DNA from: Candidatus Heimdallarchaeota archaeon
GTDB taxonomy: Archaea; Asgardarchaeota; Heimdallarchaeia; Heimdallarchaeales; Heimdallarchaeaceae
Assembly: GCA_021399395.1 (NCBI GenBank)
Contig: JAAFKJ010000115.1
Location: 2,364 to 66,363, forward strand
Direction: 5' to 3'
DNA: 64,000 bases
Part shown: positions 1-64,000 of the stretch, one piece after another
Layout of the letters: every line of letters begins with the position of its first letter
Numbering within the stretch: position 1 is the first letter of the stretch
Notes under the pieces: model-generated
What the model was told of the DNA's origin: nothing
Seen by the model: the letters and a program-made list of their open reading frames with translations, nothing else
Databases searched by the model: none
Made by a program: the position numbers and the translations under genes

Positions 1-558
1 GTTATCGCTATGCATTCTGACGAGAAACCTTACGTCTGTGAAAAATGTGGTCGAGGGTTCGCCGATCCTAGTCACTTGTATAGACATGAGCAAGCTGAAG
101 CTTGCTGGTTTACAACTACTACAGCTTACAAGTGGGAAGAACTTTGTAAAGAGATAGCTGAGGTGTTACTAGCTGATGAAAAATGGAAATGGAAACCTAA
201 GATAGACACACCTGAATTAGAGGAACAGAGCTGGATTCAACCAGAAATAGTTGCATACTACGAAAATAATACGATAAGAATTATAGATGCGAAGAGGTCA
301 ACGTATGCTATATTCAAGGAGAAGGATCTGGTAGTCTATCCAAAGATGGCTGAGAAGGTGGAGTTCTGGTGTTTATATGGTAAAACTGAGGGAATGTTTG
401 AAGAAGAGGAAGGGATGGAAGCCAAGGGTAGTGAAGAGATTATAAGAGAATTGAAGAAAAAGATACATGAGAAGAATAGGGATATTGTTGATATTCTGAT
501 TATGAAGATTCAGTTGTTAAAGAAAGGTATTGCTTATGAAAATCAAACCATTCTGTGA
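1..558 (+). CDS. C-terminal part of a C2H2-type zinc-finger protein (5' end outside the window)
   Basis: Frame 1 is open from base 1 (VIAMHSDEKPYVCEKCGRGFADPSHLYRHEQAEAC). The spacing Y-x-C-x2-C-x3-F-x5-L-x2-H is preceded by an H-SDEKPY linker. The remaining ~150 aa are acidic/helical and unassigned. Confidence 0.6.
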   Translation, partial: VIAMHSDEKPYVCEKCGRGFADPSHLYRHEQAEACWFTTTTAYKWEELCKEIAEVLLADEKWKWKPKIDTPELEEQSWIQPEIVAYYENNTIRIIDAKRSTYAIFKEKDLVVYPKMAEKVEFWCLYGKTEGMFEEEEGMEAKGSEEIIRELKKKIHEKNRDIVDILIMKIQLLKKGIAYENQTIL

Positions 559-805
559 AAGAAAAGTGTAAGAATTTCAGAAAGAAGAAATATCATTATT
601 GTTTGATTTACTATTTTCTATTTGGAAATGAATTTGAGTAATTTCTCGTATTGCCAAACACGTTCCTTAGGATTAGGTTTAGCTAACGGAAAGATTGTGT
701 TGGTAGCCATCATCATAGCTTTAGTTACACTTTCTTTTTTTTCTATTTTCGCCTCTAAGCTAAGAAAAAGCTTGTTTCAATCCTCCCAGACAATACGCAC
801 ATGAA

Positions 806-815
806 TTTTTTTTTT
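806..815 (+). terminator. Oligo-T tract (T10), candidate archaeal terminator
   Basis: Uninterrupted run of ten T in the non-coding region downstream of the zinc-finger gene. Confidence 0.3.
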
Positions 816-965
816 GCTTAAAACTATCTCTCCATGCTATTGGAACATAATGAGTAGGTGGAAAGACTCTAGGTGGGTCTCATGCAATTTTTCATTACCG
901 TCGGTTAAACCATCGGGGTCGAAGGGATTTTTGTGCTAGATTTTTTGGTAATACTAGGAATGAAG

Positions 966-1005
966 GTAACTAGTAGTCTGATTTAGAAAGTAACTAGTAG
1001 TCTGA
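966..1005. repeat. Direct repeat, 2 x 16 nt (gtaactagtagtctga) separated by 8 nt
   Basis: Identical 16-mers at 966-981 and 990-1005. Each contains the palindrome actagt. Lies in a ~700 bp non-coding region. Confidence 0.8.
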
Positions 1006-1170
1006 CTTGAGTCTTCCTATTAATTCCCTTCATCAATTATACTGAAAAATGTGTAATTTAATTGGAATAATTAAACAAAAAACCTCTAAACGTAGTGACT
1101 AGAGGGCTTATATGACGTTTATAACAAATATTTTATTAGTTAATTACTTGTTTACTTGGTAAAACACCAC

Positions 1171-1190
1171 CTGCAACAACCTGCAACAAC
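1171..1190. repeat. Perfect tandem 10-mer (ctgcaacaac x2)
   Basis: Read directly from the sequence. The adjacent ttacttg is also duplicated at 1144-1158. About 85 bp upstream of the MBL-fold gene ATG. Confidence 0.8.
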
Positions 1191-1274
1191 TGAGTAATTT
1201 TGCCCGGTATTGAATAGGCACTGTTGTCCGAAAGTTTTTTCTATTGCTGTTTATTTCTCATTTTAGTGTATTTT

Positions 1275-2111
1275 ATGTCGATTGAAAAAGTCAAAGAGAA
1301 TGTTTATGCAATTACTGATGGGAGTACAAGAGGAAATGTTACCGCATATGTTTTACCAACTCAGATAGTTTTTGTTGATTCGGGTATGAATATACCACTC
1401 ATAAAGAAATTTAGAGAACATATTGAACAAGAAACAGGTAAGAAAGCTTCTGTTCTCTTAATAACTCATGAGCATGGAGATCATGTTTTCGGCAACCAGA
1501 TATTCAAGGATTGTGAAATTATTACTTCTGAATTTACCCATGAAGAAATGATTGTGTCAAAAGAGAAAAACTGGACACCAGAATCTATCGAAGAATGGAA
1601 GAAAAACGCTGAAGATCCCTCATCTTTGGATGGACTGGAGATAGTTCTTGCTACCAAAACATTTGCAGATGAATATGAAATAGTTGATGGCGATGTGAAA
1701 GTTATTGCCAAAAGAACTGGAGGTCACACAGAAGGTTCTAGTTATGTTTATTGCCCTAATTACAAAGTACTGTTTGCTGGTGACAATTTGTTCAACCATC
1801 AGTTTCCTTGGGGTGGACCACCTTCTGCTAATCCGATTAAATGGGTGGCAGCAATGAAGGAATATCTCTCACTAGATGTAGAACATTATATTCCGGGACA
1901 TGGTCAAATATCAAATGAAGAACCACTGAAGGAATTCTTGGATTATCTTGAGAAGGTTATCTCACTCATGAAGGAGCAAATTGCTGCAGGTAAGACTGAA
2001 GAAGAAACTCTAGAAGAAGCTGAGAAGATTGAATATTACCCTCCTCGAGAAGGAAGAGAACAGTGGAAAATTGCTACATTAAAGAAATGGTATGAAGTAT
2101 TAACGAGTTAA
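1275..2111 (+). CDS. Metallo-beta-lactamase-fold hydrolase
   Basis: H-x-H-x-D-H motif 'THEHGDHVFG' with later H/D ligands (GGHTEGS, FAGDNLF, PGHG). The ATG at 1275 is preferred over the upstream TTG of the ORF track. Confidence 0.8.
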   Translation: MSIEKVKENVYAITDGSTRGNVTAYVLPTQIVFVDSGMNIPLIKKFREHIEQETGKKASVLLITHEHGDHVFGNQIFKDCEIITSEFTHEEMIVSKEKNWTPESIEEWKKNAEDPSSLDGLEIVLATKTFADEYEIVDGDVKVIAKRTGGHTEGSSYVYCPNYKVLFAGDNLFNHQFPWGGPPSANPIKWVAAMKEYLSLDVEHYIPGHGQISNEEPLKEFLDYLEKVISLMKEQIAAGKTEEETLEEAEKIEYYPPREGREQWKIATLKKWYEVLTS

Positions 2112-2148
2112 TTCTTTCTCTATTTCTTGTTTCCTATATTTTTTAGAT

Positions 2149-3033
2149 TTAGTGTTCAAAATCCTTAAACATTATGATTATAACGGAACCAGGTCCAGTA
2201 AAACAATAGGTGATTCCACTCATGGGAACTATATCATAGAAATGCACCGCTGGATATTGTTCGATTAAAGAGCGTTTTGCAAGAATTGATCCTTTTTCCG
2301 CATTTCCAGATATAATGTAACACCCTAAGTCATCAAAATGCTTCATCCTGTCATAAGCGCGATTTACTATGCTTTCAACTGCTTCATCGTATGATTTTGC
2401 TTGATGAAACGAGTTTATTTCACCTTCTTTTGTTCCCTCCAAACAAGGATAGATATTTAGAAGAGATCCCATGAAATACTTGACTAAACCTATTCGACCA
2501 CTCCTTTGTAAGAATTTTAGGTTTTCAAAAGTAAAGGTTGTAGTTAATTCTTTAGTTTTAAAATGATTCAACATTGTAATTACTTTGTCAATAGGGTGCC
2601 CTTCATCCAATAGTTTGGCTGCTTTGATAACTGAAATACCGACACCAAAAGATCCTTCTTTTGAATCATATTGATGAAAATTGCACTTTCCCCCCTTCTT
2701 TTGATATCGGTTGATACTCGCTTTTACTGTATTTACAATCCCAGTTCCTCTGGAAGTCATATTTACAATAAACAAATCACTGTATCCCTCTCCCTCTAGA
2801 ATATTAAATGTATCAACAAAATATCCGATGCTAGGTTGATTGGGTTTAGGGTTTTTCTTATCTGAATGAACTCTTCTTAGAAATTCATCATCTGTAACAT
2901 CTCTTGGATAAACTAGAATTTCATCTGTATCTGGAAATTCTACTGGTACTTGGATAGTCTGAATATTATATCTATTAATCAATTTCTTAGGGATATCTGC
3001 TGCTATGTTTGAAAGGATAGCAGTTTTGATCAT
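2149..3033 (-). CDS. DegV-family (fatty-acid-binding type) protein
   Basis: Layout matches the DegV consensus: 'NQPSIGYFVDTF', 'TSRGTGIVNTVKAS' and 'YDSKEGSFGVGISVIKAAKLLDEG'. The N-terminal DS-x-x-D motif is divergent. Confidence 0.6.
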   Translation of the reverse strand: MIKTAILSNIAADIPKKLINRYNIQTIQVPVEFPDTDEILVYPRDVTDDEFLRRVHSDKKNPKPNQPSIGYFVDTFNILEGEGYSDLFIVNMTSRGTGIVNTVKASINRYQKKGGKCNFHQYDSKEGSFGVGISVIKAAKLLDEGHPIDKVITMLNHFKTKELTTTFTFENLKFLQRSGRIGLVKYFMGSLLNIYPCLEGTKEGEINSFHQAKSYDEAVESIVNRAYDRMKHFDDLGCYIISGNAEKGSILAKRSLIEQYPAVHFYDIVPMSGITYCFTGPGSVIIIMFKDFEH

Positions 3034-3176
3034 AAATTAGATTGTACTTTCACTATTAAAAATGTAATTTAGAGGGTATCTATAAACTTTTGAAAATACT
3101 AGTATCTGCACAATAGATTGAAAATAGACATTGTTATTTAAAATAAATTTATAATGCAACGCCATAATTACAGATT

Positions 3177-4973
3177 ATGGGTTATGCTGGAATTACTTTT
3201 CTATTATTTGTAGCCTATGTACCCCTTATTTGGATAATTTTTCGAATAAAACAAAGAAACAAAGTTTTGGGATACCTCTCTTCGGGTGTATTTGCTCTGT
3301 TGCTGTTGGGTGTATGGGTTGTTGGATTTCTTAATCGTACAATGATGGTAGGTGCTATTGAACATTTGATATTAGTAGGATCTATAAACACAATCCTAGT
3401 TCTGATATTCGAACTGACGATAAACAAAATTAATATCATAATGAGGTTAAAACGAAGAAAGAAATCATTTGTTTCTATCGCGGTTTTAATATTGGTCATC
3501 ATAATCGCTGGACACTCACTATTAGGTATAAGAAAAACAATGTTAAGTGCAAGACACTTCGAATCTATGGTAACATATGATTCTACAGATTTGCCCTTTA
3601 TTGTGCTAAATGAGGAAGCTGAGATCGATAATAACATAAGACTTGTTACAAAGGAATTTGCGATTAGTAAAGCAGAACAAAACAAAGCAACTTTTGGTTC
3701 TAATGCAGACTTAATGGAAGCCAATGTAATTTATGTAAATGAATCAATTTATTGGTGTATGATTTATGCCCCAAAGTCTTCTGCGCAGTTCTGGACACCA
3801 GGACAATTCAATCTAGCTTGGGGTCTAATTCTTGTAGAGGTTAACAATCCAAATGCTGAACCGATAATTGTTAACTTTGCTGAGGGGGATTTCAACTATG
3901 CTGAAGGTCTTTGGCGCAATCACAATGTTATTCTGAAAAACTATCGGCGTGATCAAGGAGCAAAATATTGGCGCTCCTATCCGACATGGACAGGAACAGA
4001 ATGGGTATATGTTATGACCCGAACAACACGAGATGTTTATGGTGCGTGGAAATCAGACGGTATTGATGTTCTTGATATCAAAACTGGTGGTTTAATAATA
4101 CATTATTCTGTAGACGAATTAGAAACAACCCCCGATTACATTCTACAAATCTATTCTGAAGTTTTGATTGAAGAAAAATGGATTATTAACTGGGGAAATA
4201 AGAGAGATACAACTGCTGAAGGTAATATACGATTACTCAGCGGATTCCCTAATTACAGTTCAGATCGGTTAGGCTTCTATGGTGAAGGTATAGAGGATAT
4301 CAGATATGTTAAATTTATGAATTCAACTTTAGCGTTCTTCGCTACTCATCCAAAAGATTCTGAAGAAACACTCGGTGGTATTGGCGTCATAAGGAAAAAT
4401 GGTACAAGATTCTATGATTTGAGAAGTAGAGGTTTTATTTCTGCCCTTACCGTATCTAAACTAGCAAGAGGGCAACTTACTGCTCCCAATACTGGTAGTT
4501 ACATTGTCCAAATGCCGGTGCCTTATACACTTAATACATCTATAGGTTTTAGACTTGCATGGTTTGTACCAATATATTGGCAAAGCGGTTCTGTACAACG
4601 ATTATCTCATGTTTGTGTTATCGATGCATTAGATTCAAGTTATATTTCTATAGCTGAAGCAGAAGGCTTGACTGGTTCTCAAGTAGTCAAAGAAGCACGA
4701 TTACAGTTCAAATCATTCTTCGCCTCAGAGATACCTCAGCAAGAATTTGAGATTGCTCAGATTGATGATGCAGGAACTTATGTAGATGGTGGAAATAGCA
4801 TATTCGTGTTTCAACTCAATGATTCGCGAATAATTCGTTGTTCCCAAAATTATCTCAATGAGACACATTGGAATGAAGTAGTTTTGGCTAATATTGGGAA
4901 TGTAATTCAATATACTTATACAGAAGATGATGAAGGTATATTGTGGGCAACTGAATTCTTTGTGATATCCTAA
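3177..4973 (+). CDS. Membrane protein: ~4 N-terminal TM helices plus a large extracytoplasmic domain, function unknown
   Basis: 598-aa ORF with hydrophobic segments in the first ~120 aa. The long soluble region is W/Y-rich and carries several N-x-S/T sequons. Confidence 0.6.
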   Translation: MGYAGITFLLFVAYVPLIWIIFRIKQRNKVLGYLSSGVFALLLLGVWVVGFLNRTMMVGAIEHLILVGSINTILVLIFELTINKINIIMRLKRRKKSFVSIAVLILVIIIAGHSLLGIRKTMLSARHFESMVTYDSTDLPFIVLNEEAEIDNNIRLVTKEFAISKAEQNKATFGSNADLMEANVIYVNESIYWCMIYAPKSSAQFWTPGQFNLAWGLILVEVNNPNAEPIIVNFAEGDFNYAEGLWRNHNVILKNYRRDQGAKYWRSYPTWTGTEWVYVMTRTTRDVYGAWKSDGIDVLDIKTGGLIIHYSVDELETTPDYILQIYSEVLIEEKWIINWGNKRDTTAEGNIRLLSGFPNYSSDRLGFYGEGIEDIRYVKFMNSTLAFFATHPKDSEETLGGIGVIRKNGTRFYDLRSRGFISALTVSKLARGQLTAPNTGSYIVQMPVPYTLNTSIGFRLAWFVPIYWQSGSVQRLSHVCVIDALDSSYISIAEAEGLTGSQVVKEARLQFKSFFASEIPQQEFEIAQIDDAGTYVDGGNSIFVFQLNDSRIIRCSQNYLNETHWNEVVLANIGNVIQYTYTEDDEGILWATEFFVIS

Positions 4974-5044
4974 TTTCCCTTCTTTTTCTTATTTTTAATT
5001 TTTAAGTATAATTTATTAATTAGAGATTACTAATAGTTGTTGCA

Positions 5045-6067
5045 ATGAACAATGAGACCAAAAAATTCGATTTAGTTAGCTTGGGTTCATGTACTATGGA
5101 TATGATTTTTTCTGTTGATGATTTGATGAAAATGGAACTAACAGGTAAAAATCAAGCTGAAAAGAAGTATATTGCAATTGAATATTCATCAAAACTAAAT
5201 GTAAAGAATGTAAAATTCTTTCCTGGAGGATCCGCAGCAAATGTTGCGTGTAATCTAGCAAATATTGGATTTAAATCTGCTTTTATTGGGGGAGTTGGGG
5301 ATGATATGAATGGAAATGCTTGCTTAGAAGATATGAAGAATCACAAAGTAGATGTTACTGGTGTTAAAATCTTCAAAGAAGAATCCACAGCTATATCTAT
5401 TATCTTGATAACTCCGTGGGGAAAAGATAGATCTATTTTAGCTTACAAAGGCGCGAATAATCTCTTTACACAAGAAGATATAGTTGAAGATATGTTATTG
5501 TCTACAAAATGTTTTGTTTGGACTTCTCTTACATCAGATAATGGAATAGGAGCTATTGAAAAATGTATCAAATTAACAAAATCAACAGGTGGTCTGATTG
5601 TGGGTGCACCTTCTATTTCTATAATCAAAAATCGTTTAGAAGATACTACCAATCTCATGAAGAACAGCGAAATAGCAAGCATGAATGAAGAAGAGTTAAT
5701 GGCACTAACTGGAGAGAAAAATATTCTCAAAGGAATGAAAGTATTATTTGGCTGGGGGATAAGAATTGTTAACATAACTTTCGGAAAAGAAGGTCAATGG
5801 TTGAGTGATGGCAAGACACTTATCAAAACACGTGCTCCTAAAACCTTTCTTGAAGATACAACAGGAGCTGGAGATGCGACTTTGAGTGGTATAATATATG
5901 GCGTTCTTAAGAAAAAGTCTTTACAAGAAACTTCTAAACTTGCAGCTGCTTTGAGTGCCATGGAAATTGAAGCCACTGGAGTTAGGGTTGGAATGCCAAT
6001 CCAACTTTCTGAACTTGAGAATTTCATGAATAAACATGAGATTATACAAGAAAAGATTGATTTCTAG
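5045..6067 (+). CDS. PfkB/ribokinase-family carbohydrate kinase
   Basis: 'GGSAANVA' N-terminal motif and the C-terminal 'DTTGAGDA' PfkB signature. Confidence 0.85.
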   Translation: MNNETKKFDLVSLGSCTMDMIFSVDDLMKMELTGKNQAEKKYIAIEYSSKLNVKNVKFFPGGSAANVACNLANIGFKSAFIGGVGDDMNGNACLEDMKNHKVDVTGVKIFKEESTAISIILITPWGKDRSILAYKGANNLFTQEDIVEDMLLSTKCFVWTSLTSDNGIGAIEKCIKLTKSTGGLIVGAPSISIIKNRLEDTTNLMKNSEIASMNEEELMALTGEKNILKGMKVLFGWGIRIVNITFGKEGQWLSDGKTLIKTRAPKTFLEDTTGAGDATLSGIIYGVLKKKSLQETSKLAAALSAMEIEATGVRVGMPIQLSELENFMNKHEIIQEKIDF

Positions 6068-6105
6068 AAAAAACTTAAAGTGTTTGTTTTTCTCTTATAT
6101 TTTAT

Positions 6106-6807
6106 ATGACCATTCCTACAGCTACTCCCTCTGAATTACCTATAAACTGTATTGCGGATGAAAATTCAAATTGTGCAGAATGTGATCTTGAAGGAGAGTT
6201 AATTTGCTTTGTAAATAAGAATTTTGCAAATAAATTTACTATAGGAAACATTATTTATCGCATATTAGCAATAACGATTTTCATATTTTCAGGTCTTTTG
6301 ATTGGTCATTGGTGGATGTTGATATCATATTCTATTGTACTTTTAATAACTTTCACGATTCTAGAACCTCGCTTATTATGCAGCCATTGTCCATTTTATG
6401 AAAAGAAGGGAAAGTGTTTGAAGTGCTGGGCTCTTAGAGGTATGCCAAAAATGTGGAAGTATAGACCTGAACCAATGAGTAAATCTGAAAAAATACTCAT
6501 GCTGATATTTGGGAGTTTCATAGACTTATTCCCAATTGTAGGTGCAGCTTGGGGTATGACAGTTTTTGGGTTAAATTATACCAATCCTGACCTATTATTT
6601 GCTGGAGTGGCAATTGTAATTTGTACTTTTCTTTTTATGATAGTAGCAGGATACTTTTCACGAGTTTTACTTGGTAATGCTTGTAAACGATGTGCTAATT
6701 TTTCTTGTTCTATGAATAAAGTACCAAAAGAATTGGTCGATAAATTCCTTGAAAAAAATCCAAAAATGAAAGAATCTTGGCTTGCTTATGGTTGGCAAAC
6801 AGACTAA
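6106..6807 (+). CDS. Cys-rich integral membrane protein, unknown function
   Basis: About 4 TM helices are interleaved with cysteine clusters (C-x8-C-x2-C-x8-C; CSHCPFYEKKGKCLKC; CKRCANFSC). Confidence 0.5.
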   Translation: MTIPTATPSELPINCIADENSNCAECDLEGELICFVNKNFANKFTIGNIIYRILAITIFIFSGLLIGHWWMLISYSIVLLITFTILEPRLLCSHCPFYEKKGKCLKCWALRGMPKMWKYRPEPMSKSEKILMLIFGSFIDLFPIVGAAWGMTVFGLNYTNPDLLFAGVAIVICTFLFMIVAGYFSRVLLGNACKRCANFSCSMNKVPKELVDKFLEKNPKMKESWLAYGWQTD

Positions 6808-6902
6808 TAATTAGACTTTAATCTCTTTTCTCAATCTTTTTAAGGAAAACATCGAAACCTCTTCATGATATTAAATCTACTCCTAATAATCAGTTGATTC
6901 AA

Positions 6903-7874
6903 ATGGATTCCCAAGCAAAATTCGATCTAATTAAACGCAATACAGAAGAGATTGTAACAGAAGAAGAATTGAAAACCATCTTAGAAACCAAAAGCAAACC
7001 TAATGTCTATACTGGTTACGAACCAAGTGGTCCCGTGCATATCGGTCATGCGGTCACCGTAATGAAACTCAAGGATATGGAAGCAGCTGGTTTTCACATT
7101 AAGATTCTCCTAGCTGATGTTCATGCTCTCTTAAACAAGAAAGGGACAGAAGAGGAAATAGCCCAACAATGCGTTCTATGGGAAAAAGCTATGAATGCTT
7201 TAGGATTGAAAAATCCTGAAATTGTTTTAGGGAGTGATTTTCAATATACAAAAGAGTATATTAGAGAATTGCATAAACTTGCTTTAAGGACTTCGATAAA
7301 AAGAGGTCTGCGTTCAATGCAAGAAGTAGCTCGAGATATAGATAATGCTACTGTTTCTCAAATGATCTACCCCTTAATGCAAACTCTAGATATCAAATAT
7401 CTTGATCTAGATGCTGCCCAAGGTGGGATGGAACAAAGAAAGATTCATATGTTAGCTAGAGAACTTTTCCCTTCTGAACTTGATATACCATCGCCAACTT
7501 GTGTTCATACACCACTTATTTCCGCGTTGACAGGACCTGGTTCAAAAATGTCTTCTTCCATCCCCGAATCTATGATTTCTGTTACAGATTCAGAAGAAGA
7601 GATAATGAGAAAAATGAAAAAAGCATACTGTCCAGCAAAAATCATAGAAGAAAATCCAGTTCTTCAAATTGCTAGACTAATTGTCTTCCCTAATACTAAA
7701 TCCTTGAAAATTGAAAGACCTGAGAAGTTCGGTGGAGATCTTCAGTTTGGTAACTATGCAGAAATAGAAAGTGTTTATCAAGATGGTGGATTACACCCCC
7801 TTGATCTGAAAAAAGCTGTAGCAAAAGAATTAGCTTCGATTTTTGCTCCTGTAAAGAATGTTTTTAAAAAATAG
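6903..7874 (+). CDS. tyrS: Tyrosyl-tRNA synthetase (archaeal/eukaryotic type)
   Basis: Class I HIGH motif 'GPVHIGHA' and KMSKS-like 'SKMSSS'. Length is typical of archaeal TyrRS. ATG at 6903, with a TTG at 6894 also possible. Confidence 0.9.
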   Translation: MDSQAKFDLIKRNTEEIVTEEELKTILETKSKPNVYTGYEPSGPVHIGHAVTVMKLKDMEAAGFHIKILLADVHALLNKKGTEEEIAQQCVLWEKAMNALGLKNPEIVLGSDFQYTKEYIRELHKLALRTSIKRGLRSMQEVARDIDNATVSQMIYPLMQTLDIKYLDLDAAQGGMEQRKIHMLARELFPSELDIPSPTCVHTPLISALTGPGSKMSSSIPESMISVTDSEEEIMRKMKKAYCPAKIIEENPVLQIARLIVFPNTKSLKIERPEKFGGDLQFGNYAEIESVYQDGGLHPLDLKKAVAKELASIFAPVKNVFKK

Positions 7875-7961
7875 TAGGGGATTTTCCTCTCTATTTATTT
7901 ATTCAGTTTCAAATATGTCCCCAAAGTGTTTTTAAGTTGTTCTTTTTCTTTTTTTCTTAGT

Positions 7962-8774
7962 ATGACAAAATCATTAGATGAAGTTCTGAATTCTTTAGGG
8001 GATATTTGTGATAAAGCAGTAAAAAACTCTGAAAACTACGGTATTGAATTTGGAACTTTTTCTCCCCACAAATTGAAGGCAACCAATGTGAAATGCATCG
8101 TTACATCACCATTAATGAACCTGAAACTTGTACATTTTATGAAAGAGAATAATGCTACTCTAGCTATTACCCTTCTTCCTCTTTCAATAACACAAACAAA
8201 ATTCCCTCTCATAGAAAGAGACTTTGAACTGCTCAAAGCTCTGGTAACAAATAACATCAAAACCATCTTATTACCAGATGAATGGATTTACTCACTACAA
8301 GGTAGCTTTGCTTATTTCTTACAAACTTTAGGACTTACTAATGCAGATACAGACGAGGTTACAGGGATTGGTGGTTCATCTATAATCAATTGGGAAATTC
8401 AATCAATAAGTTTCAATGATTTTCTTGCTAATCTAGGGCACTTGAATAAGAAATGGATGGCTTATCCCTTTGCATCGGAAGATTCTAACTTATCGTTCAT
8501 TTTAGAAAGAGATGATTTGTCCTTAAAAGAACTAGAGCTCTTACGAAACGAGGGTGTTAATACCATTGTGAGTTTTAAAATCGATTCTAAAAAGCTTCAA
8601 ATGTATCAAAGCAATAAACTGAATTTCATCTACATTCCTTATGTTGATTATTGTAATATTGCTTTACGTAAATTCTCACAAGTTTTACAGCTTGAAGTAG
8701 GAGAGCAAGTTCTGTTCAAGCCTTTTGAAACAAAAGATGGTATAAATTATACTGATTATCAAAACAAAAACTAA
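7962..8774 (+). CDS. NIF3/DUF34-like protein with degenerate metal-binding motifs
   Basis: Colinear with NIF3 (YbgI-type) architecture. The positions of the conserved HH, H-x-x-x-D and HH-x-x-E ligands read 'TLLPL', 'LLPDEW' and 'IPYVDYC'. Confidence 0.4.
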   Translation: MTKSLDEVLNSLGDICDKAVKNSENYGIEFGTFSPHKLKATNVKCIVTSPLMNLKLVHFMKENNATLAITLLPLSITQTKFPLIERDFELLKALVTNNIKTILLPDEWIYSLQGSFAYFLQTLGLTNADTDEVTGIGGSSIINWEIQSISFNDFLANLGHLNKKWMAYPFASEDSNLSFILERDDLSLKELELLRNEGVNTIVSFKIDSKKLQMYQSNKLNFIYIPYVDYCNIALRKFSQVLQLEVGEQVLFKPFETKDGINYTDYQNKN

Positions 8775-8818
8775 TAATATCTAAAATTGTTTCACAAATT
8801 AGTTGATGAGGGGTTAAC

Positions 8819-10144
8819 ATGAATAAAATTGCTCCATTGATTCTTAGTGCTCTAGAAACAATCGAAAAGGGAAAATCCATCAGAGTTACACTTAGAGCTA
8901 TTATTGAAGATACCAACATAACAAAAGAAGAAGAATCAATGCTTTATTATTATGTTTTTGAAATTTATAGAAAACTTAATTTCATTGATTTATACATCAA
9001 AAATAGCTCATCATCCTATTCCTTAAAGAAAATAGGAGTAGAAAATAGAAGTTTACTGAGGCTTTCCACTCACTTGCTAAAAATTGATTTGAAATCATTA
9101 CCTGATGTCCTTGAACTTCTACAAGACTATTACTACCAAATCGGAAATCTTGAGTTTTCGACTATTTTGAACTCAATTAAGGATACGTCTGAAGAACAGC
9201 TTTACGAAAATCGTGATGATCTTGCTTCCAAACTCTCTCTCCAATTTTATCTTCCAACTTGGATTATTAGACGGTTTATAGATCAATGGGGGGAAAAGTT
9301 TACTTTGGAACTCTTACCATCTCTTCTAAAAAACCCCCCTCTCTACATAAGAGTTAACACTCTAAAATCAAATCTTGATAAAATTGAGGGATCATTTAAC
9401 AGTCAGAATATTGAGTATACGAAGGTAGAGGAAGTTGAAAATCTTCTAAAAATTATAAAAAGTCCAATTCCAATTCCTCGCATAAAAGAGTATATTGAAG
9501 GAGATATTGTTATTCAGCAAAAAGCTTCTGCAGCTGTTTCACTAGTTTTGAATCCTCAAGAAGATGAGCGTATCCTAGATATGTGTGCCTCTCCAGGAGG
9601 TAAAACGGCGCATATTGCGGCTCTTATTGGATCTGGAAAAGGAATAACGGCAGTAGATCTAAATGATGAAAGAACAAGGGTTCTGAAGCAAAGATTACAA
9701 CTTCTGGGTGCTCATGATATAACGGTAATTAAGACAGATGCTCGAGAATTATATAACAAGATTGATTATACTTTCGATAAAATTCTTCTTGATCCTCCTT
9801 GTTCCGGATCTGGTACCTATTCCTCTAGACCAGAAAATAGGTGGAGATTAAAACAAAGAGATCTTAGATGGTATGTTAATCTTCAAAAAGAATTACTACA
9901 ATCCGCAGCAAGATTGACCAAGGAAAATGGATGCATTATCTACTCTACCTGTTCTTTATTTCACGATGAAAACTCAGATATTATCACTTCATTTCTACAA
10001 GATAATGAAAATTTCTTTTTAGAGAAGACCAATCCCAACATTGGTTTCCAAACGAAAATAGAAGCCGGAAATGTTCAGGAAGTCTTTCCTCATCTACATG
10101 AAACTGAAGGATTCTTTATAGTGAAGATTAAAAGAAGAAAATGA
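8819..10144 (+). CDS. NOL1/NOP2/Sun-family RNA m5C methyltransferase
   Basis: 'DMCASPGGKT' SAM motif, the 'LLDPPCSGSG' and 'YSTCS' catalytic cysteines, and an N-terminal NusB-like region. Confidence 0.85.
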   Translation: MNKIAPLILSALETIEKGKSIRVTLRAIIEDTNITKEEESMLYYYVFEIYRKLNFIDLYIKNSSSSYSLKKIGVENRSLLRLSTHLLKIDLKSLPDVLELLQDYYYQIGNLEFSTILNSIKDTSEEQLYENRDDLASKLSLQFYLPTWIIRRFIDQWGEKFTLELLPSLLKNPPLYIRVNTLKSNLDKIEGSFNSQNIEYTKVEEVENLLKIIKSPIPIPRIKEYIEGDIVIQQKASAAVSLVLNPQEDERILDMCASPGGKTAHIAALIGSGKGITAVDLNDERTRVLKQRLQLLGAHDITVIKTDARELYNKIDYTFDKILLDPPCSGSGTYSSRPENRWRLKQRDLRWYVNLQKELLQSAARLTKENGCIIYSTCSLFHDENSDIITSFLQDNENFFLEKTNPNIGFQTKIEAGNVQEVFPHLHETEGFFIVKIKRRK

Positions 10145-10262
10145 TCAATTCTACTTTGTAAACCTACCCAATCAATTCAAATTCAAATGTTTAAGTCCTA
10201 ATTTCAGGTTCGGAATGATTCTACAGTTATTTCACGGCTTCTAGTTGAAATTTTGGTCGTGC

Positions 10263-10892
10263 CTAATCATACATTTTATCAAGCAAATCATCGATTTTCT
10301 TCACTAGTTCACTTTTGAGTTTGTGTCTAGGTGGTTTATCCACATTCCTTAGATTTTTTATGTTGGATTCAAAGAGTATTTTTGATGCTAGAGTTTTTAC
10401 GATGTCTTCAACATCATACGTTTTTGGCTTAAACTCCTCTTCTGTCTTCTTTACTTCTACAACTTTCTGTTCAAACTCTCTGGTTTCCTTAATATCCAAA
10501 GGTTTTTGTTCTATTGTTCTTGAAGCTGGTAGAGTTTTTTCACCATATACATATGCTTGGGCAGGTAAATAATCTCTTGAAGAGATTGGCATCTCTTGAT
10601 ATGCTTCGGATTCCATTTTTCTTAGGATCTCAGGAAGAATTCTGTCCCTTTCCTCATGTTCAATGTTTACTACATTATATTTTGAACCTTTCATTGTTTT
10701 AAGATTAGTAGCTGCTCTACCTGCTGAATAGGATAAAACGTTTGAAATTCCATCTTTTCTGTAGATGAATATCTTTTTCTCAATTCTATCCATTATCAAA
10801 TAAGCTCCATTACCATCAAGAAAACTTTCTTTTTTTGCAGGTACTTCTTTATAACTACCATCTCTTCTTATTGAAAAAACTCGTAAACCCAT
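10263..10892 (-). CDS. Gelsolin-like domain protein with a charged C-terminal extension
   Basis: The N-terminal ~95 aa follow the gelsolin-repeat pattern (F-x-x-G-x-x-Y-[LI]; 'KIFIYRKDG...SAGRAATNL'; a terminal acidic strand 'VNIEHEERD'). The C-terminal ~100 aa are unassigned. Confidence 0.45.
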   Translation of the reverse strand: MGLRVFSIRRDGSYKEVPAKKESFLDGNGAYLIMDRIEKKIFIYRKDGISNVLSYSAGRAATNLKTMKGSKYNVVNIEHEERDRILPEILRKMESEAYQEMPISSRDYLPAQAYVYGEKTLPASRTIEQKPLDIKETREFEQKVVEVKKTEEEFKPKTYDVEDIVKTLASKILFESNIKNLRNVDKPPRHKLKSELVKKIDDLLDKMYD

Positions 10893-10942
10893 GTTAATAC
10901 CCCAGTGTTAACGTTATGTCTTTCACACATAAAAACGTTTTT

Positions 10943-11662
10943 TCAAACTTGGTATCTTGTAGTATCCTCTTTTTCAATGATTTGGAAGGCTCTTTTTCTT
11001 CTTTGGCAAGATTCGCATATGCCACAATGAATTGGATGACCTTCTTTAGTCCAGTCTTTAACTTGATAGCAAGATGAAGAAAATTCTATCAAAGCATCTT
11101 TTTCTTTGAGGAATTCTACAATTTCACTTTTTTGTTTTTCATGAAATGGAGCTATTACCTCAATATCGTTCATACATCCTAATTCTATTGAATCATTCAT
11201 ACGTTCAACAAATTCTGTAGTGTTATCTGAAAAAGTACTTGCCTCTTCCTCATTAGCACCAAAAAGTATGCCAACTGTAGTGTCTAGACTGTCTGCATAG
11301 GAAGCTGCTATAGAAATAAATAGGATATTTCTTCCAGGAACCCAAACTGATTTTGCAGTTTGTTTAGTTAATTCCTCAGAATCAAGTTGTTCAAAATTAT
11401 TTATTTCAGGCACTTCATTTCCTGATTGTGATAGAGTAGACCCCGAATTTTTTGTAAATTCATCTAAAAACGGAAGTTCAATTATTTTGCTTTCCAAATT
11501 TAGTAAAGATGAAAATTTACTATTTATTTTAGAGATTGTATAATCTTCTTTACTTCCATACAGAAAACTAAGTAAAATTGTCCGATCATATTTTTCTAGA
11601 GCCCAATAAAGACATGCTGTTGAGTCTAACCCTCCTGAGAATAAAACTATTGCAATACTCAT
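10943..11662 (-). CDS. queC: 7-cyano-7-deazaguanine synthase
   Basis: PP-loop 'FSGGLDST' and a C-terminal Zn cluster 'C...CGICESCQRRKRAF'. Confidence 0.9.
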   Translation of the reverse strand: MSIAIVLFSGGLDSTACLYWALEKYDRTILLSFLYGSKEDYTISKINSKFSSLLNLESKIIELPFLDEFTKNSGSTLSQSGNEVPEINNFEQLDSEELTKQTAKSVWVPGRNILFISIAASYADSLDTTVGILFGANEEEASTFSDNTTEFVERMNDSIELGCMNDIEVIAPFHEKQKSEIVEFLKEKDALIEFSSSCYQVKDWTKEGHPIHCGICESCQRRKRAFQIIEKEDTTRYQV

Positions 11663-11720
11663 TTGAATCCTTCTTTGAAGTGTAATCTCGCGTATTATAT
11701 GTGTATTATTGTTTTTTTCC

Positions 11721-12173
11721 TTATTCAGTGTAGGAAACTATACTGGTGGGTGTTTCTGACATCGTAACAGTAATATTGAATTGGGGATATTTCCCTTTTA
11801 GCTTGTCATGTAGATATTTTGATAGTAATTCAACTGTTGTTGCTTCTAATGGAACCAGTACAACATCTTCTTTGGGAAAACGATAGAATTTCCCATCACA
11901 AGTTGAAACCTTGTATTGTTTTTGATCTAACTCAATGTTAAGATCTGAGTTATTTTCTGGTAATAAAACCATATGATCCAACTCTTTTATGATTGAGCTA
12001 ACACTCGTTTTGAATGGTCCAAAGTCAATGACCATGTTGTTCTCATCAAGATCCCCCTCAATTTCTACCTCGATTTCATAGTTATGCCCATGAAGACGAG
12101 CACATTTATCATGTTTGATTAACATATGAGCTGAAGCCAAAGTAAGCTTGTCACCTGAAATTTTTAACTTCAT
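11721..12173 (-). CDS. queD: 6-carboxy-5,6,7,8-tetrahydropterin synthase
   Basis: PTPS-fold motif 'CARLHGHNYEIEVEIEG'. Size ~150 aa. Confidence 0.9.
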   Translation of the reverse strand: MKLKISGDKLTLASAHMLIKHDKCARLHGHNYEIEVEIEGDLDENNMVIDFGPFKTSVSSIIKELDHMVLLPENNSDLNIELDQKQYKVSTCDGKFYRFPKEDVVLVPLEATTVELLSKYLHDKLKGKYPQFNITVTMSETPTSIVSYTE

Positions 12174-12181
12174 AATTATCC

Positions 12182-12814
12182 CTATATTGGTCTTGTTTTC
12201 GAAACATCTTCTTTTATTTTTGATATTTCATTTGAATATCTTTCAGCAATTTCCATTGCTATATTTTTTACATCCTTTTGTTCGATACCTAGTTCTAGAA
12301 GTCCTATCGCATTTACATGTGAAGGAAAACCTGTTCCAGCAATATTGATTCCCAAATGAATTTTGCTGCTAGAAACTCCTGTTGATGCAATAGCAACATT
12401 TAGTTTTCTATCCCCTACATACATGTCAGTTCCTTTCCTTATGAGTTCTATACCCTCATTTTTGAGAACCTCAATTACTATCTGAGCTAATACTTGTAAT
12501 CTATAATACTCCAATTCCATATTTGGAGGTTGAATGTCAAACTCCTCAATTATAAAATGTAATGAATCATCAGAACTTATCAGAATTTTGTTCAGATGTG
12601 ATTCCCTTACTATATCCTTTATATCAACCATTTCTTCAGGAGATAGTTTCATTCCTCCTCGAAATATAAGTATGGTTTCACCAAAAACACCATATTTCTC
12701 CGTTGTATATCTGTTGGCTAGCTGAGAACCATCATATGTAATGGGTTCTGAGAAATTCTCAACAATTATAGTATACTGATTTTTCTTAATTTTCTTCATT
12801 ATTTTCAAAACCAT
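12182..12814 (-). CDS. Conserved hypothetical protein embedded in the preQ0 cluster
   Basis: 210-aa ORF whose start overlaps the folE2 stop by 29 nt and which ends 9 nt before queD. I see no recognisable catalytic motif. It may belong to a small archaeal DUF, which I cannot verify. Confidence 0.5.
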   Translation of the reverse strand: MVLKIMKKIKKNQYTIIVENFSEPITYDGSQLANRYTTEKYGVFGETILIFRGGMKLSPEEMVDIKDIVRESHLNKILISSDDSLHFIIEEFDIQPPNMELEYYRLQVLAQIVIEVLKNEGIELIRKGTDMYVGDRKLNVAIASTGVSSSKIHLGINIAGTGFPSHVNAIGLLELGIEQKDVKNIAMEIAERYSNEISKIKEDVSKTRPI

Positions 12815-13754
12815 TTAATTGTTCTTTCAATCTCTGTAATGTGGTTTTTACTTCTGCTACAGCATTGTGTTGGTGAATACTTTCATAATTTGTCTGTTTA
12901 ACACAGATTTGTGTTTCTGGAGGTTGATTGCTATACTTAAGCGCTACTTGTTTAAGAATAGTACGAACTACGTCTTCAACAAAAACTGGATTATTGTGAG
13001 CATATAACACTACAGCTTGTTCATCTTTTCTCTTAAGTACTTCGTGTATTGGTGCACTCATAGAAGTTTCAAGAATTTTAATTACATCTTCTAATTCAAT
13101 TCTCTCTGCATTTCTTGGTTGTTCAAAAATAAGTATTGATTTTGATCTCTGATTGTGGGCTGCCAAAGGCATATCTTCTAGAGCAAGTTTTACTTGCTCT
13201 TCTGTAAACCCTTTCTCTAATAGCTTTTCTTGTGCAAAATCTCTCGACAATTCTTGAGAACATGGACATACTGTAGTTCCTTCAACTTCCGCACCAATAA
13301 TTTTCAAAACCTCTATTTTCTCCCCGTTTTTCTTAGCTCGAGCCCCAGCGATAAGCTTATGCACACTTGATTTTTCACCTTTAATTGCCTCAGAATACGT
13401 TTTCAACTCATAATTAGCTGTTAGGTTGACTTCAGAATTAGTAGCTCCCGGTTGAGCTAATAGAACCTTTTCTGCTATTTGAGAACACAACTCTTCACTA
13501 TCAGAAATAACTTCTCCTGTAAGGGTTGAGATGACCTCATTGATTGCTTCAATGTTCCGAGACATATGAATTCCTCTTTTTGAAGGGAGTAAGTCGACAT
13601 AAACGTCAATTTTCGCAGTCAACTCATTAATTTCACCAAACCGTTTTCGTTTTATGATTTTAGGAATGTCACAGATTCCTACTCTTCTGATTCCTATCTG
13701 AATTTTGGAATCATCCGACTGAACATCTGATAGTGGTTTGCTATTTAGTTTCAT
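12786..13754 (-). CDS. folE2: GTP cyclohydrolase, FolE2/MptA family (type IB)
   Basis: 'RGIHMSR' and 'CPCSQE' motifs typical of the FolE2/MptA fold. The context with queCDE favours the FolE2 role. Confidence 0.8.
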   Translation of the reverse strand: MKLNSKPLSDVQSDDSKIQIGIRRVGICDIPKIIKRKRFGEINELTAKIDVYVDLLPSKRGIHMSRNIEAINEVISTLTGEVISDSEELCSQIAEKVLLAQPGATNSEVNLTANYELKTYSEAIKGEKSSVHKLIAGARAKKNGEKIEVLKIIGAEVEGTTVCPCSQELSRDFAQEKLLEKGFTEEQVKLALEDMPLAAHNQRSKSILIFEQPRNAERIELEDVIKILETSMSAPIHEVLKRKDEQAVVLYAHNNPVFVEDVVRTILKQVALKYSNQPPETQICVKQTNYESIHQHNAVAEVKTTLQRLKEQLNGFENNEEN

Positions 13755-13764
13755 TTTTTATCAC

Positions 13765-14574
13765 CTATAGAATCTCAACAGCTTTGTGCATTTGAATTGA
13801 AATTCCAATTTTATCTGCAGGTAGATATTTGCCTGCTATTTGAGTGAAGTTATTTATTTGACTCCAAGTTGGTTTTTCAACTTTAGATCCTGCTGTTGGG
13901 GAGACAAATTGAATTACTATTGGGACACCAATTTCTCCACAGTTTCTTGCTATAATCTCAAAATCTTCATCTTTTGAGGATTTAGTTATTACAGTTTTTG
14001 CAAAGACTTTTGTTCCTGAATTTTTTAGTATCTTGCACATTAGAAGCTCCTGTTCTATTAACTTTTCCCAGTTCAATGCTGCTTCAGCTGTTCTGTCTTT
14101 AACATCTACACAAGCATAATCTAAGTTTTCTGCAATTTTTTCTAAATACTCAAAATTATCTGTAAAAGCTGTTTCTAAATAAATATTATATCCGTTTAAT
14201 TTGAGGAGCTCTATGGTTTTTTCTAGAAATGACTCCTGAAACAAAGGTTCCCCACCTGTGAAACTAATACTGTGTAAATCCTTTGATGTAAGATTCTTGA
14301 CCATATTTAGGATATCATTTGAAGTCACAGGATTTTCTATTTCTTTAAATATCTGGCTGCCTGGTTTGGTTTCCACAAGACATTTTTTTGGTGTAGAACC
14401 CCATGATTTTGGTGAATCACACCAAATACAACCTTTTGTTCCATGAACACCTAAAGCCAAAGGACAACCTGAAAACCTAATGAAAATTTGTCTTAATCCA
14501 TAACAACTTCCTTCAATAGCTGCACCTTCACCTTGGAAACTAGAGAATACTTCTTGAATATATCCTTGAGACAT
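13765..14574 (-). CDS. queE: 7-carboxy-7-deazaguanine synthase (radical SAM)
   Basis: N-terminal 'SFQGEGAAIEG' and a cluster motif 'C-x11-C-x2-C' (GCPLALGVHGTKGCIWCDS). Confidence 0.85.
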   Translation of the reverse strand: MSQGYIQEVFSSFQGEGAAIEGSCYGLRQIFIRFSGCPLALGVHGTKGCIWCDSPKSWGSTPKKCLVETKPGSQIFKEIENPVTSNDILNMVKNLTSKDLHSISFTGGEPLFQESFLEKTIELLKLNGYNIYLETAFTDNFEYLEKIAENLDYACVDVKDRTAEAALNWEKLIEQELLMCKILKNSGTKVFAKTVITKSSKDEDFEIIARNCGEIGVPIVIQFVSPTAGSKVEKPTWSQINNFTQIAGKYLPADKIGISIQMHKAVEIL

Positions 14575-14642
14575 CGGGATACTATTTTCTTCATTCTAAA
14601 TAAGAATTACTTATGTTGATAAACAAAAATTAGATGAGCCAA

Positions 14643-15110
14643 CTAAAGACTATACCTTCCTATCTGTTCAAAAGTAGCAAACTTGTCTACATATTCTTTG
14701 ACTTTATGGGAATATTCCTTTGGATCCCTTTTCATTAGATTTGCAGCTGTAGAATTTAAGGGATCATCAGGATTTGGGTTACTTAAAATAAATCGAATTG
14801 ATTCGATAACATCAACTAGATTGTTCGCTGGTGTCCAATCTGCTCCAAGCACCCCTACACATATACGGGTATCAAATACATTTGCATGGAATACTTTGGT
14901 CAGCATTTTTACCTTCGGGGGTTTGAATGGATATTCTCTTGGTATTTCTACCTCCAGCACGAAGACACCCCCCTCATATAATCCTGCTCCAAAGATGAAT
15001 CCTCGCCAGTAAAGAGTATTGCCATCAACAGGTTTGAAAGTTGGCAACTCTTTCTTTAATTCATTTGCTTCTATTGCAATTCGAGGCCAGAACTCTTCTT
15101 CAGATAACAT
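14643..15110 (-). CDS. Ubiquitin-conjugating enzyme (UBC/E2) fold protein
   Basis: 'YPFKPPKVKMLTKVFHANV...RICVGVLGADWTPANNL...SNPNPDDPLN' matches the UBC core, including the catalytic Cys and W-[ST]-P-A. Confidence 0.8.
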   Translation of the reverse strand: MLSEEEFWPRIAIEANELKKELPTFKPVDGNTLYWRGFIFGAGLYEGGVFVLEVEIPREYPFKPPKVKMLTKVFHANVFDTRICVGVLGADWTPANNLVDVIESIRFILSNPNPDDPLNSTAANLMKRDPKEYSHKVKEYVDKFATFEQIGRYSL

Positions 15111-15145
15111 TTTTATCCCTTATATTTTCCTCGGTGTTCTGTTTT

Positions 15146-15310
15146 CTAATATACTCCGGAACCCTTATTTTGCATTTCAAGTAGTATCATAAGTATTGCA
15201 GCAATCAATCCTTTTTGATCTCCTGCTATTCTCTTAAACTCTTCTCTTTCAAGCATCATTGCTACAGAACGCCATCTAACAAGTAATTCTACTATATCTC
15301 TTTCACTCAT
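15146..15310 (-). CDS. Possible 54-aa helical micro-protein upstream of the E2 gene
   Basis: An ATG-to-TAG ORF found by hand (MSERDIVELLVRWRSVAMMLEREEFKRIAGDQKGLIAAILMILLEMQNKGSGVY). It is on the same strand as the E2 and ends 35 nt before its ATG. It is below the ORF-track size cut-off. Confidence 0.3.
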   Translation of the reverse strand: MSERDIVELLVRWRSVAMMLEREEFKRIAGDQKGLIAAILMILLEMQNKGSGVY

Positions 15311-15461
15311 TAGCCTTCAGATATGCAAAGTTTGCTAGCTTTATTAAGATTATGTAACTCCTAATGGCATCGAATTTTTTTGACAATAGAATGGCAATTT
15401 CTCAATCCGCCTAATCCACAAATTTTTAAAATTTAAAGTTATTCTGTTATTGTGAATATTA

Positions 15462-16127
15462 ATGAGTAACCCAGAAGAAATGTTAGTACAATTAATCAAT
15501 TCTATTAACAAACTATCTACATTAGTTCAAAACGTTAATGATTCAATTGGCCAATTATCTACGCAGATTGCTCAATTAGAAACTAAGATGGCTGGTTTTT
15601 CCAATGTTGAAACTCAAGTATCTGAGGTTGGACTTAAACTTGGAGAAATTCCAGGAATAAAAAATATGATTTCTAATTTAGATGCAAAAATCGATGGTTT
15701 AGGTGCTACTGTCAGTACAGATGTAGCTCAAGCTCCCGTTGCTGAATCTAAACCAGCAAAGAAAGCGAAGAAAGAGGAATACGTATCACCTGGTATTACT
15801 GAAGAAGAACCTTCTGTTGGAGGCGCTTCTGAGGCTGATGCTGCATTTACAGCTGTTTCAGCAAAATTCAAGCACATAACACAGATGGTAAATCCGAATT
15901 CAAGTTGTGGAAATGTCTCACAAATGCTAGAAGATCTTAGAGATGAGGTGGAAACTCAAGTTGGAATGTCTCCAATGCTGTATGAATTAAATTCTTGGGT
16001 TCAACGGATTTCTAAAATGCCACAAGGTGATGTTCTTCTTCCTGAAGTTCATAGTGAACTTATAGAAAAGCTAGATGATTGGCTCAATAGAGTAACAAAA
16101 GCTATCCATTTGAAATATCAAGAGTGA
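15462..16127 (+). CDS. Coiled-coil protein with a Vps28-C-terminal-domain-like tail
   Basis: N-terminal heptad-rich helix, then an A/E/K/P-rich linker. The C-terminal ~90 aa ('...LNSWVQRISKMPQGDVLLPEVHSELIEKLDDWLNRVTKAI') align by eye with the human VPS28 C-terminal domain. Confidence 0.4.
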   Translation: MSNPEEMLVQLINSINKLSTLVQNVNDSIGQLSTQIAQLETKMAGFSNVETQVSEVGLKLGEIPGIKNMISNLDAKIDGLGATVSTDVAQAPVAESKPAKKAKKEEYVSPGITEEEPSVGGASEADAAFTAVSAKFKHITQMVNPNSSCGNVSQMLEDLRDEVETQVGMSPMLYELNSWVQRISKMPQGDVLLPEVHSELIEKLDDWLNRVTKAIHLKYQE

Positions 16128-16131
16128 TAAC

Positions 16132-16154
16132 TTTTGTTCTTTTTTTTCTTTTTT
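16132..16154 (+). terminator. T-rich tract, candidate terminator
   Basis: cttttgttcttttttttcttttt immediately after the stop codon at 16127. Confidence 0.35.
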
Positions 16155-16222
16155 AGTAATACCCGTATTCATACCGATGTAATACTAATTTTTTAACCTA
16201 ATAACAACATGTATAATATGTT

Positions 16223-16858
16223 ATGATGAACCTAAGTGATATTAAAGGCATTATTGAAATAAATGGTGAATCTTATGACCCTAAATCTGTTCTCAAAGCA
16301 TTACTTGATCAAGGATTAAAGATTCATCCTCTAAATGGTTCTTTGTTAATTGGTAGAACATTTATTGATGCTGCACCAAATTTGCAATATGGTTCAACAA
16401 CCTGTCCCATTTCAGATCATTGTAAGATATACGATAAATTATATCCACAAAAATTGGACGAAACAAATCCTTCAGAATATAGTTCAAACCAAAGTTCACC
16501 ATCTGTTAATGCCACTTCGGATTCTTCTCAAACATCATCAGACCGATTTTATACTGATCCTATTCGAATTGATATTGATGATATAGATATTACAAATCTG
16601 TTCTCTGACTCAACTATAGGTGCACAATCTGTTGATGATATTGAAGAAGATATTTTCTTGAATCCGGATTTTGGAAGAGAATTAGATTCTGATCCAACAG
16701 AAATGGTTGGTTTGTCTCCTGTAACCCGTTATGGAAGAACTTCACATATTCAAGAATCAACTGTTCCATCGGAATATAGAGGGAGATGTCCTTTCTGCAA
16801 TTCTATAGTTAACATAAAATGGAAATATTGTGGAAGTTGTGGAACTTCCATGAGTTAA
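16223..16858 (+). CDS. Protein with a small N-terminal domain, an S/D-rich disordered linker and a C-terminal zinc ribbon
   Basis: The C-terminus 'RCPFCNSIVNIKWKYCGSCGTSMS' has C-x2-C-x10-C-x2-C spacing. Confidence 0.5.
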   Translation: MMNLSDIKGIIEINGESYDPKSVLKALLDQGLKIHPLNGSLLIGRTFIDAAPNLQYGSTTCPISDHCKIYDKLYPQKLDETNPSEYSSNQSSPSVNATSDSSQTSSDRFYTDPIRIDIDDIDITNLFSDSTIGAQSVDDIEEDIFLNPDFGRELDSDPTEMVGLSPVTRYGRTSHIQESTVPSEYRGRCPFCNSIVNIKWKYCGSCGTSMS

Positions 16859-16864
16859 CTTCTT

Positions 16865-18175
16865 TTATACTTCTGCATCAACACAGCCTTCAGGTGTGAT
16901 TGCAAAAACTGCTTCTGTTTCTGGCAAGTAAGGTGAATCATAAATTCTAATGATTCGTTTTTCTCCTTTAGATTTTCTTAAATAGAAACGTGTTATGGCC
17001 CAGTGTCCTAAGATGTTTCCACCAATAGCTTGTGTTGGATCCCCAAAAAATGCTGCGGGATTTGATTGTACTTGATTTGTAATTGCGATTGCTACACCAT
17101 AAGTATCAGCCAATCTACCTAATATTCCTAGATGGTAGTTAATTGTCTGTTGTCTTTCAGCTAGCGTACCTCTTCCTGCATATTCAGCTCTGAAGTGTGC
17201 TGTTGCTGAGTCAAGTGCAACAAAACCGTATTCGTCTTTGTGATTGTAAAACAATTCTAGTAGTCTTTCTACTAAGGTCATCTGATGGTCTGAGTTATAT
17301 GCTCTTGCATATGTAATATCTCTAAGAACATCTTCAAAGTTCTTTTCCCAACCTAGGTCTTTCTGTAGTTTTTCGTGGATAGCTTTTATTCTGCTTGGAG
17401 AGAATGTACCTTCTGTATCAACAAACACTGCTTTTTTACCAACTCCACCAAGTTCTGGAGGAAGCTGAACAGTTACACACAATTGATGACAAAGTTGAGA
17501 TTTTCCTGAACGAAACGGACCAAAAAATTCTATAGTTTCACCAAGTCTAACACCTGCAACACCTAGTTCATCAATAGTGGTTAAGGCATCCAAAGCTTTT
17601 ATTCCATATGTAAAAGCTGGTGAACCCATTTGCTTTTCCATAATATCAAATGCATTGACAAAATCTATTCCACCCCTTAGCTCACTAAGAGATTCCTTGT
17701 ATTTCTTAGCAGCGCTGGATGTTATACCATATTTTTCTTCTAATTCTCTAATAGGAGTTGTTTCAAGTAAATATACATTTAATCCCTTATCTCTAAGCAT
17801 ATCAGCTGTTGCTTTGCCAACACCAGGAAGATCTTCAAGTCCCATTTCTTCTTTGAAGAACTTATACTTGGCAATTGAACTTGAGATTTCAGCTCGAACT
17901 TTCTTTATTATTGCTCTTTGAAGACCCATTGCTTGGAGTTCAATAAGTCGGGTTGTCATAAGTTCCTCAATTTCATTAATATCATTTTCATTCAAAATAT
18001 CCAGAGTTTTCGTTCCTAAACCAGGTACATCAGTTAATTTCTTGAATTCTACTTTCTTTGATTTTTTAGCAGTTTCCTTCTCAGCAAGCTCTATTAGGTG
18101 TTCTTCATATTCTTCTTCAATTTCCTTTGCATCAGGTTCAGTAATTTCTTCCTGTATCTCTGTCTTTTTGCTCAT
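16865..18175 (-). CDS. radA: RadA recombinase with an extended N-terminus
   Basis: Walker A 'GPFRSGKSQ', Walker B 'FVALDSATAHFR' and a RecA-core C-terminus. Two HhH-like 'PG[LV]G' modules precede the core. Confidence 0.9.
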   Translation of the reverse strand: MSKKTEIQEEITEPDAKEIEEEYEEHLIELAEKETAKKSKKVEFKKLTDVPGLGTKTLDILNENDINEIEELMTTRLIELQAMGLQRAIIKKVRAEISSSIAKYKFFKEEMGLEDLPGVGKATADMLRDKGLNVYLLETTPIRELEEKYGITSSAAKKYKESLSELRGGIDFVNAFDIMEKQMGSPAFTYGIKALDALTTIDELGVAGVRLGETIEFFGPFRSGKSQLCHQLCVTVQLPPELGGVGKKAVFVDTEGTFSPSRIKAIHEKLQKDLGWEKNFEDVLRDITYARAYNSDHQMTLVERLLELFYNHKDEYGFVALDSATAHFRAEYAGRGTLAERQQTINYHLGILGRLADTYGVAIAITNQVQSNPAAFFGDPTQAIGGNILGHWAITRFYLRKSKGEKRIIRIYDSPYLPETEAVFAITPEGCVDAEV

Positions 18176-18332
18176 TACTTTGCACCACTACTATTAATTC
18201 GAAGAGGTTAGAGTATTTAAAGGTAATACTTAATCAGGCGATGGTCTAACCTTAATTTAACTTCTTCGAAGGGTGACCCCACTTCAAAAGTAAAAAAATT
18301 GAAAACATAATTCATACAAGATTTGAATCTGC

Positions 18333-18842
18333 TTAAAAATCAATCCCTTTTCTAGCTACTATGCCTTCATTATAGGGGTGCTTAACCTCTTCAATATTGA
18401 TTATTTCATCTACTCTACTTCTAATCTTATCAGGTATTTTTCTACCTGTAATAATGATTTCCTCTTTTACTCTTCCCAAAATTGTTTGCAAATCTTTCCA
18501 TTCCACCAGATCATATGATAGGGCTATACCAAGTTCATCTAGTAATAGAATATCGATTTTGGCTTTGTTTAACTCATTTGAGATTTTATCTATCCCTTCT
18601 TTTACTATGTTTCTGAACTCTTCTAGTTGTTCATCTGAAACATAAAATTCGCTTTTACCAAAACAATACCATCTTAACTGATAATATTTATCAAAAAATT
18701 CACGCTCACCACTATTTTTACCCGTTTTTAGAAATTGTGTAACAATGACTTCCTTTCCATTTTGTATCTCTAAAAAAATATGTCCAATGGCAGTTGAGGT
18801 TTTACCTCGTCCATCTCCAGTAATAAGAGTGAGTTTTGCCAT
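18333..18842 (-). CDS. CobA/CobO/BtuR-type P-loop protein (ATP:corrinoid adenosyltransferase family)
   Basis: 'TGDGRGKTS' P-loop, 'QFLKTGKNSGE', 'LLLDELGIAL', 'ITGRKIP' and 'VKHPYNEGIVARKGIDF' follow the family consensus. Confidence 0.7.
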   Translation of the reverse strand: MAKLTLITGDGRGKTSTAIGHIFLEIQNGKEVIVTQFLKTGKNSGEREFFDKYYQLRWYCFGKSEFYVSDEQLEEFRNIVKEGIDKISNELNKAKIDILLLDELGIALSYDLVEWKDLQTILGRVKEEIIITGRKIPDKIRSRVDEIINIEEVKHPYNEGIVARKGIDF

Positions 18843-18898
18843 TGTAAAACCTATCTTAACAATCTTTTTAATCTTAGCGATGATGAAAAGAAAACCAA

Positions 18899-19333
18899 TT
18901 ACTCAATTTTTGTTTGTTCTTCCGATTCTGACAATGCTTGTTTTTTCTGTTCCTCTTCCCAAAGTTCTGATCCCTTGTCATACATCTTTCCTGTACCATT
19001 ACATAGTGAGCAAACTTCTCTTTTTGCTTCCTTTTTTACTCCAGAATCAACATATCCAGTTCCATGACATAATGGACAATTTGTTCCAATGACCCTTGCC
19101 CCTGTTCGTGCATAGATATAGGATAAAACAATAAAAATCAGACCTAAAGCAAGTAGAATGAATCCTGCGATTTCCAACCCTCTTGCATCTGGAAGATTAG
19201 GATCTTCTGAAACACTTGCTCCATAATCGTACATATAGATACCCGCAATGAATAAAATTCCTCCAAGTAGAAAAATGGCATATTGAGTTATATAAATTCT
19301 AATGTTCGAAACTCTTCGTAGCTTTTTACTCAT
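18899..19333 (-). CDS. Membrane protein with a cytoplasmic DnaJ-type C-x-x-C-x-G-x-G zinc finger
   Basis: Two TM helices, then 'CPLCHGTGYV...CSLCNGTGKMY' and an acidic tail. The ATG at 19333 is preferred over the TTG at 19345. Confidence 0.6.
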   Translation of the reverse strand: MSKKLRRVSNIRIYITQYAIFLLGGILFIAGIYMYDYGASVSEDPNLPDARGLEIAGFILLALGLIFIVLSYIYARTGARVIGTNCPLCHGTGYVDSGVKKEAKREVCSLCNGTGKMYDKGSELWEEEQKKQALSESEEQTKIE

Positions 19334-19422
19334 TAATCCTTCCAATACTTAAACGATGAAAAACATTGTGCTAAATGTTGAAAAGATGGTAAGAAGAAAA
19401 TTCCTAATTAAGCTCTTAAGGC

Positions 19423-19980
19423 TTATCTTCCCATAGATTTTCGTCTATTATTTTGATCTTGTATTGCATTTTCAATTAGTGTTTTTACAAGATTTGCAAT
19501 ACCGTCACCTGTTAACGCAGATGTTTCTACATATCTGCAACCCAATCTTCTTGCAATTCTTTCTGCATCACTATGTTGAACTTCTCTTGCGACATCTGTT
19601 TTGTTCCCAACAATGGTTATATCTAAATCGATATTTTCTTGGCGTAATTCCCTAATCCAGTCTGCGCATTTTTTAAAAGAGTCCCTATTTGAAACATCAT
19701 AGATTATAGCAGCTGCATTAGTTCCAGGATAAAGAAGTTTTCTTACAACACCAAATCTTTTTTGACCTGCCATGTCATAGAAAAGTGCAACAGCTTTTCC
19801 TTTTTGTGTTTTGAAAGAGTAAGTATGAAATTCCGCCCCGACAGTTGGTTTGTATTTCTTTAGAAATACATTCTCGCTGATTCTTTTACAAATCGTTGTC
19901 TTGCCTGATCTACCCGGTCCACATATGGCAAGTTTATAGATATCATAGTCGCGGAACTTAACTTCTACATTTGAGCCCAT
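19423..19980 (-). CDS. Rab/Ras-like small GTPase
   Basis: G1 'GPGRSGKT', switch I 'PTVGAEF', G3 'YDMAGQKRF', G4 'GNKTDV' and G5 'ETSALTG'. The start is set at the internal ATG (MGSNVEV...). The 34-codon upstream extension looks non-coding. Confidence 0.85.
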   Translation of the reverse strand: MGSNVEVKFRDYDIYKLAICGPGRSGKTTICKRISENVFLKKYKPTVGAEFHTYSFKTQKGKAVALFYDMAGQKRFGVVRKLLYPGTNAAAIIYDVSNRDSFKKCADWIRELRQENIDLDITIVGNKTDVAREVQHSDAERIARRLGCRYVETSALTGDGIANLVKTLIENAIQDQNNRRKSMGR

Positions 19981-20125
19981 CTTTGGGAGCACCATGTAAA
20001 AACCCAGAAAAATAATTAAAAGGCGATGTAATACCTCACAGTTACGAGAACCCATATGTGTTGAATTTTGAAACTCATACACACTGGTTAATTCTTAAAT
20101 ATTACCAAGATGTAATTTGATTAGT

Positions 20126-20980
20126 ATGAATTCCGAATTCAAGAAAATTGCTGTTATTGGTTCAGGAACAATGGGTAGTGGTATAGCACTTGTCTTAGCC
20201 AGAGCTGGAATTGATGTAAATATTGTGGATGTAGAACAAAAATTCTTAGATTTAGGGGTACAGAGCATTGAAAATTTTCTTAATTCTAGAATAAGAAAAG
20301 GGAAGATGAATGATCAAGAAGTTAATATTCTAAAAAAGAAAATTCATCCTTTTCTGAAATTGGAAGATGCAACTAGAGACATACAATTGGTGATAGAAGC
20401 AATCACTGAAGACGAAAAATCTAAGAAACAACTATTTGAAGAACTCGAGATTCATTGTGATGATCAAGTTATTTTTGCTACTAACACTTCAGCTATCAAG
20501 ATATCGGAACTCGCAACTGCAACTAAACGTCCTGATAAATTCGTGGGAATGCACTTCTTTAATCCTCCAGCACTAATGAATTTAGTAGAGGTAATACGAG
20601 GTGATAAGACCAGTGATATAACCATAGAAAGTATAATTTCTTTGTGCAAGTTTCTTGAAAAAACCCCCGTATTATCAAAAGAAGCTCCTGGTTTTATAGT
20701 AAATCGATTATTATGGGTGTTCTTGAATGAATCATACAAGCTCTTAGAAAATGGAATAGCAGAAAGGGACCATATAGATAAAGCAATCAAACTAGGTTTG
20801 AACCATCCTATGGGACCATTTGAGTTGTCTGATTATATCGGTCTAGATGTGGTGTTAGAAATTGGAGAATACATCAAAAATCAACTAGGTGAGCAATACG
20901 AACCTGCTTCTTTGTTAAGAAAAATGGTTAATGATGGTAAACTAGGAAAGAAAAGTGGATCTGGTTTCTATAACTATTAG
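20126..20980 (+). CDS. 3-hydroxyacyl-CoA dehydrogenase (NAD-binding)
   Basis: Rossmann motif 'IGSGTMGSGIA', plus 'HFFNPP' and 'PGFIVNRLL' family motifs. Confidence 0.85.
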   Translation: MNSEFKKIAVIGSGTMGSGIALVLARAGIDVNIVDVEQKFLDLGVQSIENFLNSRIRKGKMNDQEVNILKKKIHPFLKLEDATRDIQLVIEAITEDEKSKKQLFEELEIHCDDQVIFATNTSAIKISELATATKRPDKFVGMHFFNPPALMNLVEVIRGDKTSDITIESIISLCKFLEKTPVLSKEAPGFIVNRLLWVFLNESYKLLENGIAERDHIDKAIKLGLNHPMGPFELSDYIGLDVVLEIGEYIKNQLGEQYEPASLLRKMVNDGKLGKKSGSGFYNY

Positions 20981-21010
20981 AGATAAATAAGTAAAAAGAA
21001 CCATAAGGTT

Positions 21011-21697
21011 CTATCTTCTTCTAAAATATAAAAAGAGTGCTGCAACTGCTGCAATTGCAGCTGGTACGACAGCGAATATTACCCATGCCCAGGCTATGGG
21101 AATTGCATTTCCGATGTTCCATTGAGGTAGATGTGGGTCTATTATTTCTCCAGGATTAACAAAACTTAGTAAAAACCTATGTTGACTTCTCACATCTTCT
21201 TGAAAATCGGTCCAATTATCATAAAACGACATGTAAACATATGGCACTTGCGCATCAGCTATGGTATCAGACGTGACATTATAATTAAATATCATTTTCT
21301 CGTTTGGTTTAATTTCCGATATATTATACTCTAGATAACTATCAGACATAAATAAACCAGTTATGTTTACTGCTGCAAATTCATTCATAACAGGTGAAGT
21401 CATTGTCTCATTAATTGTAATATTATCCCCACTTAAGACACTTAACGAGCATGCAGTTAGTCTAAGCTGAGTTATTTCAGTAAGGTTTAATGAAACGGTA
21501 ATGTTTGTTATTGTATAATTTAAGTAATTTTTGATGAAGATTCCTACAGTTATGTTCTCTCCAATAATTACTTCTCTTTCAAATACTATTTGATCAAAAA
21601 CCAATTCTTCTTCTGGAATAAAACCTACAGTTGAGTAAGTGAAACCTAGCATGGATATTAGCAAAGTTATGAAGAGTATTTGACTAAGTTTTCTCAT
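21011..21697 (-). CDS. Secreted, C-terminally anchored surface protein, sequon-dense
   Basis: N-terminal signal-like helix and a C-terminal TM helix followed by 'RRR'. Ten N-x-[ST] sequons lie within ~130 aa. Confidence 0.6.
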   Translation of the reverse strand: MRKLSQILFITLLISMLGFTYSTVGFIPEEELVFDQIVFEREVIIGENITVGIFIKNYLNYTITNITVSLNLTEITQLRLTACSLSVLSGDNITINETMTSPVMNEFAAVNITGLFMSDSYLEYNISEIKPNEKMIFNYNVTSDTIADAQVPYVYMSFYDNWTDFQEDVRSQHRFLLSFVNPGEIIDPHLPQWNIGNAIPIAWAWVIFAVVPAAIAAVAALFLYFRRR

Positions 21698-21778
21698 TAT
21701 AGTATCTCCTTCAGACCTTAAAAAGTGATAATGTTTTTAACTTTAACTCTTTGTGAGCCATTTAAGAACCTAGATTTT

Positions 21779-22492
21779 TTAAATTAAATCTAAAGTACTC
21801 TGATACGCTCTTACAATATCGATATTTTCCACTACAGAAGATTTAGCAACAATTTCAGGCAAATGCTGGTTAACCCAATTCATTGCATTTTCCATTTCCT
21901 TACGCATTATCGGGTCTGTGCTCCTAAATATGTCCACAAGATTATCAAAGTCAACAACTTGCTTGTTTTCTAATAATTCTAGCCATGCTTTTAATGTTTC
22001 AATTCGTTGAGATGGTAAGATAAATTCAACAGTTTTAGTGATTTTATTTGCTACAACTACTCCTTTGATTTTTACTGGCATTAATGCTCGGAATTGGCCA
22101 CCAAGCTGAGACCTAAAGAACATTGAGAGTATCTTTGTTTTATCTGAAATCCTTAATCTATTGTAGAGTAGATCATAATTTATTAATGTTGTACCAAAAA
22201 AAATCCTGGTATCACCATGTTCAATATTAAGAGCTGACTTAGATTCGAGTTCTGAATACAGATCATTTGTTTTGAATCTTATTCCTATAATTCTAGGCAA
22301 ATCTTCAGAAAGCTTAGCTAGAACTCTATCAACATCTCCTTCTATTACAAGATCGTCCCCAGAATGGGAAAAACGTGGATCAAAGATTCTTTTTATTGTG
22401 ATTGCTTCTTCTTCAAGAGAAGAATAGAGATCGTTTAAATTTTCAATATTCAAAGATTTCTGTGAAATTCTAATCATTTTGGTTTCAGGCAT
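21779..22492 (-). CDS. Hypothetical protein co-oriented with and immediately downstream of polB
   Basis: 237-aa ORF starting 16 nt after the polB stop. No motif recognised. Confidence 0.5.
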   Translation of the reverse strand: MPETKMIRISQKSLNIENLNDLYSSLEEEAITIKRIFDPRFSHSGDDLVIEGDVDRVLAKLSEDLPRIIGIRFKTNDLYSELESKSALNIEHGDTRIFFGTTLINYDLLYNRLRISDKTKILSMFFRSQLGGQFRALMPVKIKGVVVANKITKTVEFILPSQRIETLKAWLELLENKQVVDFDNLVDIFRSTDPIMRKEMENAMNWVNQHLPEIVAKSSVVENIDIVRAYQSTLDLI

Positions 22493-22508
22493 CTAGTAAA
22501 CCTCATAT

Positions 22509-25262
22509 TCATTTAAACCAATTATCAAGGGATTTTTGCCCCTCAATTGATTCATCCCACGAGATACCAAGTGTATCAAGCAATTGTATCAAAGTAGATT
22601 TTAGTAGTTCTTTAACTTTCGGTATATCTACATCAATTTTCTTTGCTAATTGGAGTGGTTTGACAGAACACTCATTGCTACCAGTTATTTTGTCCGACAG
22701 CTTAATCGAATATGAAGGGAGTTTAAACGGTTTTGTTTTAATGAAACTGATAAAACTACCAACAGTCGGTTTTTCACCATCAGGAAAATGAATAATCAGT
22801 TGAATTGCAGCTTGAAGAGGTTGTGTCCAACTATCATATTGAGTAATTTTTTTCGATAATGTAACACTAATAGCTAAATCTTCTAGTTCAAAATCTCTTT
22901 TTGCAATTTTTCGATTGACTTCTTTAATTATTTTGACAATACTAGTTTTAGCGTTTTCAAGTTCGTCAGGATTCTGAACTTCTGCAAGAATTTCTACTGC
23001 TTTCTCGAAGGGTTTTTTAGCTAATTCCGGTGTATTTTTCTTCTTACCCATTAAACCTTTAACAATCGGAGTTCCTTTTGTTGTGATTCCAAAATAATTC
23101 TTCTTTCTATCTGAAAGACAGCAATACCTGAAAATATAATCCGTACCTAGTTCTATTTGAAAAGTGTCCATACTCCATTTTTCCAATTCTTTGATATTTT
23201 CTGGTGTAGGTTTGTGGACAAAAATACTATCAGTATCACCATACAAAACTTTGAGACCTAAATTTTCTTCTGTATATTGCTTGGTTTTCGATATCGCTTC
23301 TCTCGCCAAAGCTGCAGTAGACTCAGCTACAGGTGGGCAATATAGAGCAAAATTTTCAGAACCAAACACTCCATAAGATGCGTTTAAAAGAACTTTTAGA
23401 GAAGACTGAATTACATCACTTAGTTTTCTTTCTTTTTCACTTAATGTTGAATCTTTTGCTCTATCTTTGAACCAGTACACCCTGATGTCCCGAATAAATC
23501 CAACAAGCATTGAGCTTATTCCTATTTGTTTCTCACAGATCCAATGATTTGTCTCATGAATCTTGTTCTTTTTACATTCAGGATGGTTACAATTTATAGA
23601 TTCATAAGATAAATTTCTTGTTTTGATTATAGAAGGATATAAACTAGCGAAATCAAGTGTGTAAACATTCCACCATACACCCGCTTGAGGCTCGATAACT
23701 ATTGCTCCTTGATACTTCTTCCCTTTGATAATTGCTTCAGTTGATGTGCCCCCTTTGAGTTGCAATATATCTACTTGTCTCGGGATTAAGTTTTCTCTAA
23801 TTCTATGTTCAAAATACATCCAATTTTGAATCCAGATACTGATGCTTGCTCTAGTAAAATCATCAATAGGCATTTTTGTTATTCTTGAAAGCATAATAAT
23901 TAGTTCTATTACTTGATTGTCATTGAAACTAGTTAATTCATAAGTTATTTCAGCATCGCGACCATTATATTCTATTAGTTCCTCTAGCTCTAAATCCCAA
24001 ATATCCTTTTCATGCTTTAATTTTTCTTTTCCAAGTAAAGTTCTCCCAAGTTCATCTAGGGTATTGCGTTCATATGCTCCTCCGAAAGCATAAATGCGAA
24101 TAGCTGGTTGCCTGAAGAATCTATACAAATCAAGATGTATTCCATTTACCAAGTAAACATCTTGTGTTCTAGTTGTTATAAAAGGAATTGAACTCTCTTT
24201 TATTTCCAATCTTTTTGCACGATTATTTAGATAAGCGAAGTCGAAATTGTCTCCATTAAAAGTTATCACAATAGGATAATTGCTCATTTCTTTGAAGCAT
24301 GCAATTAAAAGATCTGATTCATTATCAAATTCCTTTACATTGACTGTTATTTTGCTTTTATCAATTTGCTTTTTTTCTTCATTCAAAACATAAACGGTTG
24401 TTTCATGTTTATCATTGGTTATTCCAATTGAAATGACCTTCTGTTTTGCTGTATTTGGGTCTGGAATCTTGTTCTTCTCACTTTCAACCTCTATGTCCAC
24501 AGAACATCTTCTAAGTGTTGGAATAGGTGCAAAAAGTATTGGTAAATATTGCTCAACTAGTTCTAGAATTTCAGAAGACTGTCCTTTAAAAATTTCTAAT
24601 ATGTTTTGTTTGACTTCGGCTTTGATCTTTGGTTCTTTTCGAACCAGCTTATTATTTTTTATCTCATAAAACAAACCTGGGACTAGAGCATTATCATAAA
24701 TATAATTTAGATGATACCTGATATTCGCTTCAAATGAAGGTTTTATTTTTTCTCTATAGCTATTTCCTCTACCTCCAATTGCTAATGGATTAGTAGCAAA
24801 AACTTTGGTTAATGACAAGTTTTTTTGGTTTAATCGGTTGAATTTATTTACAACCTCACATCCAACGAATTCCTTTTCATTTTTCAGGATATTTTCTACA
24901 TCAGCTTTTTTCATGGTAGTTAGCAGATATGGAAGGTGGTTTGTGTTGTCATACCATCTGTAGACTTTTTCATCATCAGGATTATATAATTTCAAATAGG
25001 CCTTCTCGTTTTTCCCATCATATTTGACATCGATTAAATAAGAAGCTGAAAGATTATCAGGAGCTAGAAGCACAAAATCACTCCCCTTTACCTCTAAAAT
25101 TTGTTTTGAGGCATTAAAAACCTCTTTTTCACTATCACCAGTATCATTGTTTTGTGAATTATCTTCTGCTATAATACTATCTGAAACATTGTTTGGAGGT
25201 TTTTGGATAAAACTCATTAAACCTCTGTCATTCTGATTGTCTTCTTTCTTACCATGGCTCAA
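22509..25262 (-). CDS. polB: Family B DNA polymerase
   Basis: Exo I 'SVDIEV', Exo II 'FNGDNFDF', Pol A 'DFASLYPSII', Pol C 'YGDTDS' and a 'KKKNY'-type motif. The start is uncertain (TTG at 25262 or ATG at 25217). Confidence 0.9.
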   Translation of the reverse strand: MSHGKKEDNQNDRGLMSFIQKPPNNVSDSIIAEDNSQNNDTGDSEKEVFNASKQILEVKGSDFVLLAPDNLSASYLIDVKYDGKNEKAYLKLYNPDDEKVYRWYDNTNHLPYLLTTMKKADVENILKNEKEFVGCEVVNKFNRLNQKNLSLTKVFATNPLAIGGRGNSYREKIKPSFEANIRYHLNYIYDNALVPGLFYEIKNNKLVRKEPKIKAEVKQNILEIFKGQSSEILELVEQYLPILFAPIPTLRRCSVDIEVESEKNKIPDPNTAKQKVISIGITNDKHETTVYVLNEEKKQIDKSKITVNVKEFDNESDLLIACFKEMSNYPIVITFNGDNFDFAYLNNRAKRLEIKESSIPFITTRTQDVYLVNGIHLDLYRFFRQPAIRIYAFGGAYERNTLDELGRTLLGKEKLKHEKDIWDLELEELIEYNGRDAEITYELTSFNDNQVIELIIMLSRITKMPIDDFTRASISIWIQNWMYFEHRIRENLIPRQVDILQLKGGTSTEAIIKGKKYQGAIVIEPQAGVWWNVYTLDFASLYPSIIKTRNLSYESINCNHPECKKNKIHETNHWICEKQIGISSMLVGFIRDIRVYWFKDRAKDSTLSEKERKLSDVIQSSLKVLLNASYGVFGSENFALYCPPVAESTAALAREAISKTKQYTEENLGLKVLYGDTDSIFVHKPTPENIKELEKWSMDTFQIELGTDYIFRYCCLSDRKKNYFGITTKGTPIVKGLMGKKKNTPELAKKPFEKAVEILAEVQNPDELENAKTSIVKIIKEVNRKIAKRDFELEDLAISVTLSKKITQYDSWTQPLQAAIQLIIHFPDGEKPTVGSFISFIKTKPFKLPSYSIKLSDKITGSNECSVKPLQLAKKIDVDIPKVKELLKSTLIQLLDTLGISWDESIEGQKSLDNWFK

Positions 25263-25473
25263 AATTGTTTTACCTCATTGAAATTGTAATACCAACTAAT
25301 GCTTACTGAATCAACCTAATTTTTGTCAAATTTTCAAGCATATCAATATATCGCTTTTCAATTAATTTTTTCTTGCTAATTAATATGTTCTAAATACTAA
25401 CAGACATTTTTCTTAATAAATCCATCAAGTTTTTCCCACTAATTTTATTTATGATGACTGTTTGAAATTAAAC

Positions 25474-25908
25474 ATGAAATCGAAGAACGTTAAATTAGTT
25501 AAAGTGCATTTTCTTAGATTGATGAAAGGGGAAAATTTGCTTGAAAGTATTATAACATACTGTAAAGAAATGAATATCTTATCAGGTTCTGTACAAGGAA
25601 TTGGTGCAATAAGCAATCCTTCAATCGGTTATTACGATTTGGAGAAAAAAACATATTTAACTAATAATTATGACTTTAATGCAGAACTAGTTAATTGTTC
25701 TGGTAATATTGCCAAAAATAAGGAAACAGGAGAGATTATTGCCCATTTACATATGGTTGTGGGTGATCAAAAAGGTCAAACATACGGGGGGCACGTTATG
25801 CCAAAAAATAGGATTAGTGTAACGGGGGAATTTACAATCATTGAAACAGAGGGTACTAATTATCGTGCTACTGATGAAGATTTTAATTTAATGCTCTTAG
25901 ATTTCTGA
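25474..25908 (+). CDS. PPC (DUF296) domain protein
   Basis: 'G.G...H.H...G...G...GGH' pattern ('AHLHMVVGDQKGQTYGGHVM'). Size ~145 aa. Confidence 0.7.
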   Translation: MKSKNVKLVKVHFLRLMKGENLLESIITYCKEMNILSGSVQGIGAISNPSIGYYDLEKKTYLTNNYDFNAELVNCSGNIAKNKETGEIIAHLHMVVGDQKGQTYGGHVMPKNRISVTGEFTIIETEGTNYRATDEDFNLMLLDF

Positions 25909-25940
25909 GTAGGATAACATTTGTACTCTACTTCCCTTCC

Positions 25941-25948
25941 TTTTTTTT
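25941..25948 (+). terminator. Oligo-T (T8), candidate terminator
   Basis: The T8 run begins 33 nt after the stop codon at 25908. Confidence 0.3.
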
Positions 25949-26052
25949 ACTGCAGTTACTTATTCTAACACTACTTATTTCATCTCTTGCGATTAATCCT
26001 CTAACAAACTTTTAATAAGGCGAAATGTGTTTATCATATTAAAAGCAACATA

Positions 26053-27066
26053 GTGGTTATTGTGTCAGATATACTACAAGCTATCCTTGAAAGTGGATCA
26101 ATTCTAGTAATTGATCCAACAGTTATTCAAACCAATCCGGATGATTTTTTAGATCATTATGGACATATTTTAGATGTGATTGCACTCGTTGCAAAAGGTA
26201 AGTCTGGATTTACTTTCTATCAAAGCAATAGTGCACCAAGAGATAAGACAAATGGGGTGTTCTTCCATTCATTTTGTACCATAGCTGATAATATGGGAAT
26301 CAAAGTAGATGCAATCGTGAATTCATACAGTGATACTTTTCTATCACAAAATGCAGACTTTCAAGTGGTAAGCAGTGATGGTGCAACCATAGCGTCGTTT
26401 GCATGTCCAAGTCAAGAGAACTTCAGCAGATATTTGGCATCCATCGCTTCTGAAGTAGCACATTATCCAATAGATGGCTTAATTCTTGATGATTTAATGC
26501 TTCCAAATAAAAGATCATGTTTCTGTGATCGATGCCGAAGATTATTTGCTAGTAAATGGAATATCGAACGTGATTTCAGTTTTGAATATCTGGAATCTAA
26601 AGACCTATTGACAAATTGGAATGATGAAAGGTCTACCTACGTAAATCAAGCCTTGAAGGAAGTTACTGATACCGTAAAAGGATTGAAGAACATAGATATT
26701 TCCATCATTATGAAAACTGATAGAGAGACAGATTCTTTAATTGGTTCTCATGAGCATTTCGGTCAGAATATTGTTGAACTTGCCAAAACCACCCGTAATT
26801 TGATATTGCATGTAAATCCTTGGAGTGAAATCTCCTCTACAAAAGATGACCCTGCATATCAACAATTATTGACATCATTATCAATACTAAAAGAATATTC
26901 AGGAACTGGAATCAAACCTTCACTCTACTTCTGGGACATTACAACATCTGAAAAACTCGAAACTGCAATAAAATTAAAAGATGATTTGAAAGCAGAGAAG
27001 TTATACATAGATTCAACTCTTCCACATGATTTCACAAAAAGACGAACTACTAACCTAGGGTTTTAG
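26053..27066 (+). CDS. Hypothetical protein, possibly a TIM-barrel glycoside-hydrolase-like (GHL) fold
   Basis: 'IDGLILDDLMLPNKRSCFCDRCRRLF' resembles the D-x-x-R-x-P...C-[FY]-C-x-x-C motif of GHL-type barrels. GTG start. The assignment is weak. Confidence 0.4.
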   Translation: MVIVSDILQAILESGSILVIDPTVIQTNPDDFLDHYGHILDVIALVAKGKSGFTFYQSNSAPRDKTNGVFFHSFCTIADNMGIKVDAIVNSYSDTFLSQNADFQVVSSDGATIASFACPSQENFSRYLASIASEVAHYPIDGLILDDLMLPNKRSCFCDRCRRLFASKWNIERDFSFEYLESKDLLTNWNDERSTYVNQALKEVTDTVKGLKNIDISIIMKTDRETDSLIGSHEHFGQNIVELAKTTRNLILHVNPWSEISSTKDDPAYQQLLTSLSILKEYSGTGIKPSLYFWDITTSEKLETAIKLKDDLKAEKLYIDSTLPHDFTKRRTTNLGF

Positions 27067-27068
27067 AA

Positions 27069-28451
27069 ATGACTCTTGAAAAAGCAATTGAAGAAATTAA
27101 GAAGATGTTTTGGGGAGTATTAAAAGGGCAATTTAATCCTGAAGAGGAAGAAGACGTTAAAACTCATCTTATAACGAATTTAGCCACTTTAACTTCATAT
27201 GCAAAAACATGCTTGCCACCTGATCAGAAGAAAGAGTATGAAAAACACTTTACTAAAGCTAAAGACGTTCTTCTGAAATTTGACAGTGCAGGTCCTTGGT
27301 TTAGAGAACTTCCAGAGATGATTGATACCGTTTATAATGTTATCACCTATGCAAACATGTTGCAGATAGAATATCATCGTTTTAATGGCACAGATAACGA
27401 CAGTCTACAATACATTAATACAAAATTGGAAACTTTGGAAATGCAAGTCAATTCCCTCATTGAAGACTTAAAGAGCATTAAGAAGAAAATTTCTCCCTCC
27501 TTTCAAACCAATCGGCCAGTAACTATAGACGAAACTAAAGGGGAGTTAGTTGATTTTGAGGAAGAAACTCAACTTGAAACTGAAGATGAAGTTCAAGTTT
27601 TTGCTGAACCCATTGATACAACACCAATTGAAATAAAAGAAGTTGAAGAAGCCGAAGAAGATGATACAAAAATAGTTAAGGAGACTGAAATTGAAACTCC
27701 TGAGGTAGAATTAGTGGGAGTTCTAGATGAAGAAATAAGCGGTGATACACAAGATTTGATTGAAGGGATAGAAATCGCTTCTCAGTATGAATTTGAACAA
27801 GAACCATTTGTGCAAAATATAGAATCTGAGCAAGAGGCTTTAAAACAACTAGCAAATCTACTATCTGCTTTAGATCCAGGAGATGATTCTGTAATATCTC
27901 CCCTTACTGAAAAATTGATGACCATTGGAGAAGAAGATGAAATAGAAATCATAGAAGAAATCCCATCAATTGAGTCTGGAGTTGTGGCTGAGGAAGATTT
28001 AAGCAAAGAAGAAATAGCAGAAGTCCACGAATTTAGATCATCAGTATCGCGGTTGAGTCACGTTTTATCATCACCATCAGAAATTAAGGATGCGGCAGAA
28101 TTTGTTTCATCGATAAAGAAAACTATAGCAGATGTTTCTAAGGATAAGGATCTTGAAGCTGGTAAGAAATCAAAACTAACTCAAATCATAGAATCTGAAG
28201 TGGGTGAAGTAGAAAAACCTCCAGTTCAAACAGAAGATATTGAGAATGTAATTAAGCACCTTGAAACCAGAAGACAAAAGGCAGTAGAACGGATACAGCA
28301 ATTAGAAGAAGCTCTTAATTCAGAGAAAATTGATGAGGAAGAATGGCAAGAACTTCGAATAAAGGCTGAAAGACATATGTTAAGGGTTGAAGATACTCTA
28401 GATGGTTATAAGAGATATTTGACCAAATTACATACTAAACCCACCGAATAA
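27069..28451 (+). CDS. Highly acidic protein with a helical N-domain and a C-terminal coiled coil
   Basis: 460-aa ORF starting 2 nt after the previous stop. It has a long E/D/I/V-rich middle region and terminal heptad repeats. Confidence 0.5.
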   Translation: MTLEKAIEEIKKMFWGVLKGQFNPEEEEDVKTHLITNLATLTSYAKTCLPPDQKKEYEKHFTKAKDVLLKFDSAGPWFRELPEMIDTVYNVITYANMLQIEYHRFNGTDNDSLQYINTKLETLEMQVNSLIEDLKSIKKKISPSFQTNRPVTIDETKGELVDFEEETQLETEDEVQVFAEPIDTTPIEIKEVEEAEEDDTKIVKETEIETPEVELVGVLDEEISGDTQDLIEGIEIASQYEFEQEPFVQNIESEQEALKQLANLLSALDPGDDSVISPLTEKLMTIGEEDEIEIIEEIPSIESGVVAEEDLSKEEIAEVHEFRSSVSRLSHVLSSPSEIKDAAEFVSSIKKTIADVSKDKDLEAGKKSKLTQIIESEVGEVEKPPVQTEDIENVIKHLETRRQKAVERIQQLEEALNSEKIDEEEWQELRIKAERHMLRVEDTLDGYKRYLTKLHTKPTE

Positions 28452-28455
28452 GACG

Positions 28456-28893
28456 ATGATCATGAAAGAAATTTTTCTTACTCATTATTATTATGGTGAT
28501 AGATTTACATCTTTTAAGACAGGATTAGGTACTATTATTAGAGGTCTTGGTCATTCATTGAATATTCGAATGATTCTCATAAATGACTCCTTTCATTGGT
28601 TAACAAATCAAGATCAGTTCAAAAATATAGATGCAGTTTTTCTTGATTTAAATCAACACAAAGAGATTCTACGTGTTCTTCAAGAAGAAATTTTGTCCTT
28701 AGAGAAGTCTCTTCTGTTTATTGCCAATTTTGATTTACTCATTGAGCATAACATTTTGAGTATAGAGGATTTTATAGATCTTATTAAGAGTAAACATAAA
28801 ACAACAGAGATTCTTTTAACTGGGGAAATGAAGTATCCTAAACTAGAAAATATAGCTGATTATGTAAGTGCCATTCAATCAACTAAAAACTAA
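28456..28893 (+). CDS. CobO-like fold protein lacking the P-loop
   Basis: Aligns by eye with the protein at 18333-18842 ('DLLIEHNILSIEDFIDLI...EILLTGEMKYPKLENIADYVSAIQ' vs 'ELGIALSYDLVEWKDLQTIL...EIIITGRKIPDKIRSRVDEIINIE'). G-x-G-x-GKT is replaced by 'YGDRFTSFKT'. Confidence 0.45.
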   Translation: MIMKEIFLTHYYYGDRFTSFKTGLGTIIRGLGHSLNIRMILINDSFHWLTNQDQFKNIDAVFLDLNQHKEILRVLQEEILSLEKSLLFIANFDLLIEHNILSIEDFIDLIKSKHKTTEILLTGEMKYPKLENIADYVSAIQSTKN

Positions 28894-29673
28894 ATCAACT
28901 GCAATATGTGCAATTCTAGGGGCTAACCATCTTATTAATCTCGATGTTTCTATATGAAAAGAAGATTCAATTTGGTTTGTTTTGAGAACATTCTCAATCT
29001 TTTGTTCAATATTTCTGTTAATTCTTTCCTTCTCTTGCACCTTATCTGTTATTTGCCAATGGATGATACCTTTACCATCTTTTAGAGAATTAACTGCTAC
29101 TGGAAGTGCACGTTCTGCTTCAAGAGGAAGGGGAAGGAGTATTCTATCAACTTCACCAAAAAATAAATCTGGTACAATACTAAATGCATCTCCCAGATAA
29201 GTTTTTACTATATCTTCACATTTGTTTAATTCAATGTTCCTTACAAGGAAATTATATGCCGCTTCGTTCAATTCAATACTGTGTACAATACACTCCTTAC
29301 ATTTCGTAGCGATAGCAATACTAAATGGTCCAACTCCTGAAAAGAAATTTAACACAATTTCTCCTTCTTTAACCAAATTAGCAATTCTTTGTCTCTCATA
29401 ACTTAATCTTGGTGAGAAAAACGTGGTTGATATGTCAACTTCAAATGTGTTTCCATACTCTTTATGAACGGTTTCGAATGTTTCGATCCCCATAAAATGT
29501 TGAAAATCTCTAGATCTCTCCACTCCTTTTACTTTAGAGGTTTGCACAACTACCGTTTTTATTTTAGGGTACCTTTCTAATATTTCATTTGAAAACTGTA
29601 GTAATTTAGACTCATCAGTTTGCTCGCGTATGATAAGTATGCTCCCTACAATTTCAAAGATAATATCCTTCAT
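28879..29673 (-). CDS. Trm5/Taw2 (Met-10+) family tRNA methyltransferase
   Basis: SAM motif 'VLNFFSGVGPFSIAIA' and the 'LLPLP' motif equivalent to NLP. The ~265 aa size matches the short Taw2/Trm5 forms. Confidence 0.7.
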   Translation of the reverse strand: MKDIIFEIVGSILIIREQTDESKLLQFSNEILERYPKIKTVVVQTSKVKGVERSRDFQHFMGIETFETVHKEYGNTFEVDISTTFFSPRLSYERQRIANLVKEGEIVLNFFSGVGPFSIAIATKCKECIVHSIELNEAAYNFLVRNIELNKCEDIVKTYLGDAFSIVPDLFFGEVDRILLPLPLEAERALPVAVNSLKDGKGIIHWQITDKVQEKERINRNIEQKIENVLKTNQIESSFHIETSRLIRWLAPRIAHIAVDLVFS

Positions 29674-29698
29674 ACTTATCTCCAGTAGAAATTATTGT

Positions 29699-31852
29699 TT
29701 ATTCTGGAATTTCCCGGATAGGTTGCCCTTTGTATATAGCTTTGTCAAACGCAATTCTTCTCATTTGAGGTTGAGTATTAATCTCTTCATAATAATGTGC
29801 TGCTAATCCTGCCGTTCTTCCAAAGACAAAGACTGCTTTAGCTAATTTCGGATTTATATCCATATCTGCAATAATGGCCCCAATTACACCATCTACATTA
29901 ATTGGAAGATTCATTCCTCGAACTCTATAAAAGGCATCACCTATAATTTTTGAAACTGCAACACATTCTTTTGCATATCCCGCTTTTTCGGATAAATCCC
30001 AGAGAACATCTCTTCTAGGATCTTGTGTGTGGATTCTATGACCTAGTCCTTCGATACGTTTACCTGATTTGATGGTTTTTTTAATTAGCTCAAAGGTTGT
30101 TTCTTGAAGGTCGGTTGCGTTTTCTTTTGATAGTTTTACAGCTGAAAGCATGAATTCAGCAGCTTTTTGCCCTGCTCCTCCATGAACATCAGTTATAGCT
30201 TGAATGCCTGCAGAAATTGCTACTTCATAGTTAGCGCGAGTTGATGCTAATATTAGAGTGGCTTGTGCTGATGGAGGAGTAACTCCATGGTCCACACAGG
30301 CAGTAATTATAGCTTCAAGAAGTTTGATTTTCATTTTATCCTTAGGCATTTCTCCAACTAATCCCAAATAGAGTAAATCTGAGAAAGAGAGATTTTCTTT
30401 GCTTTGAGTATCAATTTTTTGTACGTTTCCAAAGTAAATTGAAAGATATCTCAAAACCCTTCCCAAGGAATATACTACAATTTTTGAAGGATTTTTTTCG
30501 AATTGAGCAAATGTTGATAATTTATCATCAAGTAGCAAAAACGTTCCAATAAGTTTGGAAACATCAGATTCTTTAGAGATTTTATCATTATAGAGAAATT
30601 CTTCCTTAGCTGCGTTAATTCCAATCTCCTCGAGTTCTTGCATTTCTCCAACCGGAAATTCTCCTTCAATTAAAAGACTAGCTGTTTCTAACAACCCTTT
30701 TTTTGCAATTATCTCCTGTAAAGGATATCCTCTGATTATGAGGTTGTTAGGAACAACTTTTGTTATCAAAGTTCCCCATGTAGGTTCAGGAGATTTTTCA
30801 TCCCATTTCTTTTTCATTCTTTGATAATAATTCTCTACTTCAAAGTATGTTCTGTTAAGTTTAGTTTTTACGGCGTCAATCAAATCTTTTTGATGGTTTA
30901 CAACAACAGCTCCAGCTTTTTCTAATAACTCTTTTTTGGAGTTGAAAGTTCCATGTTTTTGACCAGGAGCTATAACTGCTCCAGCATGTCCCATTGTTTT
31001 TCCTTCTGGTGCGTTTGCTCCAGAAATAAGTGCAACTAGAGGTTTTGGGTATTTTTCGGGATGATTTATCATATCTTGAGCAAGAAGTTCCTCTTGCATT
31101 CCTCCAATCTCACCTGCAACAACTACCAAATCTGTATTATCATAATTCATTACTAAAGAAACAAGGTCTACAAACCTTGAACCTATAGCACCGTCTCCAC
31201 CAACTCCTAGTACACCATTTTGAGCTATTCCGGCACTTGCCAAAGCATCTGACATGTGATACAGAATTGCTCCACTTCTTGATAGAATGGTGACACCTTT
31301 TGGACCAATAGTTCCATCTTCTGTAATTTGTGCTTGAAAAATATCGGGAAGCATGCCGACTTTTATTGCTTCAGGGGGGAAGATTATACCTGGTGTATTT
31401 CCTCCAAATAAGATGGTTTTGTGTTTTCGAGCCTCTACTAAAATATTTCTTACATCTTTGAGTGGAATAAATTCTGAGATAAGAACCACAATTGGTACTC
31501 CCGATCTAATGACTTCTATTGTTGCATCTTTTGCAGTTGAATAATGTCTCCAGATACTAGCTACAGCAATATTTGGGTGACTATTTACCGCTTCTTCTGC
31601 AGAGTCATATACTGGAATGGTTTCATGTACTTTTGTTCCACCTCTGCCTGGTGCAACTCCACAAGTCACATTTGTTCCATATTCCATCATAAGCTGAGCA
31701 TGTCTTGTACCTTGTCTTCCTAACCCAACTATCATTGTTTCAATTGACTCAGATTGATTTATTTTCTCCGCAAGCTTCGGTCTTACCTGTTTAATAAGAT
31801 AATAAAGCAATCCTTGGTTAGTGTTAAGTTTTTCATTTTTCATATAACTCAT
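29699..31852 (-). CDS. ATP-citrate-lyase-like large subunit (SucD-like CoA-binding/phosphohistidine domain fused to a citrate-synthase-like citryl-CoA lyase domain)
   Basis: 'GRQGTRHAQLMMEYGT', the catalytic-His loop 'TMGHAGAV', and C-terminal 'GLGHRIHTQDPR'. There is a 4-nt ATGA overlap with the upstream subunit. Confidence 0.8.
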   Translation of the reverse strand: MSYMKNEKLNTNQGLLYYLIKQVRPKLAEKINQSESIETMIVGLGRQGTRHAQLMMEYGTNVTCGVAPGRGGTKVHETIPVYDSAEEAVNSHPNIAVASIWRHYSTAKDATIEVIRSGVPIVVLISEFIPLKDVRNILVEARKHKTILFGGNTPGIIFPPEAIKVGMLPDIFQAQITEDGTIGPKGVTILSRSGAILYHMSDALASAGIAQNGVLGVGGDGAIGSRFVDLVSLVMNYDNTDLVVVAGEIGGMQEELLAQDMINHPEKYPKPLVALISGANAPEGKTMGHAGAVIAPGQKHGTFNSKKELLEKAGAVVVNHQKDLIDAVKTKLNRTYFEVENYYQRMKKKWDEKSPEPTWGTLITKVVPNNLIIRGYPLQEIIAKKGLLETASLLIEGEFPVGEMQELEEIGINAAKEEFLYNDKISKESDVSKLIGTFLLLDDKLSTFAQFEKNPSKIVVYSLGRVLRYLSIYFGNVQKIDTQSKENLSFSDLLYLGLVGEMPKDKMKIKLLEAIITACVDHGVTPPSAQATLILASTRANYEVAISAGIQAITDVHGGAGQKAAEFMLSAVKLSKENATDLQETTFELIKKTIKSGKRIEGLGHRIHTQDPRRDVLWDLSEKAGYAKECVAVSKIIGDAFYRVRGMNLPINVDGVIGAIIADMDINPKLAKAVFVFGRTAGLAAHYYEEINTQPQMRRIAFDKAIYKGQPIREIPE

Positions 31853-33153
31853 CCCCTAATCTCCTGTTGTTTTATTTTGAAACCGTATTCAATACCGTCT
31901 TTGATTACATCCGCCATAATTTTTTGATTCCCAACGACTATGTGCAAATCTTTCAAAGGTTCAGGAGTTTCTCTTTTTGCCTTTTCTAGATATTCTCTTG
32001 CAGCTGCTAAATCAGTTCCCACCATCCTACCATATACTGGAATCATTCTTCTTTTTTGCAAGTATCTGTCTCTTAAAGACATAATCAAACCACGGATAAA
32101 TACATCACAACTTGAAATTCCTCCAAATCTGCTAGTGATTATTAGATCTGTTACTGGATGATCCATCAGAAGATGAAACATATCTGCAACTTTGCTAAGA
32201 GATGGACCTCCTCCACTATCCATGAAGTTTATTGGAACTACCTTCCCGTCGAAATACCTGTTGCCTACATTAACTACTTCATCAACTGAGAAGATACCAT
32301 ATCCAGCTCCTCCTGGAACTAATGCAACATAGAGCTTGTCTTCTTCCTCATTAAAATTATCTGGATTTTCTAATAAATCTAAATATGGGAACCCAATTTT
32401 ATACGCTTTTGCTTCAAAAACAGTTTGTTCTGAGACATCGTGTCTTTTACTTCTTGGGTCAATACCCATTGATTGTAACAAGGGTTCTTGCCTGTATAAA
32501 CTGTTATCGTCTAATACTACTTTTGCATCTGCCGCTACAATCTGGTTATCAGCTGTAAGGATTAAAGGGTTAATCTCACAGATTTTAGCTTCAATATTCT
32601 GAAAAGTTGAATAAAGGGATTTTATTGTATTTTGTAACTGATTTCTGATTTCGGGTATCTCTGGGAAGTTTTTTAGAAGGAAGTTAACTGCTTCTTCAGT
32701 AATAGATTCATCTAACTCTTTTGCATTATCAAAAATGGTTTTTTTCCAGATCAATTCAGGATTGTTTTTTGCAACTTCTTCTATGTCGATTCCACCACTT
32801 GCTGAAGTTACTAAAACTATGTCAAATGTTGCAGGATCTGTTGTTACTGCAAGATAAATTTCATTGGAAATGCTTACTGTTTCTTCTAATAGAATTTTCT
32901 CAATTGGGTATCCTCGAATTGAAGTTTGAAACATTTTTTCAATAATCTTCTTTGCTTCTTCAATGTTTTCTACTTTTTTGATTCCTCCCGCTTTTCCTCT
33001 TCCACCAATTAACACCATTGCTTTTACCATTAAAGGGAATGATAATGTAAATGAATCAATATCCTCTAGTTTTTCAATTACTGCTACTTGTCTAGGAATT
33101 TTTAATCCAAATCTCTCAAAAATCTGTTTAGCTTCATACTCGTATAATTTCAT
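31849..33153 (-). CDS. ATP-citrate-lyase-like small subunit (SucC-like ATP-grasp)
   Basis: N-terminus 'MKLYEYEAKQIFERFGLKIP' and 'VKAMVLIGGRGKAGGI' are typical of succinyl-CoA-synthetase-beta/ACL ATP-grasp domains. Confidence 0.8.
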   Translation of the reverse strand: MKLYEYEAKQIFERFGLKIPRQVAVIEKLEDIDSFTLSFPLMVKAMVLIGGRGKAGGIKKVENIEEAKKIIEKMFQTSIRGYPIEKILLEETVSISNEIYLAVTTDPATFDIVLVTSASGGIDIEEVAKNNPELIWKKTIFDNAKELDESITEEAVNFLLKNFPEIPEIRNQLQNTIKSLYSTFQNIEAKICEINPLILTADNQIVAADAKVVLDDNSLYRQEPLLQSMGIDPRSKRHDVSEQTVFEAKAYKIGFPYLDLLENPDNFNEEEDKLYVALVPGGAGYGIFSVDEVVNVGNRYFDGKVVPINFMDSGGGPSLSKVADMFHLLMDHPVTDLIITSRFGGISSCDVFIRGLIMSLRDRYLQKRRMIPVYGRMVGTDLAAAREYLEKAKRETPEPLKDLHIVVGNQKIMADVIKDGIEYGFKIKQQEIRG

Positions 33154-33165
33154 ATTTCTTCACTT

Positions 33166-35019
33166 TTAAGATGAATTAAGTTGTTGATAATAACTGATTA
33201 AACCTCCAGCATTGAAGATTTTGAGTAATTCTTCTGGAAGTTTAGGGAAAATATAAGATTGATCTCCATTAGTAATTATACCATTCTCTAAATCAATTGT
33301 TACGGGTTCATCTGGATTATAATTACTTACAAATTCAGAATGAACAATGATAGGTAATCCTTGATTGATTGCTGACCTATAGAATATTCGAGCAACTGAT
33401 TTAACTATGACAGCTTTTATACCCGCAGCAGCAAGTCCTACAGCAGGATGTTCTCTTGATGAGCCACATCCAAAATTTTCTCCGCTTACGATAATATCCC
33501 CTGGTTTGACCCTAGATGCAAATGTTTCATCCAATCCTTTGAACAAATGTGGTACGATTTTATCTCCTTCTGACGATTTGATATCATATGTTAGCCCCCC
33601 TGCGAACATTTGATCGGTATTAAAATCGCTAATATCTTTGTAATTCCAAACATTTTCTTTGTATCTGTCATCATTAGATCCAATTGTGAGAGTTTTTTCT
33701 TCAATATCTCTTGATTTTAGTTCAATTGTTTTTTCGTCACTTTTAACTTCAATTGAAAGATATTCCCTAGGATCAACAATTTTCCCTTCTATTGCTGAAG
33801 CAGCAACAGTTGCGGGTGATGCTAGATACACTGAAGATTTCTTGTTTCCCATTCTCCCTAAGAAATTTCTATTTGCTGTTGATATTACATTCCATCCATC
33901 TGCTGGAATACCTTGCCCTTTACCTAAACAAGGACCACAACTACATGATAAGATTGTAGCTCCTGCATTAACGAGAATTGTAATTACGCCTTTCTTCAAT
34001 GCTTGTTGATAAATCTTCGAAGATGCTGGAGCAACTAAGAATACCACTCCTTTCTTTATCTTCTTATCCTTCAAAATCGAAGCAGCGATTTCTAAGTCAT
34101 CTAAACGTGCATTTGTACAAGTACCCAAGAAAGCTTGCTGAATCTCGATTTCATTTAAAACCTTCGCAAATTCTGCGTTATCCACTTGATGAGGAACGGC
34201 AACTAGTGGTTCTAAATGGTTTAATTGTAATATTACTTCGAAACTAAATGATGCATCTTCATCTGACCACAATACTTCTTTTTCATTCAAGAAATCATTG
34301 CTTTCATATTTCTCTGATAGCCACTTTATTAAAACTTCATCTGATGGAAAAATGGCTGTTTTTGCACCCATTTCTGATGCTAAATTGGCAAGTGTCATCC
34401 TTTCTGAGACAGAAAGTGTCTTTACTCCATCTCCATGAAATTCTATCGCTTGATATGTTGCACCTGATGCCCCTATCTTATTCATTAACCAAAGAGCTAT
34501 GTCCTTTGCATAAACTCCTGGCGATAATTTACCGTTCAAAACTACTTTAATAGTTTCAGGAACTCTGAACCAAGTTTTTCCTGTTAACCACAATCCCGCA
34601 GTTTCCGTTCGATCAATTCCAGCTGCAAATGCAGCGAAAGCTCCACTTGTACATGTGTGTGAGTCTGAACCAACAACTAACATATTTGGGAGTGCATGGT
34701 TAGACATAAGTTGATGACAAATGCCCCTTCCTTCGTCATAAAATTTGGTGATATTATGCTCTTTTACCAGCTCTCTTATGCTTTTATGATCATTTGCTAT
34801 TTGTACGCTTGTTGGTGGGGAATCGTGATCAAGAACAATTACCAATCGATTTGGAAACATAATTTTTGTCCCACCCATTTTTTGGAATGTTTTAACAATT
34901 GAAGCTGAATTGTCGTGTGACAGAATTAAATCGGGTTCTGCATAAACAATAGATCCTGCTGTAACATTCAAATCTGATTTAAGTGAAAAAAGTTTTTCAG
35001 AAAATGTTTTTCCAACCAT
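33166..35019 (-). CDS. Fused LeuC-LeuD-type aconitase-family hydro-lyase
   Basis: Fe-S ligand motifs 'GSDSHTCT', 'GTCTNARLDD' and 'SCSCGPCLG' in the first ~420 aa. A LeuD swivel domain with 'GENFGCGSSREHPA' occupies the last ~170 aa. Confidence 0.8.
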   Translation of the reverse strand: MVGKTFSEKLFSLKSDLNVTAGSIVYAEPDLILSHDNSASIVKTFQKMGGTKIMFPNRLVIVLDHDSPPTSVQIANDHKSIRELVKEHNITKFYDEGRGICHQLMSNHALPNMLVVGSDSHTCTSGAFAAFAAGIDRTETAGLWLTGKTWFRVPETIKVVLNGKLSPGVYAKDIALWLMNKIGASGATYQAIEFHGDGVKTLSVSERMTLANLASEMGAKTAIFPSDEVLIKWLSEKYESNDFLNEKEVLWSDEDASFSFEVILQLNHLEPLVAVPHQVDNAEFAKVLNEIEIQQAFLGTCTNARLDDLEIAASILKDKKIKKGVVFLVAPASSKIYQQALKKGVITILVNAGATILSCSCGPCLGKGQGIPADGWNVISTANRNFLGRMGNKKSSVYLASPATVAASAIEGKIVDPREYLSIEVKSDEKTIELKSRDIEEKTLTIGSNDDRYKENVWNYKDISDFNTDQMFAGGLTYDIKSSEGDKIVPHLFKGLDETFASRVKPGDIIVSGENFGCGSSREHPAVGLAAAGIKAVIVKSVARIFYRSAINQGLPIIVHSEFVSNYNPDEPVTIDLENGIITNGDQSYIFPKLPEELLKIFNAGGLISYYQQLNSS

Positions 35020-35031
35020 AATGTAGTCTCC

Positions 35032-35538
35032 TCAGAATTTTTCTCCTAATTCTAATAACCCCCCAGCATTCATAATATCTAATACTGGTTGTGGAATTTT
35101 TCTGCAAGTTATTTGTGTATATTTAGTTTTGTTTAGGATAACTGATTGATTAATATCTATCTCTATTTCGTCATCTTTGTCAGTATCAAAACTAGCGATT
35201 TCAGGAACTTCAACAAGAAGTAATCCTGCGTTTACAGCATTGCTGTAATATATGGGACCAAAGGATTCACCTATTATTGCTTTAATTTTGTGGGCAAGAA
35301 ATCCAGTTACTGCTTGTTGCCTGGTAGATCCTTTACCAAAATTTTTTCCTACCACCAAGATTTTGTTTGAATTGTCTTCTTTTCCGAAATCTTGAAATCC
35401 TTCTAAATTACCGAAAATGTGAGGCTTAATTTCTTCTGGATTGTGGATTGTTAATAATGATTGATGAAAAATTTGATCAGTATCAATATCATCAACACGT
35501 ACTAATTTCACTTTACCGATAATAGTCTCTTTTCTCAT
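35032..35538 (-). CDS. Aconitase-family small subunit (LeuD/HacB-like), divergent active-site loop
   Basis: Swivel-domain layout. 'GKNFGKGSTRQQAV' stands in place of the usual 'G-x-NFGCGSSREHA'. Confidence 0.8.
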   Translation of the reverse strand: MRKETIIGKVKLVRVDDIDTDQIFHQSLLTIHNPEEIKPHIFGNLEGFQDFGKEDNSNKILVVGKNFGKGSTRQQAVTGFLAHKIKAIIGESFGPIYYSNAVNAGLLLVEVPEIASFDTDKDDEIEIDINQSVILNKTKYTQITCRKIPQPVLDIMNAGGLLELGEKF

Positions 35539-36824
35539 TTATTTTCACCGACTTTGGGGATGGCAATTTTCCCTTCAATTGCTGTCGCTGCAGCTATTGC
35601 TGGGCTTGCTAAATAAACATCCGCTGGACCGATTTTTCCTTGTGTATTGCGGTTGCCAGTTGTTAAGGTAACAGCTGTTTTTCCACCTGTTAACCCATAT
35701 TGACCTTTTGCACAAGTTGAACAACCTGCACCAAAGAAGTTGCCACCAGCTTCTAGAATTACTGTCATATCTCCATCAGCATTTATTTCAACAAAATCTT
35801 CTCTGGTTGCTGGAACGATACCGAATCTTACATTAGGGTTGATTTGAGAGCCTTTGAGTACTTTTGCAACTTCATGAATGTCATCGGCACTGCCGTTTGT
35901 ACAGGAACCAATTATGATTGAATTTATCGGGGTTCCCAAAACATCTTCTATGGGCTTAACATTATGTGGGTGAGGCGGACAGGCAATGTATAATCCTAAA
36001 TTATCTATGTTGATTGTAAGCTCAGAATCATAATTTGCATTATCATCTCCAGCCAATAACTCTATGTTAATGTTAAACTGTTTATAATATTCTGCAGTTA
36101 CTTCATCAGCTGGAACAAATCCTATCATACCAGAAGCTTCTGTAATTAGTGAACATAATGTCACACGGTCTTCAATTGAAAGTTCCGAGATTATATCACC
36201 ACTGAACTCAACGGCTTTTCCAGTGATCCCATGTTCATGAAGTTCCTTTAAAACGTATAATGCTAAATCTTTGGAAGTAGTGGGCCATGTGTATCTGCCT
36301 TCTAGTTTAATCTTTACAGTTTCAGGAATTTTTATCCAAGATTTGCCTGTTTTGAAGGCAAAAGATAACATTACGTCTCCTGCTCCTTGACCAAGAATAC
36401 CTAATGCGCCTAGTATATTATAATGGCTATCCGCACCAATAACCATGTTCCCTGGTTTTGAAAAACCTCTTCTAAATAGTAGATGAGAGCCAATACCCGA
36501 TCCTAAATCTGTAACTTTAATCTGGTGTTCCTTTGCAAATACGCGAATCTTTTCTTGATCTTTAGCGTGCTTTGGATCATTTCCATACGGATAACAATCT
36601 GGTGTAAAAATTATTTTGTCGCTATCAAATGTTTTTGAGCCAGGATAGTGCTTTTGAAATAAATCGATAACTTGAGGACCCGCGTAATCTCTTGCTGTAA
36701 CTAAATCTACATTTACCCATACAATATTACCGGGATAAATATCCTCATCTGAAGCCTCTGTGTGCTTTCTAATAATCTTCTCTATTAGCGTAAGCCCCTT
36801 CATTTTCCTCAAATTCACCAACAT
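35535..36824 (-). CDS. Aconitase-family large subunit (LeuC/HacA-like)
   Basis: 'GADSHYN', 'GSCTNGSADD' and 'GCSTCAKG'. There is a 4-nt overlap with the small subunit. An alternative ATG at 36803 gives 'MKGLTLIEKII'. Confidence 0.85.
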   Translation of the reverse strand: MLVNLRKMKGLTLIEKIIRKHTEASDEDIYPGNIVWVNVDLVTARDYAGPQVIDLFQKHYPGSKTFDSDKIIFTPDCYPYGNDPKHAKDQEKIRVFAKEHQIKVTDLGSGIGSHLLFRRGFSKPGNMVIGADSHYNILGALGILGQGAGDVMLSFAFKTGKSWIKIPETVKIKLEGRYTWPTTSKDLALYVLKELHEHGITGKAVEFSGDIISELSIEDRVTLCSLITEASGMIGFVPADEVTAEYYKQFNINIELLAGDDNANYDSELTINIDNLGLYIACPPHPHNVKPIEDVLGTPINSIIIGSCTNGSADDIHEVAKVLKGSQINPNVRFGIVPATREDFVEINADGDMTVILEAGGNFFGAGCSTCAKGQYGLTGGKTAVTLTTGNRNTQGKIGPADVYLASPAIAAATAIEGKIAIPKVGENK

Positions 36825-36914
36825 GAAAATAAGTAATAAACATATCTCTATGTGTTTATACTAACTATTACTTGAAAATAAATAAAAAGAAGGAAAAATG
36901 TAAACCGTTTACAT

Positions 36915-38042
36915 TTATTTTAATTTTTCACAGATTGCATCAGCCATTTCAGTAGTTTTTGCATCTCCACCCATATCATATGTTCGAACTTTTCCTTCAG
37001 CAATAACAGCTGCTACTGCATCTTCAATTTTGTTAGCCATCACTTTTTCTCCAAGCCAGTCTAACATCATTTTAGCTGATAAAATCTGTGCTATGGGATT
37101 AACTTTGTTTTGACCTACATATTTTGGAGCTGATCCATGGCTGGGCTCAAAAACTGCAAAGTTGTCACCAATGTTTCCTGAACAAGCAAACCCTAAACCA
37201 CCAACTAACTGAGCACATAAATCGGAAACAATATCACCAAACATGTTGGAAGAGACTAAAACACCATAATTCTGTGGATTCTTAACTAACCACATGCACA
37301 TGGCATCAATATTGGTTTCCCAGAGTTCTTTCCCTTCATAATCTTGGATGAGTTTGCGTGCTTCTCTAATCATCAAACCAGAAGTTTCACGAATCACGTT
37401 TGGTTTTTCAACAACAGTAATTGTAGGATAATCATACTCCTTTGCGTAATCCATACTAGCTTTCAAAATTCTTTGGACACCTTTTCGAGTGAAAATTCTT
37501 GTAGAAATAGCAACATCATTCAAATTTGCATCTGCAAAACGTTTAGCTTTAGGGTTATTTTCTATTAAACAATTCATTACCTCTTCTGGTACGGGATGAA
37601 ATTCTATCCCAACATAAAGACCCTCAGTATTCTCTCGAAACACTACTAAATCTAAATCATCTCGGAAATTTAATGGGTTGCCTGGATAAGCTTTGCATGG
37701 ACGTAAATTTACGTACAAATCAAATAACTGCCTTAATTTAACAATTGGGCTAGAATACACTAATCCTTTTTCTTGTAGTTCTGGAGCTAATTCCTTCTGT
37801 GCTTCTTCTTTTGGCTTAGAAGTAATAGCTGAGAATAAACAACAATCTGAATTTTTGAGTAACTCTATTGTTCGATCAGGTAGAGGATTTCCTTCCGTCT
37901 TCCAGAATTCCCATCCAATATCACCATAGGTATATTCTGCCATTTCACTAAATCCAACAGCATCTAAAACTTTCATTGTTGCCTCTGTGACATCTACTCC
38001 GATACCATCTCCAGGTAAAACTGCGATTTTATACTTCTTCAT
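36915..38042 (-). CDS. Isocitrate/isopropylmalate/homoisocitrate dehydrogenase family enzyme
   Basis: 'IAVLPGDGIG', 'LRQLFDLYVNLRP', 'NMFGDIVSD' and 'EPSHGSAP' motifs. Substrate cannot be deduced by eye. Confidence 0.85.
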   Translation of the reverse strand: MKKYKIAVLPGDGIGVDVTEATMKVLDAVGFSEMAEYTYGDIGWEFWKTEGNPLPDRTIELLKNSDCCLFSAITSKPKEEAQKELAPELQEKGLVYSSPIVKLRQLFDLYVNLRPCKAYPGNPLNFRDDLDLVVFRENTEGLYVGIEFHPVPEEVMNCLIENNPKAKRFADANLNDVAISTRIFTRKGVQRILKASMDYAKEYDYPTITVVEKPNVIRETSGLMIREARKLIQDYEGKELWETNIDAMCMWLVKNPQNYGVLVSSNMFGDIVSDLCAQLVGGLGFACSGNIGDNFAVFEPSHGSAPKYVGQNKVNPIAQILSAKMMLDWLGEKVMANKIEDAVAAVIAEGKVRTYDMGGDAKTTEMADAICEKLK

Positions 38043-38069
38043 TATTATACACCTTTCTAAAAATCTACA

Positions 38070-38633
38070 TTAATTTTCTTCAAATATTTTCTTTATTGGG
38101 GAAAAACAAAGGAAATCAACACGGTGGATTATATCTACTTCTGGTAATCGATTAATCTTATCACCTTCTTTACTGTGGAATACAATAGCCTGTCTTACAA
38201 TAATAGGTAAATTGAATTCGCTTACTAATTCCAAACCCATTGCTGGGTGACGAATGCGGTTTCCTTCCAAAGTTTGAAATATTTTTCCTGATGAATCCCT
38301 TTCATATTCTGTGAATTTACCAACATCATGAAGTAAGGCTCCTGCAATTAACTCATCTCGATTCAATTTGTCTCCTAATCCCAAGTTAGAATATGTTTCA
38401 TATGTGGCAATGCACATTTGTGTCACAGCTCTAATATGATCAACCAAACTGATTTTTGCTACCTGGTCTTCTAATATTAGATCAGGAATTAAAAGTGTAG
38501 CAGGTATAAACTTAAAATCTTCATCAGCCCAACCACCAAGTTTAATTGCTTTTTTAAGAGATTTGGTTACTTTTTCACGTAACTCCTTATCATTAATTTC
38601 ATTAAGTTCTGGAAATAATTTTGTAATATCCAT
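38070..38633 (-). CDS. HD-domain phosphohydrolase
   Basis: 'H...ALLHDVGK' H-HD motif. ATG at 38633, with the track's TTG at 38657 also possible. Confidence 0.75.
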   Translation of the reverse strand: MDITKLFPELNEINDKELREKVTKSLKKAIKLGGWADEDFKFIPATLLIPDLILEDQVAKISLVDHIRAVTQMCIATYETYSNLGLGDKLNRDELIAGALLHDVGKFTEYERDSSGKIFQTLEGNRIRHPAMGLELVSEFNLPIIVRQAIVFHSKEGDKINRLPEVDIIHRVDFLCFSPIKKIFEEN

Positions 38634-38737
38634 TATTATACCCCGGTTTGTTTTCAATCTTAACGAATAGATTGTTATTGGTACCTCACAACCATTAGTA
38701 ATATATTATTTTCTGTATGTAGTGTGAGGTTGAATAA

Positions 38738-39124
38738 CTAAACATATCCAAAAAGAGACAATCTGTTTTTTCCATGGAGGGAGATGACAGCAATTCCTTT
38801 TTCTCTGAGAGTTAATCTAAGTTCTCTATCGTTGGTAGCTACAATTGCCTTGTGTTCTAGTGCTAAACGGAGAATTTCTTCATCGGTATGAATTTTCTCT
38901 TGTGATTCTAAAATGGAGTAATTTTGTGCAAGATTAAGTGCAAAATTTGCTTTTCTCGTAGTTACACTACTAGAACTCCTAAGCAGTTCAGTTAATTCAT
39001 TAATAACAATTTTAGGAACAACAATCTCATATGATTGAGTAATAATTCGTTCAATTTCAGACGATAGATTAATTCTCTTTTCTAAAGGAAGCATCAGCAT
39101 ACTTGAATCAAGAATGATGAGCAT
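38738..39124 (-). CDS. PIN-domain ribonuclease (small archaeal PIN encoded next to aIF2-gamma)
   Basis: N-terminal 'IILDSS' acidic motif and later 'ATND'. 128 aa. Starts 18 nt after the aIF2-gamma stop. Confidence 0.7.
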   Translation of the reverse strand: MLIILDSSMLMLPLEKRINLSSEIERIITQSYEIVVPKIVINELTELLRSSSSVTTRKANFALNLAQNYSILESQEKIHTDEEILRLALEHKAIVATNDRELRLTLREKGIAVISLHGKNRLSLFGYV

Positions 39125-39142
39125 TCAATCCTCTCTCGTGAT

Positions 39143-40414
39143 CTAATCCTTAATAGAGCCAACACCAATCAACCTAAAGCGACCAGCAATTCTTCTTGAA
39201 ATTGCTACTTTGCTTTGAGTACTTGCTGCAACCTCTCTATTAAGTTTAATTTTTACGTCTTCCCCTTTGATTTCAGTTATTGATCCTGCTGTTTTTGCGG
39301 TTCCAACATTTAGCATTAAGGTTTCTCCTTGAGCTAATGGTTGCACTTTTGTTATTTCTTCTGAACCAACAACAAATTCCATAAGACGAACAGTTAATGC
39401 AAGTTCCGTACGAACTGGAGGGGTATTATTGGGTGTTGTAACTATATTACCTGACATTTTATCGGCTTTTAAAAATGAAGGATCTAATTCAGTTCCTATA
39501 GATACTAATCCTCCTGAATGTGCGCTGTCAACTAGACCTTGTTCACCTATTGAAATACTAACCACTTTAGTTTTGATTGGAGTATAAACAGTTTTATTAC
39601 CCTTTTTGATAGCAATACCAGGCACTATTTCGATATCTTCTCCCTTTGTAACCTGTCCTCTAATTATAGTTCCCCCAAGAGCTCCTCCCCTAATTTTCTC
39701 GGGTTTGGTTCCTGGACGATTAATATCAAATGATCGTGCAACATGCATTTCTAAGGGGCTTTCAATATCAGAATCGGGAGTTGGTATGTTTTTCTCAATT
39801 TCACAAATTAAAACATCTAGATTAGCACTATGCATTGCGCTGATAGGTATGATCGGTGCATTTTCTGCAATGGTTCCCTTGATGAAATCCTTAATCTCTT
39901 GATAATTTCTTTGAGCTTCTTCTTCTGTTACCAATTCGATTTTATTTTGAACGACTACTATGTTAGGTATTTGAAGAATCTCCATTGCTGCAAGATGTTC
40001 TCTTGTTTGTGGTTGTGGGCACCTTGAATTAGCTGCAACAAGCAAGATAGCACCATTCATAAGAGTTGCACCAGAGAGTAATGTAGCCATTAATACTTCG
40101 TGTCCAGGGCAGTCGACAAAAGATACCCTTCTAAGAAATTTGGAAGGTGTTCCACATTTTGGACACTTTTCTTCTATTGTATATGCTTCTGGATCTGGAC
40201 ATTTAGGGCATTTACGGAATTCTGTATCAGCATAGCCTAAACGTATGGAAATTCCTCTCTTCAATTCTTCAGAGTGGTCATCTGGAAATTTACCAGTAAG
40301 TGCTTGTACGAGGGTAGACTTACCGTTATCTACGTGCCCTATTGTACCTATGTTGACAACTGGTTGTCTGATTGTCTTTTCTTTCTTTTTTTCAGGAGAA
40401 TCTGCTTGGCTCAT
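39143..40414 (-). CDS. eif2g: Translation initiation factor aIF2 gamma subunit
   Basis: 'GHVDNGKST', 'DCPGH', 'QNKIE' and the zinc knuckle 'CPKCPDP...CPKCG'. Confidence 0.95.
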   Translation of the reverse strand: MSQADSPEKKKEKTIRQPVVNIGTIGHVDNGKSTLVQALTGKFPDDHSEELKRGISIRLGYADTEFRKCPKCPDPEAYTIEEKCPKCGTPSKFLRRVSFVDCPGHEVLMATLLSGATLMNGAILLVAANSRCPQPQTREHLAAMEILQIPNIVVVQNKIELVTEEEAQRNYQEIKDFIKGTIAENAPIIPISAMHSANLDVLICEIEKNIPTPDSDIESPLEMHVARSFDINRPGTKPEKIRGGALGGTIIRGQVTKGEDIEIVPGIAIKKGNKTVYTPIKTKVVSISIGEQGLVDSAHSGGLVSIGTELDPSFLKADKMSGNIVTTPNNTPPVRTELALTVRLMEFVVGSEEITKVQPLAQGETLMLNVGTAKTAGSITEIKGEDVKIKLNREVAASTQSKVAISRRIAGRFRLIGVGSIKD

Positions 40415-40627
40415 TAATTTTTCCTCAATACTGATATCTTCGTTGAATTTTCTATCTTCTCTGCGTATTAATGGTTATTCATTAAACACAATTTTGTGCT
40501 ATATTCTTCTATCAAAAACCTTGCGCTCAAATAATTTTAATGTAATTTCAAAAAATCCACCATTTATCAAGATTTTATTGGGTTTTAGTGAAAGAACCTT
40601 AAGAAAAAAATATTTGATATAACTATC

Positions 40628-40637
40628 TTTAAAAATA
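40628..40637 (+). promoter_or_regulatory. Candidate TATA box for the rpoE'-spt4-S24e-S27ae operon
   Basis: 'tttaaaaata' lies ~46 nt upstream of the TTG start at 40683, in the divergent intergenic region. Confidence 0.3.
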
Positions 40638-40682
40638 ATGGCAAAGAACCAGCAATGAAGAAGAAAGAGAGATGACCTTATC

Positions 40683-41261
40683 TTGTATTATGGTGTTAAA
40701 GTAAAAGATACACTTCGTGTCCCCCCAAATAGGTTTGATGAAGATCTTTCCCAAGTTTTAGCAGAAATTGCCAGAGAAAGCTTTGAGGGAAAAATTGATC
40801 CAGATCTGGGTTTCATAGTTGCTGTAACTGAGATAAACAAAATCTATCAAGGAAAACTCATTTCAGGTGATGGTGGTGCATATTATGAAACAGATTTCGG
40901 ATTATTATGCTATTTACCAGAAATCGATGAAATAGTATCTGGTGAAGTTGTTGAGTGTGTAGATTTTGGTGCATTTATTAGAATTGGAACAATTGATGCC
41001 CTTTGTCATGTTTCTCAAATCGCAGATGATTATTTCAGATATATACCAAAGAACGCCTTATTAAGGGGAGATAAATCCAAACTAGATTTACTTATTAATA
41101 CAAAGGTTAGAGCTAGAGTTATAGCAGTAAGTATAGGGAAAACTGCTATACGTGTTGGTCTTACTATGAGACAAGACGCTCTTGGTGCAATTGATTGGAT
41201 AGAAGAGTGGAAGAAGGGCGGACCAAAAGACTCAACAAAAGTTGCAGAGGAGGCTTCATAA
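40683..41261 (+). CDS. rpoE: RNA polymerase subunit Rpo7 (RpoE')
   Basis: 'MYYGVKVKDTLRVPPNRF' N-terminus and a C-terminal S1 domain. TTG start. Confidence 0.9.
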   Translation: MYYGVKVKDTLRVPPNRFDEDLSQVLAEIARESFEGKIDPDLGFIVAVTEINKIYQGKLISGDGGAYYETDFGLLCYLPEIDEIVSGEVVECVDFGAFIRIGTIDALCHVSQIADDYFRYIPKNALLRGDKSKLDLLINTKVRARVIAVSIGKTAIRVGLTMRQDALGAIDWIEEWKKGGPKDSTKVAEEAS

Positions 41262-41262
41262 G

Positions 41263-41451
41263 ATGTCCAAAGCATGTAGAATATGTCATATGATTCATGA
41301 AAAAACTGCAAGTATGTGTACAAATTGCAAAACACAAGATCTTTCTTCTGAATATACTGGAGAGATATTTATTATTAATCCAGAAGAAAGTGATGTTGCT
41401 CAAAGAATGAAAATCAGTAAGAGTGGACATTATGCTTTAAGAGTCCGGTGA
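41263..41451 (+). CDS. spt4: Transcription elongation factor Spt4 (RpoE'')
   Basis: Zinc ribbon 'CRICHMI...CTNC' followed by the NGN-binding tail. The ATG lies 1 nt after the rpoE' stop. Confidence 0.8.
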   Translation: MSKACRICHMIHEKTASMCTNCKTQDLSSEYTGEIFIINPEESDVAQRMKISKSGHYALRVR

Positions 41452-42008
41452 AATCTGTGGATTCTTCTGAAATTGGTTATTTTTTCCTTCCTGAGAATGA
41501 AAGAGAGCATTTCAAACAACCTTTGGATATTTTGTATAAAACTGAATCTGAAGTTCTATCCTTAATTACTAAATTAAAGGAAGACAAATCCATCCCAAAA
41601 ATTATCACAGTAGGGGATGTATGCACTCAAACATTAATTGAGAATTCTCTTGTACCTGATTTGGCAATAATTGATGATTATGTGCAAAGAAAACAATCTC
41701 CATTGGTCGATTTATCACATTTTCAGGTTTTGGAAGCTAAAAATCCTGCGGGGATAATTACTTTTGAAGCTTGGGAAGTGGTTCGTCAAGCAATAAAAAT
41801 AGATGATAACAAAATAATTATAAAAATAACTGGAGAAGAAGATTTACTAGTGCTTCCAGTAATAAGTGAAACACCTTATAATTCAAAAGTCTTATATGGA
41901 CAACCAAATGAAGGATTAGTAGGCGTTACAGTTACAAGGAAAATAAAAACAAAAATCCAAGATTTAATTCAAAAAATGGTGAAGATTAATGAAAATTACA
42001 ATCGTTAA
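41448..42008 (+). CDS. DUF359 protein (family of the archaeal GTP-dependent dephospho-CoA kinase)
   Basis: 'ITVGDVCT' motif. It occupies the conserved position between spt4 and S24e. The GTG start overlaps the spt4 stop. Confidence 0.7.
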   Translation: MKSVDSSEIGYFFLPENEREHFKQPLDILYKTESEVLSLITKLKEDKSIPKIITVGDVCTQTLIENSLVPDLAIIDDYVQRKQSPLVDLSHFQVLEAKNPAGIITFEAWEVVRQAIKIDDNKIIIKITGEEDLLVLPVISETPYNSKVLYGQPNEGLVGVTVTRKIKTKIQDLIQKMVKINENYNR

Positions 42009-42288
42009 CAAAACTGAAAACAAACTTCTTGAAAGAGTAGAATATAAAATAGAGATCGATCACCAAGGTGAAGCAGTTCCTACAAGAGATTCAGTTTTAT
42101 CTAAAATTGCTGCTCAAGTTAATAAAGATAGAAATCAAGTTGTTTTGATTAAAATAGACACTAAATATGGGATTGGTATAAGCAATGCTTTGATTCATGC
42201 TTATGAATCCACTGAAAGAGCTATATTAGTTGAAAAAGAACACATCTGGAAAAGATCTGGACTTAATGAAGAGAAGAAGGAACAGTAG
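41989..42288 (+). CDS. rps24e: Ribosomal protein S24e
   Basis: 'NKLLERVEYKIEIDHQGEAVPTRDSV...' matches the eS24 consensus. Confidence 0.9.
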   Translation: MKITIVNKTENKLLERVEYKIEIDHQGEAVPTRDSVLSKIAAQVNKDRNQVVLIKIDTKYGIGISNALIHAYESTERAILVEKEHIWKRSGLNEEKKEQ

Positions 42289-42297
42289 GGTGAAAAA

Positions 42298-42468
42298 ATG
42301 AGCGAAACACACAAAAAGTACAAAATAGAAGGCGATAAACTTACACGCGTAAAGAAAGTTTGTGAAAGGTGTGGGGATGCCGTTTATATGGCTGAACATC
42401 CTGATAGACAAACTTGTGGTAAATGCGGATTTACTACTTATAAAAGAGGTCGTAAAGTTTCTTCTTAA
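42298..42468 (+). CDS. rps27ae: Ribosomal protein S27ae (eS31), zinc ribbon only
   Basis: Hand-translated 56-aa ORF missing from the track: MSETHKKYKIEGDKLTRVKKVCERCGDAVYMAEHPDRQTCGKCGFTTYKRGRKVSS. It has a C-x2-C...C-x2-C ribbon. Confidence 0.85.
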   Translation: MSETHKKYKIEGDKLTRVKKVCERCGDAVYMAEHPDRQTCGKCGFTTYKRGRKVSS

Positions 42469-42694
42469 TCAATCTTTTTCTAATAGAAAAATTTAAACTT
42501 TGGTAATTTCTATTTTCAAATAGGCGGATGACTGATTGAGACGGCTTAGATGTGCCTTCACACACATGATAGGAAGAACTCAAAGGACGCCCTATTATCT
42601 CTCCTTTTAATATCATGCCCTAACCTAAGAACAAAGGTTTAAATCATAGCTGAATAAATAGCTCACCTAAATAATTGATGAAGGCGTTATACAA

Positions 42695-43174
42695 ATGAAC
42701 CCCGTCGAAATAGAACTTTCAGATAAATTAAATGAGTATATACAGAAGCTTGTAGATGACGGTAATTTTGAATCAACAGAAGCTTTTGCTAAGCATGCGA
42801 TTTACTGGTTAGCAGAATTATATGGTTTTGGAGAACAATATGAAGGAAAAAGCCTAAGCGCTATGATTTCAGAAATAATTGGTTCAAAAGCTCAAGTAAC
42901 TACAAGTGCAGTTCAAGATGTTAAAACAGAAGTAAGAACAGTAGTTAAGGACTTAAAGATACCAAACAAAGATCTCATTCTTGAATCCTACAGTTCATCG
43001 AAATTTATGTATGAAAACGCGATTTTTATAGCCTGCCAATTTGCAGCACAAAAACAAGGAAGTCCTCCTATTTCAAAAGAGGAATTTGCGAAGTCTTTGG
43101 AGCAAATGGAGGAAGCTGGAATTTTATCAAGAATCCAGAAAGGCGAAAAAATTATGTGGAAAAGAAATGAATGA
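42695..43174 (+). CDS. Putative ribbon-helix-helix DNA-binding protein with a C-terminal wHTH-like region
   Basis: N-terminal beta-strand then helix pattern 'VEIELSDKLNEYIQKLVDDGNFESTEAFAKHAI', as in CopG/Arc-type proteins. Confidence 0.45.
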   Translation: MNPVEIELSDKLNEYIQKLVDDGNFESTEAFAKHAIYWLAELYGFGEQYEGKSLSAMISEIIGSKAQVTTSAVQDVKTEVRTVVKDLKIPNKDLILESYSSSKFMYENAIFIACQFAAQKQGSPPISKEEFAKSLEQMEEAGILSRIQKGEKIMWKRNE

Positions 43175-43191
43175 ATATTTTCTTCTTTTTC

Positions 43192-43872
43192 TTAAACCAT
43201 TAAAGCCTGTGCCATCTCTTGCAATACTTCTTTAGGATCTTTAGCTTTTACAAATCCTGAAGCTAATAGGACTCCTTTTGCACCCATCTGTACAGCTTCA
43301 GCAACATCTTGCGAAGTTGTAACACCCGCACCTACAAGAGGTTGCACTGAACTATTCACATTCTTAATAGCTAATAGTGTTTGCTTTACTAACTCAGGTT
43401 TTGTTGTTACAGAAACACCACTACCAATTAACTCTGGTGGTTCCATTGCACATGCAGATGGTTCCAGAGAAGCTATTGCTTTGCTTGTTTGAATATTGTT
43501 TGAACACACACATGTATAGAAATCCAATTTCTTTGCTTTATCGACTATTTTTTCTATATCTGACAATCTTAATCTGTGTTCAGAGTGGTTAACTAAAGAT
43601 CCCGCAACTCCACTCTCTTTTACTGCTTCTAAGAGATTATTTCCTGTATAACTACCAGCATCATTACCGTCAACATGTTGAGCTAAAACAGGTATTTCAA
43701 CTTCTTGCACAATTAAGCCAATATCTACTGTTTGAGGACACACCGCAATTGAAACTCCAGTTTCAAATGCTACACTTTCTGCTATTTTAGAAAGAACTAA
43801 ACCTCTTTTACCTATGGTCTGAGTGTAGTTTTTATAGTTTAAGATTATTATTGGATAAGTGATATCTGACAT
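43192..43872 (-). CDS. tpiA: Triosephosphate isomerase (archaeal short type)
   Basis: 'IILNYKNY', 'VNHSEHR' and 'EPPELIGSG' motifs. Start at 'MSDITYP'. Confidence 0.85.
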   Translation of the reverse strand: MSDITYPIIILNYKNYTQTIGKRGLVLSKIAESVAFETGVSIAVCPQTVDIGLIVQEVEIPVLAQHVDGNDAGSYTGNNLLEAVKESGVAGSLVNHSEHRLRLSDIEKIVDKAKKLDFYTCVCSNNIQTSKAIASLEPSACAMEPPELIGSGVSVTTKPELVKQTLLAIKNVNSSVQPLVGAGVTTSQDVAEAVQMGAKGVLLASGFVKAKDPKEVLQEMAQALMV

Positions 43873-43993
43873 AAAAGAAAAATTCCACGACATATTTAAA
43901 AACATTGCTTAATATAAATTAGTACGGCTACAGCTGTTGAAAGCTTTAAATATATTTAAAGATAAATAATCAATAAGAGATGTCTAAACACAC

Positions 43994-44521
43994 TTGGTGA
44001 TTTACTTGTATGGTGCTGACCAAATTAATACAATTCTTCATGAGATTATAACAAGTGATGCTAATATTAATCATGTAATATTAGCTGATAAAACAGGATT
44101 AACACTAGCTTACTCCTCACGTTTTGCCTTTGATGAGTTTGAAACAGAAGCATTAGGCGCAATAGCTAGTGCAGTTTATTTAGCTAGTGAACAACAAGGA
44201 ACAAACGTTGGTCTGGCGGAACTAGACATTATCATTTCAGAATTTTCCGATGGTCTAATTTTAGTAGCAAGTTGTGGAAGCACTGTTTTGTGTTTGATTA
44301 CTGACACAGGCGTTGCATTGGGCATGGTTAGAAGAACCATGAAAATAGCAGCTGAAAAAATCAGAAACATATTAGATGTTGAAGCTAAACCTGTTATTGT
44401 TCCCGAAACTCAGCCTGCAGTTGCTGCAACTTCACAACCTGTAGTTGCGGAAGAGAAGAAAGTTCAGGATGAGTTTATCTCCGATTTAGAATTAGCATTA
44501 AGGGAATTAGAACAATTCTAG
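43994..44521 (+). CDS. Roadblock/LC7 (MglB-like) domain protein with a P/A/V/E-rich tail
   Basis: 'INHVILADKTGLTLAYSS...ALGAIASAVY...DGLILVASCGSTVLCLITD' follows the Roadblock alpha-beta-alpha pattern. TTG/GTG start. Confidence 0.7.
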   Translation: MVIYLYGADQINTILHEIITSDANINHVILADKTGLTLAYSSRFAFDEFETEALGAIASAVYLASEQQGTNVGLAELDIIISEFSDGLILVASCGSTVLCLITDTGVALGMVRRTMKIAAEKIRNILDVEAKPVIVPETQPAVAATSQPVVAEEKKVQDEFISDLELALRELEQF

Positions 44522-44546
44522 TTCTATTTATTGTGTAGGGTGTTTG

Positions 44547-45380
44547 ATGGATATGGATGCTCCTGATGAAGGACTAGAACGAATTGGAAAAACGCAAGCG
44601 TCTAAGGATTCAAGAGGAGAGCTAATTTTAACAGGAATCCGTTCTTTAGATCAGAAACTTGGTATGGAAATGGCAAAAAGAAGGGGAATACCCCAGGGAT
44701 CCTTTATCCTTGTAAGTTATCCATCAGGAACAGTTATTCCAACTTTGTTCATTCAGAGAATTCTTCTCAATTGGGCTAAACAATCTCCTGATAATGTGAT
44801 TTTTTATGTTCATAGCAGTCGACCCTATGATCATGTTCAAAATTCCTTCCAAGCATATAATTGGGATGTAAGTCCCTATGAGGGAAAGAATTGGTATTTT
44901 GAAAATATGTTCGATTTATCCAGCTCTGCAATGACTTCATCTTTAAAACTAGGTAAGATTGAAGTGAAGAGAAAAACCTATGTAAACAGAATTCTAGATC
45001 GAATGATTCACGTAAAAGAATCTCAGAAAAAACAATGTTTCAGTGTTTTTGATGATTTACTATGGATGAAAGAAGATAGGTTAGATGAAGATTCAAGTGC
45101 TCTCATTACTTTTATTAAAAGTGCAATTATGAAATTTACAAAAATTGGCGGTGTGCATTTCCTCCTCCTCCCTCAAGGTATTTTGGATCCTGTTGCGGAA
45201 AGAATCATCATGAATGCAGCACAAGGTATATTCCATTTCACAAGGAATACTGTTGGGAGTAGAATCAAGGATACTTTTGCCATAACTAAATTGATGGGGA
45301 TAGCCTTTGTTAGTGAGAATCTAGACATTACTCCTTCAGAAACAGAAGGTTTCAAAATAGAATCAACAGCAAAGATATAG
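44547..45380 (+). CDS. KaiC/RecA-superfamily protein with a degenerate Walker A
   Basis: 'TGIRSLDQKLG...GIPQGSFILVSYPSGTVIPT' is colinear with KaiC-like 'TGI.GLD..LGGGIP.GS..LV.G.PGTGKT' but lacks GK[ST]. The C-terminal 'FAITKLMG...EGFKIE' is also family-like. Confidence 0.65.
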   Translation: MDMDAPDEGLERIGKTQASKDSRGELILTGIRSLDQKLGMEMAKRRGIPQGSFILVSYPSGTVIPTLFIQRILLNWAKQSPDNVIFYVHSSRPYDHVQNSFQAYNWDVSPYEGKNWYFENMFDLSSSAMTSSLKLGKIEVKRKTYVNRILDRMIHVKESQKKQCFSVFDDLLWMKEDRLDEDSSALITFIKSAIMKFTKIGGVHFLLLPQGILDPVAERIIMNAAQGIFHFTRNTVGSRIKDTFAITKLMGIAFVSENLDITPSETEGFKIESTAKI

Positions 45381-46175
45381 ATGATGGTAATGGAAGGTTA
45401 TGAAGAAAATAAAAACGAAGAAGAACCCGAACTAATGGACATTGCATCTGAAATTTCGAAACTTTCAGAAGAAGTTAGTGCGTTAAAGGATAATATCAAA
45501 ACTCCAAAAAAACGCAGCAAAAGTGATAAATCATCTAAAGTTAAACAATCCCCTCAAATTGAGTTATCACCAGCTATTGGATATGTTAATGAATTGTTAG
45601 AAAACTCTTCTGAAGTCATTATCTCAGAGATGAAATCAGAATTCTTCAGATTATTCAATTTTCTTTCAAGTATGTTCTCTGTAACACCCTATCAATCCAT
45701 GGGGAGAACTATTCCTAGAAAGGAGGATTCCATGGAAGACTCAGCTGTTAAGCAAGTTGTATCAACTTCCGAATTCCAAAAGGAAAAAGAAATGATGCAA
45801 TTACTACTTGAAGAACGTGAATCATTAGTATACGAATTGTCTGATCAAATAGTTGCAATTGAAGCTGAAAAGAAAGTGTTAGAAGATAAAATGCAAGAGA
45901 TTGAGAAAGATAAAGCTAAATGGAATACACAGAAGAATATCCTGGAAAGAATAGTAACCACTGATCCAAGATTTAACATAATTACACTTCTAAGAAGAAT
46001 GGGTGTAATTGCACCAATACAGCTCTCTTTTGTTCTTGGGGTTTCTTTGTCACAAACTAGACGCTATATCTCCGAACTAGAACAAATAAAAATATTACAG
46101 GTAAAAGATGATGGTACAGTCTCTTTACATCCTGATTTTGATGAAGATTCTATGAATATTAAAATTCAAGAATGA
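45381..46175 (+). CDS. Coiled-coil protein with a C-terminal winged-helix domain
   Basis: The ATG directly abuts the previous stop. It has a central heptad region. The C-terminus 'ITLLRRMGVIAPIQLSFVLGVSLSQTRRYISELEQIKILQVKDDG' is wHTH-like. Confidence 0.5.
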   Translation: MMVMEGYEENKNEEEPELMDIASEISKLSEEVSALKDNIKTPKKRSKSDKSSKVKQSPQIELSPAIGYVNELLENSSEVIISEMKSEFFRLFNFLSSMFSVTPYQSMGRTIPRKEDSMEDSAVKQVVSTSEFQKEKEMMQLLLEERESLVYELSDQIVAIEAEKKVLEDKMQEIEKDKAKWNTQKNILERIVTTDPRFNIITLLRRMGVIAPIQLSFVLGVSLSQTRRYISELEQIKILQVKDDGTVSLHPDFDEDSMNIKIQE

Positions 46176-46215
46176 TTTTTTTGAAAATAAAGTAAAAATA
46201 GAAGAGAAGTTTCGT

Positions 46216-46785
46216 CTATTGTTGAGCATAGAGTTTTTCATAGAAAAGAACGATATTCTTCAACAAAGTTTTGAATGCTTCATCAACGTTTTCTCCAGTT
46301 TTAGCTGAAGTTTCTATGTATGGAACAGTAAACCCTGACCATTGAGACAATGACCTAGCATATTCTTCTGATTGTTCTCTCATGATTGGATCTTTTGCTG
46401 TTGCTCGTAAGTCTGATTTATTCCCTATTAGGACTATTGGTACAACTCTATTGCTATTGTTTTTTAGAAGTTCTGCAATCCATGAAGGAATGTTCTCAAA
46501 ACTTGAACGTCTAGATATGTCAAAAACCAACAAACATCCAGATGTACCTCTGTAGTAAACCTCTCTAACAGCTGAGAATCTTTGCTGTCCTGCTAAATCC
46601 CAGATTTGAGCAACAAAATCCTGATCGTCAATACGTAGGCGCTTAACTGCAAAATCTGCACCAATTGTCATTGAATATCCGTCTTTGAAACCCTCACCTA
46701 AATAGGTTTTGCGGAGGCTAGTTTTTCCAACTGCTCCGTCTCCGAGTAGAGTTATTTTGAAGATTTTACGTTGTCCGGCACCCAT
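46216..46785 (-). CDS. Rab-like small GTPase
   Basis: G1 'GDGAVGKTS', 'TIGADF', G3 'WDLAGQQRF', G4 'GNKSDL' and G5 'ETSAKTG'. There is no C-terminal Cys prenylation motif. ATG at 46785. Confidence 0.85.
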   Translation of the reverse strand: MGAGQRKIFKITLLGDGAVGKTSLRKTYLGEGFKDGYSMTIGADFAVKRLRIDDQDFVAQIWDLAGQQRFSAVREVYYRGTSGCLLVFDISRRSSFENIPSWIAELLKNNSNRVVPIVLIGNKSDLRATAKDPIMREQSEEYARSLSQWSGFTVPYIETSAKTGENVDEAFKTLLKNIVLFYEKLYAQQ

Positions 46786-47011
46786 TATAAGTTCCCCATT
46801 ATACAATTTATTTATTCTCTCGGATACTATTTAAATTGTTTGTTATTTCTCGTTAAACTATGTTTTCACTTTTTCAAGCAATATTCTGTTTTCATCAGCT
46901 TTTGTTATCGATTATTCTTCAATTTTGACATCATCTACAAAAAACATTATAAAAAATCTTACATCTTCATATTTCACAAAATATAAAATTAGGATAACAT
47001 TCTTATTTCTA

Positions 47012-47668
47012 ATGAATAAAGTTAATGAGGCGAAAGAAAGCGTTATTCTTGCCCTTTTAGAAGAAGCATACCCCGTATTCAAAGGAGGTTTAACCAACTT
47101 CTCCTCACCTTTTCAAATGCTTGTTGCTACAATTTTAAGTGCACAAAGTACAGATAAACAAGTAAATTCGATTACTGAAGAACTTTTTTCAATGTATCCA
47201 GATCAACATTCTTTTGCAAAGGCAACTCTCGAAGAAATAGAGCATGCGATTTCAAAAGTGGGTCTATTTAGGAATAAAGCAAAATCGATTTCAGCAATGT
47301 CAAAGAAAATAATCAGTGATTATGACTCAGAAATACCAAGAACTGTCGACGAACTAATAAAATTGCCAGGAGTAGGACGAAAAACAGCCAATGTTCTTCT
47401 TAATGACTGGTTCGAAATTCATGATGGAATTGCTGTTGATACTCATGTAAAGAGGATATCTTATCGTTTAGGTTTTACAGAATATACAAATCCTGATAAA
47501 ATTGAATTTGATCTTATGAAGATTATTCCCCAAGAAAAATGGGGCCGGATTACACATCTCCTTATTTCTCATGGAAGAGTTATCTGCAAAGCTCCAACAC
47601 CTAAATGTCAAGAATGTTTTTTGCTAGATTATTGTCCTAGAGTTGGGGTTGAGGACAGTAAGAACTAA
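47012..47668 (+). CDS. nth: Endonuclease III (HhH-GPD DNA glycosylase/AP lyase)
   Basis: HhH 'LPGVGRKTANVLL', a catalytic K/D context, and the Fe-S cluster loop 'C-x6-C-x2-C-x5-C' (CKAPTPKCQECFLLDYC). Confidence 0.85.
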   Translation: MNKVNEAKESVILALLEEAYPVFKGGLTNFSSPFQMLVATILSAQSTDKQVNSITEELFSMYPDQHSFAKATLEEIEHAISKVGLFRNKAKSISAMSKKIISDYDSEIPRTVDELIKLPGVGRKTANVLLNDWFEIHDGIAVDTHVKRISYRLGFTEYTNPDKIEFDLMKIIPQEKWGRITHLLISHGRVICKAPTPKCQECFLLDYCPRVGVEDSKN

Positions 47669-47788
47669 AAAAACTTCTTTGCCTTTTGTATATTCTTTTT
47701 AAGTCGATTTTCTTATCTCTTTACTGTAACAATACTTATGTAGTAAACAACTACCTCGTAAAATCAAGAAAAATAAAGGATGATTTAA

Positions 47789-50086
47789 ATGTCAAAAATT
47801 GATATTCTTCCACCATTGTTAACTCGAATTGGTTTTAGTGAAACTGATATTAAGGTTTATTCAGCAACCTTAGGGCTAGGCAAAGTTACAATTGGAGAAT
47901 TGCTGGTTGTAACAGGAATTGACCCATTAACACTCATCCAATCAGTAAAAAATCTAGAGGAGCTAGGGTTTCTCAAGAAAATAGCGGGTAAAACTCCTCA
48001 GTATTTTGGAATGTTACCATTTCTTAAGGAATATATAGTAATTGAAAAAGACGCCCTTTATTCTATAGATGGTGTTATTACCGCTCTAAAATCTTCCAAG
48101 AAAGATTATCAACAAAAGAAAACAAAATTTGGAGGAACTTTAGAATTAACAGGGGAAGGAACTGTTTTCGATATTCATGTTGTTAGCGGTTTAATAAAAC
48201 AAGTAGTTGATACCTTATATCAAAATTATGTTGAGTATAGTGATCAAGCTGCAACTACAGCTTCTGAATTTGTAGCTGAGAGCAGTGGAGAAATTGAAGG
48301 ATACTTGTCTCGAGTTATGGATCAACCTTTTGTATTTTCTACACAACTTGAGACCTTTATTCAAGAATTGAATGCTTTTGTTAAACAGTTTCATCATTCA
48401 GCCAAGCAAAATAATGAAATTCTAATTCAAGCAACTGAAGAGAAAATAAACACAACTCATGATAATCTGTCTCAAATTATTTGTAATGGTTTAGATGCTC
48501 ATACTGAGAATCACAGTGAATTTCTAGAGAAATTGGCACCTGAACTGGATAATGTTCTCAAAGAATTAGTAGGTCAAATAACACAGACACAGGAATCATA
48601 TGTTGACAATTATAATAAAATTTGGCAAGAAGCTTATAATTCTTGGACAACAGAATCAAAGAAGGTTACTGACGAACTATCAAATGAAGTGAATTCTCTA
48701 TTTTCTGAGCAGATAAAACAAACTCAAGAACTTAGACGTAGTGTTGAACAAATTGATAGGCAGACTAATTTCCTTTCTTCAAAAATTGCTGAAGCGATTA
48801 ATGCTATTGATACATCTGCGGTTCTAAAGCTAGGTAAGGCTCGAAAACAAATTGAATCACCCTTATCAGACGCTCGAGATACAATAAGAAATCTAGCTAA
48901 CGATCTAAATGAGAGCGGTCTACAATTAATTGATCAGTATGTTCTTTCACTTAATGACGTTAGAGATAATATACGTTCTAAATTAGATCATTTCCAAATT
49001 GCTGGAGAAACTACAATAAGAACTAAGAAGAACGAACTCACTGGAGCTGCAATCGAGAAAATCGATCTTCTACCAAATGAATTGATTGATTCAATACAGA
49101 ACCAGGTGGAGAAATACGCGGCCTCCTCATTTGATTCTTGTTTAGAAGTTACTGGACAACTTAAAGAAACTACAAAAGAGAGGCTCTCTTCAACAAAAGA
49201 ACAAACTCTACAAGATTTCAAATCTCATGATATTGAAAAAACTCAGATAATAGATAAAATTCAAAATGATACCATAAAGGAGCTTGAAAAATCTAAACAA
49301 GATGCAGAAAAAATGGCCCTTGAACTAAAGGAGAAGATTCAGGTTTCATTAGATCAGTTCAAACAGCGCACCACAGATAAGCAAAACGAAGTGGCAATGC
49401 AATTAACTGCTGCAAAACAGAACTTAAAGGATTATAAGGATGATCAAAAAGATCAGATAATTAAACAAGTAACAGAAGGAGAAGAGATACAAATAAACAC
49501 TCTCGTTTCTCAAGTAGCATCTGTAATCAAAGATGTGGATGAAATTCTAGTATCACAACTAGATTCAATGATGGAAAAAGCTATGACTTTCTATCAAGTT
49601 ATTAATACGAGAGAAGATGAACTCCGACAAGTAGATACAGCTGCCTCATCCTACTCATTAGAAGGACAACATAATACCTCTATTATCGTTGGTGAAGAAG
49701 CAATAAAAGCAAGTATAACTGATATCGCTATGCGGTCAAAATACGAACTTCTTCTTGTAACACCTGACGTAGATGAAGATCTTCTAAAAGAAATGATGCA
49801 ATATACTAAGGCTCAAAGAATTACTTTGGTATCCTATTTTGATAAAAGGCACCAACCTTTACTTCGACCTTTAGCCGAAAGATTCACTGGTTTAAAACTT
49901 AAACATTATGAGAAGAAGGATGTGTACTGTGGAATTTTAGATGGAAATCATGAAGCTATTTTTGCTTTCCTTACAACTGATTCAGTTCCAATTGCGATTA
50001 GGACAACTAATGAATTGCTTTTAGGACTATTCAAATCTGCAATAAATAGAGATGTATTATTCCACTCAAGTGATGTAGAAGTTTAA
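47789..50086 (+). CDS. TrmB-like wHTH protein with a very long internal coiled-coil region
   Basis: The N-terminus 'IGFSETDIKVYSATLGLGKVTIGELLVVTGIDPLTLIQSVKNLEELGFLKK' matches the TrmB HTH. About 500 aa are Q/E/K-rich and helical. The C-terminal ~130 aa form a globular domain. Confidence 0.6.
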   Translation: MSKIDILPPLLTRIGFSETDIKVYSATLGLGKVTIGELLVVTGIDPLTLIQSVKNLEELGFLKKIAGKTPQYFGMLPFLKEYIVIEKDALYSIDGVITALKSSKKDYQQKKTKFGGTLELTGEGTVFDIHVVSGLIKQVVDTLYQNYVEYSDQAATTASEFVAESSGEIEGYLSRVMDQPFVFSTQLETFIQELNAFVKQFHHSAKQNNEILIQATEEKINTTHDNLSQIICNGLDAHTENHSEFLEKLAPELDNVLKELVGQITQTQESYVDNYNKIWQEAYNSWTTESKKVTDELSNEVNSLFSEQIKQTQELRRSVEQIDRQTNFLSSKIAEAINAIDTSAVLKLGKARKQIESPLSDARDTIRNLANDLNESGLQLIDQYVLSLNDVRDNIRSKLDHFQIAGETTIRTKKNELTGAAIEKIDLLPNELIDSIQNQVEKYAASSFDSCLEVTGQLKETTKERLSSTKEQTLQDFKSHDIEKTQIIDKIQNDTIKELEKSKQDAEKMALELKEKIQVSLDQFKQRTTDKQNEVAMQLTAAKQNLKDYKDDQKDQIIKQVTEGEEIQINTLVSQVASVIKDVDEILVSQLDSMMEKAMTFYQVINTREDELRQVDTAASSYSLEGQHNTSIIVGEEAIKASITDIAMRSKYELLLVTPDVDEDLLKEMMQYTKAQRITLVSYFDKRHQPLLRPLAERFTGLKLKHYEKKDVYCGILDGNHEAIFAFLTTDSVPIAIRTTNELLLGLFKSAINRDVLFHSSDVEV

Positions 50087-50134
50087 TTAAACTTCTTTTT
50101 TTATTTTTGCTAAAAATATGTTTTGTTGATATGT

Positions 50135-50380
50135 TCAGTCAACATAAAATTTACATGATCTCATGTCAAGCAAGTGAGGTAACTTCTGTATTAAACTAGC
50201 ACGTACTAAGAGCTTTAGTCCATGACGTACTGTCCTTGGTGCTAAACTGCACAAATCTACAATTTCACTACTAGTGATTGGTCCTCTTCCAATAACTATC
50301 TTATAAATTGTTACTGCACTGGGTGGTAATCCAGTTAAATGATTTTGATTTATAATAGATTCTTCCAGAGTTACTGCCAT
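50135..50380 (-). CDS. Small winged-helix (MarR/TrmB-like) DNA-binding protein
   Basis: 81 aa. 'LPPSAVTIYKIVIGRGPITSSEIVDLCSLAPRTVRHGLKLLVRASLIQK'. Confidence 0.55.
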   Translation of the reverse strand: MAVTLEESIINQNHLTGLPPSAVTIYKIVIGRGPITSSEIVDLCSLAPRTVRHGLKLLVRASLIQKLPHLLDMRSCKFYVD

Positions 50381-50847
50381 CTAAGCCATTACCTTTTTTG
50401 GTTAACCATCAATCAACAAGTTCTCTTTTTAAACTTATTTAAAATTGGTTTCCAGTGAGACCCTTGAAATGCTGAGTTTCAACCCTTTTTCTCACTTATT
50501 TGAGTTCACAAGACAAATATACAAAAAAAGTAGTTTCTGTGGTGAAGAGTTTATTTAATTGCACTTCACTCTTTTAACTGCCAAATTCGACAGTTTAACG
50601 ATTTTAAATCTTTCTTATACAGTGCCGAAATTTTAGATTATTTTTCCTATGTTGAGCTCTCCTTGGTTGGAATTTAGTATATTTTTAAAAATAGATATAA
50701 GAATTCTTTAACTTTAAAGGTTATAGAATTGTTTTTTATTAGTGATTTCATCTACACAGATATGAGTAACTAAAAGGAAGAAGGCAGTAAAAATTCTGTT
50801 GTTTAGTTTTTTGCCAAAATAAGTTTAACATAAGAATTATACTTTAA

Positions 50848-51507
50848 TTATATGATAGTTTTTTTATACTTTGCTGCTAAGAGATGGGCCAATTGTTGAG
50901 GAATTGGTAATTTATGTTTACTTGTAAGTAAACCCTTGGTGATATTATATGAAGATTCAAAGGAAATTTTATGACCAGGAGAAATATAGATTGGATTCCA
51001 TTTCTTTTCAAATTTATATCTAAAACCAACTCGATTCTGATTTAAGTATACCTCATCCAAATTATCCTGATTAGTTTCTTTATAACTAAAAAATTTCATT
51101 GGCTTTTTTGCAACCCCAATTGATGGAATATTTGCTATGATTCCAAAGATTGAAGCAGACCCTGCAGTTCGTGGATGTGCTATTCCGTGTCCATCAATTA
51201 TCATAATATCAGGTATGTTGACTATTCTATCCAATAAAGTCAAAAAATGGGGGACCTCTCTTAGAAAGAGATAATTTGGAACATACGGAAATTCCACTCT
51301 ATCACTAATTACTTTTTCCTCAATAACTGATTTTGTAGAACAATCATAAATTACTCCTGCTGCAAATGCAGTATTTTCTTTATATGCTATATCAAAAGCT
51401 CCAACAATACTGGACTTCAAAAAACTATCCGAGAGTATAATCTTTTTTGCAATACCCTCTTGGTATATCTTTGCTTCTACTATAGTTGTTGGGAATTTCG
51501 GAATCAA
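50848..51507 (-). CDS. nfi: Endonuclease V
   Basis: 'GAFDIAY', 'YVPNYLFLREVP' and 'IIDGHGIAHPR' motifs. TTG start, with no in-frame ATG before the catalytic Asp. Confidence 0.85.
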   Translation of the reverse strand: MIPKFPTTIVEAKIYQEGIAKKIILSDSFLKSSIVGAFDIAYKENTAFAAGVIYDCSTKSVIEEKVISDRVEFPYVPNYLFLREVPHFLTLLDRIVNIPDIMIIDGHGIAHPRTAGSASIFGIIANIPSIGVAKKPMKFFSYKETNQDNLDEVYLNQNRVGFRYKFEKKWNPIYISPGHKISFESSYNITKGLLTSKHKLPIPQQLAHLLAAKYKKTII

Positions 51508-51544
51508 CGATTATACCTCTTACAATGAGTGTGTCCGATAACTT

Positions 51545-53164
51545 CTAGTCCTTACAATTTATTTGTTGTTTATATCTATTGTAAGCTGAAATTAATGTCT
51601 TTTTCTGAATAGTATGAATAATATTGTCCCAGGGTAGTGAGTCTTCTGTTCTGTATTTCCAATTTGCCTCGTAATCTAGATCACTATCGGCTTGTTTTAG
51701 AGTTTTCTTCCAATTTCCAATAGTACTTCCTATTTCTGCTATCTCTCGGATAATTGGAAAATACTCATGCCCTCTAAGTGACATAATCCTCTGAATTATT
51801 GCCCATTCTGGACCATATAATGATAATTGAATATTTTTTATTTGATATAATTGACTTCGGTACCATTTTTGGATACTCTTTGATTCTTTTACCGTGAGCA
51901 TCGAAGCAAATTGGAAGGGAGTTTGTGCTTTCGTTATGAATTGATTCATAGAGATGCTGATTTTTCCTGTTGGAAAATGATTTTTTCTAATTTTTGAAAC
52001 AAATTCAATTGTTGACTCTTTAGTTTCTGAAGGTTCACAGGGAAAACCATAGATCATATAGAGTTTAAGTTTTCTAAACCCTGTTTCCCATGCTAGTTTT
52101 AGTGAAGAAAAAATTGATTCATCGGACATTCTCTTATTCAAGGCCATACGTAATCCTTCTTCTCCTGTTTCAGGAGCTAAAGCTATTGTTCTTTGCCTGC
52201 CTTTCCTCAAGGCTTTCAATACGCCTTCGGTTAGATAATCTGATCTTATGGAGGAACAAGAAACCTCGTAATTCTTAGAAACAATGTGTTCGATTAAATC
52301 TTCTAGATTATCAGATTGAGCAATTGCACTTCCATATAGAACTACCTTGTCAAAATCATTTTCTTCACTTGCTCTGTCAACAATCTCAATTAGTGTATCT
52401 AAATCTCTTGCCGCCCTAGGGAAACGACAGTAACCTACATAACAAAACATACATCTCTCTGAACAACCCCTATCGGTTTCTAAATAGAAAGCCTTACCAA
52501 AAATTGGTTCGTTCTTAGTGCCCTTAACTCCTTCGGGTATTATTTGTTTGATTGGATAGAACCCTTTTGACAGATTCTTTAGTTTAACACTTCCCTTGCG
52601 TTCCCCTATCCATTCACTCTTTGCATTATAATGATGATTATACGCAATCACACCAGGAATAGAAGCTAAAGCATCAATTCTATTACTTTTTGTTTGATTT
52701 TGAAAGGCAAGCATCATTTCTTCTGAAATAGGTTCTATGTCTCCGAGAAAAAACGCATCTCCCAAAAACAGTACTGAAAAGGGATTTGCAGTTACAGAAG
52801 GACCTCCACAGATAAGAAGTGGATCTTCCTCCTTTCTTCTTCTAATATCTGGGTCAATACCTCCTCTAATAAGTAATTCAATTGCTTGAATGTAATCATG
52901 TTCAAATTGGCAAGATATAGCGATTATATCGAAATCAGCAAGACTTTTCTGATTTTCCAAGGAATAGGGAGCAACATTGGGATTTAAAGGTTTGAAAATA
53001 CGTTCACATATGAAATTATCCCAACTATTGAAAAGGAAATAAAGCAGCTGCACACCTAAACTTGTCATAGCTACTCGGTAGGTATTTGGATATAACAATC
53101 CAATTTTTACTTTTTCTGAAGTCCAAGTTTTTTTTATAGCATTCTGCTCTTTAATCTGTATCAT
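51545..53164 (-). CDS. B12-binding-domain radical SAM protein
   Basis: An N-terminal Rossmann-like region, then 'RGCSERCMFCY' (C-x3-C-x2-C). 539 aa. Confidence 0.8.
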   Translation of the reverse strand: MIQIKEQNAIKKTWTSEKVKIGLLYPNTYRVAMTSLGVQLLYFLFNSWDNFICERIFKPLNPNVAPYSLENQKSLADFDIIAISCQFEHDYIQAIELLIRGGIDPDIRRRKEEDPLLICGGPSVTANPFSVLFLGDAFFLGDIEPISEEMMLAFQNQTKSNRIDALASIPGVIAYNHHYNAKSEWIGERKGSVKLKNLSKGFYPIKQIIPEGVKGTKNEPIFGKAFYLETDRGCSERCMFCYVGYCRFPRAARDLDTLIEIVDRASEENDFDKVVLYGSAIAQSDNLEDLIEHIVSKNYEVSCSSIRSDYLTEGVLKALRKGRQRTIALAPETGEEGLRMALNKRMSDESIFSSLKLAWETGFRKLKLYMIYGFPCEPSETKESTIEFVSKIRKNHFPTGKISISMNQFITKAQTPFQFASMLTVKESKSIQKWYRSQLYQIKNIQLSLYGPEWAIIQRIMSLRGHEYFPIIREIAEIGSTIGNWKKTLKQADSDLDYEANWKYRTEDSLPWDNIIHTIQKKTLISAYNRYKQQINCKD

Positions 53165-54452
53165 TTCTCTTCCTTTTTAGAGTATACTTTTGTGTTCCAA
53201 AAAACATTGAATTTTCTGGTATGTTTTCATTTACTATAGTTCCTGCACCTATCCACGAACCTTTACCTATCTTAATTCCAGGCATTATCAAGACACCAAT
53301 ACCTGTTTCAACACCCTCTCCTATTATAGCTCCCAGTTTCCTCCTTCTACTATCTTCTCTCTTTCCTTTGATAGTTACAGGAATACTACCTTTGTCTAAT
53401 CTGAGATTCGCTGTAATTGTACCAGCACCTAAATTACAATTATCATCTAATATGGAATCACCTATGTATGATAGATGAGCCGCATGAGTATTGTCCCCTA
53501 GAACAGAATTTTTTACTTCACAACCATTACCAACTCTTGATTTTTTACCGAAGTAAGAGTATTTTCTTATGTAGCAATGTGGACCAATATCTGCGCCCTC
53601 ATCAAAGAAAGCAGGACCCTCAACATATGTACCACTTCGTAAAATGGCATCTTTATGAAGTACAATCTTTCCTTTGAGTTGAACACCATCTTCAATAATC
53701 CCTTCTATTTTTTGTTCCATTTGAGACAATAGCACTTCAGTTGCTTCAAGAAGTGACCACGGACGACCAAGATCAAACCAATAATCGTTTTCTTCTAGCT
53801 TAATCAGCTGTTTTTTATGTTGGCCATTTCCTAAAAGAACATTTACGGCATCTGGAATTTCATATTCTCCCCTGGGGGAAATATTTTTATTTTCCTCCTG
53901 AGTATGAAGAACTTTGAATATCTCTTTGTTTAAAGAATAAATTCCTATATTTGCATATCCTTCAGATATTTCGTCCTTACTAGGTTTCTCAACTATTGTT
54001 TGGGGAATTCCTTCACTTTCTTCGACTACAATACCAAAATTCTCTGTGTCTGTAGTGAATTTTCCACCAACTGAGAGTATTCCTTTCTTAGCTGCATCTA
54101 CTGATTTTCTAATCAGTGATTCTGAATAGAGACAATCACCATAAACCCCAAGGAAAAACTCATTTTGAATTTTAGATTCAGCTAAAAGAAAAGCATTTCC
54201 TGTACCTTTAATCTCTTTTTGATGAACATATGAAATATCTAAAGAAGGGAATTGCTCTGCTAAATATTCTTTGATATTCTCTTCAAGATAATTTGTTACA
54301 ATAACAAATGAATTAACGTTATTTCTGAGAAAACTATCAATTAGTCTTTTCAAAATAGGTATCCCTAAGATTTTTAGGAGTGGTTTTGGGGTATTACTTG
54401 TTAAAGGTTGTAACCTTGTCCCTTCGCCTGCAGCTAGTATGACTACCTTCAT
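53151..54452 (-). CDS. Bifunctional sugar-1-phosphate nucleotidyltransferase / hexapeptide acyltransferase (GlmU-like)
   Basis: 'ILAAGEGTRLQPLTSNTPKPLL' plus C-terminal left-handed beta-helix hexapeptide repeats. Overlaps the next gene by 14 nt. Confidence 0.85.
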   Translation of the reverse strand: MKVVILAAGEGTRLQPLTSNTPKPLLKILGIPILKRLIDSFLRNNVNSFVIVTNYLEENIKEYLAEQFPSLDISYVHQKEIKGTGNAFLLAESKIQNEFFLGVYGDCLYSESLIRKSVDAAKKGILSVGGKFTTDTENFGIVVEESEGIPQTIVEKPSKDEISEGYANIGIYSLNKEIFKVLHTQEENKNISPRGEYEIPDAVNVLLGNGQHKKQLIKLEENDYWFDLGRPWSLLEATEVLLSQMEQKIEGIIEDGVQLKGKIVLHKDAILRSGTYVEGPAFFDEGADIGPHCYIRKYSYFGKKSRVGNGCEVKNSVLGDNTHAAHLSYIGDSILDDNCNLGAGTITANLRLDKGSIPVTIKGKREDSRRRKLGAIIGEGVETGIGVLIMPGIKIGKGSWIGAGTIVNENIPENSMFFGTQKYTLKRKRNDTD

Positions 54453-54479
54453 TTGTTATTGACGCCCTTGTGAAGTGAT

Positions 54480-54821
54480 TTATACTTCAAAAACTTCTTC
54501 GTCACCTGATTCTTCAACAACTGCTACTCTTGTTTTTCTTATTTCGTTTATACTATTGATTAAATCAAATGCTTTATCGTTATTGAAAATATCTTTGAAT
54601 GCTTCCCACTGTTCAAGTGATGTTATAAAGAGACCCTTACCTCTTCTTTTTAGGGGAATGCCTTGTTCGTTAACAGGGATAATTTCTAAACCAAAACTGT
54701 GGTCATCTCCCTTACTTGGCAATTTAACAATTGTAACTCCAACTACACTTGTTTTCTTCTTGTCCCAATCCTTCATTTCTTTACCAAATTCTTTCAATCG
54801 ATCTACTAAACCTGATGTCAT
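54480..54821 (-). CDS. Small protein with a possible PC4/Sub1-like ssDNA-binding fold
   Basis: 'GIPLKRRGKGLFITSLEQWEAFKDIF' resembles human PC4 '[24 protein letters not shown]'. Its composition is protein-like, unlike the mirror ORF on the + strand. Confidence 0.4.
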   Translation of the reverse strand: MTSGLVDRLKEFGKEMKDWDKKKTSVVGVTIVKLPSKGDDHSFGLEIIPVNEQGIPLKRRGKGLFITSLEQWEAFKDIFNNDKAFDLINSINEIRKTRVAVVEESGDEEVFEV

Positions 54822-54946
54822 AAGCTTTCACTGAAGATAAACAGATAATTTAATTTTTAAACCCTCCTCTCTTTGAGGTTCTAATACAAAGATTGCTCAT
54901 CTAGCAAGGAATCCATTTAAAAAATCATTTACTTAAAGTAATTTGA

Positions 54947-56161
54947 ATGAATTACGCAATTAAGAATGGAAAAATTTTTACTGTAGATAAAAATGAGACA
55001 GTAATCGAAAAAGGAACTATACTGATTAAAAATGGAATAATAGATGGTATTGTTGAAGGAGATATTCCAGTTCCTGAGGGATACGAAGTAATTAATGCAG
55101 ACGGAATGTGTGTGTTACCTGGTTTTATTGACACACATACGCACCAAGGACTTTTTGATGGTAGTGTGGGTTGGGCTGGTTTTGATGGAAATGAAATGAC
55201 AGACCCAACAACTGCATATGTGAGAGCTTTAGATGCAATTAATCCCGAAGATCCAGGACTTGAAGAAGCTCGAGTTGGTGGAGTTACAACTATTCAAACA
55301 GGTCCAGGAAGTGGCAATGTAATAGGTGGGACTGATACAATAATTAAAACATTCAGCAAAAATAAGATCTTGGATGAAATGATTGTTAAAACGCCTTCTT
55401 CGATGAAAGCTGCTTTAGGGGAAAATCCAAAACGTGTTTATGGAACTGATAAAAAACAGCCTTCAACACGTATGGGTACCGCAGCTATATTCCGAAAGGC
55501 GTTTGTAGATGCTCAAAATTATGTAGATAAATGGAAAGAGTATGAGAAAAAGAAAAAACAAGCTGAAGACAAAAAAGAATTAGATAAGGTACCTTCTAAA
55601 CCTGAGAGAGATTTAGGAAAGGAAGCATTAGTAAAAGTGTTAAACAAAGAGATTCCTTTAAATTTCCACTGTCATCAAGCTAATGATATTCAAACAGCTA
55701 TTCGATTATCAGAGGAATTTGATATTGACCTGATGCTTATACACGCAACTGAAGGACACAAAATTGCTGATTATATAGCTAAGAAAGGTGTTGGTGTATC
55801 TGTAGGTCCTTCACTAGTCGGTTTCGAGAAAGTAGAGCTTCGAAATATATCTTTTGAAACCCCTGCAATTCTTTGGAAAGCTGGTGTTAAGATTTCAATA
55901 CAAAGTGACTCTTTTACCAGATTAAAGCACTTCCAAGTTTTGCCATGTATGGCCATTAAGTATGGTCTTCCAATTAATGAAGCACTTAAAGCTGTTACAA
56001 TTAATGCTGCTGAAATGATTGGTATAAGTGATCGTTTGGGAAGTCTTGAAAAAGGCAAAGATGCAGATTTAGTGATTTGGTCAAAACACCCACTAGAAGA
56101 CTTCTATGCAGAAAATCAAGTTACTTTCATAAATGGTGAAATAGCATATAAGAAAGAATAA
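54947..56161 (+). CDS. Amidohydrolase-superfamily metallo-hydrolase
   Basis: 'LPGFIDTHTH' with downstream H and D ligands ('IHATEGH', 'KGKDADLVIW'). Confidence 0.8.
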   Translation: MNYAIKNGKIFTVDKNETVIEKGTILIKNGIIDGIVEGDIPVPEGYEVINADGMCVLPGFIDTHTHQGLFDGSVGWAGFDGNEMTDPTTAYVRALDAINPEDPGLEEARVGGVTTIQTGPGSGNVIGGTDTIIKTFSKNKILDEMIVKTPSSMKAALGENPKRVYGTDKKQPSTRMGTAAIFRKAFVDAQNYVDKWKEYEKKKKQAEDKKELDKVPSKPERDLGKEALVKVLNKEIPLNFHCHQANDIQTAIRLSEEFDIDLMLIHATEGHKIADYIAKKGVGVSVGPSLVGFEKVELRNISFETPAILWKAGVKISIQSDSFTRLKHFQVLPCMAIKYGLPINEALKAVTINAAEMIGISDRLGSLEKGKDADLVIWSKHPLEDFYAENQVTFINGEIAYKKE

Positions 56162-56176
56162 TATTCTTTCTCTTTT

Positions 56177-56515
56177 TCATACTTTCTCGTAATAACCTGG
56201 AGGTCTGTGCTCTCCAAAAAATTCTAGCCCTTTTTCTTGTAATTGTTTTCGCAATTGTTTTGCATGATTTTCTGAAATATCCCCTTTTAGAAGCATATAG
56301 GTTATAATCTCTAATGCTTCTTCCACAGTAGAACAGCGACAAATAAAATCGATTACGCCTGGAGTATAGCCTAGGAACTTCCTTACTTTCTTTGATCCAG
56401 TTGAAGTTCTAATCTCCTCTTCCATAAAATTCTCTTTCCCTTCAGTAATCTCCTTGAAAAGAACTGGAAAATGATTCTGGAACTCTTCTTCCTCGCCTTC
56501 ACTCTCCTGGGACAT
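56177..56515 (-). CDS. Conserved hypothetical small protein
   Basis: An acidic N-terminus followed by a helical C-terminal domain. No motif recognised. Confidence 0.45.
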   Translation of the reverse strand: MSQESEGEEEEFQNHFPVLFKEITEGKENFMEEEIRTSTGSKKVRKFLGYTPGVIDFICRCSTVEEALEIITYMLLKGDISENHAKQLRKQLQEKGLEFFGEHRPPGYYEKV

Positions 56516-56631
56516 ATACAAAATTACTATTGTGCACTAAAAAAGATTGAGATTAGGTATCAAATTGCCGATATTTGTAAGAATCACTTTTATACAAAAA
56601 GTCTTTATCTTTGGATGATTCTTGACTAGTA

Positions 56632-57831
56632 ATGTTAGTTGGAATCGTTGGTAAACCTAGTTGTGGCAAAAGTACTTTCCTCAATGCTCTTACTATGGTA
56701 AATGCGAAAGTTGGAGATTATCCGTTTACAACTGTAGATCCAAACAGAGGAACTGCATATGTGCAGAGTACATGTGTTTGTAAGGAATTGGAAGTTCAAG
56801 ACAATCCAAAGAATTCTATCTGCACAGATGGAATAAGATACCTCCCCATTCAAATTCTAGATGTAGCTGGTTTGGTTCCTGGCGCTTCAGAAGGAAGAGG
56901 ATTAGGAAATAAGTTTCTTGATGATTTAAGACAAGCTGATGTTTTGATTCATGTAGTGGATGCGAGTGGTTCTCTTGATGCTGAGGGAAATAAAATTAAT
57001 AAGGGTAGTTGGGATCCTTTAAAGGATGTAAGTTTTCTCGAAGAGGAAATAGATGCTTGGATAAAATCAATCATTATGAGAGATTATGAAGTGATGAGGA
57101 AGAAAGCAGCAGCCGAAAAACTCCGTTTTTCCATCCTATTACATGAGAAATTAACAGGTTTAGCTATCAAGAAACATCATATCGATGCATCGATTCGGGA
57201 AGTAGGTATTGTTGACAATGATGTTAACACTTGGGACGAGAACCTCGATACTCTCATAACTACTATTCGAAGAAAATCCAAACCAATAGTTGTTGTAGCT
57301 AACAAAATTGATCAGCCAACCTCCGCAGATAATTTCAGTAGAATGCAAAATGAACTAGATGCTAAAGTATTTCCTGTTTCAGCGTTAGCAGAAGTGTTTT
57401 TGAGAACTGAACACGAAGATAAAACTATCAGCTATAAACAGGGCGAAGCTGAATTTACTATGATCGATGAAGAAAAATTAGGCGATAGTAAGAAACAACT
57501 TTTAACAAAAATACAATCAGACTTACTGGAAAAATATGGTTCAACAGGAGTTCATGATGTTCTAACTAATGTGGTGTTTGATTTGCTAAATATGATTGTA
57601 GTCTATCCAGTGGAAGATGTCTCCAAATTTTCAGATAAATCAGGTAATGTTCTGCCAGATGCTTACCTAGTTCCAAAAGGAACAACTGCTATTGAATTGG
57701 CAGGAAAGGTCCATTCAGATTTTGCAGAAAATTTCATACATGGGAGTTTAGCTCCTTCAGGAAGACGTGTAGGTACCGACTATGAACTTAGAAACAATGA
57801 AGTGATAAAAATAGTGTCTGCAGTAAAATAA
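56632..57831 (+). CDS. Obg-family (YchF/OLA1-DRG-like) GTPase with a C-terminal TGS domain
   Basis: G1 'GKPSCGKST', G3 'DVAGLV', G4 'NKID' and a TGS-like C-terminus. Confidence 0.85.
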
Positions 57832-57875
57832 TCTTCTGCAGATTTGTGAAGAAATTTTATCCTAAAGATATTGAT

Positions 57876-58526
57876 TTAGGTTGCAGCTGTTGCTGCTGCA
57901 ACTGATTCAACTTTTGTTTCTGGTAATACCAAAACTTTGCTTTTTCTAACATCCACTAATATTACTGGAAATATTTTTGTTACCTCTATCTTTAAAGCAG
58001 AAGCAATCTCTCCATTTACCATATTTTTGGAGAACTCAACAAAAGATTGTTCTCTAGCATTGGCTCTAAGAATATCTACCATTGCTTTTCTAACGACTTT
58101 TTGAGTACTAGCTCCACATCGCATAGGTGTGATAACAATAGATGATACCCTTAATCTTGCTCTATCTTTAGTCATAATATTTTGAATTGCTTCGATTTTT
58201 GAACGGTTTCTTCGTATTTGGGATCTGATTTGTTCTTTAGCGATTTCATGACCATCAAATTCGGTTCTACAAATGTTTCCTTCAACACTAGTAATTCGAA
58301 ATCGTATCTTTAGATTAATGTCATAGAACATATCATTAGCAACTCCAAGTCTAGCCATCTCTATAACTCTCCCAATTAGTTTTTCTGGATCGCTTGCAGG
58401 AGTCTCACCTAAGGATTTCTCCACGATGTAATTTGCTGCATTTACTTCATACCAAGATTTCTCTTTCCATTTATCTACAATTTTTGTTTTTCCTTTTGAT
58501 TTTCTGGTTGGTCTACGTTCTGACAA
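57876..58526 (-). CDS. rps3ae: Ribosomal protein S3Ae (eS1)
   Basis: 'KDKWKEKSWYEV...ETPASDPEKLIGRVIE' matches eS1. The N-terminus is uncertain. I prefer the TTG at 58526 (MSERRPTRKSKGK) over the hydrophobic 32-codon extension to 58622. Confidence 0.8.
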   Translation of the reverse strand: MSERRPTRKSKGKTKIVDKWKEKSWYEVNAANYIVEKSLGETPASDPEKLIGRVIEMARLGVANDMFYDINLKIRFRITSVEGNICRTEFDGHEIAKEQIRSQIRRNRSKIEAIQNIMTKDRARLRVSSIVITPMRCGASTQKVVRKAMVDILRANAREQSFVEFSKNMVNGEIASALKIEVTKIFPVILVDVRKSKVLVLPETKVESVAAATAAT

Positions 58527-58618
58527 AGGTTTAACCTCAACTATGTTGTTTTCCTTCTTCTTTAATCGAGTTTTAAATATTATGTTTAGATAGAAACTAG
58601 AAAATGAACTGTTTAATA

Positions 58619-58885
58619 TCAATTCTTCTTTCTTTTTACAGTTATGTAAATATTTTCGCTAGTACTGATAGTGTTGAAAATATCATCAATTGTATTTCTA
58701 ATAGTAGATAATGAAGAAAGAGAAGAAAATTTTATGAGCAATTTTTGATTCTCTAGTGTCATTTCAATTTTACTCTTTTCATCAATTTGTTTATTTTCAG
58801 GTTCTAATGATTTTAAAATGACTTCTGCAAAATGTACATCTAAGAAATCTAAGGAGATTGTTATTATTGTTTCTTCAGATGACAT
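58619..58885 (-). CDS. Possible KEOPS subunit Pcc1-like protein
   Basis: About 88 aa. 'ISLDFLDVHFAEVILKSLEPE' resembles the Pcc1 N-terminal strand-helix and its L-x-P-E motif. The assignment is tentative. Confidence 0.4.
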   Translation of the reverse strand: MSSEETIITISLDFLDVHFAEVILKSLEPENKQIDEKSKIEMTLENQKLLIKFSSLSSLSTIRNTIDDIFNTISTSENIYITVKRKKN

Positions 58886-58894
58886 ATTACACAC

Positions 58895-60349
58895 CTAATT
58901 TTTATCTGAATCTTTACCTTTGTGATGATAAGCTAACGCGTTTTCTAGTTCCTTAAGAACTAATTCCATTTCTTCTTCTTTAATAGTTGTGTAAAAGAAA
59001 TCAATATCACCTCTAATTGTTGATTCTTTAATAACTCCTTTATTTCTTAAATCTTGAAAAATCTGAAATGACAAATATCCTTTTTTCATGTGAGAAGGTG
59101 AATCATGAACAAATAGATAGTTAGCAGAATTCTCCTTGATATGTAAAATTAGAGGTTTCTCGATAGGAATTATGTTGCTATCTACTAGGGCCTTTATTAC
59201 AAGTGGGGCAGATTCAAGTTCAAAGAAATCTTGATTCCGCATCAAGCGATAGTATTGTAGGTCTTCAGTAATTTCTGGATTTTTAATAATTTCTTCAATA
59301 ATTGTTGTTGCTTTACCATGATAATTACTTAACTCTCTTATCAGTTTATCAAATAAATTCTCTCTGTCACCAAGAACAATTGCAAGTGCTAAACCATATT
59401 TCTGTAATTGTATGGCACCATCAAGAAGCCACAGATATTCTTCAATATTGCGAGTTTGATCCTTTATTGTTTCAGTTTCTAAGATATAAATGGGTCCTCT
59501 TAAATTGGAAATATCTCCCATTAAAAGAGAAACCAACCCATCGTTCAATTTTATAGTTTCTTCAGATGTTAAGGCGGAAATTGTTCTATAATTTCCATCT
59601 TGATCTTTCATTGCAATTCCTAGTTTTGAAACAAAGGATGTACATGCACTTTCATTACCAGTTAAACCTGGAAAGAATGGATTGTTTGAGTATTTCAAAG
59701 CTAAGTGAATAGGTTGGCTTTCTCTACCTGGAATTCTTGTACCTGTTGTTTCTCTTAGAACTTTGTTTTCTTTACCTTCTTCTAGAATTAATAAATTTAT
59801 TCCAACTAATTTCTGATTTTTTTGATTTATCTGTTTCTTTGATAAGCCTCCCAAAATAGCTAATCCAGCATATTTGTAATAGTCATCATCTAAACCACTA
59901 GCTATGAGGTATGCTATCCCTGAATTTGATAGTAAGTTACCTGCTAATTCAAAAGATTTTAGAGATAAAATCTGAATGTTTTCCCAAGGAATCTTTATTC
60001 GCTTATCAATCGTAAAACTATGTTCAATTAAGACAATATTCTTATTTTCATCTTTCAATAGTTTGTTTGGTAATTCTTTAGCTTCGAAACCTATGAAGAC
60101 ATATATTGAGTAATTTGTTTTCTTAACCCTGTCCTCAATATTCTCAAAGTTACTAATTATGATTGTATGGCTTCCAGTTTCAAGTTTTCTTAAACAAGAG
60201 ATTATGATTCCTGATGCACTTATGTTGTCTGGATGTGCTTTGGCTATAATTGCAACAGTTTTTTCATTTTTCTTCAGAAATTCTGCAACTTTAACAGATT
60301 CTTCCTTAAGTTTTGAGTAATTCTCGAATGAAAATTCTTCTTTTGACAT
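58895..60349 (-). CDS. RecJ/Cdc45-like DHH-superfamily protein, with catalytic motifs apparently degenerate
   Basis: 'VAIIAKAHPDNISASG' (motif I-like, second Asp missing) and 'VLIEHS' in the position of DHH. It sits next to the S15 gene, as in many archaea. Confidence 0.55.
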   Translation of the reverse strand: MSKEEFSFENYSKLKEESVKVAEFLKKNEKTVAIIAKAHPDNISASGIIISCLRKLETGSHTIIISNFENIEDRVKKTNYSIYVFIGFEAKELPNKLLKDENKNIVLIEHSFTIDKRIKIPWENIQILSLKSFELAGNLLSNSGIAYLIASGLDDDYYKYAGLAILGGLSKKQINQKNQKLVGINLLILEEGKENKVLRETTGTRIPGRESQPIHLALKYSNNPFFPGLTGNESACTSFVSKLGIAMKDQDGNYRTISALTSEETIKLNDGLVSLLMGDISNLRGPIYILETETIKDQTRNIEEYLWLLDGAIQLQKYGLALAIVLGDRENLFDKLIRELSNYHGKATTIIEEIIKNPEITEDLQYYRLMRNQDFFELESAPLVIKALVDSNIIPIEKPLILHIKENSANYLFVHDSPSHMKKGYLSFQIFQDLRNKGVIKESTIRGDIDFFYTTIKEEEMELVLKELENALAYHHKGKDSDKN

Positions 60350-60406
60350 TGGATTCTCACTATTCTAAATATAAAAAGAAATGAAAAAATAAAAGAATAT
60401 CGTATC

Positions 60407-60859
60407 TTATAGGAGAAGACCAGCTGTTTTTGGATCATATTTCCAGTTTTTCTCAAAGACACCTTTCTTTTTGTAATACTTGACTAAACGTCTAATTTTA
60501 GACTCCATTAATTGTAAACCTCGTTTACTGTGAAGATCTTTTCTGTTATCCTCTAGATGTTTTCTAAGATTAGAAGCTCTTTTAACCAGATTAACCAAAT
60601 CTTCTGGGTATTTAGGATTTAAATCTAATTCTTCTACTATTTGAGAAACCTTAACTCCTAAAGTTTCTTTTACACTTGGAATACCATATTGATCACGTAG
60701 GATAACTCCAATCATAGCAGTGGACTGACCTTGTCTTCTCAGTTCTTCTATTTTTTTAGTTACAAACTTCTTATCGTGAACCATCCATTCTGGAGGTTGT
60801 GTCCTATAAGGTCTAGTTGAACTAGCTTGACCTCTTCTTCTTGCATGAATTCTTGCCAT
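60407..60859 (-). CDS. rps15: Ribosomal protein S15 (uS15/S13e)
   Basis: 'MARIHARRRGQASSTRP', 'LRDQYGIPSVK' and 'PEDLVNLVKRASNLRKHLEDNRKD'. Confidence 0.9.
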   Translation of the reverse strand: MARIHARRRGQASSTRPYRTQPPEWMVHDKKFVTKKIEELRRQGQSTAMIGVILRDQYGIPSVKETLGVKVSQIVEELDLNPKYPEDLVNLVKRASNLRKHLEDNRKDLHSKRGLQLMESKIRRLVKYYKKKGVFEKNWKYDPKTAGLLL

Positions 60860-60880
60860 TTGTTTCACCAATTTGATATT

Positions 60881-61441
60881 TTAAACAGTTAACGAGGTGA
60901 ATAATTCTCGAAGTGACTTTTGACGATGAGAATATAAATTCTTGGTTGTTAGCGTCATTTCTGCGAAGGTTTGGTCACATTTATCTGGTTTAAAAATAGG
61001 ATCAAAACCAAACCCTCCTTGACCTTGCTTTGATAAAGTAATCTCCCCCTTAGTTATCCCCTTGTATAATTTTATCTCTTCATTTGAATAAAAAGCTACG
61101 ATTGATTTGAAAAATGCACTTCGAGTTTCTTTTTCCTCCATGAGTTTTAAAATTCCTTCATTTCCTAGTGTTTTGTAAACATAAGAAGAGTAAGGTCCGG
61201 GAAAACCATTTAACGAATCAATAAATAACCCAGCATCTTCAAGGAAAAAAACAAAATCAGATAATTCTGAATGCTTTTCTAAAATTCTCTCACAGCTCTT
61301 TTTTGCAATAATCTCTAAGGTGTCTTCCTGAGGTTCTTCATATTCAATGTTCTTCCATTGAATTGCCATTTTAAGACTCTCAGCTAATTCTAAGGCTTCC
61401 TCAAATTTAGAAGGATTGTGAGTAATAAAGTATATTTCCAT
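60881..61441 (-). CDS. Non-canonical purine NTP pyrophosphatase (HAM1/RdgB)
   Basis: 'ITHNPSKFEE', 'FPGPYS' and 'GFGFDPIF'. Confidence 0.85.
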   Translation of the reverse strand: MEIYFITHNPSKFEEALELAESLKMAIQWKNIEYEEPQEDTLEIIAKKSCERILEKHSELSDFVFFLEDAGLFIDSLNGFPGPYSSYVYKTLGNEGILKLMEEKETRSAFFKSIVAFYSNEEIKLYKGITKGEITLSKQGQGGFGFDPIFKPDKCDQTFAEMTLTTKNLYSHRQKSLRELFTSLTV

Positions 61442-61593
61442 TGATTTTAATTTCGCTGATGTTTATTAGTCTCTTTCGGTCAGAAGCCTTTTCCTTCATT
61501 TATATAATGAAAGAGTTTAAATGTATTTAGTACATTATTTTAATAATTACACTATGATATTACTTCATTCAACATATAATCCGGTGAAAAAAA

Positions 61594-62001
61594 ATGGAAG
61601 AATTAACTTACTCATCAATCTACAACTCAACTGATGGCATAAGAATTGAAGATCAAATAAAAACTGCTCTCGCTGAGATAACAAAATCTAGTAATATTCT
61701 TAGTATTTACTCCATGAATGCTCGAGCAATCTATTTCTTTCCTGTAGTTTCTGATGTCTACCAGCTGAGTATACAAATTTATCCCTTAACACCAGAAATA
61801 GTTGCAAAAATAATGACCAAGGTTTCTGAATTTTCAACTAAGGTTATTTACAGTACTGGATTATGTTTAGTTGAGAATAGGTGCTTCTGGGAAGGATTCC
61901 TACAAGAAAAAGATTTAACTAAAGATATTGAAGAAATTCAAGAAATTTTAGAATCAATTGCAGAAGTAAAAGGAATTACAATAGAAAAAGTGTCGAAGTA
62001 A
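61594..62001 (+). CDS. Hypothetical 135-aa protein
   Basis: Clean ATG ORF in an otherwise non-coding gap, with protein-like composition. No motif assigned. Confidence 0.4.
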   Translation: MEELTYSSIYNSTDGIRIEDQIKTALAEITKSSNILSIYSMNARAIYFFPVVSDVYQLSIQIYPLTPEIVAKIMTKVSEFSTKVIYSTGLCLVENRCFWEGFLQEKDLTKDIEEIQEILESIAEVKGITIEKVSK

Positions 62002-62002
62002 G

Positions 62003-62950
62003 TTAGTTTAAACTAACTTTTAGATTCAAAACCCGAATGAACTCTTTATACCTGTTTCTTAAAGTAACTTCAGTAATCTGGCAAATTCTAGCTATTTCAT
62101 TTTGAGGACATTTTGTCTTGTTCTGTAGAGCAGCTATATACAATGCAGCGGCTGCTAAAGAATTGGGATTCTTGCCTACTGTTATTTTTGCTGCTTTAGC
62201 TTGAGAAAGAATGAATTGAGCGTCATTCAGTATTTTTGGTTGAAAATTCAGTAAAGATGCGAATTTTGCAATACTACTCTCTGGACTTGCCAAAGGCATT
62301 TTCAGATCAAGATGCTTAAGAAGCAATCTAAAATTCTTAGCTAATTTCTTTTTACTAAGACGTGTTTTATCTGCAACATCTTCCAGAGTAGCAGGTTGTT
62401 TGTGCAATCTGCAAGAAAGATATAATGCGGCTGAAACAAGTGCTTCTGTAGATCTCCCACGAACCAACCCAGTTTTTAGTATCTTCCTGTAAATCATTGC
62501 AGCTGTTTCTCGAACTTTTATTGTTAAATTAAGCTGACTACTTATTCTCTTAATTTCGTTTAAGGCTCTAAGGAGATTTCTTTCTGTTCCATACTGTAAA
62601 ACTGCTCTTCTTTGTAATGTTCTCAGTCTGAACATTTGGCTAGCTTTTTCAGGAGACAAAGAGTTCCCAAATATGTCTTTATTTGAGTAATCAATTAACG
62701 TTCCATAATGATCATATGTTAGAAGATTTTTTGGTGTTCCAGTTCTTGCTCGTTTAACATGTTGCTCTTTTGAATATGCTCTCCACTCTGCTGTTTGATC
62801 AATATATGAATCTTCTACTACTAATCCACAGTTGCCACAACTTACCTCTCCTCTTGTTGAATCGAAAGTTAATTTTGTAGAATTGCAGTCAGGACACCTT
62901 GGAAGAGAAGTTTCAGAACTTGTGGTAATATTGATTGGTTGTGGAGGCAT
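62003..62950 (-). CDS. tfb: Transcription initiation factor TFB
   Basis: N-terminal zinc ribbon 'CPDCNS...CGNCG', a B-reader/linker and two cyclin-fold repeats. Confidence 0.95.
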   Translation of the reverse strand: MPPQPINITTSSETSLPRCPDCNSTKLTFDSTRGEVSCGNCGLVVEDSYIDQTAEWRAYSKEQHVKRARTGTPKNLLTYDHYGTLIDYSNKDIFGNSLSPEKASQMFRLRTLQRRAVLQYGTERNLLRALNEIKRISSQLNLTIKVRETAAMIYRKILKTGLVRGRSTEALVSAALYLSCRLHKQPATLEDVADKTRLSKKKLAKNFRLLLKHLDLKMPLASPESSIAKFASLLNFQPKILNDAQFILSQAKAAKITVGKNPNSLAAAALYIAALQNKTKCPQNEIARICQITEVTLRNRYKEFIRVLNLKVSLN

Positions 62951-62991
62951 AACAGCACCTTACTTGGTTAAGGTATATTTTATCTATTGAG

Positions 62992-63002
62992 TATTTAAAT
63001 TT
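62992..63002 (-). promoter_or_regulatory. Candidate TATA box for tfb
   Basis: On the minus strand, 'aaatttaaata' lies ~45 nt upstream of the tfb ATG. An 'aggtg' SD-like element sits just before the start. Confidence 0.3.
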
Positions 63003-63133
63003 GGCTGAATAATCCTACTCATAATTTGGTAACAAAATCGACTGAAATTTCTAATAATTTAGCAAAAATCTTAGTATTTTTCAGCTAATTTAATTTAGTT
63101 AAAGATAAAAACTGTTAAAAACAAAACATTTGG

Positions 63134-63143
63134 CTATAAATTA
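63134..63143 (+). promoter_or_regulatory. Candidate TATA box for rps6e
   Basis: 'ctataaatta' lies ~45 nt upstream of the ATG at 63185. A 'ggag' element sits 7 nt upstream of the start. Confidence 0.3.
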
Positions 63144-63184
63144 ACAAGTGAATTTACAGAACCTTATATCATGGAGTGTAAAAA

Positions 63185-63592
63185 ATGTCACAAAAATCAG
63201 GACAACTCGAATTTAAACTAAATATCGGTGACAAAACAGGTAAATGTCACACAAAAATAATCAGGGATGCTCAAGCAAACTCTATTATTGGGTTGAAACT
63301 TGGGAGCAAAGTGGATGGTAATTCAATTGGCTTACCCACTTGGGAATTTATCATTACAGGTGGTAGTGACAAAGATGGTTTCCCACACAGATCTAACATA
63401 CAGGGTTCTGGCAGAAGAAAATACCTACTTAAAGGTGGGGTTGGTTATAAGGTTCCCAGAAAAGGTAGGCGTGAAAAGAAATCTGTTAGGGGAAACATTA
63501 TCTCTGAAAGCTCTTATCAGATTAACATGAAAATTTCAAAAGTAGGTAGTAAAAACCTAGAAGAACTTGTTGCTGAAGTTAGTTCAAGCTAA
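63185..63592 (+). CDS. rps6e: Ribosomal protein S6e
   Basis: 'ITGGSDKDGFPHR', 'GRREKKSVRGN' and 'QINMKI' match eS6. Confidence 0.9.
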   Translation: MSQKSGQLEFKLNIGDKTGKCHTKIIRDAQANSIIGLKLGSKVDGNSIGLPTWEFIITGGSDKDGFPHRSNIQGSGRRKYLLKGGVGYKVPRKGRREKKSVRGNIISESSYQINMKISKVGSKNLEELVAEVSSS

Positions 63593-63625
63593 ATTAAAAT
63601 AGAATAGTGGGAATAAATCCCAATA

Positions 63626-64000
63626 TTAATCCTTTTTCTTACTCTTTTCTTTTCCCTTGCGCTTGTCTTTCTCTTTTGCTTCATCTTCTTCACCAGGTTC
63701 AGTTAGGAAGATATAGATAGTTGAAAGGAAAATTACACCTATGAGAATTCCAAATATAGTCCATTGCATTGCTGTATTATAATTTGGAACTCCTCCCACT
63801 CCTTTGGGTCGGATTACAGTTATCATCCATGTTGATAGAATTGAAATGACAACAGGCACAATAAAGGATCCCCAGGAGGGTAGATTTGCACGGATCTCAC
63901 TTAATGTAGCAAGAGCAATAAGTAAGAAGAAATAGAATATCGATACAAGAAAAGCAGTAAGTATTGTTAATCCTGCATTATAAGTTGCAATAAAGTCTTC
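63626..64000 (-). CDS. Multi-pass membrane protein with a lysine-rich C-terminal tail (5' end outside the window)
   Basis: Hand translation shows the frame stays open from 63859 up to base 64000 (...EDFIATYNAGLTILTAFLVSIFYFFLLIALATL...). So the track's GTG start is internal. At least 3 TM helices. Confidence 0.5.
   Translation of the reverse strand, partial: EDFIATYNAGLTILTAFLVSIFYFFLLIALATLSEIRANLPSWGSFIVPVVISILSTWMITVIRPKGVGGVPNYNTAMQWTIFGILIGVIFLSTIYIFLTEPGEEDEAKEKDKRKGKEKSKKKD

Follow-up and report, generated by a model that had tools for sequence, protein, structure and literature searches.

A conserved Heimdallarchaeaceae gene neighbourhood with an E2 enzyme and a coiled-coil protein carrying a Vps28-C-like bundle

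Four ORFs at positions 14643-16858 of a 64-kb stretch of a Heimdallarchaeaceae MAG (the window) encode a UBC-fold E2 enzyme, a 54-codon micro-protein, a 221-aa protein and a 211-aa zinc-ribbon protein (table 1). With moderate confidence, we regard the locus as a gene neighbourhood specific to Heimdallarchaeaceae and not as an ESCRT-I complex, in which the 221-aa protein would be an adaptor or scaffold with a Vps28-C-like docking bundle. The micro-ORF, the 221-aa gene and the zinc-ribbon gene make up a trio specific to the lineage, within which the micro-ORF and the 221-aa gene are the most tightly associated. The locus is a modest lead, which may have a putative link to ubiquitin, and not a miniature ESCRT-I.

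Gene content and conservation of the neighbourhood

A preliminary description of this DNA had listed the four ORFs, and all of them are present at those positions and on those strands. The cluster is bordered, as it had also claimed, by a radical-SAM QueE-type gene and radA. Its statement that E1, ubiquitin, Vps4 and ESCRT-III are absent agrees with our search of the 64 kb: scans for the AAA motif (G.PG.GK[ST]), the ThiF motif (G.GG.G) and ORFs ending in GG detected none of them, nor did Pfam analysis of 20 otherwise unassigned ORFs of the window, the other ORFs being judged housekeeping from their translations or from the Pfam domains annotated at syntenic loci. No linkage to vps22, vps23, vps25 or vps4 was found in the 64 kb, and none was annotated or seen within up to 10 kb of the homologues examined. 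The E2 gene is the first of a co-directional run of preQ0/archaeosine genes. An Arf-like GTPase gene lies about 3 kb downstream in the window, and this synteny is kept in relatives.

Table 1. Features of the locus (positions in the window; residues refer to the encoded protein)
Feature	Position	Strand	Length or content	Basis
E2 gene	14643-15110	-	155 aa	Pfam UQ_con match
Micro-ORF	15146-15310	-	54 aa	protein-level conservation
Divergent intergenic region	15311-15461	none	151 bp	sequence
221-aa gene	15462-16127	+	221 aa	
221-aa protein, residues 1-81	15462-15704	+	long N-terminal helix/coiled coil	AF2, alignment A1
221-aa protein, residues 82-119	15705-15818	+	disordered Pro/Lys/Glu-rich linker, variable length	AF2, alignment
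221-aa protein, residues 120-221	15819-16127	+	four-helix bundle, Vps28-C-like	AF2, Foldseek, HMM, hhalign
211-aa zinc-ribbon gene	16223-16858	+	211 aa	
211-aa protein, residues 1-75	16223-16447	+	conserved N-terminal domain	alignments A5, A8
211-aa protein, residues 187-209	16781-16849	+	C-terminal four-Cys zinc ribbon	Pfam, alignments

The cluster recurs in 28 species, all of which belong to Heimdallarchaeaceae, and three gene orders were observed. In Type A (the window, locus L039 and 25 of the 28 species scanned), the micro-ORF, the E2 gene and the que genes follow each other in one direction, and the 221-aa and zinc-ribbon genes in the other. In Type B (two genomes of Ca. Heimdallarchaeum), the E2 gene is followed by the zinc-ribbon gene, and divergently from them run the micro-ORF, the 221-aa gene and queE. 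Type C (L001) has the micro-ORF, the 221-aa gene and the zinc-ribbon gene in a co-directional, closely spaced, operon-like arrangement with no E2 gene in the locus. In Types A and B the four genes remain contiguous even though parts of the cluster are inverted; only the pair of micro-ORF and 221-aa gene is adjacent in all three orders, in either orientation. Within the family, queE, radA and cobA are conserved as neighbours to the same degree, and collinearity extends over the entire RsmB-PolB segment, housekeeping genes included. The neighbourhood, whose conservation the preliminary description had made a criterion, is kept in related genomes, but only within this one family, in which the housekeeping genes on either side show the same synteny.

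A divergent promoter region of about 350 bp common to the four genes had been proposed. This span is in fact the distance from the E2 gene to the 221-aa gene and includes the micro-ORF, the true spacer being 151 bp. It contains two separately conserved A/T-rich blocks, each located about 30 nt upstream of a start codon. Alignment of 11 orthologous spacers revealed that TTTATTAAGATTATGT is kept near the micro-ORF, and CCTAATCCAAAAATTTTTTTAAAT together with TGTGA near the 221-aa gene. The two blocks are probably promoters. The centre between them is variable and so gives no indication of a common operator.

The E2 enzyme, the micro-protein and the zinc-ribbon protein

The 155-aa protein is a genuine UBC-fold enzyme, as had been suggested. 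It matches Pfam UQ_con (PF00179) over residues 17-140 (E = 4.5e-34, 117.5 bits, cut-off 27) as well as 280 PDB E2 chains at E ≤ 1e-3. UbcH5b/UBE2D aligns to it at 1e-27 with a Cys opposite the active-site Cys, the segment trICVGVLgadW pairing with gsICLDILrsqW. This catalytic Cys (ICVGVL) is invariant in all E2 orthologues, which are 75-99% identical (28 species). The His and Asn of the HPN triad are retained and the Pro is replaced by Ala in the window copy, so that the triad reads H-A-N here and in most orthologues, and H-P-N in Ca. Heimdallarchaeum. The protein is a canonical class-I E2, which is predicted to be catalytically competent. As it keeps the catalytic Cys, it should act enzymatically and not as a UEV that reads ubiquitin. 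A UEV identity was rejected for this reason and because the orthologue in Heimdallarchaeota AB_125, HeimAB125_07740, has been placed with the bona fide E2s, of which that organism has two (Hatano 2022, PMC9192718). HeimAB125_07740 shares the 155-aa UBC core and the catalytic Cys, with no notable difference, and the window copy is 92% identical to the E2 in the syntenic AB_125 locus (L015); the E2 identity at this locus is already known from this published orthologue. Pfam detected no domain beyond the UBC core, and the protein has neither a C-terminal coiled-coil stalk nor a steadiness box.

The micro-ORF lies on the same strand as the E2 gene, upstream of it across a 35-bp spacer. Its product, which has about 50-57 aa in relatives, contains two helices (MSERDIVELLVRW...AGDQKGLIAAILMILLEMQ), predicted from sequence only. 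All related loci whose sequence extends that far have an orthologue. Since the protein is conserved and dN/dS is 0.02-0.18 with synonymous sites near saturation (dS 0.6-2.3), this ORF is more than a chance occurrence; it is evidently a real gene under purifying selection, which bears out the original call of a 54-codon micro-ORF. The micro-protein matched no known family in Pfam (E ≤ 1), NCBIfam or PDB. At E ≤ 10 the sole Pfam match among 10 orthologues was EF-hand_14 (0.1), an HMM of the micro-protein found nothing relevant in PDB, and hhalign with human VPS28 gave 0.2%. Identities as a steadiness box, Vps23_core, Mod_r or Vps37 hairpin were rejected, as no profile match was obtained with Pfam, PDB or hhalign.

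The 211-aa protein has a four-Cys zinc ribbon at its C-terminus, which confirms the ribbon previously noted there. Alignments A5 and A8 revealed invariant columns in its N-terminal domain (IKGIIEINGESYDPK..LNGSLLIGRTF..C-x5-CK), for which Pfam and PDB gave no match, and the AF2 model of the protein was unusable (pLDDT 39). The ribbon has the pattern C-x2-C-x7-W-x2-C-x2-C-G, whose four Cys and Trp do not vary in the same alignments. Pfam DZR (PF12773), Zn_ribbon_3 (PF13248) and Zn_Ribbon_1 (PF13240) matched 10-13 of the 13 members of this family. DZR was matched in all 13 (best E = 3.7e-6), the window copy scoring 20.4 bits, below the cut-off of 27.3. Several homologues also carry precomputed PF12773, PF13248 or PF13240 annotation. 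The NZF/RanBP2 finger, which binds ubiquitin and Vps28-C, has the signature W-x-C-x2-C-x3-N-x6-C-x2-C with a T-F dipeptide. An NZF identity of the ribbon was rejected because the pattern differs and no zf-RanBP/NZF match was found in the family at E ≤ 10, Pfam giving only DZR, Zn_ribbon_1/3/15 and UPF0547. With two CxxC knuckles in the spacing of that class (about 10-12 residues) and matches to its profiles, it is a generic DZR-type zinc ribbon.

The 221-aa family and its Vps28-C-like bundle

The 221-aa protein is a member of an uncharacterised Asgard-wide family composed of a coiled coil, a disordered linker and a four-helix bundle, and the same architecture was found in Hod-, Hel-, Odin-, Ran- and Heimdall-archaea. 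In the AF2 model, the N-terminus (helices 4-61 and 64-81; pLDDT 84-96 over residues 1-50) is one long helix and not a Vps28-type hairpin domain. Residues 1-40 are highly conserved and residues ~58-93 are deleted in some relatives (alignment A1); searches of this region against Pfam, NCBIfam and PDB gave coiled-coil noise only. The linker (pLDDT <50) carries a conserved EYVSPG motif; away from the near-invariant P110 and its surroundings, its aligned sequence varies. The bundle, whose motif is LRDEVE..VGMSPMLYELNSW..KMP....L....KLDDWL.RV, is modelled as four helices with pLDDT mostly >90 over residues 131-220 (81 for the block from residue 121, 85-94 for the blocks of 131-220, and 56 for residue 221).

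The C-terminus had been said to look like the Vps28 C-terminal domain (Vps28-C). Structure and profile comparisons support this resemblance, but formal thresholds were missed. Vps28-C is the best match of the bundle by Foldseek, by HMM search of PDB and by hhalign. Foldseek against PDB ranked Vps28-C 1-3 (2j9w_A/B, 2g3k_A; prob 1.00), with target-normalised TM of 0.63-0.68 and matches spanning ~100 columns, and the modelled bundle appears to have the Vps28-C fold, although at E-values of only 0.025-0.06. The top match of the superfamily HMM was 2j9w_A (E = 0.0032). Using hhalign, the family bundle aligned with three Vps28-C sequences at 91.8% probability (E = 7.6e-7), and the controls gave 0.2-0.5% when reversed and ≤3.4% in 100 shufflings.

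The four-helix bundle is a common fold. With regard to sequence homology, Pfam scores above threshold are absent and the register is ambiguous between methods. Pfam VPS28 (PF03997) gave sub-threshold matches in 3 of 31 family members (best values E = 0.056, E = 0.0012 and, for the C-terminal domain of P0097, E = 5e-4 with 20.3 bits at model positions 103-180). The gathering score of 24.5 bits was reached by no member, and the window protein had no match at E ≤ 1. The register is in conflict: hhalign sets family helices 2-4 against Vps28-C helices 1-3, a shift by one helix, whereas the P0097 match is collinear across nearly the whole domain, in agreement with the ~100-column Foldseek span. Furthermore, hhalign of A1 with human VPS28 aligned nothing in residues 1-122. 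A full Vps28 equivalent was rejected, as the N-terminal core with which Vps28 builds the ESCRT-I headpiece is missing from the 221-aa protein.

Outside Heimdallarchaeaceae, the micro-ORF, E2 and zinc-ribbon neighbours were not found beside 221-aa homologues in the four distant contexts sampled. The Helarchaeota homologue (L035) begins 10 bp past an Arf-like GTPase gene. P0092, on a Hodarchaeota-named contig, is directly upstream of L14 in a ribosomal-protein operon, P0094, of unassigned lineage, sits between S17 and L14, and the Ranarchaeia homologue adjoins S25e. Hodarchaeia have been reported to lack ESCRT (Makarova 2024, PMC10936438).

Possible roles and relation to known systems

In our preferred reading, the 221-aa protein would serve as a scaffold or adaptor of elongated shape. 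Through its coiled coil it may oligomerise and/or take the micro-protein as a small subunit, and its Vps28-C-like bundle may act as a partner-docking module. The most obvious candidate partner would be the zinc-ribbon neighbour, by analogy with yeast, where Vps28-C binds the Vps36 zinc finger (Makarova 2024, PMC10936438; PDB 2J9U/2J9W titles). The E2 might act on or with these proteins; the adjacency of its gene to the trio may reflect co-regulation or plain synteny.

It is less probable, though a serious contender, that the synteny is coincidental, the genes being unrelated neighbours in a slowly rearranging segment, with the E2 acting in the general ubiquitin pathway and the bundle resembling Vps28-C by convergence. 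Such an explanation would fit the collinearity of the RsmB-PolB region, the position of the E2 gene at the head of preQ0/archaeosine genes to which it has no obvious link, the sub-threshold Vps28-C similarity with its ambiguous register, and the spacer lacking signs of a shared operator. However, the micro-ORF stays joined to the 221-aa gene through inversion and change of context, and the trio is operon-like in L001. In addition, composition alone can hardly account for an hhalign probability of 92% when 102 controls gave ≤3.4%, and Vps28-C came first in three different kinds of search.

Eukaryotic ESCRT-I consists of Vps23/TSG101 with its UEV, Vps28, Vps37 and Mvb12; Vps28 contacts ESCRT-II through the Vps36 NZF/GLUE or, in Asgard archaea, through Vps22. 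The preliminary description had suggested that the four genes could be a minimal ESCRT-I-like unit that recognises ubiquitin or sorts cargo, or else a satellite of the main ESCRT locus. Here the E2 fold would read or attach ubiquitin, the micro-protein would be a steadiness-box-like hairpin, the 221-aa protein would be the Vps28 equivalent docking ESCRT-II, and the ribbon would bind ubiquitin or Vps28-C. The E2, the Vps28-C-like bundle, the zinc ribbon and the conserved neighbourhood stand, but UEV, headpiece core and NZF are lacking, and we consider the proposal improbable. It draws on the similarity of the 221-aa protein to Vps28-C and on the contiguity of the four genes in Types A and B through internal inversions. 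Asgard archaea also have free-standing steadiness-box proteins that interact with Vps28, their ESCRT-I genes being "not tightly clustered" (Hatano 2022, PMC9192718), and Vps28-C proteins have been proposed to be able to reach ESCRT-II without core ESCRT-I (Makarova 2024, PMC10936438). Against it, the E2 has a catalytic Cys, the micro-protein is unlike steadiness box, Vps23_core, Mod_r and the Vps28 N-terminal domain, the N-terminal core of Vps28 is absent from the 221-aa protein, and the ribbon is not an NZF. The L001 cluster has no E2, no ESCRT or ubiquitin gene lies within the 64 kb, and the 221-aa family occurs on a contig named for Hodarchaeota, whose class is reported without ESCRT. Moreover, AB_125 has a canonical ESCRT-I elsewhere, described as a UEV-Vps23-Vps28 fusion, HeimAB125_14070 (Hatano 2022, PMC9192718), or as an E2/Vps23-core fusion with an adjoining separate Vps28-C gene (Makarova 2024, PMC10936438).

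A more speculative possibility, to which we give little weight, is that the trio is an unrecognised Asgard adaptor complex, coupled to ubiquitylation in Heimdallarchaeaceae. The micro-protein would cap or bundle the coiled coil as a headpiece analogue, the bundle would dock the ribbon as Vps28-C docks Vps36, and the active E2 would mark or join cargo. Vps28-C would then be an older general docking module later borrowed by ESCRT, because the family also occurs in Asgard classes reported without ESCRT, where it lies within ribosomal-protein operons. It is very doubtful that the 221-aa family belongs to a pathway apart from ubiquitin and ESCRT, for instance as a coiled-coil factor for small GTPases or for the ribosome and translation with lineage-specific accessories in Heimdallarchaeaceae. 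The Arf-like GTPase genes near the Helarchaeota homologue and, kept in synteny, in the window, and the L14, S17 and S25e neighbours, would suit such a role, but these contexts differ by lineage with none of the four distant ones recurring across classes, and no domain indicative of GTPase or ribosome binding was found.

How the bridge between ESCRT-I and ESCRT-II arose, and how ubiquitin came to be linked to membrane sorting, are matters of current debate in eukaryogenesis. If the 221-aa family truly has Vps28-C, a widespread simple architecture (coiled coil plus Vps28-C) joins the Asgard ESCRT-related parts, with a dedicated candidate micro-protein partner and, in one family, E2 and zinc-ribbon neighbours as useful features. 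Its presence in lineages reported without ESCRT, together with small products suited to cheap binding assays, would allow a test of whether Vps28-C is specific to ESCRT or serves in docking more generally. Should the resemblance be due to convergence, what is left is ordinary conserved synteny around an already published E2.

Compared with eukaryotic and Asgard ESCRT-I, the locus likewise has a UBC-fold protein, small helical proteins, a Vps28-C-like bundle and a zinc-binding module. However, its UBC protein is a predicted active E2 and not a Cys-less UEV, and is without stalk or steadiness box; homology to the headpiece hairpins is not detectable, and the canonical ESCRT-I of the lineage is encoded elsewhere. 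As in the yeast Vps28-C:Vps36 NZF-1 interface, which joins ESCRT-I to ESCRT-II (PDB 2J9U), a Vps28-C-like bundle here has a small zinc module as putative partner, at the end of the protein encoded by the neighbouring gene. The ribbon is a generic C-x2-C...C-x2-C type with no NZF signature, and in Ca. Heimdallarchaeum the E2 gene and the micro-ORF separate the 221-aa and zinc-ribbon genes.

The closest likeness is to Vps28-C itself (PDB 2J9W, 2G3K, 2J9U), which is also a C-terminal four-helix bundle of ~100 residues following a helical region and a linker. Sequence features common to both are L-R-x-E-[IV], [SQH]-P-x-L-x-E-L and W-[LV]-Q..[LI]S.M...D.L. The family differs in that its bundle falls below the Pfam VPS28 cut-off, its proteins have no steadiness-box or core domain, and its gene is not near Vps22/23/25/Vps4. 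Multidomain Asgard proteins bearing Vps28-C are a described category (Makarova 2024, mBio, PMC10936438), and both they and the 221-aa family combine this domain, or a bundle like it, with other modules: adaptin appendage, longin or TPR in the former, a plain coiled coil in the latter. We place the 221-aa family as a probable additional kind among the Asgard Vps28-C-containing proteins.

Gene content of the locus

The window derives from an AB_125-like member of the Heimdallarchaeaceae, assembled as a Candidatus Heimdallarchaeota MAG, and its four ORFs lie exactly where the preliminary description placed them (table). The placement between housekeeping genes also held: one flank starts with a radical-SAM QueE-type gene, the first of a preQ0 run (GCHY-1, DUF366, PTPS, and QueC), and the other is radA. 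The micro-ORF is located 35 bp upstream of the E2 gene on the same strand. The "~350 bp divergent promoter" reported previously is in fact the gap between the E2 gene and the 221-aa protein gene, which encloses the micro-ORF; the spacer between the divergent genes measures 151 bp. Alignment of 11 orthologous spacers revealed two separately conserved A/T-rich blocks around a variable center, each at a distance of ~30 nt from the start codon on its side, and no sign of a shared operator. Judged from this alignment, the spacer looks like two back-to-back promoters.

Coordinates of features in the window and in related loci (Lnnn)
Feature	Location	Strand	Remarks
E2	14643-15110	-	155 aa; Pro-to-Ala in H-P-N triad
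E2 of Ca. Heimdallarchaeum	L033 8961-9431		H-P-N triad
Micro-ORF	15146-15310	-	54 aa
221-aa protein gene	15462-16127	+	221 aa
EYVSPG motif	15768-15785		linker of 221-aa protein
211-aa zinc-ribbon protein gene	16223-16858	+	211 aa
First linker motif	16538-16600		R.Y.D.I.ID.DDIDI..LF
Second linker motif	16697-16735		EPTEMMGVSPLTKYG
C2H2-type ORF	10-558		window edge
Hypothetical protein	10263-10892		209 aa
Adenosyltransferase-like ORF	18333-18842
Adenosyltransferase-like ORF	28456-28893		145 aa
Arf-like GTPase	19423-20082
MglA/MglB-like cluster	43994-46806
Roadblock/LC7 protein	43994-44521
KaiC-like ATPase	44544-45380
Coiled-coil protein	45381-46175		264 aa
Ras/Rab-like GTPase	46216-46806		strand opposite to the three preceding genes
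Homologue P0095	L035 6007-7560		337 aa; Helarchaeota
Homologues P0094 and P0092	L037 1535-2191, L038 1578-2234, L042 1-723

The 155-aa protein matched Pfam UQ_con (117.5 bits) and could be aligned end to end with UbcH5/UBE2D structures (~1e-27), which confirmed the proposed UBC/E2 fold. In this alignment its Cys (ICVGVL) is opposite the catalytic Cys of UbcH5/UBE2D. With 75–99% identity across the family, the E2 is the most conserved of the four genes. In the active-site triad, Ca. Heimdallarchaeum has H-P-N but most Heimdallarchaeaceae orthologues have H-A-N, so that Pro has been replaced by Ala in a lineage-specific manner. The orthologue in Heimdallarchaeota AB_125, HeimAB125_07740, has been modelled and counted among the bona fide E2 enzymes, and the Cys-less UEVs of AB_125 are two other proteins, HeimAB125_11700 and HeimAB125_14070 (Hatano 2022, PMC9192718). 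Thus, both the Cys at the predicted active site and the classification of the AB_125 orthologue indicate that the window E2 is an enzyme rather than an ESCRT-I-type ubiquitin reader, and a role as the UEV (E2-variant) counterpart is not sustained. This component is already known through the published orthologue; our literature search found no mention of the AB_125 locus tags adjoining HeimAB125_07740.

The micro-ORF is encoded in every related locus whose sequence extends to that position (~50–57 aa), with the conserved sequence MSERDIVELLVRW...AGDQKGLIAA..LLE. Pairwise dN/dS values are 0.02–0.18, synonymous sites being near saturation, and on this pattern of substitution we regard the micro-ORF as a real gene. 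Searches against Pfam, NCBIfam, and PDB returned zero matches; steadiness box, Vps23_core, Mod_r, and the Vps28 N-terminal hairpin were each considered and lacked a profile match. The suggested relationship to a helical-hairpin core subunit of ESCRT-I, that is, homology to the headpiece hairpin, was therefore not detectable in these databases.

In the 211-aa protein, a conserved N-terminal domain of ~75 residues, in which two Cys are invariant, is followed by a disordered, acidic linker that carries two conserved motifs and by a C-terminal ribbon (C-x2-C-x7-W-x2-C-x2-C-G). The only Pfam families matched were generic zinc ribbons (DZR and others), and RanBP2/NZF was not among them, so that the C-terminal zinc ribbon stands but not its reading as an NZF. 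A ThiS/MoaD-like beta-grasp (ubiquitin-like) fold at the N-terminus was unsupported by any Pfam or PDB profile. The AF2 model based on a 23-sequence alignment had a mean pLDDT of only 39. The two linker motifs, conserved amid variable disorder, have the look of docking motifs, and in the second of them the core G-[LVM]-S-P echoes VGMSPML in the bundle of the 221-aa protein, which may be a coincidence.

The 221-aa protein and its C-terminal bundle

The sequence of the 221-aa protein is the same as that of GenBank entry GOP50_08280. An alignment of homologues divides the protein into three parts: an N-terminal helix that is strongly conserved; a middle part of variable length, made up of a coiled-coil segment and a Pro/Lys/Glu linker and containing the conserved motif EYVSPG; and a C-terminal domain of ~100 residues with the signature LRDEVE..VGMSPMLYELNSW..KMP. 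AlphaFold2, run with this alignment, predicted that the N-terminal part forms long helices (pLDDT up to 96), that residues 82–119 are a disordered linker (pLDDT <50), and that the C-terminal domain is a four-helix bundle (pLDDT mostly >90). EYVSPG, short and conserved within a variable disordered linker, also resembles a docking motif.

Direct searches with the window protein did not match VPS28, and the matches obtained in Pfam, NCBIfam, and PDB (NPV_P10, BLOC1_2, reovirus sigma-1, and designed coiled coils) were rejected as compositional coiled-coil noise. When the AF2 model was compared with 350,542 PDB chains using Foldseek, the first three ranks were Vps28-C chains (2j9w_A, 2j9w_B, and 2g3k_A; E 0.025–0.06, prob 1.00, target-normalised TM 0.63–0.68), above designed and other four-helix bundles. 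Viral structures gave no meaningful Foldseek match.

An HMM of the C-terminal domain retrieved only 19 matches from 1.84 billion representative proteins. The remote ones among these derive from Hod-, Hel-, Odin-, and Ran-archaea, are all annotated as hypothetical, share the architecture of the 221-aa protein, and widen the motif to RDEI....HPxLYEL..W..K.P....L...K..DW..R. The superfamily-domain profile, searched against 177,635 PDB sequences, had Xenopus Vps28-C as its top match (E=0.0032). Using hhalign, this profile was aligned over 57 columns with a Vps28-C profile built from only three eukaryotic sequences of PDB entries (91.8% probability, E=7.6e-7); controls gave 0.2–0.5% for reversed profiles and <=3.4% for 100 column shuffles. 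In addition, 3 of the 31 family members had a sub-threshold Pfam VPS28 match, the best being the C-terminal domain of homologue P0097 (20.3 bits against a cut-off of 24.5; model positions 103–180 of 188). Thus, the Vps28-C appearance of the C-terminus is borne out by the top matches of structure and profile comparisons, but remains below the Pfam VPS28 cut-off.

In the hhalign register, helices 2–4 of the family are opposite Vps28-C helices 1–3, which conflicts with the collinear Pfam match of P0097; the Foldseek matches, which span ~100 columns, likewise point to the collinear register. Strict homology of the bundle to Vps28-C is therefore short of proven, and such a conflict would be expected if the bundle consists of two similar hairpins. 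When the alignment of the superfamily C-terminal domain was searched against a collection of 5.8 billion proteins, it retrieved only 7, and none of them was a bridge sequence annotated as Vps28. The N-terminal half of the 221-aa protein did not resemble the Vps28 core/steadiness-box domain, which speaks against this protein as a full Vps28 counterpart.

Neighbourhood and distant homologues

When one genome was scanned for each GTDB species, the 221-aa family was detected in 28 species, all Heimdallarchaeaceae-type MAGs and including the two closed Ca. Heimdallarchaeum genomes. Mapping of 21 window proteins on the related loci revealed three arrangements. Type A (the window, 25 of the 28 species, and locus L039) reads queE- E2- micro- / 221+ ZnR+ radA-, where ZnR is the zinc-ribbon gene; type B (Ca. 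Heimdallarchaeum aukensis and endolithica) reads radA+ ZnR- E2- / micro+ 221+ queE+; and type C (L001, GCA_054001415) reads RsmB- / micro+ 221+ ZnR+ radA-. The E2 and 221-aa genes are on exchanged sides of the micro-ORF in type B, and neither E2 nor que genes were found in the type C locus. In every arrangement the micro-ORF adjoins the 221-aa gene, directly upstream and co-directional in types B and C, and type C shows that the cluster can do without E2. Conservation of the neighbourhood thus holds in part: the four genes are contiguous in types A and B, but E2 is absent from type C and the flanks are collinear too. Since the whole RsmB-to-PolB segment is collinear across Heimdallarchaeaceae, adjacency of the four genes, taken alone, is weak evidence.

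Outside this family, no micro-ORF, E2, or zinc-ribbon neighbours of the 221-aa homologues were found at the loci examined. The gene for the Helarchaeota homologue P0095 follows a small GTPase gene of the Arf/Ras/Roc type at a distance of 10 bp, in an operon-like arrangement. P0094 (taxon unassigned) lies in a ribosomal-protein operon between S17 and L14, P0092 (contig named Hodarchaeota) is directly upstream of L14 in such an operon, and the Odin and Ran homologues sit among unrelated genes. A syntenic Arf-like GTPase gene is also present ~3 kb from the 221-aa gene of the window.

Several other features of the window were observed. A cluster of Roadblock/LC7, KaiC-like, coiled-coil, and Ras/Rab-like GTPase genes is reminiscent of an MglA/MglB-type GTPase module. 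The window-edge ORF has a C2H2-type zinc finger, a eukaryote-typical domain (Pfam zf-C2H2, E=7e-5, below cut-off). Two ORFs are similar to CobA/CobO/BtuR adenosyltransferases, the shorter covering only the C-terminal half of the profile. A 209-aa hypothetical protein adjoins the que genes in all related loci; a gelsolin-like N-terminus was considered for it and was unsupported by Pfam or PDB sequence search. No tRNA genes and no Rfam families at gathering score were detected in the 64 kb.

Relationship to ESCRT and known Asgard proteins

As previously stated, E1, ubiquitin, Vps4, and ESCRT-III are missing from the 64 kb: no AAA 'GPPGTGKT'-type Walker A, ThiF GxGGxG, or ORF ending in GG was found, and 20 unassigned ORFs had no Pfam match to Snf7, Vps4, ThiF, or ubiquitin; the remaining ORFs were called housekeeping from their translations and the annotation of syntenic loci. 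The original observation is largely real. Four of the five pillars of the ESCRT-I analogy (UEV, headpiece hairpin, Vps28 core domain, and NZF) fail, and the Vps28-C-like bundle is the only one that survives. Most likely, the 221-aa protein would be a scaffold or adaptor that has a micro-protein partner and is encoded alongside a zinc-ribbon protein and an ordinary E2. In yeast, the zinc finger of Vps36 is bound by Vps28-C (Makarova 2024, PMC10936438); by analogy, the adaptor may dock the neighbouring zinc-ribbon protein through its Vps28-C-like bundle.

The canonical ESCRT-I of AB_125 is encoded elsewhere, as the UEV-Vps23-Vps28 fusion HeimAB125_14070 (Hatano 2022, PMC9192718), and in the published neighbourhood tables for that cluster Vps22 appears together with an E2/Vps23-core fusion and a separate gene labelled 'Vps28 protein, C-terminal region' (Makarova 2024, PMC10936438). 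Hodarchaeia are reported to be without ESCRT, and many Asgard multidomain proteins contain a steadiness box or Vps28-C; core ESCRT-I may not be required for these proteins to reach ESCRT-II (Makarova 2024, PMC10936438). That the 221-aa family is apparently present in Hodarchaeota speaks against a role strictly confined to ESCRT. The family is like the known Asgard Vps28-C-containing proteins in its bundle but divergent and sub-threshold, and is best filed as such a variant among them; what is new is the architecture of a coiled coil and a Vps28-C-like bundle, accompanied by a dedicated micro-protein.

Follow-up and report, generated by a model that had tools for sequence, protein, structure and literature searches.

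The open reading frame at 15462..16127 (+) of the window, as we call the whole 64,000-nucleotide stretch of DNA analysed, codes for one of a family of unannotated proteins that join a coiled coil, a disordered linker and what is probably a distant homologue of the C-terminal domain (CTD) of Vps28. In the reading we favour, the protein is not the Vps28 subunit of ESCRT-I and most likely serves as an adaptor. The combination of a coiled coil with a Vps28-CTD-like bundle is a new domain arrangement, best read as a Vps28 module on a different scaffold and not as a Vps28 orthologue. A preliminary description had proposed a Vps28-CTD-like tail. That proposal stands as regards the AF2 fold, the top Foldseek matches and the profile similarity to Asgard Vps28; it is unsupported as regards the Pfam model, hhalign comparison with eukaryotic Vps28, the invariant residues other than W183, the N-terminal half and location in an ESCRT gene cluster.

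The protein and its family

The reading frame is complete and real: it starts with ATG, encodes 221 aa and ends in exactly the tail letters quoted in the preliminary description, which confirms the 221-aa protein described there. Its product matches GenBank MCE7742445.1 ('hypothetical protein GOP50_08280', Candidatus Heimdallarchaeota archaeon) at 100% identity, and the start codon is confirmed by the family alignment, in which the N-terminus MSNPEEML is kept.

The family comprises 85 protein clusters. Every one of them comes from Heimdallarchaeota or Asgard MAGs and is labelled 'hypothetical', and none has a Pfam domain. It is present in 28 species-representative Heimdallarchaeota genomes, among them the complete genomes CP084166 and CP084167. 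On the present sampling of Heimdallarchaeota lineages, it is confined to AB_125, Ca. Heimdallarchaeum and their relatives. The syntenic orthologue in the close relative Heimdallarchaeota AB_125 is HeimAB125_07760 (P0018), of which we found no mention in the papers searched; likewise, none of those papers combines Asgard, Vps28 and Foldseek. Because full-length members vary from 186 to 278 aa, the equality in length with human VPS28 (221 aa) to which attention had been drawn is coincidental.

Domain architecture

Structural work was based on two AF2 models of the monomer, one of the whole protein and one of the CTD only, both predictions and not experimental structures. In the whole-protein model, helices at residues 4-61 and 64-82 are followed by disorder at 83-119 (pLDDT<50) and then by four helices within 121-220 (Table 1). 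The N-terminal half is modelled as one long coiled-coil helix plus one short helix; across the family there is almost no variation in its first ~45 residues, and residues ~58-75 are absent from short variants. The linker varies in length and sequence across the family. Within it, Y107, S109 and P110 of the YxSP motif are each at least 90% conserved in the family alignment, and the motif may serve for docking.

Table 1. Features of the protein-coding region and its immediate surroundings (window coordinates)
Feature	Position	Strand	Basis or remark
N-terminal coiled-coil region, residues 1-82	15462..15707	+	AF2 helices 4-61 and 64-82; family alignment
Disordered A/E/K/P/S-rich linker, residues 83-119	15708..15818	+	pLDDT<50; gap-rich in family alignment
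Y-x-S-P short motif in the disordered linker	15780..15791	+	Nearly invariant columns in family alignment
C-terminal four-helix bundle, Vps28-CTD-like, residues 121-221	15822..16124	+	AF2, Foldseek, hhalign, BLASTP
A/T-rich TATA-box-like element (tttttaaaattta), 27-39 nt ahead of the start codon	15423..15435	+	Read from sequence
T-rich tract directly past the stop codon	16132..16154	+	Read from sequence
Conserved 54-aa helical protein	15146..15310	-	Always adjoins the gene studied here; related loci
E2 ubiquitin-conjugating enzyme, catalytic Cys (FHANV...ICVGVL)	14643..15110	-	UQ_con E=4.5e-34; divergent from the gene studied here
Conserved 211-aa zinc-ribbon protein	16223..16858	+	N-terminal ~75-aa domain, disordered region with conserved short motifs, C-terminal CxxC-x10-CxxC

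Two further points of the preliminary description, a heptad-rich N-terminal helix in place of a Vps28 N-domain and a low-complexity A/E/K/P linker between the halves, agree with these models. Residues 1-85 gave an hhalign value of 0.1% against the eukaryotic Vps28 N-terminal domain and 0.3% against full-length Asgard Vps28. For the N-terminal half, searches of Pfam, NCBIfam and PDB sequences with the single protein and with family profiles returned coiled-coil noise alone, for example NPV_P10 and reovirus sigma-1. The NPV_P10 match (E=7.9e-5) fell below threshold, at 23.5 bits versus a cut-off of 29.8, and membership of a baculovirus P10-like or generic coiled-coil family was rejected, there being no match above a family threshold.

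Predicted fold of the C-terminal bundle

The bundle helices lie at residues 121-142, 149-167, 171-184 and 194-220, and the CTD modelled alone likewise formed four helices (pLDDT 90.4, pTM 0.80). With both models, the top three Foldseek matches among 350,542 PDB chains were Vps28 CTDs (2J9W_A, 2J9W_B and 2G3K_A), with probabilities of 1.00, 1.00 and 0.99, TM of 0.67-0.72 and rmsd of 2.8-3.6 Å; the fourth-ranked match had a probability of 0.38 and a TM of 0.48. The structural comparison that had been proposed for the tail thus yielded a confident four-helix bundle with 2J9W and 2G3K as best PDB matches, and the C-terminal half is predicted to adopt the Vps28-CTD fold.

The CTDs of eukaryotic ESCRT-I Vps28 (2J9W from Xenopus; 2G3K and 2J9U from yeast) are likewise ~100-residue four-helix bundles at the extreme C-terminus, and in α3-α4 the Heimdallarchaeotal protein has equivalents of W183, M190, D194, L196 and N213. 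It differs in an α2-α3 loop that is six residues shorter, and in that its remainder is a coiled coil where Vps28 has the ESCRT-I core domain, the part of Vps28 that packs against Vps23 and Vps37 to form the headpiece.

Four-helix bundles converge easily, ~100-residue up-down helical bundles allowing few shapes, and the Foldseek E-values for the Vps28 CTD matches were weak (0.03-0.25). The tail might be an unrelated, lineage-specific four-helix bundle that came to look like Vps28 by convergence and has no link to ESCRT, evolutionary or functional. We regard this as rather unlikely.

Sequence similarity to human and eukaryotic Vps28

The preliminary description had aligned the last ~40 residues without gaps with the end of human VPS28. 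The human sequence used there is essentially correct when compared with PDB chains and mammalian proteins: residues 1-122 are those of PDB 6VME chain E, residues 122-221 agree with the Xenopus Vps28-CTD (2J9W) at nearly every residue, and along the whole of its length it is matched at 98-99% by mammalian VPS28 proteins. The alignment was reproduced with exactly eight identities (W, Q, S, M, D, L, L and N), and its BLOSUM62 score was +32, as against -35 ± 13 for 100,000 shuffles with the register fixed. BLASTP arrived at the same register, aligning residues 158-216 with human VPS28 156-220 at 28% identity with one 6-residue gap; the E-value of 0.005, for a single pair, is suggestive and not significant alone. 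The α3-α4 register is common to three Vps28 proteins (+32 for human, +33 for Odin and +37 for Heimdall), and such a register, which fits the helix boundaries and is identical against three very different Vps28 proteins, argues against convergence.

Searches with standard profiles, on the other hand, are what convergence would lead one to expect. The Pfam VPS28 model (PF03997), earlier put forward as a check, gave no match to the protein at E<=10, and hence none at its gathering score, and matched only 1 of 18 family tails, at E=0.055. For the tail, nothing significant came from searches of Pfam, NCBIfam and PDB sequences, whether run with the single protein or with family profiles; Vps28 was not retrieved by a family profile search of all PDB sequences. 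Against 46 diverse eukaryotic Vps28 proteins, the family CTD gave hhalign values of 4.4%, 1.7% and 19.4%, none of them significant.

The nearly invariant residues of the Vps28 CTD in the eukaryotic alignment are T138, D141, W183, A192, R202, Q203, D207, F215 and L219 (human numbering), and their columns were placed on the protein by means of the alignments from BLASTP and hhalign. Of these residues, W183 persists as W179; F215 and L219 correspond to V211 and I215, which keep hydrophobic character alone; R202, Q203 and D207 are replaced by S198, E199 and K203; and the T138/D141 motif is not kept. As judged from these alignments, the nearly invariant residues are not conserved as a set.

Sequence similarity to Asgard Vps28 and related proteins

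The family CTD was compared with the CTDs of Lokiarch_10170, HeimAB125_14070 and OdinLCB4_14280 (PMC9192718, Supplementary Data 1) and of 12 further canonical Heimdall Vps28 proteins from a metagenome scan. Against the first three together, hhalign gave 92.7% (E=4.1e-7, 72 columns). The observed score, 41.9, was reached by 0 of 150 column shuffles (maximum 22.9), the reversed query scored 13.8, and ~27 comparisons with unrelated helical proteins gave at most 3.9%; all these controls lie far under the observed value, which speaks against convergence. The positive control, Asgard versus eukaryotic Vps28 CTD, gave 98.6%. The Asgard signal leans mainly on Odin: taken alone, the Odin sequence gave 88.6%, HeimAB125_14070 10.7% and Lokiarch_10170 0.2%, and a profile of the 12 canonical Heimdall CTDs gave 29.7%. 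BLASTP against Odin Vps28 yielded E=7e-4 with an alignment that spans all four helices, and the bundle motif W179-x27-W207-L-N209 recurs as W-x27-W-[LR]-N in OdinLCB4_14280 and HeimAB125_14070. At the level of sequence profiles, the CTD appears similar to canonical Asgard Vps28, driven mainly by the Odin sequence. That two independent lines, the Foldseek ranking and this profile comparison, name one family leads us to infer homology rather than convergence.

OdinLCB4_14280 has been shown to bind Vps23, and HeimAB125_14070 is a Heimdallarchaeotal UEV-Vps23-Vps28 fusion (PMC9192718). Unlike the protein described here, canonical Asgard Vps28 proteins have a core domain and a steadiness-box region, are encoded in ESCRT clusters and match eukaryotic Vps28 at 96-99% (hhalign; 96% for the HeimAB125_14070 CTD). 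As Vps5-BAR-Vps28 fusions in Thorarchaeia illustrate, the Vps28 module has been re-used among Asgard archaea in varied domain combinations (PMC10307638). Those fusions were found with a standard Vps28 profile, whereas the present family is not, and it apparently keeps the CTD alone.

A Lokiarchaeial orphan family of ~456 aa (P0351 and 462 further clusters; L036, 2861-4231) carries a tail of ~80 residues resembling that of the Heimdallarchaeotal protein, aligned without gaps to residues 139-213 at 24% identity (BLASTP E=2e-6; hhalign 51.7%, E=1.5e-4), and differs from it in an N-terminal region of ~370 residues. This family has no Pfam or PDB match, and its tail has no Vps28 signal of its own by hhalign (0.2-0.6%); when the Lokiarchaeial tails were added to the query, the match to Asgard Vps28 fell to 42%. 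A domain present in a family without Vps28 signal, and diluting the match, counts in favour of convergence.

Gene neighbourhood

The neighbouring E2 gene is the orthologue of HeimAB125_07740, with an active-site stretch identical to that in the supplement of PMC9192718, where HeimAB125_07740 is classed as a bona fide E2. The gene for the 211-aa zinc-ribbon protein clusters with the family gene in 36 of the 36 related loci examined. Zinc ribbons were the only PDB matches of its profile. A ubiquitin-like identity for its N-terminal domain was rejected (hhalign 0.2%), as was an NZF finger, the ribbon being of a generic CxxC-x10-CxxCG kind without the conserved NZF residues. In this window the gene for the 54-aa protein sits upstream of the E2; in Ca. 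Heimdallarchaeum and L004 it lies upstream of the family gene on the latter's strand. The small protein had no match in Pfam or NCBIfam, and no similarity was seen between the ~50-aa protein and Heimdall ESCRT proteins or Vps28.

The E2, small ORF, family and zinc-ribbon genes remain adjacent across at least two rearrangements, evidence that is weaker than it looks because synteny in these genomes extends over the entire region. In one divergent genome (L004), the E2 is absent from the locus.

Searching the window by tblastn with seven Heimdall AB_125 ESCRT/ubiquitin proteins yielded the E2 alone, matched by the UEV portion of the Vps23-Vps28 query (E=2e-4). Pfam scans of ~33 ORFs between positions 10 and 33,153 showed housekeeping genes, and positions 33 to 64 kb were covered by tblastn for ESCRT genes. 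The gene thus does not lie among ESCRT genes (Vps22, Vps25, ESCRT-III, Vps4, ubiquitin) as those for Asgard Vps28 do, and its place outside any ESCRT cluster is a further point for convergence.

The same finding weighs against the protein being the organism's genuine Vps28, a diverged ESCRT-I subunit. Its CTD resemblance and its 221 aa, as in human VPS28, would fit such a role. The N-terminal half, however, gave 0.1-0.3% against the Vps28 core domain, eukaryotic or Asgard, the length varies across the family, and in AB_125 HeimAB125_07760 coexists with the canonical HeimAB125_14070; we consider this identity highly improbable and largely refuted. A cullin-repeat-like or other ubiquitin-ligase scaffold element acting with the neighbouring E2 is just as hard to credit: the best weak PDB-sequence matches of the family CTD profile are cullin-4A/4B (whole-sequence E about 0.03-0.8), with a common 'SPMLY' string, and an E2 gene adjoins, but per-stretch E-values were 69-1900, none significant, the 50 best Foldseek matches obtained with each model included no cullin, and a cullin repeat has five helices where this is a 100-residue four-helix bundle. 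A cullin identity for the tail was rejected for want of a significant single stretch and of any cullin in the Foldseek lists.

Proposed function and significance

We therefore return to the family as coiled-coil proteins with a distant Vps28-CTD homologue. They would not act as ESCRT-I Vps28 because they have no headpiece-building core domain and because in AB_125 that role is held by the separate UEV-Vps23-Vps28 fusion. The N-terminal coiled coil would likely self-associate or bind a helical partner, supplying multivalency or a second partner, and the bundle may dock onto a partner by analogy with the Vps28 CTD, which binds ESCRT-II or zinc-finger partners in this manner. That the gene persistently clusters with those for an E2, the ~50-aa helical protein and the zinc-ribbon protein suggests that such an adaptor would act in a ubiquitin-linked pathway.

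In yeast, the Vps28 CTD is recognised by the zinc finger of Vps36. By analogy, the four clustered genes might form a ubiquitin-linked sorting adaptor independent of ESCRT-I, in which the zinc-ribbon protein binds the bundle. Such a module would be the archaeal equivalent, or a forerunner, of the ESCRT-I/ESCRT-II bridge; this extension is improbable. Asgard archaea have no full-length Vps36, and so otherwise appear to be without such a bridge (PMC9192718).

Published surveys detect Vps28 with standard profiles, which the present family escapes, and one Vps28-bearing protein was reported for AB_125 (PMC9192718). Should the tail prove truly homologous to the Vps28 CTD, it would be a second, free-standing ESCRT-I docking module, on a coiled-coil scaffold and beside a bona fide E2. 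It would then also be a specific candidate for a further connection of ubiquitylation with membrane remodelling, and would show that the Vps28 CTD has evolved independently, as a portable module. Among known archaea, Heimdallarchaeia are the most closely related to eukaryotes, and the wiring of their ubiquitin-ESCRT pathway is under active study. Interaction assays already exist for AB_125, in which the orthologue HeimAB125_07760 is directly testable.

Possible transcription signals

The TATA-box-like element lies inside a 151-bp divergent intergenic region and may be a promoter. The T-rich tract beyond the stop codon is a possible archaeal oligo-T terminator, in which case the gene may be transcribed as a separate unit.

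Predicted structure of the tail

An AlphaFold2 model of the full-length 221-aa target protein, built on the family alignment, has two helices in the N-terminal half (residues 4-61 and 64-82), disorder at residues 83-119, and a tail of four helices (121-142, 149-167, 171-184 and 194-220) with pLDDT above 90; the tail modelled alone gave pLDDT 90.4 and pTM 0.80. When 350,542 PDB chains were searched with Foldseek, the top three matches to both models were the C-terminal domains (CTDs) of Xenopus Vps28 (2J9W, chains A and B) and yeast Vps28 (2G3K), with probabilities of 1.00, 1.00 and 0.99, TM-scores of 0.67-0.72 and rmsd of 2.8-3.6 Å; rank four, for the CTD-only model, had probability 0.38, TM-score 0.48 and rmsd 4.9 Å. 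The E-values to the Vps28 CTDs were weak (0.03-0.25), as expected because the domain is helical and of 100 residues. The preliminary description had proposed a Vps28 CTD-like tail, which calls for a C-terminal four-helix bundle, and such a bundle is what AlphaFold2 predicts.

Sequence comparison with Vps28

The ORF and its C-terminal tail read as first described, and the opposite strand carries many stop codons (coordinates in the table). The human VPS28 sequence used in the original alignment holds up: PDB 6VME chain E has the identical sequence over residues 1-122, residues 122-221 match the Xenopus Vps28 CTD (2J9W) nearly residue for residue, and the match to mammalian VPS28 proteins is 98-99%. 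The ungapped 40-residue alignment contains exactly the eight identities listed for it and has a BLOSUM62 score of +32 (shuffles in fixed register, -35 ± 13). BLASTP of the target against human VPS28 gave the same register (E=0.005 for a single pair), which may serve as a lead, short of proof. The length shared with human VPS28 is coincidental, because full-length family members span 186-278 aa.

Profile searches for Vps28 gave mixed results. The Pfam VPS28 model did not match the target (only one of 18 family tails reached E=0.055), a family-tail profile did not retrieve Vps28 from all PDB sequences, and hhalign of the family CTD against 46 diverse eukaryotic Vps28 proteins gave 4-19%. Against the CTDs of three canonical Asgard Vps28 sequences (Lokiarch_10170, OdinLCB4_14280 and HeimAB125_14070, from Supplementary Data 1 of PMC9192718), hhalign gave 92.7% (E=4.1e-7) over 72 columns, from α2 to the C-terminus, and with eukaryotic CTDs added, 78.5% (E=1.7e-5); the positive control, Asgard against eukaryotic CTDs, gave 98.6% (E=1.2e-15). 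In 150 shuffles of the query columns the highest score was 22.9, below the 41.9 observed, and the query in reverse scored 13.8. The ~27 control comparisons, which took in neighbouring proteins, ESCRT proteins and unrelated helical segments, gave ≤3.9%.

The main weakness is that this signal depends mostly on the Odin sequence, since the single references gave 88.6% for Odin (E=2.7e-6; 82 columns, all four helices), 10.7% for HeimAB125_14070 (E=0.0029) and 0.2% for Lokiarch_10170 (E=0.37). Twelve canonical Heimdall CTDs taken from metagenomes gave 29.7% (E=5.6e-4) over α3-α4 only, and 92.3% (E=5.7e-7) when merged with Odin and Loki. BLASTP aligned target residues 132-209 with Odin Vps28 138-218 (E=7e-4), and the spacing W-x27-W-[LR]-N is common to the target and to Heimdall and Odin CTDs.

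Interpretation of the domain architecture

We favor, with moderate confidence, the reading that the target is a Heimdallarchaeota-restricted adaptor of three parts, in which a coiled coil would bind a partner or self-associate, a flexible, YxSP-containing linker would join it to the bundle, and a bundle derived from the Vps28 CTD would serve in docking. By analogy, Vps22/Vps25 or the zinc-ribbon protein encoded nearby would be candidates for the docked partner. The basis of this reading is a structure prediction, together with a profile similarity that comes largely from one reference sequence.

The main rival, a convergent four-helix bundle, is less probable but a real contender, and a Lokiarchaeial relative found by genome scan (isolate 33X4, Promethearchaeota) bears on it. 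Over its last ~80 residues, this 456-aa protein gives an ungapped alignment with residues 139-213 of the target (BLASTP E=2e-6), and its family tail gave 51.7% with the target tail in hhalign. This large and highly conserved orphan family (463 clusters, mean column identity 71%) has no match in Pfam or PDB, and its tail by itself gives no Vps28 signal; the tail fits either a further diverged member of the target's domain family or the convergent alternative. The 210-aa gene 3' of the 456-aa gene has no significant Pfam match.

That the target is a true Vps28 orthologue is very improbable. Nothing in its N-terminal half resembles the Vps28 core domain (0.1% with eukaryotic, 0.3% with Asgard sequences), and this half matches only coiled coils, which together with the AlphaFold2 helices bears out the earlier view of a helical segment unlike the Vps28 N-domain. 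Among the nearly invariant residues of the eukaryotic Vps28 CTD, W183 is present in the target but T138, D141, R202, Q203 and D207 are absent. No ESCRT-II, ESCRT-III, Vps4 or ubiquitin genes were found within the 64-kb window, whose Pfam-scanned ORFs are housekeeping genes. The related genome AB_125 has its canonical Vps28 function in a UEV-Vps23-Vps28 fusion, HeimAB125_14070 (PMC9192718), with a CTD that scores 96% against eukaryotic Vps28. The target family therefore represents an extra, divergent CTD-bearing protein, distinct from the Vps28 orthologue. Asgard Vps28-domain fusions are known with UEV-Vps23 in Heimdall (PMC9192718) and with Vps5-BAR in Thor (PMC10307638); new here is a copy of the CTD alone, carried by a coiled-coil protein that standard profiles miss and whose gene adjoins an E2.

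A cullin-like element is just as improbable: cullin-4A/4B were the best PDB-sequence matches of the tail profile, at insignificant E-values of about 0.03-0.8 judged to be chance. The string SPMLY is common to the target tail and cullin-4A/4B.

Family and distribution

GenBank lists the identical protein as MCE7742445.1 ('hypothetical protein GOP50_08280', Candidatus Heimdallarchaeota MAG). A search of 5.8 billion proteins gave 85 family clusters; every one comes from a Heimdallarchaeota or Asgard MAG and has a generic name or none, and the only Pfam domain among them is one P10 hit. No NCBIfam model was found. In a genome scan with each prokaryotic species represented once, the gene turned up in 28 Heimdallarchaeota-type genomes, among them AB_125 and, as complete genomes, Ca. 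Heimdallarchaeum aukensis and Ca. H. endolithica. In the family alignment the first ~45 residues hardly vary, the linker differs in length and sequence but keeps the YxSP motif, and the C-terminal ~95 residues are highly conserved. The papers searched do not mention the AB_125 orthologue, HeimAB125_07760.

Gene neighbourhood

Features of the target region and of the Lokiarchaeial locus L036
Feature	Position	Strand	Description
Target ORF	15462..16127	+	ATG start, 221 aa
Target tail	15822-16124	+	
E2 ubiquitin-conjugating enzyme	14643-15110	-	UQ_con E=4.5e-34; orthologue of HeimAB125_07740
54-aa ORF	15146-15310	-	MSERDIVELLVRWRSVAMMLEREEFKRIAGDQKGLIAAILMILLEMQNKGSGVY; 57-98% identity in 35/35 related Heimdallarchaeota loci
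Zinc-ribbon protein	16223-16858	+	211 aa, conserved, three regions
7-deazaguanine pathway run	10943-14574	-	five genes
RadA/Rad51 recombinase	16865-18175	-	436 aa
Ras/Arf-like small GTPase	19423-20082	-	Ras family E=2.5e-36
ATP-citrate-lyase-like pair	29699-33153	-	two neighbouring genes
456-aa Lokiarchaeial protein	L036 2861-4231	+	
210-aa gene	L036 4255-4887		

The target is transcribed divergently from the ~50-aa ORF and the bona fide E2, and the zinc-ribbon gene follows on the target's strand. HeimAB125_07740 is a bona fide E2 (PMC9192718), and the active-site stretch of the window's E2 is identical to it, with HAN replacing HPN and the catalytic Cys present; this E2 is 74-98% identical among related genomes and lies outside the ESCRT/ubiquitin cluster. 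The 54-aa ORF adjoins the target in every locus. In most genomes it is the first gene of an operon that it forms with the E2; in Ca. Heimdallarchaeum and at locus L004 its operon partner is the target. It has no match in Pfam or NCBIfam; by inspection, its product seems to consist of two helices, of which the second is strongly hydrophobic. The fast-evolving zinc-ribbon protein (27-80% identity) begins with a domain of ~75 aa in which a C-x5-C pair is invariant, continues through a disordered stretch that carries short conserved motifs (R-x-Y-x-D..D-x-D-I and E-M-x-G-x-S-x-x-T-x-Y-G) and ends in a CxxC-x10-CxxCG zinc ribbon; it has no informative match in Pfam or PDB.

The window and AB_125 share the order E2 (←), small ORF (←), target (→), zinc-ribbon gene (→) with most other genomes (31 of 35 loci). 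In Ca. Heimdallarchaeum aukensis and endolithica the order is zinc-ribbon (←), E2 (←), small ORF (→), target (→), and loci L004 and L005, the most divergent member, have small ORF, target and zinc-ribbon gene all rightward with the E2 absent nearby. That the four genes stay together despite rearrangements hints at a functional link with ubiquitin conjugation, and the target probably acts with its clustered neighbours in a ubiquitin-linked process. RadA, CobA, the Ras-like GTPase and PolB are conserved neighbours too, and because the entire region is syntenic the clustering evidence is moderate. The start codon is preceded at 27-39 nt by a TATA-like A/T-rich element, and the stop codon is followed directly by a T-rich tract, which suggests that the target may be a separate transcription unit.

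Other genes in the window

The 7-deazaguanine (archaeosine/queuosine precursor) run, comprising QueC, PTPS/QueD-like, DUF366, FolE2-type GTP cyclohydrolase and radical-SAM QueE-like genes, directly adjoins the E2, and its synteny is kept in most relatives. ORFs 3177-4973, 6106-6807, 7926-8774, 21011-22492 and 26053-28451 had no Pfam match at E≤1e-4, nor ORF 10263-10892 at E≤1e-3; these encode 209-598 aa, and some are conserved in related loci, such as the pair 3' of the 3-hydroxyacyl-CoA dehydrogenase gene. RadA/Rad51 has a long N-terminal extension with helix-hairpin-helix motifs. The Ras/Arf-like small GTPase is a typical Asgard 'eukaryotic signature' protein, and its position is conserved in related genomes. 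One gene of the ATP-citrate-lyase-like pair carries CoA-binding, CoA-ligase and citrate-synthase domains, the other ATP-grasp and Citrate_synth_N.

Follow-up and report, generated by a model that had tools for sequence, protein, structure and literature searches.

A conserved seven-gene block in a Heimdallarchaeota genome as a putative alternative citrate module built on a predicted citryl-CoA ligase-lyase fusion

[quoted passage not shown] In published descriptions this postulated enzyme has two subunits with ccsB and ccl fused, and its genes cluster with acn, idh, kor and tfr (PMC5459899, PMC6783814, PMC6315080); primers for it encode the peptide motifs VAKEEWF and NGFEAIA (PMC3522073). The ACL reaction itself lies near equilibrium (deltaG'm about -8 kJ/mol; PMC13147460). 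Here we describe a locus of Candidatus Heimdallarchaeota archaeon, an Asgard archaeon of the Heimdallarchaeaceae, that encodes an enzyme which may or may not be of this type. As described, the postulated enzyme resembles the family of the one found here; neither primer motif occurs in any of ~290 proteins compared, 120 of them members of that family. We found no biochemical description of an enzyme of this type in the searchable literature. The locus lies in a 64,000-nt stretch of contig JAAFKJ010000115.1 (hereafter, the window) and comprises the following features.

29699..31852, minus strand: large subunit (alpha), 717 aa, with CoA_binding, Ligase_CoA and Citrate_synt domains (Pfam, NCBIfam)
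31849..33153, minus strand: small subunit (beta), 434 aa, ATP-grasp_2
33166..35019, minus strand: F-clade hydro-lyase, fused LeuC-LeuD-type, 617 aa, Aconitase and Aconitase_C
35032..35538, minus strand: S-clade small subunit, LeuD-like, 168 aa, Aconitase_C
35535..36824, minus strand: S-clade large subunit, LeuC-like, 429 aa, Aconitase
36898..36914, minus strand: palindrome ATGTAAAC-G-GTTTACAT, read from the sequence, a possible terminator or attenuator
36915..38042, minus strand: dehydrogenase, LeuB/AksF-like, 375 aa, Iso_dh
38070..38657, minus strand: HD-domain metal-dependent phosphohydrolase, Pfam HD (likely start ATG 38632, 187 aa)

The original prediction described six consecutive minus-strand genes, from the dehydrogenase to alpha, separated by short gaps or overlapping. 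All of these reading frames are there, with 4-nt overlaps between the beta and alpha genes (31849-31852) and between the S subunit genes (35535-35538) and gaps of 12, 12 and 90 nt among the rest; the Pfam and NCBIfam domains of all six proteins match the content predicted for each, and the motifs GHAGAV and GLGHRIHTQDPR were both found. The count of six overlooked the HD gene, which precedes the dehydrogenase gene by 27 nt. Of 31 genomes of the family, 26 have this gene immediately 5' of the dehydrogenase gene, and at six of ten distant loci it neighbours the ligase-lyase pair; its product is the seventh, conserved member of the module; the AF2 model of the protein (mean pLDDT 87.5) has the YhaM HD domain as its top Foldseek match (TM 0.63). 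A single operon was proposed. The 90-nt spacer 3' of the dehydrogenase gene begins, right after the stop codon, with a perfect palindrome, and a T-rich run (36876-36897) comes next; a single operon is therefore not established. The seven-gene block may consist of two transcription units split at the palindrome.

We consider it reasonably probable that the seven genes make up an "alternative citrate module", both conserved and mobile, that connects acetyl-CoA + oxaloacetate <-> citrate <-> isocitrate <-> 2-oxoglutarate. Beta and alpha would form a two-subunit ATP/ADP-dependent enzyme, whose SCS-type ligase forms or consumes citryl-CoA via a phosphohistidine and whose fused long-form citryl-CoA lyase domain catalyzes citryl-CoA <-> acetyl-CoA + oxaloacetate; the pair would work like ATP-citrate lyase and be readily reversible. 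The F-clade hydro-lyase would provide the aconitase function (citrate <-> cis-aconitate <-> isocitrate), and the LeuB/AksF-like dehydrogenase would catalyze isocitrate <-> 2-oxoglutarate + CO2. Both the S hydro-lyase and the HD phosphohydrolase are predicted to be conserved accessories, the former perhaps for one isomerisation half-reaction or a side reaction and the latter possibly acting on a phosphorylated by-product or phospho-enzyme. Judged by sequence, every enzyme of the module is an unusual relative of its textbook counterpart.

The beta subunit, an ATP-grasp ligase subunit of SCS-beta-like type, has acid-site loops particular to its family (GGAGYGIFS, NFMDSGGGP and SRFGGISSCD), which do not vary within it and are unlike those of both SCS and AclB. 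Against solved structures it scores 161 bits with SCS beta, 78 with the CCS large subunit and 49 with AclB, and it reaches 235 bits with the NCBIfam SCS model, for which the curated cutoff is 370. Residues ~35-335 of alpha form an SCS-alpha-like CoA-binding/phosphohistidine domain with the GHAGA loop and H289 intact, and residues ~360-717 form a full-length citrate-synthase-fold domain of the CCL lyase clade. Alpha scores 182 bits with SCS alpha, 126-128 with Hydrogenobacter CCL and 110 with Chlorobium AclA among solved structures, and 215 bits with the NCBIfam SCS model (curated cutoff 353). Both ligase parts form clades of their own with 100% support (SH-aLRT for beta), on long stems with short internal branches. 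A Pfam search found no Citrate_bind domain (PF16114) in beta. With this domain missing, a separate clade and ligase parts that score nearer to SCS, the enzyme first described as ACL-like is not a canonical ACL; the accompanying idea of a eukaryote-like cytosolic acetyl-CoA supply has no phylogenetic basis, and a link to eukaryotic ACLY is unsupported.

The lyase domain aligns across the whole CS fold and keeps the equivalents of H274, H320, D375, R329, R401 and R421; across 14 family members neither the catalytic triad (H557, H605, D654) nor the arginines that bind oxaloacetate (R613, R679, R698) vary. Its place in the tree is within the CCL-type proteins, one of them the characterised Hydrogenobacter CCL, and not among citrate synthases. 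Free-standing long forms and fused forms are interleaved there, which would fit a two-step CCS/CCL-type system, and shorter fused forms (555-575 aa) fall outside the clade of the window's family. The pair might instead be an SCS paralog whose alpha subunit carries an ordinary, hydrolytic citrate synthase as its fusion partner, providing two separate TCA activities. Such an arrangement would accommodate the higher scores of both ligase parts with SCS than with CCS or ACL, the full-length CS fold with its triad, and the public annotations of alpha as "succinyl-CoA synthetase alpha" or "citrate/2-methylcitrate synthase". We regard it as quite unlikely, however, given a separate canonical SCS in the same genomes, acid-site loops that are invariant and unlike those of SCS, the position of the lyase within the CCL radiation with its interleaved forms, and beta and alpha genes that overlap here and are adjacent in every locus examined. 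The only grounds for taking citrate as the putative substrate of the ligase are the fused lyase and the gene context.

Of the two hydro-lyases, F keeps all canonical aconitase-family catalytic residues. NF001614, a general-family model, is the only NCBIfam model whose cutoff it exceeds, and its scores stay below the IPMI, HacA and aconitase equivalog cutoffs; S is likewise below the curated cutoff of every equivalog model for aconitase, IPMI and homoaconitase. F scores almost alike with solved MjHacA (350 bits) and MjIPMI (344 bits), and both hydro-lyases fall into well-supported clades (F 97/95, S 100/100). The specificity loops of F and S match no characterised enzyme, having neither YLVY (IPMI) nor YLRT (homoaconitase). 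The S large subunit retains the three Fe-S cysteines and has lost the general-acid histidine (His101 is Cys), with Gln72/His replaced by Arg and Arg452 by Lys, and its small subunit carries the specificity loop IFHQSLLT and GSTRQ instead of GSSRE. The large-subunit signature recurs in six further Asgard genes; the remodelling of the active site is clade-wide. Under the suggestion that one of the two LeuCD-type enzymes acts as the aconitase, we infer that F, with its full catalytic residues, is the better candidate, S being catalytically atypical. S/F pairs are also carried by f5 genomes that already own a canonical aconitase-ACL-IDH operon, and S is found in five genomes that have no fused alpha subunit; their role is therefore perhaps not simple aconitase activity.

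The dehydrogenase has the loop S-S-P-I-V, not the isocitrate motif S-x-N that is present in every IDH control, including the IDHs beside canonical Asgard ACL, and Asn115 is absent. Its hydrophobic I-V pair is that of IPMDH, where IDHs have N-V. The protein carries two family-specific insertions and falls below every NCBIfam cutoff, scoring highest with the AksF/LEU3_arch models; its gene is single-copy and co-varies with the module. Despite the S-S-P-I-V loop, it is probably an isocitrate dehydrogenase. Counted against the module reading were the missing Asn115, the sub-cutoff scores and unmatched specificity loops of F and S, the lost His101 of S, the S/F pairs beside canonical operons in f5, S without alpha, and the 81.8% completeness of the assembly.

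The hydro-lyases and the dehydrogenase could instead be 2-oxoacid elongation enzymes of the leucine, lysine (alpha-aminoadipate) or coenzyme-B type that merely adjoin the ACL-like pair, as the roughly equal HMM scores of the hydro-lyases with methanogen homoaconitase and IPMI and the AksF/LEU3_arch scores and IPMDH-like loop of the dehydrogenase would suggest. Yet none of the 31 family genomes contains PF00682, the family of LeuA, homocitrate, citramalate and Re-citrate synthases, which was detected in all 14 control genomes, and this genome has no IlvD. Genomes with LeuA keep a separate LeuC beside it, outside the S and F clades, all scores are under the equivalog cutoffs, and the YLVY and YLRT loops are missing. 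Leucine or coenzyme-B specificity, set out beforehand as the case against the prediction, therefore fails for lack of a LeuA-type synthase and IlvD, and elongation as a whole, extremely improbable on these genomic grounds, is close to refuted.

A different, undescribed route, in which the ligase-lyase acts on citrate and the hydro-lyases and dehydrogenase lead to a product that is not simply 2-oxoglutarate, is unlikely but deserves more weight. It might, for example, branch at cis-aconitate or act on an alkyl- or homo-substituted analogue; S would have a non-standard reaction, and the HD protein would dephosphorylate an intermediate. The remodelled active site of the S clade, the I-V pair of the dehydrogenase, the conserved HD phosphohydrolase, the small-subunit loops unlike any characterised enzyme, and the S/F pairs retained beside a canonical operon all speak for such a route. 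Against it, family f1 has no other aconitase or IDH, so citrate from or for the ligase-lyase would otherwise lead nowhere, and the analogous canonical operon couples ACL with a plain aconitase and IDH. Moreover, Thermus homoisocitrate dehydrogenase, among the two closest solved relatives of the window's dehydrogenase, also lacks Asn115 in the alignment and still uses isocitrate.

Gene content across the genome supports the alternative citrate module. The 2.8-Mb assembly is 81.8% complete, which bounds the absences reported for it, and within it we found no other CS, no AcnA/AcnB-type aconitase, as predicted from the window, and no second aconitase-family or Iso_dh gene. None of the 31 family genomes has a separate citrate synthase; the PF00285 match in the family is the alpha subunit only, above the curated cutoff in 26 of 31. 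By this gene content the module is the genome's only possible link from acetyl-CoA and oxaloacetate to 2-oxoglutarate. The self-contained 2-oxoglutarate-isocitrate-citrate-acetyl-CoA + oxaloacetate module of the original prediction is supported to the extent that these are the lineage's only CS-, aconitase- and IDH-like genes and that other Asgard families have a functional analogue, the Acn650-AclB-AclA-IDH operon. The dehydrogenase and HD genes are missing from the same four of the 31 genomes (two of these are complete), and in the three of the four that the phylum sample covered there is no alpha subunit and no aconitase-family gene either; the module appears to be gained or lost as a unit in the family. 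The same gene set is present in a euryarchaeote and a Eubacteriales genome, both without a LeuA synthase (G143 shows just a weak, partial PF00682 match) and with the fusion state of S and F reversed. Elsewhere the pair's neighbours include CitDEF, class I fumarase, a Tfr/Frd-like reductase, PrpD and Iso_dh.

The recommended search for a 2-oxoglutarate:ferredoxin oxidoreductase turned up a KorAB-type 2-oxoacid:ferredoxin oxidoreductase (OFOR), and the remaining cycle genes are also present (SCS, SdhA/FrdA flavoprotein, class I fumarase and an Ldh_2-type malate dehydrogenase candidate), as are POR and glutamate dehydrogenase. The module would connect to these enzymes, POR apart. The cycle genes with KorAB and POR, and Tfr-like fumarate reductase genes beside the pair in some bacteria, would allow a CO2-fixing, autotrophic reductive TCA cycle with the module as its key step. 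We think this very unlikely: close relatives do without the module, two complete genomes from its own family among them, and it is therefore dispensable; heterotrophs use the same enzymes in oxidative or branched variants of the TCA cycle; no sequence feature sets the direction; and a DASS di/tricarboxylate symporter gene adjoins the KorAB genes, which suggests organic acid uptake. For the alternative citrate module we lean slightly toward citrate formation, with ATP conserved and 2-oxoglutarate and glutamate supplied in a heterotroph; the reductive direction would be equally allowed.

Among known systems, no solved structures are closer to the two hydro-lyases than those of the methanogen IPMI and homoaconitase (M. 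jannaschii LeuCD, HacAB; 4kp1, 4kp2, 3vba, 2pkp), which share their two-subunit or fused LeuCD-type architecture and three Fe-S cysteines; unlike them, the window's enzymes are sub-cutoff, form the separate S and F clades and have other loops, S lacks His101, and the genome family has no LeuA/AksA-type synthase. Thermus homoisocitrate dehydrogenase (3asj) and small NAD-IDHs (6ltf, 6m3s) are the best solved relatives of the dehydrogenase, at about 220 bits each, with the general catalytic residues of the family conserved; the loops differ (G-A-I-R in the Thermus enzyme, S-x-N-V in IDHs), and the two insertions are specific to the family of the window's dehydrogenase. Both ligase parts score best with SCS (SucCD), among solved structures as well as NCBIfam models, and have the same phosphohistidine loop and ATP-grasp fold, but the window's ligase is sub-cutoff, sits in its own long-stem clade with different invariant acid-site loops, and is fused to a lyase.

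Hydrogenobacter CCS/CCL would share the proposed chemistry, an ATP-grasp/phosphohistidine ligase forming citryl-CoA and a CS-family lyase splitting it, and its CCL is the nearest solved structure to the lyase domain (128 bits). Unlike CCL, the window's lyase is fused to the ligase alpha part and keeps ~100 CS-fold residues that CCL is missing, and the ligase subunits score 78 (beta) and 103 (alpha) bits with CCS versus 161 and 182 with SCS. Type I ACL was represented by Chlorobium AclB/AclA (6hxj), Methanothrix ACL (6hxi), human ACLY and canonical AclB/AclA of other Asgard archaea. In contrast to these enzymes, the window's lacks PF16114, scores 24-40 (beta) and 75-101 bits (alpha) with Asgard AclB/AclA, falls in separate clades in all three trees, and has a lyase domain ~100 residues longer and the acid-site loop GGISSCD where AclB has GGIANFT. 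Like type I ACL, it has two subunits, with an alpha subunit that joins an SCS-alpha-like part to a CS-family domain, and its genes lie in an operon-like array with an aconitase-family and an IDH-family gene.

Six consecutive minus-strand open reading frames make up the gene block as the original prediction described it, and Pfam and NCBIfam searches recovered the domain content claimed for each. We refer to the split hydro-lyase genes as S, to the fused LeuC-LeuD-type hydro-lyase gene as F, and to the two subunits of the ligase-lyase pair as beta and alpha.

Genes of the block and their domains (Pfam, NCBIfam), in window coordinates
29699–31852, minus strand: alpha, large subunit of the ligase-lyase pair, 717 aa; CoA_binding, Ligase_CoA and Citrate_synt
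31849–33153, minus strand: beta, small subunit of the ligase-lyase pair, 434 aa; ATP-grasp_2
33166–35019, minus strand: F, fused hydro-lyase, 617 aa; Aconitase and Aconitase_C
35032–35538, minus strand: S small subunit, 168 aa; Aconitase_C
35535–36824, minus strand: S large subunit, 429 aa; Aconitase
36915–38042, minus strand: dehydrogenase, 375 aa; Iso_dh

The predicted 4-nt overlaps occur at 31849–31852 and 35535–35538, the remaining gaps among the six genes measure 12, 12 and 90 nt, and both motifs quoted for the large subunit, one of them GHAGAV, are found in its sequence. A seventh gene, encoding an HD-domain protein (38070–38632), lies 27 nt upstream of the dehydrogenase gene, with an ATG start (38632) favoured over a TTG at 38657. 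The description of a single operon holds for the contiguity of the six genes, but the 90-nt spacer 3′ of the dehydrogenase gene contains a palindrome, ATGTAAAC-G-GTTTACAT, followed by a T-run, and because of this the block may be transcribed as two units, HD-dehydrogenase and S-F-beta-alpha. A PIN_9-domain gene and the gene for aIF2-gamma (38738–40414) lie directly upstream in the same direction, and a TYW2/Taw-like methyltransferase gene (28879–29673) lies directly downstream; aIF2-gamma marks the organism as archaeal. This flanking order is kept in a syntenic Heimdallarchaeota locus (L008), which places the module within a housekeeping neighbourhood. Between the stop of the PIN gene and the HD gene, a 7-bp inverted repeat (CCTCACA ... 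TGTGAGG) surrounds a 32-nt AT-rich stretch (38684–38729) that could be a terminator of the upstream genes or an operator or promoter element for the module. Two adjoining plus-strand open reading frames of 337 and 460 aa (26053–28451) had no Pfam match at E ≤ 1e-5 and are followed by a gene for a small CobA/CobO/BtuR-like protein (28456–28893).

These genes appear to behave as a unit and to be the lineage’s only set of this kind. The window’s own genome encodes no further aconitase-family protein, bearing out the statement that AcnA/AcnB aconitase is missing, and no second Iso_dh or citrate synthase (CS)-family gene. Among the 31 genomes of the window’s family (f1), PF00285 matched the fused alpha subunit only, the dehydrogenase is single-copy in 27, and the HD gene is present in 26, in all of them immediately upstream of the dehydrogenase gene; G131 has no HD match, and its dehydrogenase gene begins at a contig end. 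The same four genomes (G074, G122, and G026 and G069, each a single contig) have neither the dehydrogenase nor the HD gene, and the three of these that belong to the phylum sample are also without the alpha subunit and any aconitase-family gene. PF00682, which covers LeuA and the homocitrate, citramalate and Re-citrate synthases, was detected in 0 of the 31 family genomes and in 14 of 14 control genomes. The absence of the LeuA family rules out leucine, lysine and coenzyme-B readings of the module, and with them the scenario of leucine or coenzyme-B type substrates that had been named among the refuting outcomes. Of 121 sampled Asgard genomes, 12 carry the fused alpha subunit (families f1, f19 and f5), while close dehydrogenase orthologs (at least 76% identity) are confined to f1 and f19.

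The ligase-lyase pair had been called ACL-like, and this stands insofar as a phosphohistidine loop is fused to a CS-family module; the pair nevertheless falls outside the ACL clade and has no Citrate_bind domain (PF16114) in beta. The PF16114 model found no match anywhere in the window’s genome and matches 24 of 121 other Asgard genomes. Against solved structures, beta scored 161 bits with succinyl-CoA synthetase (SCS) beta, 78 with the large subunit of citryl-CoA synthetase (CCS) and 49 with Chlorobium AclB, and the N-terminal half of alpha scored 182 bits with SCS alpha, 103 with the CCS small subunit and 110 with AclA. Canonical Asgard AclB and AclA gave 24–40 and 75–101 bits with beta and alpha, respectively (phmmer); the corresponding values for Asgard SCS were 135–181 and 147–194 bits. 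In trees, beta and the N-terminal half of alpha each formed a clade of their own with 100% support, a long stem and short internal branches, apart from the separate long-stem clades of canonical Asgard AclA and AclB; CCS was not represented in these trees, and they gave no clear branching order among SCS, the window’s ligase family and short fused forms. The lack of PF16114, the low AclB/AclA scores and the separate clades rule out membership in canonical ACL.

A housekeeping SCS identity is likewise ruled out, by the separate clades, by a canonical SCS encoded elsewhere (the sucC gene of this genome ends contig C145, and relatives have separate SucCD pairs), by scores below the SucC/SucD cutoffs (alpha, 215 bits against 353; beta, 235 bits against 370), and by distinct loops. 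The acid-binding domain of beta carries three family-invariant loops, GGAGYGIFS, NFMDSGGGP and SRFGGISSCD, unlike those of SCS and AclB, and the phosphohistidine loop GHAGA of alpha (H289) is invariant in 14 family members. A search of genome contigs for loci sharing the phosphohistidine motif returned mostly ordinary SCS-alpha genes, and only loci L004–L010 were informative. The closest homolog of alpha shares 94% identity with it and is named Candidatus Heimdallarchaeaceae. A fused-alpha ortholog from a genome of the same genus (G087:C4:25210-27348) contains one in-frame TAG, which could be a sequencing error, a pseudogene mutation or a recoding event.

The C-terminal domain of alpha spans the whole CS fold (Pfam positions 12–353 of 357; PDB CS chains aligned over query 36–376) and is about 100 residues longer than the citryl-CoA lyase (CCL) of Hydrogenobacter thermophilus (6hxp). 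The CS catalytic triad (H557, H605 and D654) and the oxaloacetate-binding arginines (R613, R679 and R698) are kept and are invariant in 14 family members. Among 1.8 billion representatives, the closest relatives of the domain were free-standing proteins of 350–380 aa, and next came ~260-aa CCLs. Rooting the tree on CS placed the fused forms together with the free-standing long forms in one clade (96% SH-aLRT) nested among CCL-type proteins including 6hxp, within a clade supported at 97%, and the C-termini of canonical AclA branched apart from it. Scores for the domain were 128 bits with 6hxp and about 50 with CS structures; it fell below the NCBIfam CCL cutoff (195 against 212 bits), and the best CS model gave 84 bits against a cutoff of 421. 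A free-standing citrate synthase is ruled out by that score, by the grouping with CCL and by the fusion to a ligase subunit. Because the ligase forms its own clade distinct from ACL and SCS and the lyase is nested among CCLs, we read the beta/alpha pair, on these sequence comparisons, as a putative ATP/ADP-dependent citryl-CoA synthetase plus citryl-CoA lyase, ACL-like in action and outside the ACL family. Running ACL toward citrate formation has a precedent in Desulfobacter postgatei. The ACL reaction is near equilibrium, at about −8 kJ/mol (PMC13147460), so both directions would be feasible for the pair. Free-standing CCL-like genes of about 260–274 aa were also seen at three other Asgard loci (L103, L104 and L109, in G113, G104 and G020), with no ligase gene in the ~4–7 kb on each side.

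Phylogenetic analysis separated the two hydro-lyases into clades that each extend across Archaea and Bacteria (support 100/100 for S and 97/95 for F), with LeuC proteins encoded beside LeuA outside both. The S clade comprises the window’s split pair, a Borrarchaeum gene from an ACL cluster, a fused Eubacteriales gene from an HD-S-beta-alpha cluster and a fused euryarchaeote gene; the F clade comprises the window’s fused gene, split euryarchaeote genes, a Eubacteriales gene beside a module-type dehydrogenase and a Bipolaricaulota gene from an ACL cluster. S and F adjoin in a euryarchaeote MAG (G143, L090 2484–6117), where S is fused and F split, the reverse of the Heimdall arrangement, and large and small subunits have therefore fused and separated repeatedly and independently. 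They stand head-to-head in Asgard genomes of family f5, and the genes around S/F pairs in f5, f3 and f6 genomes were uninformative.

We compared both proteins with the catalytic set of the aconitase superfamily (three Fe-S cysteines, Asp100-His101, His147, Asp165-Ser166-His167, Glu262, Arg447/452 and the Ser642/Arg644 equivalents). Every canonical residue is present in F. S retains the three cysteines along with DSH, Glu262 and S-(S/T)-R; in every member seen, however, Cys replaces His101, Lys replaces Arg452, Arg occupies the Gln72/His position and the His147 motif is shifted. Each clade has its own form of the small-subunit specificity loop, I(F/Y)H(N/Q)xxL in S and F(P/A)G(K/R/G/S)(Y/L)TY in F, and unlike both YLVY of IPMI and YLRT of homoaconitase; the window’s own loops read GLTY(D) and LLTI, against the YLVY type of IPMI. 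Both proteins fell below the cutoffs of all NCBIfam equivalog models. A 3-isopropylmalate isomerase (LeuCD) is ruled out by such scores (TIGR02083, 418 and 289 bits against 611), by the different loops and by the lack of PF00682 in the family, and a methanogen-type homoaconitase (HacAB) by scores of 425 and 290 bits against 550 (NF040615) and by the lack of the loop Arg in either protein. Nor do they belong to AcnA/AcnB or the ~650-aa PRK07229/TIGR01342-type aconitases, judging from scores below cutoff (NF005558, 393 bits against 612; TIGR01342, 307 against 719); the ~650-aa aconitases beside canonical Asgard ACL share 33–38% identity with F. Aconitase function is most likely to reside in F. 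Division of half-reactions between two such enzymes has precedents: aconitase and homoaconitase share them in lysine synthesis of Thermus and yeast, as do PrpD and aconitase in the methylcitrate cycle. It is mainly the occurrence of S in five genomes lacking the fused alpha subunit, and in genomes with the canonical aconitase-ACL-IDH operon, that keeps our confidence from being higher. At locus L009 of the euryarchaeote MAG, AcnX large- and small-subunit genes (2567–4168) lie ~4 kb upstream of an HD-beta-alpha cluster and are probably unrelated to the pair, belonging for example to a mevalonate-pathway dehydratase.

The dehydrogenase is equally close to the homoisocitrate dehydrogenase of Thermus and to small NAD-IDHs (about 220 bits each) and carries the general catalytic residues. 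Two insertions and a loop of the form (S/F)-S-P-I-V recur in six orthologs drawn from four lineages. In IDH, the Ser113-x-Asn115 loop binds the gamma-carboxylate, whereas these six orthologs have S-P-I; all seven IDH controls, including five encoded beside canonical Asgard ACL, have S-x-N, and the best IDH model gave 274 bits against a cutoff of 510. The missing S-x-N motif is real evidence against a simple IDH label. Homoisocitrate dehydrogenase of the Thermus/AksF type is not indicated, as Val stands at the position of its Arg85 and the AksF2 model gave 325 bits against a 540-bit cutoff. For the dehydrogenase, a role in the 2-methylcitrate cycle was rejected, because 2-methylisocitrate, being a tertiary alcohol, is beyond oxidation by an enzyme of IDH type. 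A route to 2-oxobutyrate by an ‘ATP-yielding citramalate synthase’ would fit the hydrophobic loop of the dehydrogenase but is disfavoured by the three conserved oxaloacetate-binding arginines of alpha and by the absence of IlvD from the window’s genome. As the lineage has nothing else able to form or consume isocitrate, this remains the most economical candidate substrate.

Of 10 loci, 6 have the HD gene next to the ligase-lyase pair; these come from Heimdall, Borrarchaeum, a ‘Euryarchaeota’ MAG, Bipolaricaulota (two loci) and Eubacteriales. Structure prediction followed by a fold search matched its product only to generic HD phosphohydrolases, and a sequence search of the PDB gave nothing significant. 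Elsewhere the pair directly follows a CitD/CitE fusion and CitF (Bipolaricaulota) or class I fumarase and CitF (Odin), and on another Bipolaricaulia contig it occurs with Tfr/Hdr-like reductase genes, Iso_dh, HD and PrpD. In other Asgard families (f5, f13 and f23; L100–L102, L110 and L111), genes for a fused aconitase of ~650 aa, AclB, AclA and an IDH of ~400 aa form a conserved operon. Canonical ACL turned up in 24 of the 121 Asgard genomes sampled, and G119 carries the non-canonical pair in addition to this operon. Gene context thus points to citrate, and the canonical Asgard operon follows the same logic with canonical paralogs.

The window’s genome also encodes an archaeal POR and, in answer to the question of a 2-oxoglutarate:ferredoxin oxidoreductase, a two-subunit 2-oxoacid:acceptor oxidoreductase of KorAB type that passes its curated cutoff, together with an SdhA/FrdA flavoprotein, class I fumarase, glutamate dehydrogenase, an Ldh_2-type malate dehydrogenase candidate and malic enzyme. 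A sodium-coupled DASS di/tricarboxylate symporter gene directly beside the KorAB-type genes (G000:C20, about 4579–9095; L113 579–5095) suggests that organic acids, for instance 2-oxoglutarate, succinate or citrate, are taken up. Since these remaining cycle genes are encoded, the module could complete the whole cycle, or else supply or withdraw 2-oxoglutarate, in a direction that the sequence alone does not give. The original observation is confirmed, and its interpretation as a citrate-to-2-oxoglutarate module is partly supported: the absence of the LeuA family favours it, and the pair lies outside the ACL family. We tentatively propose, as a possibility we would not yet bet on, that the module is a hitherto unnoticed form of the citric acid cycle’s first third, built wholly from the ‘wrong’ paralogs, in which S and HD carry out non-textbook steps. 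The ATP-conserving citrate-forming or -cleaving enzyme would combine an SCS-type ligase with an ancestral-looking full-length CCL, and hydro-lyases and a dehydrogenase of Leu/Aks type would complete the segment from citrate to 2-oxoglutarate. S, with Cys for His101, and the HD phosphohydrolase might perform a dedicated half-reaction of citrate/isocitrate isomerisation or might handle a phosphorylated or side-product intermediate.

Annotation pipelines call alpha either ‘citrate/2-methylcitrate synthase’ or ‘succinyl-CoA synthetase alpha’, so annotation-based reconstructions may count CS and SCS where one ACL-like enzyme exists, or miss citrate cleavage, in Heimdall and other Asgard archaea, Thermoplasmata, Bipolaricaulota and Aminicenantes. 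At stake, for the archaea most closely related to eukaryotes, are claims of a complete TCA cycle, an rTCA cycle or a ‘eukaryote-like’ supply of acetyl-CoA. A ligase-lyase with a full CS fold also bears on the proposed evolutionary route from CCL to CS, and an aconitase-superfamily clade with Cys at the general-acid His and an IDH-family clade without the isocitrate motif are of biochemical note.

‘ACL homologs’ have been reported in most Asgard phyla in a 2022 preprint (10.1101/2022.10.25.513756), and Santana-Molina et al. (2025) noted ACLA/B in various Asgard archaea and placed eukaryotic ACL with DPANN and Thermoplasmatota (PMC11976288). These statements need not refer to the window’s ligase-lyase family, because canonical ACL exists in some Asgard families; our literature search found no biochemical study of the window’s family. 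As in type I ACL (AclB/AclA, ACLY), alpha couples a phosphohistidine loop with a lyase module of the CS family that keeps the catalytic His and Asp, but the type I small subunit, or N-terminal part of ACLY, carries the PF16114 domain that beta lacks, and its lyase module is truncated to about 260 aa whereas that of alpha is full-length and CS-like. The domain groups with the CCL of H. thermophilus and not with citrate synthases, yet typical CCLs are free-standing, ~260 aa long and without the N-terminal third of the CS fold, and this one is full-length and fused to a ligase. The postulated ‘type II ACL’ of Magnetococcus (Mmc1_3638/3639) and tubeworm symbionts (aclAB), a ccsB-ccl fusion (PMC5459899, PMC6783814, PMC6315080), resembles the window’s pair in architecture as described in those papers, the comparison being by description only. 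The motifs encoded by type II primers are absent from the window’s family, a negative result from a weak test. The block is a variant of a type of system that is already known, marked by its putative ligase-lyase architecture, the hydro-lyase clade lacking His101, the dehydrogenase without S-x-N and the conserved HD partner.
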